This document shows positions 1 to 64,000 of a stretch of 64,000 nucleotides of DNA, piece by piece. Source of the DNA: Asterias rubens (Eukaryota); the NCBI RefSeq assembly GCF_902459465.1, contig NC_047062.1:15190001-15254000 (forward strand), in the 5' to 3' direction. The notes below the pieces were generated by a model. The model did no database searches, was not told the origin of the DNA, and saw only the letters and a list, made by a program, of their open reading frames with translations. The position numbers were made by a program, and so were the translations under genes. The first letter of the stretch is position 1. Each line of letters begins with the position of its first letter.

Positions 1-12648: not shown

Positions 12649-13261
12649 CTCGAGTTGTGAATCATATTCCCTGTCTTCTAACCCGTGGACGATTGGCCTT
12701 TAAAGCCAACAAGTGCTCATAATAAGCAAATGGCGACGTCCTGTAGTGAAATAACAGGGTTGGTTATGCCCTAACCCCGTAAAAATAACAATGCAGAATA
12801 CAGGCCCGCATGATGTGAATCTATGGATATAATATGCACGCATCGGTGCCTCAGCATAAAAAACTTCAGCCTGCGCACTCGTCCTTGCATTTTAAACCTA
12901 CTTTGAATTCCTAATTGATGTGTGACAAACACTGTATGCTTCAAACAATACTTACTGTACACTCGGTACACCTTGGCCGATGTGTGGCAGAGGGTATCCC
13001 CCCCCCCCACCCACACAAAAAAATTATTTTCACTTTGTCACACCCTTTTCCTCTTTTACGGTTTCCCCCTTTAAATCCTCCATATAATCCATGGGATTTT
13101 CAGAACACGTCCCATCTAAACTCTTTGTGAAATCGACACCAGAACACATCGGTGTGTAGGAGTGAGTTATAATTATTCGTAATTTCATAAATTGTAGGAA
13201 TAGTTTGTACTCGGCTTGGATCAGCGACTGCCCTGCGTGTTGATGGGTTTAACACTTTTTA

Positions 13262-13464
13262 CAGGGCCAAATTTCATAGAGCTGCTAAGCACACAAATTT
13301 GCTTAGCTTGAAATTTCTGCCTCGATAAAAAGAGGATTTTTCCACACGATTTTCAAGCAATATGCAAAAAATGGAAATTTGGTTGGTAATCCTGTGTTTT
13401 ATCAGGAAGAAATTTCATGCTAAGCAAATTTTTGTGCTTAGCAGCTCTATGAAATTGGGCCCTG
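13262..13464. mobile_element. MITE family H1 (TIR GGGCCCAATTTCATAGAGCTGCT(T)AAGC), probably PIF/Harbinger-type; copies at 47224-47466, ~27995-28536, ~41575-41732, variant at 22221-22600
   Basis: CAGGGCCAAATTTCATAGAGCTGCTAAGCAC ... GTGCTTAGCAGCTCTATGAAATTGGGCCCTG. Flanks are often CAG/CTG-like trinucleotides. The superfamily call is inference. Confidence 0.7.
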
Positions 13465-13922
13465 GTCACAAACGAAGGTTATACACACCCACGTGACGCG
13501 CTCTCCACCAATAGGAATAGCGAAACTGTTTGAGGTATTTATGAATATAGGTTTATTAATGTACATACTTGTGCTGACAGTTGGATGTGCTTGACATGTC
13601 TGGTGTATAGGCCTACACTGGCGGACCCACGGACCGCGCCAAAAACCGATCAGCTTGGCTTACTAGGGAAAATGATTTAAGAGCACAATTTCATTTGCTA
13701 GACTTGACTCAAAACCCAATCTCGTGAGAGTCCTTTGTTTTCAATCCCATAGCCTAATAACATCAGAAAACACCCCAAACATGTGCCGTTCTCGGGACCA
13801 ATAGCTACATTGACGGCGGATATGCTTGGGGACCTATCGCACAAGAACGGGACTTGAATCAAGTTTATACAACAACGGCAGGCTCGGGACGCACCTTTAA
13901 ACTTGAAGTAAATTTGTCTTGC

Positions 13923-14268
13923 TTAAAAGGCAGTGGACACTATTGGTGATTACTCAAATATTTAATAGCATAAAACCTTTCTTGGTGACGAGTAATGGGG
14001 AGAGGTGAGAAACGGCTCCATCTGAAGTGCCGTAGTTTTCGAGAAAGAAGTAATTTTCCACGAATTTGATTTTGAGACCTCAAGTTTAGAACTTGAGGTC
14101 TCGAAATCACCCATCTAGACACACACAACTTCTTTCATTAATATCTCGCAACTTCGACGACCGATTGAGCTAAAATTTTCACAGGTTTGTTATTTTATGC
14201 ATATGTTGAGATACAACAACTGTGAAGAGTAATCGTTGACAATTACCAATAGTGTCCACTGCCTTTAA
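13923..14268 (+). mobile_element. Full-length TTAA MITE family K1 (Kolobok/T2-type)
   Basis: TTAA-(A)AGGCAGTGGACACTATTGGT ... ATTACCAATAGTGTCCACTGCCT-TTAA, with an internal hairpin TTTTGAGACCTCAAG...CTTGAGGTCTCGAAA. Confidence 0.85.
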
Positions 14269-14816
14269 CGCCACTTTTTCGCAGCTTATAATTGAAGTCA
14301 ACCCTTATTACTGTGGCAACCAGCTCCCATATAGCTCCACTGGATAGGCCTGTCTTCCATTTCTTCAACAAAATGGCAGCAAAATGTTGAAGATCTTATG
14401 ATGTTATTTTGGTAAGAACAACAACATTGTGAGAAACGGCTCCCTATGGAGTAACATAGTTTTGAGAAAGAAGTAATTTCTCACTAAAATATTTGAATTG
14501 AATTCGAGACCTCAGCCCAGGTCTCGAATTCAAGGCATCTGACGAAAGCACACAACTTGTGCGACAGTGGTGTTTTTTCTTACATTATTCTCTAGCAACT
14601 TCGACGACCAATTGAGTTCAACTTTTCACAGGTTTGTTATTTTATGCATTATGTTGACATACAAAAGAAGACTGGTCTTTGATAACTACCAGAGGTGTCC
14701 AGCTGTAAGCCCTGATTAGAGACTCGCTAAGAACAGGGTGGACTGGAAACTGCGATGTTGAGGCACAAGGAACTTCCTGGGCATGTCCTATTGATAATGA
14801 TTTTTGAAAAGGGTCT

Positions 14817-15031
14817 TTAAAGGGAAGGTACACGTTTGGTAATTACTCAAAACAAACATTAGCTTTAAAACTGACTTGGTAACGAGCATTGGAGAGCTGT
14901 TGATAGTATAAAACATTGTGGGAAGTTTTTGAGCCCAAATTTTCACAGGCTTATTATTGTATGCTTATGATGGGATACACCAGTGAGAACACTGGTCGTT
15001 GACAATTACCAAACGTGTACAGTGCCTTTAA
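14817..15031 (+). mobile_element. Internally deleted K1-related MITE
   Basis: TTAAAGGGAAGGTACACGTTTGGTAATTACTCAAAA ... GACAATTACCAAACGTGTACAGTGCCTTTAA. Confidence 0.7.
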
Positions 15032-15577
15032 AGAAAACAAAATCCAAGCAACGTTTTTCTTTTCTTGGTTTACAGATTTATTTGTATATCCATCTTCTAA
15101 TAAAAAGAAAATCTTCAGTAGACCAGAGTAGCTACATGTACTTAATCTATTCAACACACTCTATAGCTAAAACAAATGTACTTAATTCAGGATTTTTGAC
15201 CTTATTATGCCATCATGAAAATACAGTAAAATATTTTCTAATTTGTTTTATCACTCTGGGAAACTTGGGGGTTTTGGTTTTGAGTTTCGACTAGCATGTT
15301 TATTTTTCTACTCAGACAAATATTGGTTCAACAATTTACTTTGTACATCTTACATCTCTAGAGTGAATTTGATTATGCCAATCACGATTAAGATTGTTTT
15401 AGAAAACTTTTCCATAAAAAAATATTAAACAAGTACGTTTTTTTTTTCCATAATAAGGATCTGCTATGATCTTGTTGAAATAGATCTTTACCAATTTAAC
15501 AGTCAATTACAGAATTTTACTTTGGTTTCACAAAAGAAGGGCAACGGAAGTCTTCTTCCCAACAACTTGGTTTAGCT

Positions 15578-15817
15578 ATAGAAGAGTTTGCGGTAACACC
15601 ATGTAATAACTATCTCTAATTGAGTTGGGGTGGTTCTGAAAAGGTTGGAGTTCCAACGGTTCTTTTCAGAACCACCCCAACTCAATTAGAGATAGTTATT
15701 TCTCTAATTGAGTTGGGGTGGTTCTGAAAAGAACCGTTGGAGTTCCAACGCTTTTCAGAACCACCCCCAACTCAATAAGAGATAGTTATTACATGGTGTT
15801 ACCGCAAACTCTTCTAT
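15578..15817. repeat. 240-bp nested palindrome (A-B-c-B'-B-c'-B'-A') just downstream of the ZNF stop codon
   Basis: The outer arms TATAGAAGAGTTTGCGGTAACACCATGTAATAACTATCTC / GAGATAGTTATTACATGGTGTTACCGCAAACTCTTCTATA enclose two internal hairpins of TCTCTAATTGAGTTGGGGTGGTTCTGAAAAG. Confidence 0.9.
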
Positions 15818-15848
15818 ATCTTATTTCCACCATGCAAAGTTTCAAATC

Positions 15849-17273
15849 CTACTTAACTTGGTTTAGCTTGAGAAGGCTGTTCTGCAAATGCTGCAAACAT
15901 GGTTTCTCATCAGTATGAACATCCTGATGGACTTTCAGAAAAGTTTCATGTGAAAAACCTTTTCCGCAAACACCACAAACAAATGGTTTATCTCCAGTGT
16001 GTATTTTTAGGTGGCTAGCGAGGGAAGTTTTGACCGAAAAGGCTTTCCCGCAAATGTCACAAACAAAGGGTTTCTCTCCAGAATGGATTCTCTGGTGGTC
16101 AACCAGAATTTTGTTATGAGCAAATGCTTTCCCACAAATGTCACAAACAAATGGTTTCCCTTCAGTGTGGATTTTCTGGTGGCGGACAAGGTTGGTTTTA
16201 AGAGAAAAAGCTTTACCACAATAGTCACAAACAAATGGTTTCTCTCCAGTGTGGATATGCTGATGGGTAGTTAGCCAGGTTTTTTTGGAATAGGCTTTTC
16301 CACAGATGTCACAAACAAATGGCTTGTCTCCTGGATGGACCCCCAGAATGTGGCAGGCAAGAGTGGTTTTAAGTGAAAATGTTTTTCCACAAATGTCACA
16401 AGCGAATGGTTTCTCTCCAGTGTGGACTCTCATGTGGCCGACAAGGGAGGTATTAACGGGAAAAGCTTTCCCGCAGATGTCACAAACAAACGGTTTCTCT
16501 CCTGTGTGAGTTTTCTGGTGTCTAGTTAAATTGTTTTTTTGAGCAAATGCTTTGTCACAAATGTCACAAACAAATGGTCTCTCTCCAGTGTGGACACGTT
16601 CATGTGCGGTCAGTTCGCCTCTTAGTGTAAAGAATTTTCCACAAAAGTCACAATCAAATGGTTTTGCTCTTGTGTGGACACGATAATGGACAGTCAGTTT
16701 CAATTTTTGTGAGAAGGTTTTTTGACAAACGGTACAACTAAATGGTTTCTCTCCAGTGTGGATTATCTGGTGACTTATCAGTTGGGCTTTCTGAGAAAAC
16801 GTTTTTTCACAAATGTCACAAACAAATTGTTTCTCCTCGGTGTGGACACGCTGATGAGTGATCAGGTCACCTCTCTGTGAAAAGAACTTTCCACAAATGG
16901 CACAAAAAAATAGCATCTCTACAGTGTGAGTACGCTGATGGGCAGTCAGGCGATGTTTTCGCGAGAAGGTTTCTTGACAAATGTCACAAGCAAACGGTTT
17001 CTCTCTAGTGTGAATACGTTGATGGGCGGTCAGGCGATGTTTTCGCGAGAAGGTTTCTTGGCAAATATCACAAGCAAATGGTTTCTCTCCAGTGTGGACT
17101 TCTTGGTGCTCTCTTGATTCATGTTTAAGTGGATCAGATTTGTCACAAATGTCAGAGAAAAAGTCATCAAATGATTTCCAAGCATGTTTTTGTTTATGCT
17201 TTTCCAGTTTGCCTTTTTCTGAGTAAGTTGCTCCACATAGCTCACAAATAAGCTCCTTCTCTCGAGAATTCAT
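15849..17273 (-). CDS. Multi-finger C2H2 (Kruppel-type) zinc-finger protein, ~474 aa, 15 intact fingers, single coding exon
   Basis: Tandem CxxC-x12-HxxxH units with TGEKPF linkers. The likely start is the ATG at 17273, just inside a splice acceptor (TTTTTTATTCTGCAG|ATATG); the first 30 aa of the listed 504-aa ORF read as intron. No KRAB, ZAD or BTB effector domain is visible. Confidence 0.93.
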   Translation of the reverse strand: MNSREKELICELCGATYSEKGKLEKHKQKHAWKSFDDFFSDICDKSDPLKHESREHQEVHTGEKPFACDICQETFSRKHRLTAHQRIHTREKPFACDICQETFSRKHRLTAHQRTHTVEMLFFCAICGKFFSQRGDLITHQRVHTEEKQFVCDICEKTFSQKAQLISHQIIHTGEKPFSCTVCQKTFSQKLKLTVHYRVHTRAKPFDCDFCGKFFTLRGELTAHERVHTGERPFVCDICDKAFAQKNNLTRHQKTHTGEKPFVCDICGKAFPVNTSLVGHMRVHTGEKPFACDICGKTFSLKTTLACHILGVHPGDKPFVCDICGKAYSKKTWLTTHQHIHTGEKPFVCDYCGKAFSLKTNLVRHQKIHTEGKPFVCDICGKAFAHNKILVDHQRIHSGEKPFVCDICGKAFSVKTSLASHLKIHTGDKPFVCGVCGKGFSHETFLKVHQDVHTDEKPCLQHLQNSLLKLNQVK

Positions 17274-18384
17274 ATCTGCAGAATAAAAAAATAAAACAGT
17301 TACTTGCCAATTGTTCTTATTCAAAAATATTATAAATTTATACGTGTGTACATGCCAACCCACTGTATTGTTACTCTTAAAAGAATAAAGCAGGGGATAT
17401 ACTCATTCTTGTTACCTTCTTACTCAAAGCGAAATTTTGTCCTTTTTCGAAATGAGACTTTTTGAAAGACCTCAGCAGATAACTCAATATGTTCTAAAAC
17501 CCCCTCGACCCATGATCCCTCAACGTCCGCCCCCAACTCGGAGCATGTCCCAATTCCAAATTCATAAAATATTACTTTACGGCTGGGTAAGAATTAAGTT
17601 TGACCAGTTCAGGATAAGATGAATCTATTCTGAATAAGTAGAGTGCCCTTTATTGCAAACCCATACTCCCATTCATAAAACTGTCTCTCAAGGACACGAA
17701 ACTTCAGAGGTGTGTTGGCATGGACTTGGACTTCTTTTCTTTAGTAAATGTCATGCAAGTGTCTTCAATAGCAGCGCAAAAACCCAATGACAAAACCACA
17801 AAACAACAGCAAAGGCAAATGGAAAAGTGAAGCGAACCTAAAAAGCATTATTGACCCCTCCAAGTTTAATTTTCTCACACAAAAAAAAATCTACAAGAAT
17901 TTGTTGAAGGTTGAAGTAATGTTTCTCAAAATCAACTAAATAAACTTTCTACTGCAGTAGTATGATTTTACCTTACTAAAAAAAATAGTAAGTTAGTGCG
18001 TCACCATTTGACGCAATGAGATGTGGAGTGATCCCGAACTGGTCAAGGGAAGTTGCCCCCCCAAAGAAGATTTGGTAACTTCGTCTCCTCAAAAATCAAC
18101 AGAAATTGGTAATAATGAGAAGTTATATAATTATTTGGTTATTGCAAGTTGAACTTTGAAGTGATCCCGAACTGGTCAAATGACTGTAGTACACTACTCC
18201 TACCTACCTAGGCCTAGGTAGGCAATTTAATTGAATTGTTGTATTGTGCGACGGACGAGTTGTCTGATCTGAACTCCGGATTTGCTCGGATCGGAGAGAA
18301 CAAAATATGCTTAAGTTTTGCGTACGATACTAAATCTTACAACAGACTGTGACAAATACGCACTGCAAAAACTCAAAATACTAC

Positions 18385-18500
18385 CTTGTTTTTCCTCCAA
18401 CAAGGAGCAATCGATGAAATTTTCTGGTGGCGCAGTCAGTCACACACGAGAGATCGAAGTAAGAAACTCCGAGTAAACAGCCCCCTCTACTGTTTGGGTT
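18385..18500 (-). promoter_or_regulatory. Putative non-coding first exon / promoter of the ZNF gene
   Basis: CpG-enriched stretch (~18240-18500) ending in a minus-strand donor AAG|GTAGTA at 18385/18384, upstream of the 17275 acceptor. Inference only. Confidence 0.35.
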
Positions 18501-20639
18501 TAGCAAGTATGAGGGAAGGGCAGCTAGGGGGGTTGGGGGGGGGGGGTAGATGATCACAGTATCAATAGACTGGGAAATGCGAATAGGTCTTTTTGATCGC
18601 CGGCCGGTGTGTGCGGATGGGAGTGATAGTGAATGTCACGTGAAGTAAGTTCCACCAATCAAATGACAAGGATCTGTATGTCAGATTCTACCTCCATGGT
18701 TATATAATACCGGGATACCCTATCCTGGTGTCATGTGTTTTCAGTAGGATAACATGAAAATTGTTCACAATCAAAAACTATTTTTTTTTTTCAAATTATC
18801 TATCCAATTTTTTAACAATAACACACACACTTCATGATGTGTTGACATTTTTCAAGTTTTGGTTTTACGTTGCGAGAGACAGTCCGCCATTAACAGTGCT
18901 TATGCATGCACGACATTGGAGCAACGTCACATGTTTTCACATCTTTCATTGGTTGGTATTTTATATTCAGAAGCTAGTATGGTGTGCAAAATAAATCAAT
19001 TACTACTTAACAAATTTAATTACAATTTTGTCCTAAGGCATTTTGGCTACTATCGTAGGAGGTCCTGTTTTCGAGGTGTCCCTAAAATCGTGGCAAATCT
19101 TTAAGTTTTACCTCTCTTTGCGCGATGTAAACCGTCCCTAGAATCTAGATACAAAAAAATTGTGGTTTTATTTGCCAAGCAAAGAGTCTCCTCTCCCTTG
19201 ACCAAAACTTAGAAACACGTAAGGCTCCACTGATTATTTGCACTTGTAAATGCAAAATATTTGGTAGTTTAGGCATTTCTACAAGGTACACAAATATGTC
19301 ATAGTGTTGAGGCCATATACAAATATTTGCCCACCCAAAAAGTTTCATAAAACACTATTTCAATTCACAATTCATGATGATCAAATCATGTGAATGAATA
19401 TTAAATCATGTGACTGAATATTTTGCTGAGCATTCTGAAAAAAATATCCAGAGGCTTAAAGAAGACATGTGCCTTATATTAAATTTGTTTTCCTTTTCTA
19501 ATATTTTTGGAGATTTTAATTTGTTAGCCCTCGTATCGATATTTTTTATTAATATTAAAATTTAAACATCAGCTTGTTGATTCAATTATCACTGTTTATT
19601 TATACATTTTATTATAAATTTTAAGAAGAAAAAAAGGGAAAAAACTAAATAAGAGTCAGATTTGAAAGCCAATAATTAGTCACACTTTTTATTTAATTAT
19701 TTATTTTTGTTATTTTTTGCAAATTACCATGGTAAATTTTAAAAGTTCATTAAAAATATTTTGAATAAAACGAAGACAACTGCTGGCTATAGAGTCATAC
19801 ACAGAGTCTCAAAGAACACTTGTAGTCACTGCAGATGTTTCTTCCATGTATGGCTTCACCGGGAAACCATACTTTCTTGTTTGCCGTGAAAACAGGAAAA
19901 ACTCAAAACAAATGGGGCCAGTTGAAGTCATCGAAGATCGGTGTGTAGTGTGAACATTTCAATGTCCATCAAGTTTTAATATATGTTTGCAAACTTCATA
20001 TTAACAAATGAAGATAATTAGGGCATCGGTTGATATATGGCATCATTATTTTTTTTCCAATTCAAAGAAAAAGGCATAATAGCGTGAAAACTGGTAAGCA
20101 GAGGATATATTAGAATCCAGAGATATCATAAGGCATGAAAGTAAAACACCCCTCCCCCCTTGAAACACACACACTTCATAACAATCCGTTTTCCCCCATT
20201 TCAGACCAGTAATGTTTGGTTTCAGGAGATAAGAAACCAATCTATGATATTTTCTCTTTAATGTAGACTTAATATTTATTACGCTTATCGGAATTTATTA
20301 CAGTACTTAGTAAATAAAAAAAAAATTTTTTTGGTAATTTTCACTTAAAATATTTTAATATTTTCCCCATATTGGCACACCATATAATCCCAAATAGTAA
20401 CCACCTCACGTGATCCATCTAGTGACTAGAGCAGAATGAAACTCAATCTTGCAGATAGTAATTTTGTTTTGAACTTTTGAGGTTGGATGATGTTTCTTTG
20501 ACTCATTTGAATGTTGGCATAATAATGCACTTGGTGATTAGTACCAAAAATCAATCATTTTATAAATGTTTGAGCATAACCAACGACAGGAAACTTTTTT
20601 TCTCAGCATGATTAAGCCTGATGAAAATACAGACTGTGA

Positions 20640-20965
20640 GTAAACTGCATAGCTTCTGTCACCGGTGCAGCTTGCACAATCTCGCGGTAAACGGGAATCA
20701 AAGTTGGGGACCGAAAACATATGAGGGTCGATAAAGTATGAAGCTACGATATATTTTGTGGAATAGTAGCCTTGCTCAAGGCAGTCGCATTATTCACTCC
20801 GAAAAAGACGCCGCTGTAAACCCACCCGTATGCGTGTAATCACACCACACGACCCCGTATACACAGTCACATCGTACGACTACTGCGCACACAAGTCATC
20901 CGCACTCGTACCCCTTTAATACCGCAAGCTGAGGCCGTCAGGCCGACGGCCTCGTCGTTCGGGTC
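20640..20965 (+). promoter_or_regulatory. CpG-rich island, candidate TRPT1 promoter / untranslated first exon
   Basis: Locally high CpG and GC content ~1.2 kb upstream of the TRPT1 ATG in otherwise AT-rich DNA. No transcript evidence. Confidence 0.3.
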
Positions 20966-21164
20966 TGTAAATGAAAAAAAGTTCCAATATTGACGTCTTA
21001 AAAGGGGTAGGCGGAGTCACCCCCACACAATTTTTTAATTTTTTTATAAGCATATAAATCGTTAAAAACAATTACTCAAATCATTACTCTAAGTCTAATG
21101 TTTGAAGAAAAGAAAAAAATATTTCCAGGTGACTTTATTGTTCTATATTCCGACATTCCTATAT

Positions 21165-21875
21165 GTTCTGATATGTAGTATGGTCCTACACCCCTATGTT
21201 TCGACACCCTTTTATTCCGACACCCGTTTATTCCGACAACCGTTTATTCCGACACCCATTAATTCCGACACCCCTATGTTCCGACAACCCATTCACCCAT
21301 ATGTTCCGACAACCTGCACCAATATAACATTTTGTGTTGCATGGTAGAACTTATTTATTTATTTTTATTTGGGTGGGGGAGGGGGCAAATGAAAGAAATT
21401 ACACATCAGCAATTAACGCATGGGAGAGTTGGAATTTTTATAAATAGAACTCATGAAATGTAATCAACACGGACACGCATCTAACAAAGAACAAGTAGTA
21501 AAGTACCAAGTGGTATTACTAGCTTAGCCTGGTAAATAACTCATGTTTATAACCATGCACACAACAAATGAAATATGCAACAAATTCATGTACAATTTGA
21601 TAATGTTATTCGATCTTATGAATGATCAAACTTATTCGCGGCCTAAATTCACCATGAACAAGTTGTGTTTTTATTATTGCTCAACAGAGTAATAATGTGC
21701 GAACTTGTCGGAAATTAGGGGTGTCGGAACATAGTGGTGTTGATATAAGGGTGTTGGAACATAGGGGTGTCGGAATATATGAGTGTCGGAATATAGGGGG
21801 GTCGGAACCTATGGATGTCGGAATATATAGGCCGAGTTGTGAAAACATGAGTTGCCGGAACATAGGGGTGTCAGA
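21165..21875. repeat. Foldback-like element: two inverted arrays of a ~15-bp unit (CCCCTATGTTCCGACA / TGTCGGAACATAGGGG) around a ~380-bp AT-rich spacer
   Basis: About 8 TTCCGACA-type units at 21165-21315 and about 8 TGTCGGAA-type units at 21700-21875. Confidence 0.8.
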
Positions 21876-22103
21876 ATTTAGCTGTGTAACCTTAATGTGG
21901 ACCCATATTATTACAATCCCCAAAATGTCTTTTTAAAATTCAAAAGAGAAATATATTTTTGATGGCTCAGCATGGTCAGAGGTTGGAATGGAAGGATCCC
22001 AGTAAAAAAAAACAGCAACATGTTTTTCCATCTGTATAACTGAACTCGTATTACAATCCAAAGAGTGTCTTTTTAAAATTCAAAACACAGAATTGTTGTT
22101 GAT

Positions 22104-25100
22104 ATGGCTCATCATGGTTGGAATGGAAGGAAGGATGTTCATCTGTCCAAGACACTGACCTACGTGTTGAGACACAAGGCTGTTGAGCTTGGATTCAACA
22201 TTAACTCAGGCAAGTATACCTGGGCCCAATTTCATGGCTCTGCTTACCGTAAGCACAGAATCGGGGCGAACGGAAGCAATGAATTCTGTGCTAACGCCCA
22301 GCGTATTTCACGGGATAGCTCGGAATTTAAGCTTGTGCACGTGTGTACTCCATGTTACTAGGCATTCTACGCTTACACAGCTACATGTGTAGTGCAGAAA
22401 TTCTGCGCTTGCTGTGCAAGCGGAGAATGGTGATCATAAGCACAGAATTCAGCGGTTGGCCTTAAGTTGTGATAATCATAACCCTCCATCCTTTTCAGGA
22501 CTTTGGAGGATATAAATATATACAATCATCACAACTAACTAGGGCCCAATTTCATGGCTCTGCTTACCGCTGAATTATGCGCTGACAATCGCCATTCTCT
22601 GCTTACATACCTTCAAGCGTCGTTGGGGTCAATAATTAGGATTGACCAGGATTGTGGGAAGTACTAAGCCACTTCTCACCCATGAAATGTCCCATATGGT
22701 CTGCGCCTCAAATAGCCTCTCCTGGTCAAACTTCTATTGCCATGCTTCACATGCTGATCCCTGTTGCGAACTGTGGGCAGAGGTGTAAATCCGGGTTTCT
22801 GGCGCCTTAAAAACCAGATTGCTGCGTGTAGGTGAGGCTTGTCAGCCATGGGAGGCAATCCAACTAGGAGAAGGTACTCTGATTCCAAACCCGGGCAGGT
22901 GAGGCTCGTTAGTCATGGGAGGCAGTTCACCTAGGAGAGGGTACTCCGATTCCAAACCCGGGCAGGTGAGGCTCGTTAGCCATAGGAGGCAGTTCACCTA
23001 GGAGAGGGTTCTCCAATTCCAAACCCTGGCAGGTGAGGTTCGTTAGCCATGGGAGGCAGTTCACCTAGGAGAGGGTACTTCGATTCCAAACCTGGGCAAG
23101 AGGGGCTCGATAACCTGGGAAGCAGCCCTCCTAGGAGAAGGAAAACTCTGATTTCAAACAAACTACGTATGCTCGCTGGCAGCAGGGCGATGCAGGTGGA
23201 AGAAAGCACAGACAAGAGGTCTTCCCAAGTCTCTCCACCACCGATGTCTGGCGAATGATCCTATACTTAGGACAACGGCAGAGGTCACTCAACCCAGTTA
23301 GCGGGGCACTGCAGGGCGATCAACATGGTGTCCAGTCATCGGGCTTCTGCTCTCCACTGGGTAGCGTCATGCTGATCCAGGGGGGTACTGGCCGAGTGAG
23401 GCGCGTCTTCCGTGGTGGTACCTTAAACACTCTGCCCAGGCATGTTTTGCCAAACAAACACAATGTAATCCACCAAGGTGTACCTGCATCAGTTGTTTTT
23501 AACTTGTTTGCTCTACAAAGTCGTTATCGCTTAGCGATAGACAGCCTATGAACATTGCTTTTTTTTAAATACAGTAAAAACAAAAAAGCACCTCATCTAA
23601 AATCACTACCACAAATGTTTATTTTGTTGCATTCAGGTGGTTACGTCAATGTAGATGATCTCCTTTCACATTCTTTGTTTCGTCAATACACACTGGATGA
23701 CATCAAGGAAGCGGTTGCTAATAGCGACAAACAACGCTTCACATTAAGGAAATGCCCCTCCTCAGAACAATTTCAAATATGTGCCAATCAAGGGCATTCT
23801 TTTGTGGTAAGTGTGTTCTTAATTTAGATTGAGTAATTTTGATTGTAATGCACTGGCATGTCAACCTGGATGTTGCAGGTTCAAATCCCGCTCTAGTTAT
23901 TTTGTTCCACCCCAAAAATTGGTTTATATTTACTCCGATAATTTCCCTTGTTGGTTTTATCAATCATTCAAATCTGGTTTGATTGTGATGCAGTACATTT
24001 AGAACACAATTATTGGAGTGAACCAAATTTAAAATGCTTTCATTTCTTTAGAAAGGAAATAGTCTTAGTGCCAGAGGTTCTTGTTAGAGTTGGTAAACAG
24101 AAATAAAGTAGAACAGAAACGAAAGTGAAAAAGTGCTAATTTGACATTTGAATTGAGAATCAACTGTGGTCCTGGGTTGCAGCAAAAATGTTATTCTAAT
24201 AATTGGTTGATTGGCAGGCATCTTAAAATAACACTAAACTAAGCTCCTCGGAGTTTCTGTATTTCTATGTTTTCTTCCTTGTAGCCCTTTACCTAGAGTG
24301 GCTTTAAGCCTTGTTTTGGCCGAACTTGCATAAAAAACAGGAGAAAAAAAGGGTTGTCCTGAATGGTTCTTCAAATTCATTAAAATTATCCTTTAAAATC
24401 ATGCTTAAAATATAATCACACGTTGTAGGCAAAGAGAAGCAAATGTACACACTGTTAAGGCTTCTGTTCTTTCTCACCCCACTAATAAAACTTTAAATTT
24501 TATGCTCTTTTCTGAGGTATGATTGAATACTGTACATGTGGTGTGTCCCACCCCCCCCCCCTGCCCGATCATACTAAAAAAATACCAAAGCCATTTTGAG
24601 TGGAATTTGAATCCATGACCACATGCAGGGCAGTTGTTAACTACTAGCCCACAGCGTTACTTACTCTGATGCAGTAATGACATCAGTTTAATACGCATTG
24701 TATTGATTATAACATCATAGATATGTCTTTCCTTTTCCAACCTTAGTTGCCAGACTTGGAGCTGACACCTATCACAGATGTATCTCAATATCCAACGGTG
24801 GTTCACGGCACGTACCTCAAGTTTTGGGATTCAATAAAAACCCAGGTTAGAATGTAACACATAATGAAAATTATCACAAAGACAAATTGTAAAAATATTT
24901 ATCTCTGGAGCAACTCACTTAAAGGCACTACACACCTTTGGTAATTGCCAAAGACCACCAGTATTCTCACTTGGTGTATTCCAACAAATGCATACAAATA
25001 AAAAATCGTGAAAAGTTGGACTCAATTGGTTGCAAGAGACTAATGAAAGAAAAAACAGCCTTGTTGCACAAATTTGTGTGTTTTCAGATCAGGCCTTTTT

Positions 25101-27377
25101 AACATTTGAGTGAGAAATTGCCTCTTTCTCAAAAACTGTTACTTCAGAGGGAGCCGTTTCTCACAATATTTTGGCCATCATCAGCTCTCCATTGCACGTT
25201 ACCAAGTTTTGTCCAGTTCCTTCAAGGATATTGTTCTGTCGAATGATTTGCCTATCACAAAGACCGACTGTTCGGTTATTGAAAAAGTGCTGGGGGAGGA
25301 AAAACACTTCCAGAAATATGTACCTTTTTCAACCAGTCATGCAAAGGTCTTAGTGAAATTGTATCTGCCAACAATCCAAGTAATAATACTTATGTCGATT
25401 TGATGTGTTTTTTTCTTCTTCAGGGCTTAAGTCGAATGAATCGAACGCATGTTCATTTTGCTCAGGGTGAACCAGGAGAAAGTAATGTGATTAGTGGTAA
25501 GAGTGTAAGTCTTTCTGGATTTATATAATCACCTTTGGTTAAATTTGTAGATGTTATGGCATGAATCAATTAAATTTATGTTTGTGGTAGTTGTTTATAA
25601 TATAGTGTGCCAGTACAGTACATAAAAAGAGCCCCACGGGGTGTCGTGGCCGAGAGGATAAGAGGACCGAACTCAAGCTCTGGTTGTTTTTGTTGAGCAG
25701 AGTGTGGTTCGAATCCCGGTTGTGCACTTGTGTCCTTGAGTAAGACACTTGACCATAAGCTTCTCTCCACCCAGGGGTAAATGGGTACCTGTGAGGGCAG
25801 AGTTGGTTCTTGTGATGGATTAGCTTAGTGCGCTACATATTTGGCGGCACAGGCTGTATACAGATGAGATGGTTTAAGAAATGATTTAAGGCCCAGTGAC
25901 CAGGGGTAATAATGTTGAGGCGCCATGAGTGTCATGGATCTGAGCGCTTTATAAGAAGCCACTATTATTATAAAAAACATGACAGATAAAAGCTTTGCTT
26001 AAAAACACGAGATGAATAAATTGATTTGGGTTATCGAATTCTTCGAAGACAACCCAGAAGTCACAAATAAATGCCGTTGAAACGGTTTAAATATTTGCAA
26101 ACAGTTTATCATGGTAAATTAAAATTAAAATGAACAGGCTCAGTCGGGCGAATAAACTGTTGGAAAAGTCTACGAAAGCTTGAAATAAAACCTGGAGATT
26201 ATTGTCAATATTGTTCCTTTTTTTTAAGACGACAGTGTTTTTTGTAAAATCGCAAAATTACTCTTCGGATAGGATGTTGTGTTGTGTACAAAGCCGTTAG
26301 GACAGAAATCAGTAACAAAACGTATTTGCTTTCCCTTTCTAGGGATGAGGCGCTCCTGTGAAGTGATGATCTTCTTGAATCTCGAAAAAGCGTTAAGTGG
26401 TAAGAAAAAAGCAATCCACATTGAGAATAATTAAACATTTAAACATTTAAAAACATGTATGAAAGGGGTCCTCCTAATTAACCTGTATAAGAAGTGCACT
26501 GTTTGGTTTGGGTGTACAAACATATTTACTCAAATCTAATAGTGTCATCAAAGTATGTCCACCATATCTCAAAATGGCTAATGTAATACAAGATCAGTGT
26601 TAAGGTATGCTAATCTTGTTTAACAACTTTGCTATCCATTTTTGATGTCATTGTTGTTGAGTAATCACGAACAAAGGAAAATTGACTAGAGCGGGAGTTG
26701 AACCTGCTTGATTAACGTGCCATTGCTCTACCAACAGAGCTATCTTCTAGTTGCCATCTCCCTAATATGTCAGTATCTGTGTTTGTGTTACCAGTCAGAA
26801 GCTCATTAGTAAATTTGTCTTTGTTCAACCCCAAATTAATTAAAATATACTAATACTGGGTTTGAATTATGAGACCTAATCCTTTGATAGAACCATGTTA
26901 TGTTTTACAAGGTGCTGTGGCGCAATTTTCTGCAGATCAGACCAGGAACACAGGGGCGAACCCATTCTCTTTTTGATAAGTGCACTTTTTTTAAACAACT
27001 GGTTGGTTTGTATATTCTTTGCAGCTGGGCTCTCATTTCAAGTATCAAAAAATGGAGTGATTTTGAGTTCAGGCGATGCGAATGGTCTTATACATCCACA
27101 GTACTTCAAGCAAGTCATCAAAACGCGCCCACGTAAGTTGAACATTTCTGTCAACAACTCAATTTATTTTGGCAAGGTATTTTGAAGATTTCACTGTTTA
27201 TGGTTTGTCTCAAAGTTCATGACCTTTTGAAATGAAATTTGTGCAGGTTAGGTTAATTGTATTTACATGCATCTACATTATGATCAAAACAATCAAACAA
27301 GTACAGGTTTGACACATTGCATTTTTGTATTTTTTATTTCAGGTTGTTTGATATTTAGCGATGGAAAAGCTGTTTGA
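22104..27377 (+). CDS. TRPT1: tRNA 2'-phosphotransferase 1 (Tpt1/KptA family), ~215 aa
   Basis: Exons 22104-22209, 23637-23806, 24747-24845, 25424-25496, 26343-26399, 27025-27132, 27343-27377; total 648 nt, in frame to TGA. Family motifs: LSKTLTYVLRH, DKQRF, ANQGHS, VVHGT, GLSRMNRTHVHF, SGMR, SKNGVILS. Intron 1 needs the donor CAG|GCAAGT. Confidence 0.95.
22605..23430 (+). mobile_element. GC-rich insertion resembling the 5' leader of an RTE-clade LINE
   Basis: Contains GGGTTTCTGGCGCCTTAAAAACCAG and CTAGGAGAAGGAAAACTCTGATTTCAAAC, which I recall from RTE-type 5' leaders (unverified). It is sharply more GC-rich than the flanking intron and has no intact ORF2. Confidence 0.5.
22830..23160 (+). 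repeat. 67-bp tandem minisatellite, ~5 copies
   Basis: Unit AGGTGAGGCTCGTTAGCCATGGGAGGCAGTTCACCTAGGAGAGGGTACTCCGATTCCAAACCCGGGC starts at 22830, 22897, 22964, 23031 and 23098. Confidence 0.92.
23830..23960 (+). mobile_element. Degenerate tRNA-related repeat family B; minus-strand copies at ~26660-26835, ~41290-41460, ~42575-42800
   Basis: Shared GGCACGTTAATC...GGTTCAA(A/C)TCCCGCTCTAGT...TTTGTTC(A)ACCCC core with A-box-like TAGCTC.GTTGGTAGAGC in the better copies. No intact cloverleaf or anticodon arm. Confidence 0.55.
25615..25970 (+). mobile_element. tRNA-derived SINE (family A), near full length
   Basis: A box GTGGCCGAGAGG, B box GGTTCGAATCC, central TGTGTCCTTGAGTAAGACACTT...CTCTCCACCCAGGGGTAAATGGGTACC domain, and 3' GAGCGCTTTATAAGAA...(TAT)n tail typical of L2-partnered SINEs. 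Confidence 0.8.
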
Positions 27378-28131
27378 CTCTTTCTAGTAGAAAGAAATCA
27401 AAACTTTTCTATGGAATTCTCAGGTCTAACGGGATGCAGCTGTATTTGTAACATCAGATAACTATTCATAATTCATCACCAAGAGTGGCAGAAATGCACT
27501 TTCTTGGAATGCTCAAACGGTGTAAAAAATTGAGAATAATATCTGCATAATATGTCAACTTTTAGACTTTGCATACAACACTGAACAGCTCATGGTTTAG
27601 GTAGGGTAAAAGGTGTTTTTTGTGAACATAGACACAATAAAGTCACATACGAAAGTTCAAGCTGAATAAAAGAGTCTACTTGTCAAGTAGATAGCAATGG
27701 TTTCTCAGAATAAATGTCTTTGGATGAAAAATTATCCGAATCACATTACTACAAAGGGAATACTTTCTCAAAATAGTTTATACCATCATAGTTTATACCA
27801 AAATAGTTTACACAGCTGCAGTGCTTGTCACCAAGTTAGTTTTTAAGGCCATTAATTCTTTGAGTTTGATAAAACACAACAGTCTGACGCGCTTACATGA
27901 TTGAAATACATGTACATGGAGATGAGATGAATGATAACATCCTCCAAAATTTACTTACCGCCCATTTACAAGTGTTTTAAAACTAAAAACATTTGGGCTG
28001 ACTTTCACAGAGCTGCTTAAGCAGGACACCAGTCACCAGTCTGCCATGTAGGTTGGCTGGTAACCTTAGTCTGGTTAGCATAATTTTGTTGTGCTTAGCA
28101 TCTTTTTAAATCACTATTAGACCAGGAGTAT

Positions 28132-28514
28132 TTAAAGGCACTGGGCACCTTTGGTAATTGTCAAAGATCAGTCTTCTCACTTGGAATATCTCAACATGTA
28201 TGCATAAAATGACAAACCTGTGAAAATTTGGACTCAATTGGTTGGCGAAGTTGCAAGAGATTAACGGTTGACAAAACACCCTTGCTGCACAAGTTGTATG
28301 CTTTCAGATGCTTGATTTTGAGACCTCAGCTGAGGTCTCAAATTCAATTCAAATATTTCAGTGAGAAATAACTTCTTTCTCAAAAACTACATTACTTCAG
28401 AGGGAGCCGTTTCTCACAATGTTTTATACTATCAACAGCTCATTGCTCGTATTCAAATAAGTTTATATATCATGATTATTTTGAGTAATTACCAGTAGTG
28501 TCCAGTGCCTTTAA
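28132..28514 (-). mobile_element. Full-length K1 MITE nested inside an H1 MITE
   Basis: TTAAAGGCACTGGGCACCTTTGGTAATT ... AATTACCAGTAGTGTCCAGTGCCTTTAA. The right TTAA continues directly into the H1 terminus GCAGCTCTATGAAATTGGGCC, and the H1 left end is at ~27995. Confidence 0.85.
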
Positions 28515-28566
28515 GCAGCTCTATGAAATTGGGCCGCGATGTTGGTGGATGAGATGACATCACAGG

Positions 28567-31500
28567 TTACTTTGTAGTGTCTACAATGTCCTGCTTCCAC
28601 AAGAATTCTGGCTTATAAGGTGCTCCTTCATCACAACTGTTGGTGCAAGTGTAAACGATGAGGGTGCCCCAATCAATGCTGTTCTCCAGACTGTCAACAC
28701 CGAGATGAATGAGTAGTTGAGGTGTAACCTAGACCAGCAAAACAAAGCAATGGGGGATGTTATATGCGTATTGTAACATAAAAAACAGTTGATTGTAGCC
28801 CACACCTTGAAGTGGCCTTCAATCTATATTATTATTTGATATATAAAAGAAATATTGACTGCTTAATAGTTGGGGCACAGTTATGATTTTGAAATCACCT
28901 TGGGTCTCTAATTTTAAATGTGCCCCTCATAGCAGTCAATGTTTCTATACTATAGGTCCTTTTGGTTGCTTAGCAGTTTGCAACAGCTAAATCTATTTTC
29001 CCATTTGTTTCCATTGTCTTCAACCACAACAGACAGAACACATACAAGCCAAACATCTTAGAGGGGTTTTGACCAATAAAGGGGGGGGGGGGGGAGGGGG
29101 GGGGGTCCGATCAGGTCAGTGAATCCAGTGATTTGGTCAGAAGGGTGCAACAAAACCTCTGGTAGCATCCTTTGTGTACAAAAAGAGAGATTATTATTTA
29201 GATTATTTAGATTTTACCTGAAACTCGAACTGTCTTGCTGAGCCACAGTTGCCGCAGGGTGGGACCTGGCTTTTCTGAGGTCGTTTCTCTCTCGATATAA
29301 GAAGTGGCTGTCCCGCGCGTTCATATCGTATCACCTACAATCAGCACAGAATAAGCAAACAATGACTTTTTCTGAAGAAAATCTTCCTACTTTTTCCTAG
29401 GGCCAAATATCATGCAGAAGAATGCTTTTATAATTATCTTAAATAACTGTGCAAAATGTTCTAATTTTTTTTACTTAACGTGTACATTTTCATTACAATT
29501 TTTGTTCAGAGAGAAAAATTACCATGAACCAAAAGAAGATGAATAACAATTGAATTTTCTGATAGAAAAATTACCATGAACAAAAAGGAGATGAATAACA
29601 ATTTAATTTTCTGATAATCGGCACTGCCACTTTCAAAACTACTTTGATTTGGGTTTTTAAACTTGTACTGTTGAAGGTAGAAATCATAAACACTATTTAG
29701 ATCAAAGCATTTTAGATCAAAGCACTGTATCAGATATCTGTGACAAACTTGTGCCTGAAGAATCATTCCAGCCTCCCCCCCCCCCTGTTTTACAGGTCTC
29801 CTTATACTTGCGAGCTACATTGATTAACTTTAGCTTCTGAAGCATCCTAAGGATGGTTGTATTACCAGAAATATACAATAGTAATAGTATGCCAAACAAT
29901 AATTTTTACAACTGTTTTTGAATATTTAATGTTAAAGGAATTCATGATTTTTGTAGCTGTATTTATTTTTAAATTAAGTGAATATGCTTTTAAAATGTGT
30001 CCTATGTAAGTTTACAAAGTAATTTTTTAAAGGGATTGGGTTACTCTTTGTAAAACAAACACAATGTCCACAGTAATGTACATTAAACTTTGGTTTGAAG
30101 ACAATGATGGTAGAAAGCTTCCCTTAAAATATTACGAAATAATTATGGTAAATGATGCACTGTAGTCTCCTGAGAAGTACATTATTTATGTGACATTGTT
30201 TAACTTATTTCTCAAAAAATACAGCACCTCAGCAGCTAATATTTTAAGGGAAGCTTAGCTTCCTACCACCATTATCATCAAACCGTGTAAGTTTAGTGTA
30301 AATCTAAATGTTACTTGTAATGCATTTAGTAACCGTTTTATTTGAAATGAGAATAAGCAACTCTAAATTAATAAATTGAACAAATACTGTACCTGATCTG
30401 GCTCATGTTGGATGCGTTTCTTGAACTTAGCAAACTGTCTGTCATCTTGACTCTCAGCCATGGCCATCTTCTCCAACTCTTCCACATCCAGCTCATCATC
30501 GACCTCTGTCGTCTCTTTGGTTTCCTGGTGCTCTGTTGCTCCGTTTTCTTCCTCATCCAGCTGATCATAGTCCTCTGGTTCTGTCACTAATTCAAACTCG
30601 GGAAATAGGATGTTGTTGTCACCATTGCCTGTAGAACCTGTAGACAATTTAAGGTTTAGATAATACTCAACTAGACATTTTCCTGTGTTTAACTTGTTTT
30701 TTCCTTTGATTTTCCTGTGTTTAATTTTTTTTCTTCATTTGATTCATATATTTGGGGCAGCCTGTTTTGGGGTAGCAGAAAAGGTGGGGGTCAAAGAAAT
30801 GTTCATTTGACTTTAAGTGAGTCTTTAATGGAGTTGGGGGGGGGGTCTATATTTTGCCAAGGGGAAACATTTCCAAGAAGTGCAAGATATACAAATATGC
30901 AAATATCGAAATTAAACAAAAAATTAATTAGTAGGCCTACAGTACCCCAGTTACTGGTCTAACACATAAGTACAAACAAGTATGAGTAAGGCCTTTGTGT
31001 ATGGCTCTCAAGACTTTTTAGTTAGAGAGTTACCAACAATTTAATAGCACGTTCTATGTAACTTTAATGGCACTGGACACATTTCGGTGATCACTCAAAA
31101 TAATTGTGAGCATAATTGACTTGTTAACGATCAATGGAGAGCTGTTGATTTGATAGTATGGAACATGTCATTGTGAGAAACGGCTCCCTTTGAAGTAACA
31201 TAGTTTTTGAGAAAAAAGTAACTGAAAGCACACAACTCTTGTCTACACAAAGTACTTCTAGAAACTATAGTATAAGGCTCCCCCGTGCGGTCGCACCAAA
31301 TACCGACAACTCACGACAACTCGTGAGTGGTCGGTAGTTAATGCGACCGGTCCTACGACTGGTCTTACTTTGACAATTACCATTAGTATCCACCGTAGTC
31401 TTTTAATTTAAGGAATTGCTATGTATTTATAAAAAGGAGTTGTTGTAAACCAAACAACCCATCCTCTATGTCGATGATGGTCTTTGAGATTGACTGTCGA

Positions 31501-32974
31501 CATGGTCAGGGTTAGTTTGGTTTACTATGTTAATGTTGCAGCTAAGCTTGGGCGGTTCCAGAAATTTGGGGCTCGGTTCCGGTTCCAAAAAAAAGCTCGG
31601 TTCTGAGACATACCCGGTTCCACTCAATATAAAACATAAGTCGCCCTTCCCGAGCTCACACACACACAATTTAGCCGATCTATTTTAACTGAAAATAACC
31701 AAGTTAGTCAGACATCGGTCCGGAGCTCACACACACACACACACACACAGACAATTGGAGCCGATCTATTTAAAAAAAAAAATTAATACCAGAATACCCA
31801 CCAAGTCAATCAGACATCGTGCCACCGAGCACCTATTCTCCATGCATTTATACAAGTCTTTGATTTGGCCGGCAGCAGTACGTCCGTAGTGCAGCAGTAC
31901 GTCCGTGGTGCAGTACGTCCGTAGTGCATGCAGTGTGCCGTCTCTGTACATAGAAGTGTACATGCCTATACATGCATACAGTACTGTGTGTTTTGTGCAT
32001 GGGACAAGCTTTTATGAATATGGATATATCGGCAGCCAATCACAACGTGCTGTCTGGTTGGACTTTGGACTCTGTATATCTCAGCATGCATGAGATATAC
32101 AGGTGGTGGTTGTAGATGCCTATGCATCTGTGCACTGTGTGTTGTATATAAAGCAGCCACATGTGATAGTTGATGCTCATGTCGGCTTGAATGAAGCCTT
32201 TGCACAGTGTATCTGCGGTCACCGTTTTCAACATCAAGCCTCATTTTCTGGAGCCGGTTCGTCCCAGGATCGGCTCCACAGAGTCTTTTATAATTGGGAC
32301 TAGGTCTTTTGAAATCGGAACCGACAAAAGCGGGTACCCGGTTCCACAGAAGAGTGAAACCGCCGGTCTGGTTTTCAATTTGGAACCGGGTAGAACCGGG
32401 TAACCGAAGGAACCGCCCAAGCTTAGTTGCAGCTTATAAACATTCATTTCATACCTTTCACTCCACAGCTCGCTTTATGTCCCGCTTTCCAATCGACTTT
32501 CTGATGCTCTCGGCTACAGTAACGAACTTGACATTTTGAGCATTTATTTCCTGCATGACAACCGCACACTGCACACAGACCAACAACAAGGCCTTCGGCT
32601 TCGTCAACAGGATTATCTTCATCAGGTGGTTCATAATCGTAAAACTCATTTGCTCTTGGGAGCTGGCTTCGTAAAACCACGAAAGCTGCAGTGTCTTGAG
32701 AATGACAAGACGGAGCTTTACATACGAAAATAAATAAAGTCCGATGAAAACACCTTTCCAATGTCACAACTGGGCAGTAAACTTGTATCAGAAAAATACA
32801 CACTTTACCACACTTTGGACACTTGAGCCTGTCAGAATTTGGGATATCTTTTATCGATAGCCAGGCAGGCTTTCCACCAACTTTGCTTGGAAAATATTTC
32901 CTGGAAAGCCTGCATTTTTCTACTTTTTCAACGAACCCCAAAGTAACTTTGATGCTCTCCGTGGGCGCAGCCAT
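28567..32974 (-). CDS. PDCD2: Programmed cell death protein 2 (MYND zinc finger + PDCD2_C; uS5 chaperone family), ~347 aa
   Basis: Exons 32974-32455, 30637-30393, 29334-29218, 28728-28567; total 1044 nt, all GT-AG. Motifs: FPSKVGGKPAWL, QVYCP, CFHRTLFIF, MYND CAVCG..CSKC..RYCSREHQKVDW..GH, EPDQVIRY, CGNCGSARQFEFQVTPQLL, IDWGTLIVYTC. Confidence 0.96.
30026..30335 (+). mobile_element. TTAA MITE family K4, partial; full copy at 56679-57044
   Basis: TTAAAGGG...AAACACAATGTCCAC...GATGGTAGAA(A/T)GCTTCCCTTAAAATATTAC is shared with 56679-57044, which ends AAAACCCTTTAA. Confidence 0.65.
31543..32425. mobile_element. 883-bp non-autonomous hAT-type DNA transposon with a perfect 8-bp TSD, in PDCD2 intron 1
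   Basis: TSD GTTGCAGC at 31535-31542 and 32426-32433; perfect 17-bp TIR TAAGCTTGGGCGGTTCC / GGAACCGCCCAAGCTTA; many subterminal GGAACC/GGTTCC motifs; no transposase ORF. Confidence 0.9.
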
Positions 32975-33329
32975 CTTGAAATCTTAGCTCCAGAGCCACA
33001 AAGAGTTTTCAAGTTGTATAAAAAGACTACATTATTAAATGTTTACTTTACTTCAAACTATAAAAAATAAATTAAATGTTCACCAAGATTTACTATCAAA
33101 AATAAAATGTTGTTTATCTTTTGTTGCAGTTAACAAAATACATGTGTCTTTTAGAAGTTGTTTTCAATATGCCCAAAATAGACCTTATCGCAAATACCAA
33201 TACCAAATAAAATGTTTTGGGTAGCGCCCTCATCGGCAAAGCTAGTAGAAGTGACTCATTTTAGCCTAGCCCGGCCAAGATCTAGCTGTGTTGTTTGGTT
33301 AAATACTGTGTCAAGCTGTCAATTATTTC
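32975..33329. promoter_or_regulatory. Probable bidirectional promoter (PDCD2 / unidentified small gene), including a putative untranslated exon ending at 33329
   Basis: The PDCD2 ATG (AAGATGGC context) at 32974 points left. A plus-strand donor TTC|GTAAGT at 33330 would splice to the acceptor TTCTGACTTCAG at 34400. Confidence 0.55.
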
Positions 33330-34439
33330 GTAAGTGTTTTTATGTTTCTTTATAACAATTATTATGCACAATAGATTGATAATACCCTAGATATTGTTTG
33401 GCTGTTGCTTTTGCCGTTCCTCTGATTATGCAGCAACTTATTCTTAATTTTGAGCGAGGGGGAGGGTGTGTTATAAAGCCATTGGCATGGCATTGGACAC
33501 TTTCGGTAAACAGTATTGTTCAAAGGCGTTCAAAGGCCGACACTTCGTGTATCACAACTTGCATATCAAATAACGACCATGTGAACATTTTGGCTCATTC
33601 AGTCATTGGAGTTGGGGGAAAATAACGGGAATACCCACCCTCCGTTTTCGCACATTTCGCCGTGTCATGACATGTGGATGATGTGTTTAAAATATCCGTA
33701 AATGGCGTAATTCTCGATATCGAGAATTGATAATTGTTATAATGTTTTCTCAAAAAGTAAAGCATTTCATGGAATAATATTTTAAGGGAAGTCTTTCACC
33801 ATTACCTTCTGTAAACCCTGTGAGTTATTTGTAAATCTGTGATTTTTTTTTTCTTTTTTCTGTTCCAAAAGTGTATAATGCGAATGGCTTTAATGCTATT
33901 GTAAAGTACCATAAACATCATACATATGATAAAACTAAAAGTAGGTTTGAGCGTTGATCATGTCGTGTTGGTTGAATGAACTAACATGAAGAAGACTGTG
34001 TACTAATCGTAGGGTCATATCCTGGTGTCATGTGTTTTCAGTAGGATAACAGGAAAATTGTTCACTTGTAATAAAAAACTAAACAATTAAAAAAAAATCA
34101 TCTATCCAACTGTTTTACAATGACACTTATTACACTTCATCGTGTGTTGAAATCTGAAGTTTTGTTTTTCTGTTGCGAGAGATAATCCACTTTACAGTGC
34201 ATGTGCTTTTTACTGTTAACTATGAAGGTAGTGTTAACTATTCTTTAAAAGAAAGCCAGTGTGTGGGCTAATAAATATTCACTGTATCAAAAAAGTAATT
34301 GCTACTTCAGATCTTTTGCATTTTCTTTTTCCAAATGTGGTATAAAAATTGCAAATTTATGATTCATTGATTGTTAACAGAACTCTCCTTCTGACTTCAG
34401 GAGCAAATCTTGCACATATTTCCAGCAAACTCTGTCAGT

Positions 34440-36348
34440 ATGAGTAGTGGCCAACAAAGTGAATCATGGAGATTGGGAACACCAGAACTGATACAGCAGG
34501 TAGGAACAAAATGAAACAATTTCAAGTGTCAATTATTGTCAGTTTGTAGTCGAATAGGGATGTTAAGGGTCAGGCCTGGATCTTGAAGGGGCACAGCAAC
34601 TTCCCTCTGGTGAGGGGCACTTCTATGGTTGAGGATAATGTAAATTTGTATTGGAACTTTTCAAAGGCAGGGATACAAAAATTCATTTGTATCTGAATTC
34701 AGACTTTTATCAATCTGGAGGTCGGGTGGACGGTATGGTACTTTGTGGCAGTCAGTGGTACCTGTGTATGAGAGGGGTGGTTTGTTTTTTATTGAAATAA
34801 AACTAAAACAACCTGTTTGAACATAAAAATAACACACACCTAAAAAAAAAAACTAAATACAATTGTTCTTTATCACAAGAATCACCTAGTTGCGATATAA
34901 CATAACCCTCCTCGGGGGGGGGGGGGGGGGGGGGGTTCAATGAAAGAATCACCATGCTCACAGTTGTACATATACAATTGTTGCACACTGTGACGGGGTC
35001 CATGGCTTTTTGTACACACGAGGGGGAATATGGCACCCGAGGTGAGGGTGTACAAAATCCATGGACCCCCTTCACAGCGTGCAACAGTTGTTTTGTTATC
35101 CCTTGGTAACATAGTTTTCCTCTTCAAACTTGTCATCTTTAAACTTTATTTACGACGAGTATATGTAAGAAACAATTCTTCACTGTTCCCTCGAACCCGC
35201 AGCCATTTCATACTTAGTGCTGGAAATCGACCAACGCTGGGAACGATCCAGGTAATGTACACAGGTTAACAAAACTCATGTTACCTGCCGTGCCATGGTA
35301 CATGCGCTTTTTGTTGCACCTCAGGTGATTGGTTCTTGACCAACCAAACTTCACAATTTGTTTCCGAGATATAACAAGAATGTTTGTTTCACCCTATATC
35401 CTGTTAGATGGCCTTGTTGGCCTGGATGAACAAGGCTGAGGGAGGTGAAGAATTCTATCAGTTGATAACACAAGCAAGAATCTGGTATGAGATGTACCAA
35501 CGGATAAGTTGCACCGACGAGATAGATGCAGCCAAGGCAAGTCTTAATGTGTTTTTTTATTTTGTTTTGACTCGGGGGGGGGGGAACTGTGAAATTGTGA
35601 TTGCTAAGGTTGGTTGATCAATAACAGATATAAGTGAATGTGTGGGATAAAATATTTTCAGTATTTAAATTTAATTTTCCTCTACTTAAAAAAACAAAAA
35701 CTTAAGACATAAATGTCTACTATGTAGAGATTGGTTGATTTTTTTGTGGCACTTTGGAAATGCAGTATTTTAATAATAATAATAATAAGTTCAAGTTCTT
35801 ATATATCGCATTTCACAATAACCATCTCAATGTAATAAATAAATTAGTGCCATGTTCATTGGGCCAATTACATTCCTTTTAATCTTTCTCAGCTCCCTAA
35901 AAAGTTTACAACCTGGGCAACCATAGCGCTCCAAAGGCTAACACAATATCAACCTCTACCCTTGCAGGTACCCATGTATACCCCTGGGTGAAGAGAAGCA
36001 ATTTTAGTAAAGTATCTTGCTGAAGGACACAAATGTCATGAATGGGATTTGAACCCACACTCTGATGACTTAACCACCTCAACTTGAATTGGATGCTTTT
36101 AATCACTCGGCCACGACACCCTCCGGTGGGGTGTATCTGTTAAATTCCAGCAAAAAGAGATGTGATTGAAGCTATGTGATAACATGTTAGTAATGAAGTG
36201 TTTCTGTATCTTTATGTCAAACCAGGTACAAACCATAATGGCTATTGTTGACTACGTCAAGAAGAACCCACGTGCATCTCAGGATGAAATGGCCAAAGAG
36301 ATAGAGAAACATGTGCAGCTCTTTGTAGAAAAGATTGATGCTCTATAG
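34440..36348 (+). CDS. Unidentified small helical protein, 103 aa: MSSGQQSESWRLGTPELIQQ-MALLAWMNKAEGGEEFYQLITQARIWYEMYQRISCTDEIDAAK-VQTIMAIVDYVKKNPRASQDEMAKEIEKHVQLFVEKIDAL
   Basis: Three phase-0 coding exons, 34440-34499, 35408-35536 and 36226-36348, with clear acceptors (TTCAG, CTGTTAG, ACCAG) and donors (CAG|GTAGGA, AAG|GCAAGT). The joined frame is open to TAG and has protein-like composition. No family recognised with certainty. Confidence 0.8.
35880..36125 (-). mobile_element. tRNA-derived SINE family A, second copy (3'-truncated); head-only fragment at ~43800-43850
   Basis: Minus strand GGGTGTCGTGGCCGAGTG...GGGTTCAAATCC...TGTGTCCTTCAGCAAGATACTT...CACCCAGGGGTATACATGGGTACC matches 25615-25800. 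Confidence 0.8.
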
Positions 36349-36395
36349 GAATTCTGACCATCGCTGTAAATATCAACAAAGTACCACAAGAAGTC

Positions 36396-36571
36396 CAGCC
36401 GTCGATTTCACAAAACTCTTCCTGACTTAAGGTTAATCTTAGGACTTTGGACCAGTTGAGTTCTGTAAGCATAGACATTAGGATGCATTGATTGAACCCA
36501 TCCTAAGTTAGGAAGAGTTACTTGTTCTAACTCGAGATAGGACTAACCCTAGCGTTTCGTGAAATCGGCTG
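36396..36571. mobile_element. MITE family H3 (TIR ~GGTCGATTTCACAAA, TTAGGACTAG-rich interior); copies at 56010-56127, fragments at ~39575-39715 and ~7858-7930
   Basis: CAGCCGTCGATTTCACAAAAC ... GTTTCGTGAAATCGGCTG; the second copy reads GGGTGGATTTCACAAAG ... GTGTGAAATCGACCCCTG. Confidence 0.7.
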
Positions 36572-36761
36572 CAGGCCTGGAATTACATGACCTCTGTTTC
36601 CCATAGACTTTAAGATTTTCCCAATAGAAGTGCCCTTTGCAAAATGAAAATGGTCTTTCCCTCCTAGAGATGAAATTCCAGGCCTGAAAGTCTCAATTGA
36701 TATTCTTAAATAGACAGTGATGTAAAAAGTGATGAAAAATTCGCGTGTTGCCATGCAAGCT

Positions 36762-37110
36762 TTAAGGCAGTGGACACTATTGGTAATTGTCAAAAACTAG
36801 CCTTCACAGTTGGTGTATCTCAACATATGCATAAAATAACTAACCAGTGAAAATTTGAGCTCAATCGGTCATAAAAGTTGCGAGATAATAATGAAAGAAG
36901 AAAACACCCTTGTCACACGAAGTTGTGTGCGTTTAGATGGTTGATTTCGAGACCTCAATTTCTAAACCTGAGGTCTCGAAATCAAATTCGTGGAAAATTA
37001 CTTCTTTCTCGAAAACTCGCAACTTCGACGACCGTTCACAGCTTTGTTAGTTTATGCATATGAGATACACCAACTGTGAAGAGTAGTCTTTGACAATTAC
37101 CAAAGGTATC
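36762..37110. mobile_element. Rearranged K1 MITE carrying the same end at both termini
   Basis: Reads as reverse K1 up to ...TTCTCGAAAA, then switches to the forward right end CTCGCAACTTCGACGACC...GACAATTACCAAAGGT. Confidence 0.7.
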
Positions 37111-37502
37111 AATACATACTGGTACTCAATGTAAATCACGCGCCTATGCACAAGTGTTAATATTGTTCCGTTGATTGTTGTGAACATTATAACATAAATC
37201 ATGTCACCAGTAATGGAACTTTCAATTTTGTTCTGTATTACCTTAATTTTTTGAAAGCATCAACAATCATTTAGTTGGGCGTTTCAGGATAAGGGCAGTT
37301 TTCTTTTAATTTTATTTTATTTTAATTTAATAATAATGCAATATCCGAGTTTAAGCAGATTACCTGCTTACCGTATATTTTACATGTATTATATGATTGT
37401 GCCTGTTGTATTGACTTGAATATTGTGTATATAAAGCTACAACAATATAAGGTTCTCTTTCTAAATTGAGCTTGTCTGAACACAGACCGTTTTGCTGGTA
37501 TC

Positions 37503-37660
37503 TTGTCCCCCAGTGGACCCAAGTTTGGGGTCCCAGGATTCCCCCAGTGGACCCAAGTTTGGGGTCCCAGGATCTCCCCCCCCCCCTCCCCCAGTGGACC
37601 CATGTTTTGGGTGCCCCTATGGTCCACGGTGGAGTGGACCCAAGTTTGGGGCCTTCCATG
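37503..37660. repeat. GC-rich minisatellite, ~34-bp unit CCCCAGTGGACCCAAGTTTGGGGTCCCAGGATTC, ~4 degenerate copies
   Basis: GTGGACCCA(A/T)GTTT(T)GGG recurs at ~37514, 37547, 37594 and 37634. Confidence 0.85.
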
Positions 37661-38630
37661 GCGACAGAATGTGGAGTTACCTAGTCTGGTCAAATGTGGT
37701 GACTTATATGCACATTTCAGCCAGGGTTTGCAAACTCCCATGGAGTAGAGATAGTTTTTAAGGCATGCCTGAAGTTGAAACCCACGAAACAAATTGAGCC
37801 CTCAAAATTGTTAATTCCATTCGTATGGATCCATCAATTGAAATCTTAGCAGGAAGGAATAACTTTAGTTTCTGTTGGTCTTATGAAACACATTTTACAC
37901 ACAACAGAGTAGCCGATGTATAAGTCATTCGTTTTAAATAAACAGACTTGGCAAATCAGTTGCAGTTATGTCAAGCATCTGAATTTAAAGGAGACAGGGC
38001 TGCACGCACGCCTCTTCTAGGTGAAGCCTCACCCAAAATTGGTTATTATTTCAAAACTTCAATGTCTGACAAGTTTTGTACGAGGTAGTTATTTACAAAT
38101 TTAATTATATTTCATTGTTTCATTGTAAATAAACAATATAAATTTGGTACTATTTTAGTCATGTTATAAAAGCATATTCTTCAGTTTGATAATTGATCAA
38201 TTTTTGTATAATCATTAATAATTTTTTATCAGTGGAGGGAAGTGATTGTGCAGCATTGGTAAAATATGTTTTGTTTTACAATATCAACACATCAGCGAAA
38301 TTTATGCTTATGGCACCCTGTATAAGGCATGATTCTTTGGTTAGTAAGCGCGGTATTCGTTGGAAAGCAATTTCATGGAATTTAGTCCAAATGTGATGAA
38401 AAAAATGTTTAGCTGGACAATAATGTGCAAAACAAATTTACACAAGTGATAGGAACTTTATTTTGGTCAATGCCTGTCTCACCACTGACTCTTTTCAAAA
38501 CCAAGAATTTGTCTTGGATGAAATATTGTCTGCTAAAGAGTTGTCTTTGTTTGATTTTGCCCGTAAGCAAGCTCACCAATAGACTTTGATTAACATCTCT
38601 AATCTAAATTAAGTATCAATTACTACTTAA

Positions 38631-38847
38631 ACTTGTGGACAAGTCACTGTGACAGCAAAATGGCTCTCACAAGACTAATGCTCTCATGTCTACTGTTCTC
38701 ACGACTACTGCTCTCATTTAATAGTTAAATGGAAGCAGTAGTCCTGATGAGAATAGTAATATTGCGCAGAGCAGCAGTCTCCAAGAATTAGTTTTGAGAG
38801 CTGTTTCGCTCTCAATGTGACAGACATTTAATGACTTGTCCACAAGT
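38631..38847. mobile_element. ~217-bp MITE with a 16-bp TIR
   Basis: ACTTGTGGACAAGTCA ... TGACTTGTCCACAAGT, with internal (A/T)CTGCTCTC / GAGAGCAG-type inverted subrepeats. Confidence 0.7.
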
Positions 38848-41800
38848 ATATTAAATTGCTACTTGTATCTTTGTAAAAAATATATTTTTGAGTCGTTTAA
38901 AGTCTGTTGCTCTCCTGCATTTACTTATATAGACACATGTATGTGGAAATAAAATAAATATTTATTAAAAATGCAATCTTGTTTCCTGTCACTGAGTTTA
39001 ATTGAATGCAGTAGCACTCTTTCTTTCTGTATAAAGACCAAATGTTGACTAATCATTCAAGTTCTGTATCATTCACAATTGATCAATGGAACTCTTAGAC
39101 AGTCCTTTTTAACAGTATTGCGCATGCTCAGACCTACGTGCGCAATACTGAGCATGCGCGCTCAGAACTGCAAAAAAGTCCCGTTATATCTGCCGCCATT
39201 ACTAAAAAGTCTCCTAATGAAAAACAAACCCTTTGAGTAAAAGACCTGTACTGAATTAAAAATACAAAGATTTTGTTTTGCCAAATGGGAATTGGCAGGA
39301 AAAATTTTAATGCTGTATACAAAATATTTAATATTTACACATACCTTCAACATTCCTAAGATAATATTTACACAGTGGTTTGTATAAAGTATTGTTATGT
39401 CACATTTCTATAAATAATGTATACACGTTAACAGAACTTTCAAATGAGTATCCAAGCAATAGTTAACTCCAAACACAAGGGCCATAACCATTATCTGATT
39501 TGCTTCACAATTACCAAAGGGTTTCAAACACCAAAGAGCCAAATAATGTTCTATTTTGAGGTTCCAGCCATCAATTTCAACAAACTCCTCCTCACTTGGG
39601 ATTAATCTTAGGCCGAGTCTCAGTTTTTCACTGTAACATGTAAACTTTATGATTAATCCTAAGTTACGACTAGTTATTTTTCCTAACTCGAGATAGGATT
39701 AATCCTAGCATTTCAGCTGCTGATAAGCTAAAAAACTATAGTACAGCTATAGTCCATGTTACCTTTGTTCACAAAAAAGTTACTTTCAAGGACATTTCCC
39801 TGGCAGGCAAGATGCTGCACTGGTCATACAAGAACTTCTACATTTTGTGTTATTAATTTCCATTAATCCAAGGTTCTAAAAGTCACAGCTGAGGACGTTT
39901 TGAGATCTGCCCCCTTTCTTCACATTGAAAGTTGATAGAAAACCAGACTCTACGAAATGTAAGATTCTATTTCTTCATCTTTTGGGCTGATGTGTACAAA
40001 TCTCTCTGTTCAAGCTCTGTTTCGAACCACATGTTAAAATGCCATACATGCTACTCTTTCAGAGCAAACTTTAAAACGAACACAAAGTCAATCAACATAA
40101 TAACATTTCAAAGAGGGTTTTTGTTGCACAAGTCAAAAGGTCAAATTCAATAATGCTTTGACTTAATATCATCAAAATTACAGAATGAACTTAAAATTAT
40201 ATTCATTCTGGTTTTACCCATATACACTAATGTGAGTTAACACGATGCAAATTTACCATCTATCACCTCAAAATTCTCTGTAAAAAAATGTAGGCTATAT
40301 ATTTGAAACGCGATGTCATCAAACACTTTTGCATTTTGAAACAATGTTTTTTGCACTGGCGAGACAAAATATGTATGGTGTACAAGTGCTAACTTTTGAA
40401 GATTTATAATACAAATGAACTAAAGCCTGCTAATACAGCAAAATGCCATAATGCATTACGAGTGGTGTAAAACCCATTGTAACTTCAGACAGCTAATGAA
40501 AAACTTGTCTGCCACATGGACATATTCAGTGACCTATCAAAATGCAAAAACTCGATTTTAAACAAACTAATAAAAATTCCCAATTCTATTCTGACTTTAT
40601 TCCAAATCCAAACCATGGATGGACTCGCTAGCAAATTGTACTTACTACTTACCAAAACTTTATGTTAAATTAGGTCTTTAAAAAAATAAAACTGAACAAT
40701 ATTTTTCTAAAACCTTGATCCTGTGTTTGATGGATCTCAAATCGTTTATAATTTATTGTTAAAATATAATAAAGTAAAATAGACAATAAATGAAATAGGT
40801 TACATCTTGAATTTGAAATACCATCTCTTAATATGAATATGTAGCTCTCCATGGAAATAAAAGAATTTTATAATAGAACTAGAGCGAGTCAAATCGTTTG
40901 TGCATTTTTGTGCTCCATTTTGACTCCCTTAAATGGCCAACAGGATAGGCGCATGTGAGTGCACTGCACGTAGTGCAAAGGGTCTACATGTACATGTACA
41001 GATAATAAAATGAGAATAATATTGGATTCTTAAAGAGCCCACATATCCAAATACATCAAGGCCCTTTACAACATTATTATCCCTGCTCGTCAGGCATACT
41101 TGGACCATTCCTCAAACTTTCTCAACTCCCTCAGGATACACCTTGGTGAAGAGGAGCAATTAAGGTTATTGTCTTGCTCAAGGACACAGATATCACACTT
41201 CCATCATTCAGCCATTAGAATATTTCAGAGGTAAACAAATTTCAGGGCGACTCTCTGTACCAATTTTACATTTACATTTTAAAGTGAACAACAGAAAATT
41301 TACTGAGCTTGACTCCAGATTAACGTGCCAAGCTTTACCATTTAAGCCATCTATCCCTAACGTTGGTGATCACCCTATTTTATCATTATCTTTGTTCGGG
41401 GGTGCCAGTCAGAAGCCCATCAACCTGTTACTGCCATAAAGCCAGGGATCACACCCAAGTCACCTTAAAAGCATACATGTGCGAGTTTTAAAATTTTGAT
41501 TTCGTTGTTGCTGTTTGAAATACTAATGCTGTTTCATCTCTTTTATTGCATGTTCAAATGTAAAAAGGCATGGTTATAGATGTCTTAGTACTGTGTTTAA
41601 GCAGTAAATATTGCTTAAAATTGTTCTGCTAAGCAAAAGTGAGTAAGATACCAGTCAATGGGACATGTGAAATAGTATGTTGGCTGATAACCTTAGCCTA
41701 CTCTAGTAAGCAGCTCTATGAAATCGGGCCCTTGGTTACAGTCGCCAAACCTTAACACTGTTCTGTTTACTCACACAACAGTTTACCTCCAAGATGTCCT

Positions 41801-41862
41801 TGGCTTGGATACAAAATCCAAGACAAATTTAAGAAAAGCAAAATAAATGAAGATGATATGTG

Positions 41863-44800
41863 TCAATGATGTTTGAGTCCCTTTGATGATATTTCCCACT
41901 GTTGTGTTTTTTTGTCTGGTACACACGCTGTCATATAAACTTCTTTGGTGGCTGGTCTATGATCTAAACATTCGTGTAGATCCTCCAAGTATAATGTTTG
42001 TGTGTTCTGCAAAGCAAGGAAAGACAAACAAATGCAAGAACTTTATTTATAATGATGAACACTATACAAGCAATCGATGGTAGTAAGTGATCTTTGTTTT
42101 AAAAACGAACGGCAAAATAAAAAGCAACAATAAGAAAGCCTGAATCAGAGAATTGATAATGGAATATGATTATGATTTTCATCACACTCACCAAATTGTA
42201 AACCCACTGATACCTCGTAGAGTCGCACCGTCGTAACCTGACATCTGATGATGATTTATAGGCACATTGATCATGAATACGAAACTGGCCGTCTTGCGTT
42301 ACTCTAAAGAGTTGATTGCCTCCAGCACCGTGGCAGTACGACATACCGACCTTACCGCCATCTTTCTGACCCATTGAATCCACACAGACATGACCCCCGG
42401 CTACTCTTACCTAAAACACAATTCAAAAAGTTTATTTATTTCCCCAGAATACATAAAAATGAGTAGTAATTATTTTCAGATGGAATTATTCCTGATGAGT
42501 AAGCTTTAACGAATTTGAGGTTTAACTTTAACCTCAAATTTGTTATAAACAAAGACAAATTTACTTGATCGATTTGGACCTGCGACACCGGATCAAAGTG
42601 CCGGCACTCTACTAACTGATCTATCTAGCCCTAATAATGGTGGTCAATTATCTATCTAGCCCTAATAATGGCGGTCAATTTCTTTGACCGGGATGCTAAT
42701 CAGAAACCGTTCAACCTGTTACCCATAAACACTGCAGTTACAAGTTAAATGGCTTCTGACTAGCCACACTGACACATTTACAAAATAGGGTGACTGCCAA
42801 CACTAGGGCCTGATAGCTCTATATTAATTCACGTTAATTCGGAGATCACAGGCTCAATTCTCATACTAGGTTAATTTGTCTTTGTGCGACGGCAACTGAA
42901 TTTAAAAACGCTTCATGGAGTATCAGCACTCACCTCGCCCCATTGTATATTAGCTGCAGGTAGAGGAAACTTCTCCACAATATCTGGCGCAATCTCACTC
43001 ATATACCAAGAGAACGATCGACACTTCTTCTGACGACGGAACTCAAGCTGTTTGTCTATATTTCCTGCAGAGACCAGCAGGGCCTCTGGCTTACTGCGGT
43101 AGAAATACTCTTTGTACTCGTCGAACCAGACTTCCACCACACGCTTCAGATTCTAGAAAGATAACAGAGATGTTTCAATTGGTGACCTAGTTGAGACTGG
43201 ATGCCCAGAAAGAATAGAAATAGTTGTATTGAATTTTATTCCCCCAAAACCGGAACAAACCCCAGTTACAACAAAAACAATATGTAAACTTATAACACAA
43301 CAAAGAAGGAGCGTTTAAGAACAAATATTAAGTTATGCTTGAGTTTCCTAATATAGTAATAACAAGGACATTTGTAAAGCGCCTAATGCGCATAAGCACA
43401 TTAAGAGAACAATAAAGTATACAATGAGTGAAAGATACAATTACAAATAAGCAGATTACAAATAAGCAGCTTCAAACAAATGAGTTCTTAACAGAGACTT
43501 AAAACAGTGTAAAGAACTATAACGAGAATTTGAGGATGGGGCATGAGACCTACATGTAGACAAGAGCAAAAGGTTTGGGTGCTGCTTACTGTAAGCCAAA
43601 ATCAGTGCTTATTACACTATTGGTATTTACTCAAAATAATTGTTAGCATAAACATGAGCAATGGAGAGCTGTTGATAGTATAAATCATTTTGAGACATGG
43701 CTCCCTCTGAAGTAACGTACTAAGCCTGTGCAATACTACACTACCGGTACACTACCTGATTTACACTACAGTAAGTGATATCAGAATGTGTGTTGTGCAT
43801 AAGGTGGCATGTTGTGGCCAAGCGATCAAGCGCACTGGGCTCGATCATCCCTGGGAACGAGGTTGTTGAAACCCTTCTACTTTTGGAGCTCTATGAATTC
43901 ATTAATCACAAAGGAAAATCATTCATAACTAAAGTAGGCCTACATAGTTTGACATCTTAAAAAAAAGACCATTTCCATTCACACAACAATAATTAATCAT
44001 AAATAACTGACTTAAATAGTGAGAAGTGTTGGTGATGTTATCAAATGTAAGATTTGATAAAACAAACGTGTTAAGAGTAAAAGAGTAAACAAGACAAATA
44101 AATGTCAAAATTATTTCAAGCTAGTTGTGTCAAGTTAAATTATCAAACAAAGGAAAAAGTGAGGTTTAAATAAAGACATTTATGCTGCGCAGTTTAACCG
44201 GGAATCAAATACACAGAATTAGCAATATAAACACTCAGCCAATCAACACATGAAGAAGAAAAGAAAACAGCAAACAAATTAATATCCATCAAACTTACAT
44301 GAGTGTTCAGAATTGTTAGCAACTAGTCTAATAATCCAACGTAAACATTTGTGAGAGTTAATCACAAAAAAAACGTCACTTGAATGGGGGATGATAAGCT
44401 ACTCTGACATTTTTGTTTACAACTTCTGAACAAACTAGAATTAATAAAAAAACACTATGTGTATGTGGCTTCATCAGACTGACCAGGTATTATCCGTTCT
44501 GCCCATGCCCAGAAATACTAAGAAGAATTAACCCGGTGAGACTTCCATCTAGTGTCTTCAGTTCGTCAGTTTAACAATGGATCCAACCAACAATCCCGGC
44601 CTTAAATGGTTGGAATTTAGAACACTCGGCAGTAAGAACACACCCCTCTCCCAAATTAGTCAAAAATTCAATCCATGCTGACAACCAAGACCAACATGAT
44701 TGGGATATTTGAAAACATACCCCTCCCTGTCCCCCACACCCCGGGCAATATTGACAATGTGAGAGAAGGGACAGACATACTCCACAATGAGAGAGCCAAC

Positions 44801-47800
44801 CCTGATTGGGATTGGTAGGGAGACAAGGGGTGGGGTGGGGGAGGGGTTGGACAGAGAGAGAGTTGGCCAAGAGTTTGAATAAACATCGAGATTAGGTGTA
44901 ACGATATTCAAATCCAAACCAACAATCAATCGCATAAACAAAAATTACGCCAAGCACAATCTTCAGAATAAGATCGTCATTATTCATAACACAGCAGAGG
45001 AAGAAATCCAGTAAATAAAGATGACAAAACAATTACTGGGAAACTTAAACCAAGTAGGAGAAGGGTTTGAGAAATCCATCCACCAGAGCAGAGAGAGAAA
45101 TCTAGCCACCGAGAGTGAGGATCATTCTTACCCTCTCGCTAAGCATCATCATGCTTCCACCTGGAGATGAATAGGGCACCTTACCATGAATCCGATACAC
45201 ATGACCAACACGGGAACAAGGTATCCACAGAAGGGACCCCCCGCACATCCACAGCTGAGGGTCACGCAATCAACAAAGATAAAACAAAAATAACATCGCC
45301 AGTTAGGATTACACCTTGATTATAACTGTCTTACCATTTCACTTAATACTGCCATGTTCCCGTTTGGAGCCGAGTATGGCACCCTGCCGAGGATTCTATA
45401 GATATGTCCCACACGGGAGCATGGGACCCAGATGAGGGATCCACCACACATCCAGATCTGAAGGATAGGAATTTAACTAAAAATACTGACTCTGAAAAAG
45501 GAATTAGCTTTTGTAAACTGCTCACCAACCAAAAGGACCTATGGCATAAATGCAAAAAACTGTTAGTGGCCAAGTTTCGACCCGAGCAGAGTCTTTCTAA
45601 ATAGAAAGGTACATGTATATAGCAAACTAATCAAATACTGACAGTAAGAATAAAATCAAGATGACTTGAAACTGGTGTGTCTGGTAAAGTGTGTGGTGTG
45701 GATTAAATCATTTCCACAGCAATTTCTCAAATTCAAAATAATAAAGAAACAAGAATTACAACACATTGTGATAACATTCTTTTTATGTAACACACATTTA
45801 TGCACTGCACAACAGATAGGTGGCCAATGAGCAACCATCTTTTGATCTCTAGACAAGAGCGCCCAACTAAAATGATGTCATGTGCATAAGGTCTATTGTG
45901 AGCAATAGCCACATTAGTGTTTGCGCAGCTACTGCGATCCCGGCTCCACTAATTCTCCTCTAGCTGCACATATTATTATTGAACAAAAGAGGGCGCTGTT
46001 GGAAAACTTCCAGATCATCCCACCACAACACACTCAAAACTAGGATATTGTCATCATGAGTTCATAAGCCCGTCTATGAGCGCAAGCCATGGGCAAATAA
46101 CATCTTATCAGGATGGTAGGGTTACAATACCTTAAAAGAGAGTTCAAAGTTTTCCCCGCCCCAGATTTCCAGGCCATCATCGTAGGCTCCAAGCTCAAAG
46201 AAGAACTCTCTGTCCATGGCAAACAGACCGCCGGCCATTGCTGGTGATCTGGGAGTTTAACATTTGGAAATCACAACTTCAGCAAATTATTATCAGCAAT
46301 AATATAAAAACACACATCAACACAAAAAAGGTTTAAAACTTTGCATGATTGATAGCAACATGTTAGCGTTTTAGCTGAATACAGTGTCTACTTGCTTCTC
46401 ACTTTCATATTCTACAGCTAAGCCAAAACAATCCCTGTCATGGTTTATGGTTTATGGTTTATTTATTTAAAAGGTAAAGGTAAGGTAAGGATAGTTTATT
46501 TACAACCATAATCGGACTGGATTTGTTATAAAAAAAAATTAAAAGTTAGAAAAGACATCACATAAAACTAAACATAAAAATGTCATCACAGCATACTTCT
46601 GGATTGCGAAAAAATTCCAGATCGTTACCTGCACAATAGAAAACATATTATGTAAAAATGCACCAAGAATATATCTACAATTAAAAACCAGAAAGGAGAA
46701 AAAACCAGCCTTAAAATGTGATTTCAGTGTTCACAAGATTGGTGAGGTAGGCAAGGGGCTGTTTCAAAATCTGCTCATTAATCTGCTCACAGTTAAACAA
46801 GCCAAACTGGGGTACAAACAACTTCTCCGAAATTGACTGCACAGAAGTGTTTAACACACCTGTATGGCTCTGTCTCATAGCGTCTTCTCTTTCGCTCAAA
46901 CTCTGGGATGGGAAAATGTTTCCAGTACAGACTCCAGTCAAACCCTCCTCGATCTTGGTCTCCCGTTCCTTGCGGATAGACTTTGTAATTCTGGTTGTCG
47001 ATAACGTCGATGACGGGACACACAGCTGTTGTTCTGTGAAAAAAACGAAAAAAGGAAACACTGAATAAGACAAAAGTTTGAAGAATTTGAAACTTAGCAT
47101 GGTGGGAGTATAATCAGGTGAGGTTTGTGGTAGCACCATGTGTGAATCATATCTGAGTAGTGTTTGTTCTGAGAAGAATCGGTGGTTGATTCACAACTCA
47201 ACGTATGCTTCTAAAGACGATCAGGGGCCAATTTCATAGAGCTGCTTAAGTAAAAAATTTGCTTAAGCACGAAAATAGCTCGCTTATTTTACACATGTTA
47301 CTGGCCAAAATTTCATGCCATATACATTGCTTGTGACTGCTATTTAGCTGTTGTTTACTTAGCATAACAATGGAGTGGAGTCTTGGCCGGTAATCTGATT
47401 TAGTACGCAATGATTTTTTCGCTTAAGCAAAATTTTGTGCTTAAGCAGCTCTATGAAATTGGGCCCGGAGCATACTGATACAAATGTTGAGTTGTCAACC
47501 ACCTGTTCTTTTAAGAACTAACACAACCCAAAAGAGATCCACACATGGTGCTGCCGCAAGCCTCAAACAATTCCTGGACATACTCATTCAACAAAGCAAA
47601 ATTTAAAGCATGAAATATGAATGTATGTCAATTTCACACAAAAATTTGCACATTAATATTTTCAAGAAATATCAATTTCTCTCTTCTGTAGGATGCAGGG
47701 GAAAAAGTCACTGTCAAAAAACACATTGTCTTTATTATATTAAATAACATTCCTACGACAAGAGTGTGAGATTGTCAAAAGGTCAAGTGTTTAGACTGGT

Positions 47801-50800
47801 GCTTCATTAAGGTGGTGGGGCAACTGTATGTACATACTGGCCATCTAATATTCTTACATTAACACCATTTCCTACAGGGAAGTGATGTTATATTCTACAC
47901 AGACATTGACACTTGAATAGCAGGCGCTTTGTCCTTAAAAGGGAAAGTATCATTTGGTTTCTGGAACCGTTTGATTTTCATTTCAAGACATTTGATTATT
48001 TTAATCCTATATAAATAACCGTTTGATTTTTCATTTCAAGACATTTGATGATTATTTCAATCCTATATAAATATAGAACATGTGAAACTAACATGTGAAA
48101 ATTTAATGGCTTTAGATAAGTTCCTAGCTTTTTAAGTTCCTTGTATCTGTTTATTTGTCTTTTTGTTCATGTAGATCTCATGTCAAGGTCTATTTGTCCA
48201 TTCAATGTCTGAATGGTTTTTTTCCCTGTTTTTTTTTTCCATGTTCAATATTTCCTTAAATGAATATTGATGAAATTTGACAAGAGAATATAATTTGTAT
48301 TTCCTCGAACATTTATTGACTGTAGTCAGTTTCCAAAGGGTAAAGAGAATGAACCCCTGCCTCTTTAAAATCAATATCCCCATCTCCCGTCTCTGTCGAG
48401 AATGTAAGGCCAAATAAAAAAGAATTAACATGTTTTGCGTCCTGCCTTTTTGAAAAAAGGAAGGAGGGACATTTTTTTCTTCTCAAAATGGCCACCTGAC
48501 ACATTAAAAACAAAAAACTAAAAAGTATGAGATCCTTTAAATGTATCTTTTTTTTTATGAAAAAGACACATGTTCAAAATAAGACAAAAAAGGGGGGGGG
48601 AAATTGTTTTTCATTAAAAAGGGTGAAAAAAGAAGAAAAGAAAAAAGAAAAGAAAAAGGAGACCAGCTTCTAAAAAGGTAGCAGACAGGGCGGTAAACAT
48701 GTTTTTTTTCTATATTTGGCCTAAAGGATTCTAGTCGGTGATTCCTCCACGTGCTCAACCCACCCTCTTCATCAATCTCAGCCGTTGCTATATAAACACA
48801 ATCAGCTTTCCCCTTCCAGCATCTGCAGCCGTTGTTAAATGGTGCAGAAATTTACTTCTGGCATGGCTGCCCCTTAAAAACAAGGACAGGGCTATGCTGA
48901 TAAGAGAGCAGTCCAGAGGTGGACAAGTCTTTTCCCTAATGCGCAAACTGTTAATATTTGTCCTGTCATACAGGTGTGACTTTTGTTGATGACACAGTTA
49001 AAACTCTTCCCTCATGTTTTTTCTTGGATTTCAGACAAACGTGTCAAAATTTCACTAACATTGCATGCATACATGGTCCAAGTTATATGTTTACCCACCT
49101 GTACTGACTAACATGCATATTTGTGCAGTTTTTATCGCATCAGTTTTGAGAGAGTCTATTTACCACTTTTATAATGTGACTGCATAAGAAAAGTGCACTG
49201 ACACAAATTGCATGGCAGAAAACTAACAAACTTAATTTGAGGCATAATTGTTTATAACAATTATGCAGTGCATACAGGAGCTGTAAATGTTTTAGTAAAT
49301 AAATAATACATGTAGATAAAATGGTTTGATAATGGAGGCTCATGCAACAGATAACACGAAAGCATTTATACATGAACATGAATGATTCTTTGAGACTGAA
49401 TACCTCCAGAAAGAAAAGAAAGCAAAAATTCAGGAGGCTATATATGCACAGTATGTAACGCACAGCTTACAGTGTACATGTACATTGTGTGATTATTACT
49501 CAAATAATCCTAGTATTTCCTGGAAGTTACCACAAAAATCAAGTAAAATAAATACTTTTAATGGGAAAGTATTTGTTTGTTTTTACACGTTGGATTGTTT
49601 TAATCCTATATAAATTAAAACTAACATGTGTAGACTTAATTTCAAAAGGTGGTAATTGGAATACACAATCTGAGAAACGTTTCCGACAGTAGCGCTTCTC
49701 AGACTCAATTTCTTATCACATTACATCAAAGTAAGATGACTCTCAAATTGTTCTGTACTATTCGAAAGCTGTTGTACTTGTCACCAAGTAAATTCGTCTT
49801 GTGTTGCCTTTAGTTTTGACAGAGTGATTACCAAACATATACCTTCCCTTTAACTCTCTACTTGGAAATGTCTTTTTACCTATTGAGTGCTATCGGGGTG
49901 AGCAGAGGAGCCAACCAGTTAATTCCAACCTCGCAGTGTGCATCCAACCATAGCAGAACATCCCCCGTTGCGGCTTTGGCTCCATTGATGCGTGTCCGGA
50001 TCAACCCTTCACGCTTCTCATTCCGCACAATTTTCAGTTTACCACTGAACCGCGCAGACAGGGCGTAATCGTCTAGCTTCTTCTTCACATGCTCTGTCTC
50101 ATCCGAAAAAGAAAAAAAACACTCGCTCAAAATCGCTCAATTTTGTTTAAGGTCCCTAACTCCCATGTGTGTTGTATTAAACCAATCAAACTGAAGCAAA
50201 ACAAGGGAAGAGTATACCAAGAAAAGACATCACCTTTAATTGATCAAGAATCTTGTGCATAAATCTGGCCATAGTACATGTTGTAATGAAAGAACAGTCC
50301 CTGGTTTAAAAAATCTATTTATTTCAGACGGATATACAATTTTGTAAAAGTGTAGTCAGTATAATGCTAAAGTGTTCAACAGTTTCTTTGAATACAGGCT
50401 ATTTTTGTATGATTCTAGAAATTCCACCCCTTCAGATTTTTGAAGGAAACTGACCTTTAGTGCTTGCATCATCTACTAGTATGATTTCATGAAGGAGTTG
50501 TGGTGGAGATCGATTGAACACACTATGTACAGTTCTGAGTAGCGTAGACCAGCCCTCGTTGTGGAATACTATGATGACGCTGGTGGTTGGTAACTTCTCA
50601 GGATAATGCCAATACTTGCATCTGGGTTACCACAAGACAGTAAAGAAAACAGAACTTTATAATAACACCACAAAATCATTTATGTCATCATGATGGATAT
50701 CATGTCATAATAATGAGTTTGTGAATCAGGTTGGTTCATGTTTCCCCAATAAAGCAATCTAGACTATTTCAAGAAGAATATCAATTCCTACCCTCAGCTC

Positions 50801-53800
50801 CCCAGAGTTATCTTTATCTGAAATATTTTGTTCTTGTAGCCCCTCAACAAGAGTGGCTTACGGGCTTGTTTGGGGCAACCTTATTCAATGTGGAATTTGC
50901 CCATTGCACCTTTAACGTAGCACAGCTTTCCTCAGTAGTGTAAAAGTAATCTTGTAACTGCCAATTACATTTAGCTTAATATATAGATTGAGACACACTG
51001 CCTGTATAATGTTACCGCTCTTATCAAAACACTATTACACCCCTGCCTCAAGTCCACTGCATCCTTACACCTACATGTAGCAGTATCTTATTTCTTAAAG
51101 AAACTAAATTCATGCATAAACACTGCTAAGGGGTGTCAAGGAGTTTAGGCTACAATAAAATGTCTGATGTGAGAGAGAGGAAGGAGTATTAAATGCACTG
51201 GACACGTTTGGTAATTGTCAAAGACCAGTATTCTCACTTGGTGTATCCCAAAAAATATGCATAAAATAACAAACCAGTGAAAATTTGGTCTCATTTGATC
51301 ATCGAATTTGCAAGAGAATAATGAAAGAAAAACACCCTTGTTGCATTACTTTGTGTGCTTTCAGATGCATAAAAAAGGTTTCAGCTTAAGTCTTTCATTA
51401 TTTGAGTGAGAAAATGCCTCTCTCTGAAAAACCATGTTACTTCATAGGGAGCAATTTCTCACAATGTTTTATACTATCAACAGCTCCCCATTACTCGTTA
51501 CCAAGTAAGGTTTGTGCTAACAATTATGTTGAGTAATTACCAATTGTGTCCAGTGCCTTCAAAGATGAAGTTGTTTGCGTTTAGATGGTTGATTTCGAGA
51601 CCTCAAGTTCTAAACTTGAGGTCTCGAAATCAAATTCGTGAAAAATTACTTCTTTCTCCAAAACTATGGCACTTCAGAGGGAGCTGTTTCTCACAATGTT
51701 TTATACCACCAACCTCTCCAATTACTTGTCACCAAGAAAGGTTTTATGCTAATAATTATTTTGAGTAATTACCAATAGTGTCCACTGCCTTTTAAGTTTT
51801 AAAACATATAACATGTTTCTAAATACCCATAGGATCTGTACTCATGCACAATGATGAAGGGCATGAGGGAATTAATTGTGCAAGTTTTCTATTTGGTAGT
51901 AGCATGTTTTTCTTTCGCGCTTCCCTGGCGTTTTTTTAAGGACTTTGTCACCACAGGCAGAATTTACGTGTTGGGACTTCAAACAATCTTTTAATCAAAT
52001 GTCATGCATGACAATGCATGATGAACAGTGTCTGTTATTATCCAACCCTCGGCATTGATGGACGCAAACAGTGTATTTTATTTCCCACTAGATCTTTATT
52101 ACTTATGTCCTGGATTAGAAACATCTCCAAAACACAATCCTGTTTAAAGGCACTGGACACTATTGGTAATTGCTCAAAATAATTGTTAGCATTTTAAATA
52201 CCTACTTGGCAACGAGCAATGAAGAGCTCGTGATAGTATAAAACATTGTGAGAAACGACTCCCCTAGAAGGAACATAATTTTGTTTACATTAGATCTCAG
52301 GCCTTGAACCTTTTATTAGGCATCTGAAAACACACAAATTATTGTGCAACAAGGGTGTTTTTTCTATCATTATTTTCTTGCAACTTCAATGACCAATTGA
52401 GTAAAAATGTCCACAGATTTGCTATTGCATGCATGCTGAAAATAATGGTTTTTGACAATTACAAAACCCGCCAGTGCCTTTATTATTATTATTTTTTTTC
52501 TACTTTAGTGCAAATCTTGTTTTAAGAATAAAAATACTTACTGGGCATTTCTTAGATCTGGTATGTTCCGGTCCAATGATATCTTATCACTGACATATTG
52601 ATTAAAACCGTACTCCCTTATACCTCTCTCCACCGCCTCTTTCTCGCCTGCACCGGTTCTGACCGGAACCCCATTCTCGCCCGGTCCATCACGGGGAGGG
52701 GGTATGTCAGGCTCATAATTCCCAGGTATATTCTTCAAGGAAGCCCCTTGATGAGCTGGTAACTGAAAGCTGTGAGTGTCTTTGTGCATTGGTGGGCGAT
52801 CAATACCAGCTGCTTGGGAATCATGGGCCAGATCGGCAATTTTCTGTGATAAAAAAAAAATCTCATTTAAACCGTAGGATAGAGTAAGGACAGAGAAACT
52901 ATCATGTTTAAAGTTTTAACCAATCTCACATACATACATGTTCATGTACATGTATGCCATTACAAAGAACACCAGACACAAACCTGAGTAATCACCACAT
53001 CTATACTTTCCTCTCTTATCACGTTCTTCAGGGAAACTTATTCCAGTGGAGAAACCGAAAGAGATGTTTACCCCAAACACAGGTGGTGTGCCTGTGAAAA
53101 CAGACTTTCAACCAAACTATTGATACGTGTTACGTGATTTGCATTCGCAAATGTACAGGTAAGTAAGACTTTGTGGACGAATACTGAAATGTTGGATTTA
53201 AGGACACGAATCCTTAATAAAAAGCCAAATGTATTAGTGTGCATCATGCGCACACATACAGGATGGACCACCAGGCTCAAGCCGCACAGCTGTGGTGACA
53301 GCTGCAATTTATTCAATTTTTTCCCCCAGCAATTATCTCACCGTGAGCTATTGATTTGTTCATCCAGACTGGATACGGAAAACTGGCAGATACTGTACGA
53401 CATAGTTAAAAACCTGTTCGGATTCTGCTAAGCATTTTCATGCTCGACAAACAAACGTTCTTTAAATGGTAGAAGCTGGTTTTGGCCAGACACAAAAAAT
53501 CAAATAACAAAATTACAGCAGTTACAATTTTTAGAAGGCGCTTTTCCATCAGTATCATTGTCCACATAATAGAAATTAACATGGCTAGAAGTGGGTCTTA
53601 CATGTAGGCCTCACATACAAGAGCAATTTAGCAAGGATCCCCTGCTTAATTGACCCTTTCCATGAAATATGCTAATTACATTCACGCATGCGTACAGACC
53701 CTGTTGGTTGGCAAACACTATAGAGTTGTGCACTAAGCAGACGCGCAATCGTGTGTGCGTCACGCACCCATTAGCCGTGTACAAAATAGCGCGATTTTCC

Positions 53801-56800
53801 CTCATTTTGCCCACCAAAACGTTAGTGCGCATGCGCTATGTGCAATTTACATTTCATGTGAAGGGTCTATTGTAGCATGGTTGTTAAGTTTTACAAAATG
53901 TACCTGGTATGAGAATACAACAATTTTTGTACTGTCCAGGGTCAAACATTGGTATATTTTCTCAGCAGTCCAAACCAATGACAAAATCTTATGCAAGCGG
54001 AAGTTTTTACCAAGGATGTGTATCATCGTGTGAAAAGGGACCTTTCATACATTTTGAAAAAAAAATAAAAAAATTGGTACTTGGTAGGCTCAAGAAAGTT
54101 TCCTGGATCGAGTGATGGGGTAATTCTCTCAGCTCAAAGGTTGGAAAATGCCAAACCATTTGCACCTTATTTTGTAATATTTTAATTCTGTCCAATTCTT
54201 TAAAACGTAGCACAATATAGGATTAATGCCATATATTCAAAATGGGAGAAGACTCAACATGATAGAAAGTATGCTTTTGATTATTCCCATGTTTTGTAAT
54301 TGAAAATTAGGTGATTGGCAGAGGCTAGAAACTTGCTTATACTTCCGACTGTTATTTTTTTTTATATGAGTAATATGATTCCCAAATGGCCAATGTGTGC
54401 AACACCCATAGGAAAAGATACCTGAGGCAGTTTCTTTAAAGGTTTTGGGGAGTACAAGCACAATGATCTCAATTTAGTTTTTCGTTTAGCTAATGACTTG
54501 TTGCAAGTCATCCACTGTTGAACATCAGTATTGTCATGGTAACACACAGCAGCAGCTTTTTTTATGGCAACTTGCCATACACCAGGTATTCTAGAGTCAA
54601 AGGAACAATACAGCTGTGTATCATGTACCTGTACTGCAGTGACTTTAAAGGCAGTGGACACTATTGGTAATTGTTAAAGACCAGTCTTCTCACTTGGTGT
54701 ATCTCAACATTGCATAAAATAACAAACCTGTGAAAACTTGAACTCAATCGGTCATCGAAGTTGCGAGATATTAATGAAAGAAAAAACAGCCTTGTCACAC
54801 TATGGTCACATGAAGTTGTGTGCTTTCAGATGCTTGATTTCGAGACCTCAAATTCTAAATCTGAGGTATTGAAATCAAATTCGTGGAAAATTACTTCTTT
54901 CTCGAAAACTACGTCACTTCAAAGGGAGCTGTTTCTCACAATGTTTTATACTATCAACCTCTCCCCATTACTTGTAATCAAGAAAGGTTTTATGATAATA
55001 ATTATTTTGAGTAATTACCAATAGTGTCCACTGCCTTTAAGACACTGACAAATGAGAGGGTGTAACTTCAACAATTCAAGGGACCTAAAATGGACCCTTG
55101 CGGTGGTCCGTACTCAACTGGATAAGAGTAGTTATTATAATAGAAACCTGACTTTGTCTATCAGAAAGAGATGACTTGAACCAAAGAAGAACAGTAGTGA
55201 AGCAGTTTCTACATTATTGTTTAAAAAGTTAACATCAATTCAACCAATACACACATTTTGATTATGCATGCAATGCACTATGTTAACAAGACCACAGACC
55301 TTGATATAAAAGGGTTATATGGACAAATTGTAATACCAATTACACACCCAATGAGCTGAAAACCATCAGTTGGAACAAGCAGTCTAATTCAAAAGCATAA
55401 AGGAACACAATTCAACAATTTGAAAGCTATTATTTCTGTTGTCCAAAACTGTTCGGTGCCAATGACCACAAACTTCAGAAATGTTTCTGGCACACAAAAC
55501 ACTGGCCAAACAACTTGCAACCTGGTCTGGAGTTTTGAGACAGTTCACGATTTTTCCAGTAAGATTATTTTTTAAATATTGTTTCAAGGGCCATGACTGA
55601 TATTTTGCTGGCTTTAAAAGCTTAGATATCTATAATTGGATGGTCACAAAAATAGTGTCACAACATTGAAATGAAAATAATTAAATCACCTAGATAGCCT
55701 AAGGGGACGGGGAGACTAAGAAAAAAGGATGAGGGCAGGAACACTCAGAGTTTCTGTTGTTGTATCTTGACTTCTCTAACTTAAAGGTGAATGATCTACA
55801 TGTATGCCACGTAATGAACGTATGCTAAACTGTTTAAATTAAAATTAATTCCTTTTCTGTCTGTTGAATGCTGATGCAACTGATTTTGTGAGACTGAGAG
55901 AACACGTACATAATCTGGAATAATGAACGAACGAACGTGTCTGCAGTAATCCATGCTTGTCATAATTAATAGTGTAGTAACCTACTCTAGACTGATGGTC
56001 AAGATCCTAGGGTGGATTTCACAAAGAGTTAGGACTAGTCTTATCTCAAGTACTTGTCCTAACTTAGGACTAGCCATGCGTTTTTTATTCCTACATGTAG
56101 TAAGGACTAGTGTGTGAAATCGACCCCTGATGTATTAAATTGACTGCAAGTTTCACAGAGGCTATCATTTACATGAATACATCATCTTGCATGGTGTAAC
56201 CATGGAGGAAGGTGTAACTATCGCCTCAAGGGGCTTCTCTACTTACAGGACAACCCTGTCCAGAATGAGAGATCTGAACAGGAAGGAGTCCTTAAAGGCA
56301 GGGGACACTATTGGTAATTACTCAAAATAAATATTAGCATAAAACCTTACTTTGTAACGAGTAATGACGAGAGGTTGATAGTATAAAACATTGTGAGAAA
56401 TGGCTCCCTCTGAAGTGGAGTACTTTTCGAGAACGAAGTAATTTTCCATGAATTTGATTTTGAGACTTCAGTTTTAGAATTTGAGGTCTCGAAATCAAGC
56501 ATCTGAAAGCACGCAACTTTGCGCGACAACAATTGGGTGTTTTTTCTTTCATTATTATCTTGCAAATTCGCTGACCGATTGAGCTCAAATTTTCACAGGT
56601 TTGTTATTTTATGCATTATGTTGAGATACAGCAAGTGAGAAGACAGGTCTTTGACAAGTACCAATAGTGTCCAGCGTCTTTAAAGGGTTTGTGTACATTT
56701 TGTACGACACAAAACACAATGTCCACGGATTTACGTTACTTAAACAGTTTAAAGATGATGGTAGAATGCTTCCCTTAAAATATTACTTGCTGAGGTGCTG

Positions 56801-59800
56801 TAGTCATTGAGAAAAAACAATTTCACAAAAATAATTTTTGTCTCATAAGGCAAAATTTATTTAAGCATGTACAACGGATTTACATTGCTCTGTGATTTTC
56901 AATTTTTTCCTAAAAAAAACTTGACGTCTTGAGAAGCTGAAACTTCTACAGGTAAATTATACTATATCTCTTCATTCACAGTGTGAGTAAGGATTCGTGT
57001 TATGGTCACAAACTTGATCTACAAAGGGTATCAAAACCCTTTAAAGGACAATCCTGTCCAGAAAGAGAGATCTGAGGAGGAAAGACTCCTTTCAGCTTAC
57101 TCTTGATATTCCTTAGCATAGATTCAAAGAGACACGTGTCTGCATGGTGGTGCCTCTGGCTTTACTGTCAAAATGAACTGCTTTCTAGATGCTGTTCTGT
57201 TCAGGAAAACGTTGACGCTAATCATTGTTGAACCTTTAGAAGCATTTTCTGTTAACCCCCTTACTGTCTGACCATTCAACATCATTCATCAACACGATTT
57301 TAAAAGACAGATGATGCACTAAGCAAGCCTGCAATAGGATGTGGTTAATTCATCAAACAGCACACGGTTCCACTCTACAAAACATTCATTTCAGTTGAAC
57401 GGAACATGGAAAAATACTTTGCCTTCAGCTCACCCACCCTTTGGAACTCTATTTGGAACTGCTACCCTCCATTCTCAGAAGGACACGTATCTCTTCAAAA
57501 TACACCTAAAATCTGACCTGTTTGCTCAATCTTTTTGGTATCTTTAATAGTTAAGTTTTTTGAAGATAAGCTCCTACACTTGTATTGGTAACATTGTTTG
57601 CAGCGCTTTGAGAGTTCTCCCATAACTGAAATTTATGCACTGAATATAATTATTATTATATTAACATAAATAGTAATTATTATTCATAATACCCATGATT
57701 GCAAATTGAATTAGTGTAATCCATAAAATTTTATGATATCAAAAATGATGTTTTTCATCAAACCAAAACAAGAGCATTGATTTTTTTTTTAGTATGCTCC
57801 CACAAACGAGGAATGGTGAGTGACAAATTACAACTGGGGAAAATCTCGGCCAAAAACTGTGTGAATTTTTATCGAAAAATTATCTTTTATCCTGATGCTA
57901 TATTTGTGGGCGTAGGACCAAGAAGTGGAGAGAGGCCAGTGTATCGGCACTAGGTCTTTACGGGAATACCCCGATCAGAGATGGGGGTTGTTGTCTCAGA
58001 AACCACTTTAAACATTACAAGTACAACTCACAACTCGGTTTAGTTCAACTTCACACACCCATGTGTGAAGGTGTGTGCAAGTTAAAGCAACGAATCACAG
58101 GTGACGTCATGCAGAAATTTTTGCAGACGACACCAAGGTATACACCCCTATATTAAAACTCAGGATGACAGAGAAACACTCCAACACGACCTACATGTAG
58201 ACAGCTTCTACGACTGGGCAGAGAAATGGCAGTTAAAGTTCAATGTTGGTAACTGCGGTATAATGCATTATGGGAACCAAGACGGAACCAGTCCATACAG
58301 TATGCCAGATGGAACAACGTCTAACGAGGACAAATGTGGAAGTAAGGGCTGACGAGAAGGATCTTGGTGTCATATTTGACCCATCACTGAAGTGCAGCAA
58401 ACATGTTTGGGTGGTTGCCAACAAAGCAAACAGAATAGTGGGTCTAAAGGAGGACATTTGCGCATGGATGAAGATATGTTTTGTTTGCTATATATGTACA
58501 CAAAACCGTTAGTTAGACCCCACCTGGAATATGCAAATTGTGTGTGGAATCCATTTCTCAGTCAAGACATCACTAAGCTGGAGAAAGTGCAGAGAAGGGC
58601 AACAAAAATGGTCTCAAGTATAAAGGATCTCCCATACAGGAACCGGCTGGAGAGATTTGCTTGACCTGCCCACTTTGGCCTACAGACGCCTTCGAGGTGA
58701 CATGATCCAGGTGTTCAAGATAACGAAAGGACTCAGTGACGTGGACAAAGATAGCCTTTTTTTGATGAAGGAAGGAACCATAAACCTGAGAGGCCATAGC
58801 AAGAAAATTCAGACGCAACATGTCCACAATTGAACATCAGAAAGAACAGCTTTACACACAGAGTAGTTGACCACTGGAACATGGTCCCTATTAAAAGAAG
58901 GCAGTAGAAGCAGCATCAATATATATCTGCTTTCCAAGTTCAGATTAATCTTTGTACAACATGATAACCCATGCAGTGGATTTTGAATGAAATAAGGTGG
59001 GCATTATAGGACTTAGTCTTAAATTAGAGCCCGTGAAGACAGGTAACTACAGGTAACTAGACAAATCTGCGCCTTCTTTGAAAAGATGGCTCATATTAAG
59101 CCCAGGTTAGACTCTGACACTCAATGCGACGGAGTCCAGAATATAAAGGTACTGACTACTGCAATATATTTTATAGTTATACCTAAAAAGTAATAATAGA
59201 GGAATTAAGCTGAAGCTTCGTTCACATTCCTTGTGTCCAGAATTCCTTGCCTATGTACTGGGTTCAGAACTGTACAATTTTATCAAACTTTGTAAACGCA
59301 TCAGCAGTCAATTTCACAAAACTTTTCACAACAGCGTAAGTCCACTTGCGCAATGTTTTTTCGCCATAAGCGTCCAAAGTGGACTTACACAGTTGTGTAA
59401 AGTTTTGTGAATTTGACTTGCAACTTAATTAAGTTATATAGTTTAATCTTGTATTTGAGTGACAAAAAAACAACATTGCAAAATAACACAAACAAAAAGA
59501 CAGGATTGCTGCTTGCAGTTTTTAATTGAATACTAAAATTATTGACACTCATTCAATTCAACTTCAAATCAAGCCTAGCCCCACTTGTGTGGCCAAGGAT
59601 AAGGATTTAGCTATCCTTAGCCACACAAGACAAGTGGGGCTAAGTCAAGCCCAGTTTTGCAATCAACTGTGTGCAATGACATTATGGCAGTTCAGCAGTC
59701 TGGACTGTACTCTGCTGTGGCTTTACATTGAATAATTTGTAACTTGTGAGTACAAAAAAGCACATCCAGGCACTTGCTGAGGTCACATGCAGTGCAGTGG

Positions 59801-60007
59801 AGTTAAGACAATTTGAGTAGAAATTCTTAGTCGTCTTAGAGTTAGAATAGTACTTACCAGTTTGTTTGCCTGATTGGGTTGGTTGTTCTTGCTTCCATTG
59901 GCATTCCCTGACATCTCACCCGCCATTAAAAACGTCCTCAACATAAAAACTACCACCACAGTAACGGTAACGAAAAGGACACATCTTTTGGTTCGAAATC
60001 TAGCCAT
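41863..60007 (-). CDS. GALNT7: Polypeptide N-acetylgalactosaminyltransferase, GALNT7/pgant7-like, ~609 aa (GT27 catalytic domain + ricin-type lectin)
   Basis: Exons 60007-59858, 52843-52542, 50621-50455, 50093-49880, 47033-46860, 46248-46131, [45457-45335 or 45254-45132], 43152-42934, 42410-42192, 42006-41863; total 1830 nt, all GT-AG and in phase. Signal anchor [21 protein letters not shown] and [13 protein letters not shown] match the GALNT7 subfamily as I recall it. Also DxH (LDAHCE), [26 protein letters not shown], and lectin CHGAGGNQ and QQW. Confidence 0.93.
45132..45254 (-). CDS. GALNT7: Alternative (tandem-duplicated) exon 7b of the GALNT7-like gene: [41 protein letters not shown]
   Basis: 123 nt, phase 0-0, acceptor GACCCTCAG, donor AGG|GTAAGA. 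Same length as exon 7a (45457-45335) and 29/41 aa identical to it. It is absent from the supplied ORF track. Confidence 0.9.
51189..51562 (-). mobile_element. K1 MITE (diverged, near full length), followed by a second partial copy to 51795
   Basis: TTAAATGCACTGGACACGTTTGGTAATTGTCAAAGACC ... AATTACCAATTGTGTCCAGTGCCTT. Confidence 0.8.
52144..52482 (+). mobile_element. K1 MITE
   Basis: TTAAAGGCACTGGACACTATTGGTAATT ... GACAATTAC...CCAGTGCCTTTA. Confidence 0.8.
54645..55040 (-). mobile_element. Full-length K1 MITE with both TTAA sites and ~27-bp TIRs
   Basis: TTAAAGGCAGTGGACACTATTGGTAATT ... AATTACCAATAGTGTCCACTGCCTTTAA. Confidence 0.9.
56292..57044 (+). mobile_element. Head-to-tail K1 (56292-56682) + K4 (56679-57044) MITEs sharing a TTAA
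   Basis: Junction GTGTCCAGCGTCT-TTAA-AGGGTTTGTG; the outer ends are also TTAA. Confidence 0.85.
58120..58900 (+). mobile_element. Degenerate 5'-truncated CR1-type LINE (RT C-terminal region), frameshifted
   Basis: Fragments [59 protein letters not shown] and [15 protein letters not shown] lie across different frames. Antisense within GALNT7 intron 1. Confidence 0.88.
59302..59420. mobile_element. ~120-bp hairpin MITE with a TIR related to the H families; another relative at 63362-63508
   Basis: GTCAATTTCACAAAAC..GTAAGTCCACTT ... AAGTGGACTTAC..GTTTTGTGAATTTGAC; 63362-63508 reads GGGCCGATTCCACAAAG ... CTTTGTGAAATTAACCC. Confidence 0.65.
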
Positions 60008-60260
60008 TTAGAAACAATTCAGGATTGAGTTGTAATGCAGACGAAATAGTTATCTACTCTAGCTACCGCTCCGAGTCCTACGTCGTGAGAGTGTGCGTGT
60101 GACACGTTGCGGTCTTGTTTACATGCGTACTACATGCAACGAATCACTGCATGCACTATGCACTAGAGCACAGTACACCCGGGCCCCCACACTCGACTCA
60201 CACACAGCTGACCCAAGTTATTTATTGGCATGGTGTCAACAGATGGCGCCCTTTACCACT
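60008..60260 (-). promoter_or_regulatory. CpG-enriched 5' UTR / promoter region of the GALNT7-like gene
   Basis: CpG-rich stretch directly upstream of the ATG, with no obvious acceptor before it. Inference. Confidence 0.4.
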
Positions 60261-60950
60261 CTCCAAAGAAAAATCATTTCCCAAACTTTTTATTTTAATT
60301 TTGTTGAAAAACTTCATCAAGGCTAACGGGAATCGACACAATTATAATTCAGGTGGTGCTCAGTTAAATAACTAACAGAATTTTAAGAATATTTTAGATT
60401 TCCCTGACCCCTTCAAAACAAACTTTGTGAAAAATAATGTTTTTTTGAGTCAACTAAAATGACCAGGCAAATGGTGGATTGAAGATTGTATGACAAAAAA
60501 TTGCTTGTCATTGGACCGCAGGCATACATGTAGAGAACCTTATCAAATTCTAAACATGTTGCTGTTGTGAGTGAATATAGAGTGGGGGATTTAGAGAGGA
60601 GGATGTTGAGAAAATTGTCGTCACCCGAGCAATGTTGGGAGTAGGAACAGCTAGGTTCAAGATGTTTTGTTCTTATTAGCAATGTCAACCTATACGATTC
60701 AAAGCACTTATGCATTGGGAAACAAAAAAACAAACATCAAACACAATTATTTTCAAATCATCCTAAATAAAGCAGCACAGAGACGCTTGGGGCTCTTTGC
60801 ATTCAATAAGTTAGCTATTTATTACATTTGCTGTTTATTACATTTGCCATAGCAACAAAGCCCATCAGCACCAATAAGAATCAATATCTAGAGGCACTGT
60901 ATCTGAATAAAGATACACAAGAACTACCCCCCGCCCCCCATAAATATAAC

Positions 60951-61108
60951 TATAGATGGATTGCAATAGGCGTCACTGGCTGCCATATTTGATGAATTGT
61001 GCACGCATGAAGAGCTACCATTGGCTGAGGTCACGCGCAGCACGTACACTTTTCCCTTGTTTATACATCAAAGATGGCGGTCGATGACGCGTATTGCATC
61101 CCATCTAT
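60951..61108. mobile_element. ~158-bp MITE with a ~25-bp TIR
   Basis: TATAGATGGATTGCAATAGGCGTCA ... TGACGCGTATTGCATCCCATCTATA. Confidence 0.7.
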
Positions 61109-61306
61109 AATGAAGTAAAGACACAAAAAGTTATTCAGAAAAAATGGTAGACTGGTCCTGTTATTCTTTCAATGTTGTGCATTACCACCATTATTTTTGA
61201 CTACTTTTTGGTTGCACGACTCTGGTTCAACAACTCACAAATCAAAGTAGCGCAGTCTAACAATGTCACTTTTGCTACCCTCCTGTCAGACAACTCTACA
61301 ACTTAC

Positions 61307-62364
61307 TTGATCACAACAGCATCCACGAGTCAAACTGCACAAGCGGTACATATATGAGTAAACATAAAACTTGAACTGTATGGGCACAATGTTCATAGTG
61401 AAATTTGACATGTACACCGTACTGTCTAAAACCCAGCTTCTATTTTTAGCATTAGTGCAGAGTGCTATAATGGGAGTGGGGGTGTTCATCCTGTTCTCAA
61501 AAAAAAAAAAAATAACCGGTAGGTAAATTGTTTTTATATTGCCAATAAACAGGCTTTCTATTTCTAACCAATTTATGAGTCGACTAGAAGCAAAGTTTAC
61601 CACAACTTTAAGACTCTTGTTATTGCTACTCATGATGCCAGCCAGCTTTCTTGCATCAAACCTCAGTTATCTTGCAAAAAATAAACTATTTATGCTAGCA
61701 AAATGTTTAAATGTTTTTACAATTTCATATAATTTTGCTCCAATGGAAAGAAAAAACACACACGTATTTATTTCTAGATTGAGATGAATCAATGAAATAT
61801 AAAAAGATATCAAATAATTTATGTTCATTGGGCAATACCTGGGCAACTGCCAAATAAAACTACTCCACACAGACAAATCGATTATTACAATTATGTTCCA
61901 ATACCTGTAAGAAATTGCAGTCATAGTTCTAATTTTACTACATATTCCAACGTGATTGTACGTGATAAATTTCAAGCCAATTAACAATAACCAATATTAG
62001 AACCTACCTTCAATAAATAGTTTTGACTTAAATATGATATTTAAAAAGGGCCAAAGGGTTCATAAAGATAACATAGCTTAAACAAATTTTTTTTTGCTGA
62101 ATACAGAGTTTAAAAGACAAGTATCGCAAAAGTGAATGATTTCATCTACATGCAAAATGGATGTTTTAAGTTACAGTTGAGGAAATACTTAACTTATAAA
62201 TGGCAAATTGAAAGTGTAGCCTACTCTATGAGACTAGGCCAACAAATTAAGCTCACTAATGTTTATTTTTATAAATATATAGGATATTATACTTTACTGT
62301 AGCTTACTACTGAAATTGCACTTACTGGTTATAACAAAGATGGCTGTGGTAGGGGAATAATGAA
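61307..62364 (-). other. Possible 3' exons of an unidentified neighbouring minus-strand gene (39-nt exon 62364-62326; exon starting at 61490)
   Basis: Acceptor TTATTCAG with donor CA|GTAAGT bounds the 39-nt segment. A strong T-rich acceptor (T12 GAGAACAG) lies at 61491, and minus-strand AATAAA occurs near 60815-60840. The reading frame is ambiguous and no family was recognised. Confidence 0.25.
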
Positions 62365-63504
62365 CTGAATAACTCAAGAAAACTCTGGTGACACACCTTC
62401 AATCTATGATGTGTTTATTGATATCAGGCCTTGGTGCCCCTTCAAAGATTTCCCACTGACTTTAAGATTTTCCAATGATAGTGCCCCCCTTTGCAAACTG
62501 ATATGTTGATTGATATCAGGCCTGGAAATGCATGCAGGCCACGGAGGCCAAGTGGCCTCCAGTGCCCCTTGTCTTGGCCTTGGTGCCCTTTCAAAGGTTT
62601 CCAACTGACTTTCAACTTTTCCAATGTACCTTTGCAAACTGAAAATGGCCTTGCCCTTTCGAGAATAAAATTACACGCCTGAGATAGAGTAGTAAGATTT
62701 GAGGCCATGTTGTTTTGTTGCACTCTGGGATTGGTGATGAAAGGATTAATGTTATTTTAAGTGTGGGCCTACGCAGGTACTTTGAAAAAACTATATTTTG
62801 ATTCCACTTGTTTTATGTTATTTACGGAATTACAAACATGTGATACAAACACGGTTAGAAGTATTTAAACATAGGCGTGGCGCCCAAGCTTTATGCTTGG
62901 CGCTAATTTACGCGTAATTCAATAAATACACCAGTAATTAATGTTATAAGTGCGCGCGCAGAGCGGTTGACCGTTGCATGCATTTTGACACTTCGCAAAA
63001 TGGAGTATGAGATCGTGACAAGAACTGAAAATTTACAATAAATTTTCGATAGAGTTTTTAACATTGTTACGCTTTTAACAAAAAGGGCATTTATGAATGG
63101 GAATAAAAAGTGGTGACTCTGTCTTAAACATTCGTTTAAAACCATGCAGGGTCATAGCTGTGTGATAAAGGATGGAGCCTTTGAGCCTTTGGCTCTGTCC
63201 TTTATCGCATTCCTTTATCCTACAGCCATGGCACAAGGCCACGACCCTAACGGTTTTAAATTAATGTTCTAGACCTTGTACCATTCTTTCGCTTAGTGTT
63301 GTTAACAAACATTGAACAACTTCTTTATGGGGGTGTCGGGGCCTGACCGTCAATCACACGAGGGCCGATTCCACAAAGAGCTGAGATGGATTTTAACTGC
63401 AAATCAATCATAGTTGCTAAGTAAAGTGTGATGTCACAATACAAATTACTATGGCAATACTGGAAATTTGTCTTGCGATGAACTTTTATTGCTTTGTGAA
63501 ATTA

Positions 63505-63720
63505 ACCCCTGGACTCAAACTCTTGAGTTTCTGATCTGTTGAGTGCAGGTTCAAGTCCCGTATTGACCCTTAAGGAAGACACTTAACCATTTAATTGCAT
63601 CTTCCTTTGGGACATAAAGCCGTAGGTCCCATGAGTTGTCTATTTAAACTGTACACTTATTGATGAGAAGGGGTTCAACCCAGTGTGTTTTGACATGGTT
63701 GGCTGCAGATTGCGTTACAT
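63505..63720 (+). mobile_element. Degenerate SINE with a Deu-domain-like core
   Basis: B-box-like GGTTCAAGTCCCG, then GACACTTAACC..TGCATCTTCCTTTGGGACATAAAGCCGTAGGTCCC...ACACTTAT..GAGAAGGGGTTC, resembling the DeuSINE central domain as I recall it. Confidence 0.5.
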
Positions 63721-64000
63721 ATAACAAGTTGTAAACCAAGCAAACCTTGCAAATACAAGGTGCTTAGTAATTAAATGGGTCTTGTAATAAAAAAGAAAAG
63801 AGTGCTTTGAGTTACCCAATGGTATGATAAAGCATTTAAACCGCGCATTACTATTATTATACTGCACTGGTTTTGGATATTGTGACAAAATGACAACAAA
63901 CAATGCTTGAATACTCCTAACTTCAAAATACAAAAATAGAACACTAGGCCTATATTAAGCTGTCAACATGCAACAGGGCATCTCATGCTTTTCACACTAT

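What the first reader, a model, noticed from the sequence alone, without database searches (positions are those of the whole stretch)
45132..45457. Mutually exclusive tandem exons swap the catalytic flexible loop of a GALNT7-like O-glycosylation enzyme
Seen: two 123-nt phase-0 exons, 7a ([41 protein letters not shown]) and 7b ([41 protein letters not shown]), both with intact splice sites. They are 29/41 aa identical with about 18 synonymous codon differences, which indicates an old duplication with both copies under selection. The 80-nt intron between them has a branch-point motif CCTAAC only ~32 nt from the 7a donor, followed by an AG-free U-rich tract. Established: a branch point closer than ~50 nt to the upstream donor sterically prevents joining, as in the alpha-tropomyosin MXEs. 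This segment carries the Mn2+-binding His of PCSRVGH and the flexible loop (about residues 361-377 in GalNAc-T2) that closes over UDP-GalNAc and shapes acceptor binding. Eight of the 12 substitutions fall after the His (e.g. L/H, R/K, N/G, A-V/M-M, M/R). Inference: one gene encodes two enzymes with different peptide or glycopeptide preference or kinetics, switched by splicing. I know of splice variation in GalNAc-T lectin domains (e.g. Drosophila pgant9) but cannot say whether this catalytic-loop switch has been described in this lineage.
Basis: partly seen in the sequence, partly recalled or inferred. Interest (0 to 1): 0.85.

Follow-up and report, generated by a model that had tools for sequence, protein, structure and literature searches.

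The report
Sea-star glycosylation enzyme swaps catalytic lid
A sea-star gene for a protein-glycosylating enzyme (GALNT7-like) carries two alternative copies of the exon that builds the lid over its active site. All three starfish genera examined keep both copies, so one gene probably makes two slightly different enzymes, a design already shown to work in a fruit-fly relative.

Summary
Two 123-nt phase-0 exons lie at 45457-45335 and 45254-45132 on the minus strand, 80 nt apart, each with AG/GT splice sites. They share 29 of 41 residues and differ at 18 synonymous codons.

The window encodes Asterias rubens XP_033624442.1, a GALNT7-subfamily GalNAc-transferase.
- NCBI models of A. amurensis contain either 7a (X1) or 7b (X2), never both.
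- Acanthaster and Patiria have the same a/b pair in the same order, with a 72-76 nt intron.
- Both copies evolve under strong purifying selection: orthologous a exons show 12 synonymous and 0 non-synonymous differences, and b exons show 12 and 1.
- The b exons of the three genera form one clade. A sea urchin has a single copy.
- The exon aligns to GalNAc-T2 residues 342-379, which include the Mn-binding His359 and the flexible loop.

I obtained no direct junction reads. Steric exclusion and a functional difference between the isoforms remain inferences.

It is not a new kind of feature. Drosophila pgant5 A/B swap the same loop with shown functional consequences, and C. elegans gly-5 and gly-6 have exclusive exon clusters. 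New here are the GALNT7-lineage case in starfish and an independent five-copy cluster of the same exon in amphioxus.

The parts
41866..60007 (-). Coding span of the GALNT7-like gene. The 10 coding exon positions are E1 60007-59858, E2 52843-52542, E3 50621-50455, E4 50093-49880, E5 47033-46860, E6 46248-46131, E7a or E7b, E8 43152-42934, E9 42410-42192 and E10 42006-41866.
   Evidence: Across every junction tested with GT..AG introns, the spliced translation equals P0269, which is A. rubens XP_033624442.1. Pfam finds Glycos_transf_2, Glyco_transf_7C and Ricin_B_lectin. The best solved relative is human GalNAc-T7, 6IWQ.
46131..46248 (-). Exon 6, constitutive, ending ...ELSFK. Its donor at 46131 joins to either 7a or 7b.
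45335..45457 (-). Exon 7a, 123 nt, phase 0-0. It is the a-type lid with signature residues I1, I9, L23 and R25.
   Evidence: It is present in A. amurensis isoform X1, P0271. Its orthologues are Acanthaster L006:16536-16658 and Patiria L008:19319-19441.
45255..45334 (-). The 80-nt intron between 7a and 7b. Its first half is A-rich and holds CCTAAC at 45307-45302. After that comes a U-rich, AG-free tract running to the 7b acceptor.
   Evidence: The intron is 72 nt in Acanthaster and 76 nt in Patiria. The next-shortest intron of this gene is 185 nt.
45132..45254 (-). Exon 7b, 123 nt, phase 0-0. It is the b-type lid with signature residues L1, L9, H23 and K25.
   Evidence: It is present in A. rubens X2 (P0269) and A. 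amurensis X2 (P0270). Its orthologues are Acanthaster L006:16731-16853 and Patiria L008:19518-19640. The b exons form a clade with 98% bootstrap support.
42934..43152 (-). Exon 8, constitutive, starting NLKRVVEVW. It continues helix I, which begins in exon 7.

Best explanation
The window holds the Asterias rubens gene for a type II Golgi polypeptide GalNAc-transferase of the GALNT7 subfamily. Its seventh coding exon exists as two tandem homologous copies, 7a and 7b, and mature mRNAs include one or the other.

The exon encodes these elements:
- the last strands of the GT-A core;
- the PCSRVGH motif, whose His binds Mn2+;
- the flexible gating loop that closes over UDP-GalNAc and contacts the acceptor peptide;
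- the first turns of helix I.

The gene therefore makes two isoenzymes that differ only in the active-site lid.

The duplication arose after the starfish line split from sea urchins and before Forcipulatida and Valvatida split. Both copies have been kept under purifying selection since then. Across starfish, the fixed a/b differences are I/L1, I/L9, L/H23 and R/K25. Positions 23 and 25 lie 5 and 7 residues after the His. That is next to or within the three-residue patch whose identity sets substrate charge preference in Drosophila PGANT5A and PGANT5B.

Inferred, not shown:
1. The two isoenzymes differ in acceptor preference or kinetics. The derived loop His of the b lid is the most likely determinant.
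2. Use of a versus b is regulated by tissue or stage.
3. Joining 7a to 7b is prevented mainly because the intron between them is very short (72-80 nt), with the branch point upstream of a long pyrimidine tract and so within about 45 nt of the 7a donor.
For: Anatomy:
- Both exons are the same length and phase with intact AG/GT sites.
- The exact exon map reproduces P0269.
- Homologues have one copy of the segment between ELSFK and N[LY]xRV.

Usage:
- A. amurensis X1 and X2 are both 609 aa and differ only at the 12 positions of 7a versus 7b.
- Acanthaster X1/X2 and Patiria X1/X2 differ only within the same exon.
- No model in the searches contains both exons.

Age and selection:
- The order (a then b) and the short intron are shared by three genera.
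- Diadema has a single copy and no second copy in the 766-nt downstream intron.
- Orthologous a exons show 12 synonymous and 0 non-synonymous differences. Orthologous b exons show 12 and 1.
- Asterias versus valvatid dN/dS is 0.04-0.13. Between a and b, dS is saturated in Asterias and Patiria and about 1.0 in Acanthaster.
- The b exons form a clade at 98%.

Structure:
- The alignment places exon residue H18 at T2 H359 and exon residues 21-34 at T2 362-373.
- The AF2 model (mean pLDDT 86) has strands at 382-394, a coil at 395-409 with the lowest confidence of the catalytic domain, and a helix from 410.

Family:
- The best PDB hit is GalNAc-T7.
- The gene sits in an ambulacrarian clade sister to chordate GALNT7, with support 98/92.

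Precedent: the PGANT5A/B loop isoforms have different specificities and different rescue ability in vivo (PMC12776162).
Against: - No splice-junction read was recovered. The raw RNA runs gave depth of about 4 on exon 6, about 1.8 on the 7a bin and about 0.7 on the 7b bin in one run, and essentially none in two others.
- No Asterias transcript-derived protein fragments were found, and no junction matches in metagenome contigs.
- The evidence for exclusive use is therefore annotation models plus evolutionary constraint.
- Most a/b differences are conservative. The two valvatid genera (Acanthaster, Patiria) differ at only 6 residues, so the isoenzymes could be nearly equivalent.
- CCTAAC is not conserved in Acanthaster or Patiria.
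- A TTGAT candidate branch site lies 16 nt from the 7b acceptor in Asterias.
- The minimum spliceable intron in starfish is unknown to me.
- Both exons are 3n, so NMD cannot remove double inclusion or double skipping. A double-skip model (A. amurensis X3, 568 aa) is annotated.
Confidence: 0.8

Rival explanations
1. The exons are mutually exclusive, but the two proteins are enzymatically equivalent. On this view the pair is kept because the copies have split expression between tissues or stages through their different splicing signals, not because the lids differ in chemistry.
For: The differences are mostly conservative (I/L, V/I, R/K). Only 6 of 41 residues differ in Acanthaster and Patiria. 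All invariant catalytic residues are identical in a and b.
Against: The a/b-specific residues L/H23 and R/K25 have stayed fixed in each exon lineage across three genera while synonymous sites turned over. His23 is a derived, non-conservative change at a loop position where the orthologous clade has Leu in 8 of 9 sequences. In PGANT5 a single residue in the adjacent patch changes kcat/KM several-fold.
Confidence: 0.25
2. Only one of the two exons is really used. The other is a decaying duplicate that gene predictors pick up.
For: My own read data cannot show use of either exon at junction level.
Against: Both copies keep open frames, splice sites and near-zero dN/dS between genera whose synonymous divergence is 0.7-1.5. 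Alternative models with each exon exist in Asterias amurensis, Acanthaster and Patiria. An unused exon would not be conserved this way.
Confidence: 0.05
3. Both exons are normally spliced in together, giving a 650-aa enzyme with a duplicated lid.
For: Both exons are 3n, so the frame would be kept. An 80-nt intron is not impossible to splice in many invertebrates.
Against: No homologue or annotated isoform has the segment twice in a credible model. Duplicating core strands and the Mn-binding His inside a GT-A fold should wreck the domain; this is an inference from the model. The a-b intron has been held at 72-80 nt while neighbouring introns vary from about 0.7 to 3.9 kb.
Confidence: 0.03

Closest known systems
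Drosophila melanogaster pgant5 isoforms A and B (UniProt Q6WV17-1/-2; PMC12776162)
   Same: Alternative homologous exons replace the catalytic flexible loop and the start of the following helices of a GalNAc-transferase, leaving the rest identical. The alternative region starts at 398 and the loop residues are 419-421. From memory, the Mn-binding His of GalNAc-T1 is His344. On that basis the fly His is 415, so the fly region starts 17 residues before the His, the same offset as in the starfish exon (His is residue 18). The functional consequences are shown: different peptide specificity, tissue-biased expression and isoform-specific rescue.
   Different: It belongs to a different subfamily (GalNAc-T1/T13 orthologue, not T7) and a different phylum. 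The fly cassette is 60 aa and also covers helix II. The decisive residue is Asp/Lys 419, whereas starfish differ at Leu/His and Arg/Lys. The duplication is independent.
C. elegans gly-5 (exons 9a/9b/9c) and gly-6 (exons 8a/8b) mutually exclusive clusters (PMC4165533; Hagen and Nehrke 1998)
   Same: These are GalNAc-transferase genes with tandem homologous 3n exons of about 105 nt. The introns between them are very short (34 and 11 nt) and are judged physically unspliceable. NMD cannot police inclusion because the lengths are 3n.
   Different: I could not map which protein segment these exons encode. The nematode introns are far below any splicing minimum, whereas 72-80 nt is borderline. PMC9741552 pairs gly-5 with human GALNT13 and Drosophila Pgant5, so it belongs to the T1/T13 subfamily.
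Amphioxus (Branchiostoma) GALNT7-like gene, found here
   Same: The same exon of the same subfamily is tandemly multiplied. There are five intact 120-123 nt copies with AG/GT sites between the ELSFK-type exon and the NYMRV exon (L010). Annotated isoforms use copy 2, 3 or 5 alone.
   Different: It has five copies, and most introns between them are long (97 nt to 2.3 kb), so steric exclusion cannot be the general rule there. The copies resemble the vertebrate GALNT7 loop (GWxGNPPP), not the echinoderm one, so the duplication is independent.
Alpha-tropomyosin exons 2/3 (steric-hindrance model of mutual exclusion)
   Same: The proposed rule is that the branch point of the downstream exon lies too close to the upstream exon's donor for the two to be joined.
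   Different: In tropomyosin the branch point was mapped experimentally. Here it is only predicted, and the tolerated donor-to-branch distance in echinoderms is unknown.
Human GalNAc-T7 (PDB 6IWQ/6IWR) and vertebrate GALNT7
   Same: It is the closest solved and named enzyme, at 596 bits with a gapless alignment through the exon-7 segment. The domain order is the same.
   Different: In the vertebrate GALNT7 proteins retrieved here (fish, a caecilian, a bird, a hamster) the loop segment appears once. Fish models instead show a same-length alternative for the preceding exon. The starfish gene is one of several ambulacrarian GALNT7-type genes; it and a sister paralogue together are sister to chordate GALNT7.

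Membership tests
GT27 polypeptide GalNAc-transferase, GALNT7 subfamily | GT-A catalytic domain followed by a C-terminal ricin-type lectin domain | tested here: met
   PF00535 at 165-351, PF02709 at 334-396 and PF00652 at 487-599, in both isoforms.
GT27 polypeptide GalNAc-transferase, GALNT7 subfamily | Mn-binding DxH motif and the distal His of PCSRVGH | tested here: met
   D257 and H259 are nearly invariant and H393 is invariant in the 45-sequence alignment. H393 aligns to T2 H359. The role of these residues comes from established GalNAc-T structures.
GT27 polypeptide GalNAc-transferase, GALNT7 subfamily | Closer to GalNAc-T7 than to other isoenzymes | tested here: met
   The T7 hit scores 596 bits against 479 for T10 and 445 or less for the others. 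The ML tree places the gene in an ambulacrarian clade sister to chordate GALNT7, with support 98/92.
GT27 polypeptide GalNAc-transferase, GALNT7 subfamily | Glycopeptide-preferring follow-up activity | not testable with these tools
   This needs enzyme assays.
Mutually exclusive tandem-duplicated exons | Adjacent homologous exons of equal length and phase with intact splice sites | tested here: met
Mutually exclusive tandem-duplicated exons | Mature transcripts carry exactly one of the exons | tested here: inconclusive
   Annotated isoform pairs in Asterias amurensis, Acanthaster and Patiria carry one exon each. My own RNA reads were too few to show junctions. A double-skip model also exists (P0284).
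Mutually exclusive tandem-duplicated exons | Both copies maintained by purifying selection | tested here: met
   dN/dS is 0 to 0.13 between orthologous copies, with dS of 0.7-1.5. The b exons form a clade at 98%.
Steric-hindrance type of exclusion (tropomyosin 2/3, C. elegans short-intron clusters) | The donor-to-branch-point distance of the intervening intron is below the spliceable minimum | tested here: inconclusive
   The intron is 80, 72 and 76 nt in the three genera. Each has a pyrimidine-rich second half and an AG-free zone of 32-51 nt before the acceptor, which puts likely branch sites within about 45 nt of the donor. No lariat data are available, CCTAAC is not conserved, and the starfish minimum intron size is unknown.
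Catalytic flexible-loop splice switch (PGANT5 type) | The alternative segment contains the gating loop after the Mn-binding His | tested here: met
   Exon residues 21-34 align to T2 362-373. In the AF2 model they form a coil with the lowest pLDDT in the domain, followed by helix I.
Catalytic flexible-loop splice switch (PGANT5 type) | The isoforms differ in substrate specificity and in tissue use | not testable with these tools
   This needs enzyme assays and tissue-resolved RNA data.

The most novel reading that the evidence does not exclude
The lid exon of GalNAc-transferases is a discrete phase 0-0 exon. Its boundaries are shared by echinoderms, amphioxus and at least one nematode. It appears to be a recurrent hot spot for tandem duplication into mutually exclusive clusters, with two copies in starfish GALNT7-like, five in amphioxus GALNT7-like and two in fly pgant5, all independent. 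The worm gly-5 and gly-6 clusters may be further cases. Lid swapping by splicing would then be a general, convergently evolved way for animals to multiply O-glycosylation specificities without gene duplication. In starfish, the derived loop His of the b lid would make the switch charge- or pH-sensitive.
Probability: 0.45. Interest if true: 0.6.

Novelty: new member of a known kind. Interest (0 to 1): 0.5.

Why it matters
GalNAc-transferases decide which Ser/Thr residues receive mucin-type O-glycans, and what sets each isoenzyme's specificity is still poorly understood. Nature has performed a clean lid-swap here. The two enzymes are identical except for 6-12 residues around the gating loop, and the pair has probably been kept for a couple of hundred million years or more (a dating from memory, not tested here). 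Together with the fly PGANT5 pair and the five-lid amphioxus gene, this gives a comparative series for working out which loop positions tune acceptor choice. It is also a compact case for testing how 3n exon pairs are kept exclusive without NMD.

Tried and rejected
- **Junction evidence from reads.** Reads were laid on three raw RNA runs and one metatranscriptome. The gene is barely expressed in them and no junction reached the listing threshold. The metatranscriptome contig (45161-45445) is unspliced. In hindsight the small contig runs X1-X4, which hold about one exon's worth of words, might have been more telling.
- **Transcript-derived protein fragments.** A search with P0271:346-446 found no Asterias fragments.
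- **Spliced-junction patterns.** Patterns for exon 6 joined to 7a/7b and for 7a/7b joined to exon 8 found nothing in metagenome contigs.
- **RNA structure.** I looked for competing RNA structure. The only pairing touching the exons is a 12-nt, 92% match between 7a and 7b. That is at chance expectation and is not kept in Acanthaster, so I rejected it. There are no Rfam matches in 41800-47100.
- **U12/U2 incompatibility.** I rejected this because all donors are ordinary GT donors.
- **Worm exons.** I tried to map the C. elegans gly-5 and gly-6 exons. The 1998 paper is not held. Two nematode relatives, Bursaphelenchus L009 and Angiostrongylus L011, have a single lid exon. The question stays open.
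- **Brittle star.** The Amphiura genomic DNA could not be fetched because the gene range is too long. The duplication is therefore dated only as after the sea-urchin split and before the starfish crown.
Full report
**Observation**

Each is preceded by a pyrimidine tract ending in cag and followed by gtaaga. They share 29 of 41 residues. 42 of 123 nt differ, as 18 synonymous and 12 non-synonymous codon differences. The intron between them is 80 nt. CCTAAC lies at 45307-45302, with the branch A 32 nt from the donor, and is followed by a U-rich stretch with no AG before the acceptor. No third copy exists in the window. Nine of the 12 substitutions, not eight, lie after the His.

**The gene**

I used hemichordate and starfish homologues as guides and required GT..AG introns and an exact translation. 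This gave ten coding exon positions between 60007 and 41866, and their spliced product equals P0269, Asterias rubens XP_033624442.1 isoform X2.
- The protein has Glycos_transf_2, Glyco_transf_7C and Ricin_B_lectin domains.
- Its best solved relative is human GalNAc-T7, at 596 bits against 479 for T10.
- In an ML tree of 49 proteins it sits in an ambulacrarian clade sister to chordate GALNT7, with support 98/92. Ambulacrarians have additional paralogous lineages.

**One copy or two in the protein**

Every homologue has this segment once, between ...ELSFK and N[LY]xRV....
- The A. amurensis models X1 (P0271) and X2 (P0270) are both 609 aa and differ only at the 12 positions that separate 7a from 7b.
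- A. rubens X2 carries 7b.
- A. amurensis X3 (568 aa) skips both exons.
- Acanthaster planci X1/X2 and Patiria miniata X1/X2 are also equal-length pairs that differ only inside this exon.

As I understand NCBI's pipeline, alternative models are made only with transcript support. I could not inspect that support.

My own attempts at direct evidence failed.
- The single read-laying run gave depths of about 4 (exon 6), 1.8 (7a bin), 0.7 (7b bin) and about 2 (exon 8) in one run, next to nothing in two others, and no listed junctions.
- The one metatranscriptome contig there is unspliced.
- No Asterias transcript fragments turned up in the protein collection.
- No junction matches turned up in metagenome contigs.

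**Age and selection**

Genomic loci show the same arrangement in Acanthaster (a at L006:16536-16658, b at 16731-16853, intron 72 nt) and Patiria (a at L008:19319-19441, b at 19518-19640, intron 76 nt). The sea urchin Diadema has one copy and nothing similar in the flanking introns. Two further relatives known only from Logan contigs also show one copy within about 1.6 kb. The brittle-star locus could not be fetched.

| Comparison | Result |
|---|---|
| Acanthaster a vs Patiria a | 12 synonymous, 0 non-synonymous differences |
| Acanthaster b vs Patiria b | 12 synonymous, 1 non-synonymous difference |
| Asterias vs valvatid orthologous exons | dN/dS 0.04-0.13, dS 0.8-1.5 where it could be estimated |
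| a vs b within a species | dS saturated in Asterias and Patiria, about 1.0 in Acanthaster |

The b exons of the three genera form a clade with 98% bootstrap support. The duplication therefore predates the Forcipulatida-Valvatida split. From memory that split is roughly 200 My old or more, and I did not test the date here. Both copies have been coding sequence ever since, and there is no sign of gene conversion.

The a/b-specific residues fixed across starfish are I/L1, I/L9, L/H23 and R/K25. Compared with the orthologous clade, L1 and H23 of the b exon and I9 of the a exon are derived. Asterias 7a also has an unusual Met at position 41, where all orthologues have Arg.

**What the exon encodes**

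The alignment to GalNAc-T2 places the exon at T2 residues 342-379. Exon residue H18 corresponds to H359 and residues 21-34 to 362-373. From memory, those are the Mn-binding His and the flexible loop defined in the T2 structures. An AF2 model of the 7a isoform (mean pLDDT 86.4) has these features:
- strands at 382-394;
- a coil at 395-409, where the 10-residue block 401-410 has the lowest confidence in the catalytic domain (66);
- helix I from 410, running into exon 8.

Of the 12 Asterias differences, five lie in the loop (23, 25, 30, 32, 34), three at the start of helix I (36, 37, 41) and four in the core (1, 9, 11, 19).

**How exclusion may work**

All donors are ordinary U2-type, and both exons are 3n, so neither spliceosome incompatibility nor NMD applies. 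The a-b intron is held at 72-80 nt in three genera. The neighbouring introns range from 0.7 to 3.9 kb, and the next-shortest intron in the Asterias gene is 185 nt. In all three genera the second half is a pyrimidine tract and the last 32-51 nt are free of AG. This places the likely branch site within about 45 nt of the 7a donor.

This fits the steric model, but three points weaken it. The CCTAAC motif itself is Asterias-specific. A TTGAT candidate lies 16 nt from the 7b acceptor. I do not know the smallest intron starfish can splice. I put the steric explanation at about one half. I found no convincing conserved RNA pairing.

**Comparison with what is known**

The idea is not new. Kumar et al. 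(PMC12776162) show that Drosophila pgant5 makes isoforms A and B that differ in residues 398-457.
- That region covers the catalytic flexible loop and a helix-turn-helix.
- Isoform A predominates in salivary glands, and only A rescues the knockdown.
- One loop residue (D/K419) shifts kcat/KM on charged mucin peptides.

The paper equates residue 420 with A349 of GalNAc-T1. From memory, the Mn-binding His of GalNAc-T1 is H344. The fly His is then 415 and the alternative region starts 17 residues before it. That is the same boundary as the starfish exon. The starfish L/H23 falls at His+5, inside the fly's 419-421 patch.

Kuroyanagi et al. (PMC4165533) verified exclusive clusters in C. elegans gly-5 (three exons) and gly-6 (two exons). 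These have 34-nt and 11-nt introns judged unspliceable. I could not map which segment they encode.

Martinez-Gomez et al. (PMC9741552) list GALNT13, Pgant5 and gly-5 among families with convergent tandem-exon events. They class the human and fly events as affecting different regions.

I found no paper describing the starfish case or any GALNT7-lineage lid switch. The isoforms do already sit in NCBI's automatic annotation.

**Side finding: amphioxus**

The Branchiostoma belcheri GALNT7-like gene has five tandem copies of the same exon, all with AG/GT sites (L010). Annotated isoforms from several Branchiostoma assemblies use copy 2, 3 or 5 alone. The copies carry the chordate-type loop, so this duplication is independent of the starfish one. 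A nematode T7-like gene keeps the same exon boundaries as a single 117-nt phase-0 exon. This suggests that an old, symmetric exon is easy to duplicate.

**Verdict**

The locus is a starfish-wide pair of mutually exclusive lid exons in a GALNT7-subfamily enzyme. It is a new member of a kind already characterised in flies. Junction-level usage, the exclusion mechanism and the biochemical difference remain to be shown.

Noticed in passing
L010:5499-9333 (Branchiostoma belcheri, KV411585.1): There are five tandem copies of the lid exon in the amphioxus GALNT7-like gene (5499-5621, 5719-5841, 8127-8249, 8648-8770, 9211-9333), all with AG/GT sites. Annotated isoforms use copy 2, 3 or 5 alone. An 870-aa model (P0283) strings four copies together, probably a prediction artefact.
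   Followed up: partly
Proteins P0335/P0358 (Cottoperca), P0337/P0342 and P0327/P0340 (Oryzias): Fish GALNT7 isoform pairs of equal length differ at 19 residues within a 49-residue block, just upstream of ...[11 protein letters not shown]. That block corresponds to the exon before the one equivalent to exon 6 here (window E5, 47033-46860). This looks like a second, separate exclusive exon pair in vertebrate GALNT7.
   Followed up: no
window:43614-43719: A dispersed repeat in intron 7 collects thousands of RNA reads at 90-95% identity, with varied flanks, in all three raw RNA runs (depth 2500-3200). It has no Rfam match. It is probably an abundant transcribed repeat family.
   Followed up: partly
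Protein P0284 (A. amurensis XP_071802891.1): This annotated isoform skips both 7a and 7b (568 aa). It lacks the Mn-binding His and the loop, so it should be catalytically dead while retaining the lectin domain. It could be splicing noise or a regulatory product.
   Followed up: no
Proteins P0001 and P0003 (unknown source): These short predicted proteins consist of several tandem, partly frame-shifted repeats of the ...[18 protein letters not shown] piece of this exon. It looks as if a fragment of a GalNAc-transferase exon has become a tandem repeat in some genome.
   Followed up: no
L011:5592-5708 (Angiostrongylus costaricensis): A nematode T7-like gene has the lid segment as a single 117-nt phase 0-0 exon with the same boundaries as in deuterostomes. 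In Bursaphelenchus (L009) the downstream intron is missing.
   Followed up: partly
Proteins P0011, P0152, P0153, P0155 (Anopheles): These GalNAc-transferase models of about 1000 aa contain two complete catalytic regions with diverged lid segments. They are either fused tandem genes or real two-headed enzymes.
   Followed up: no
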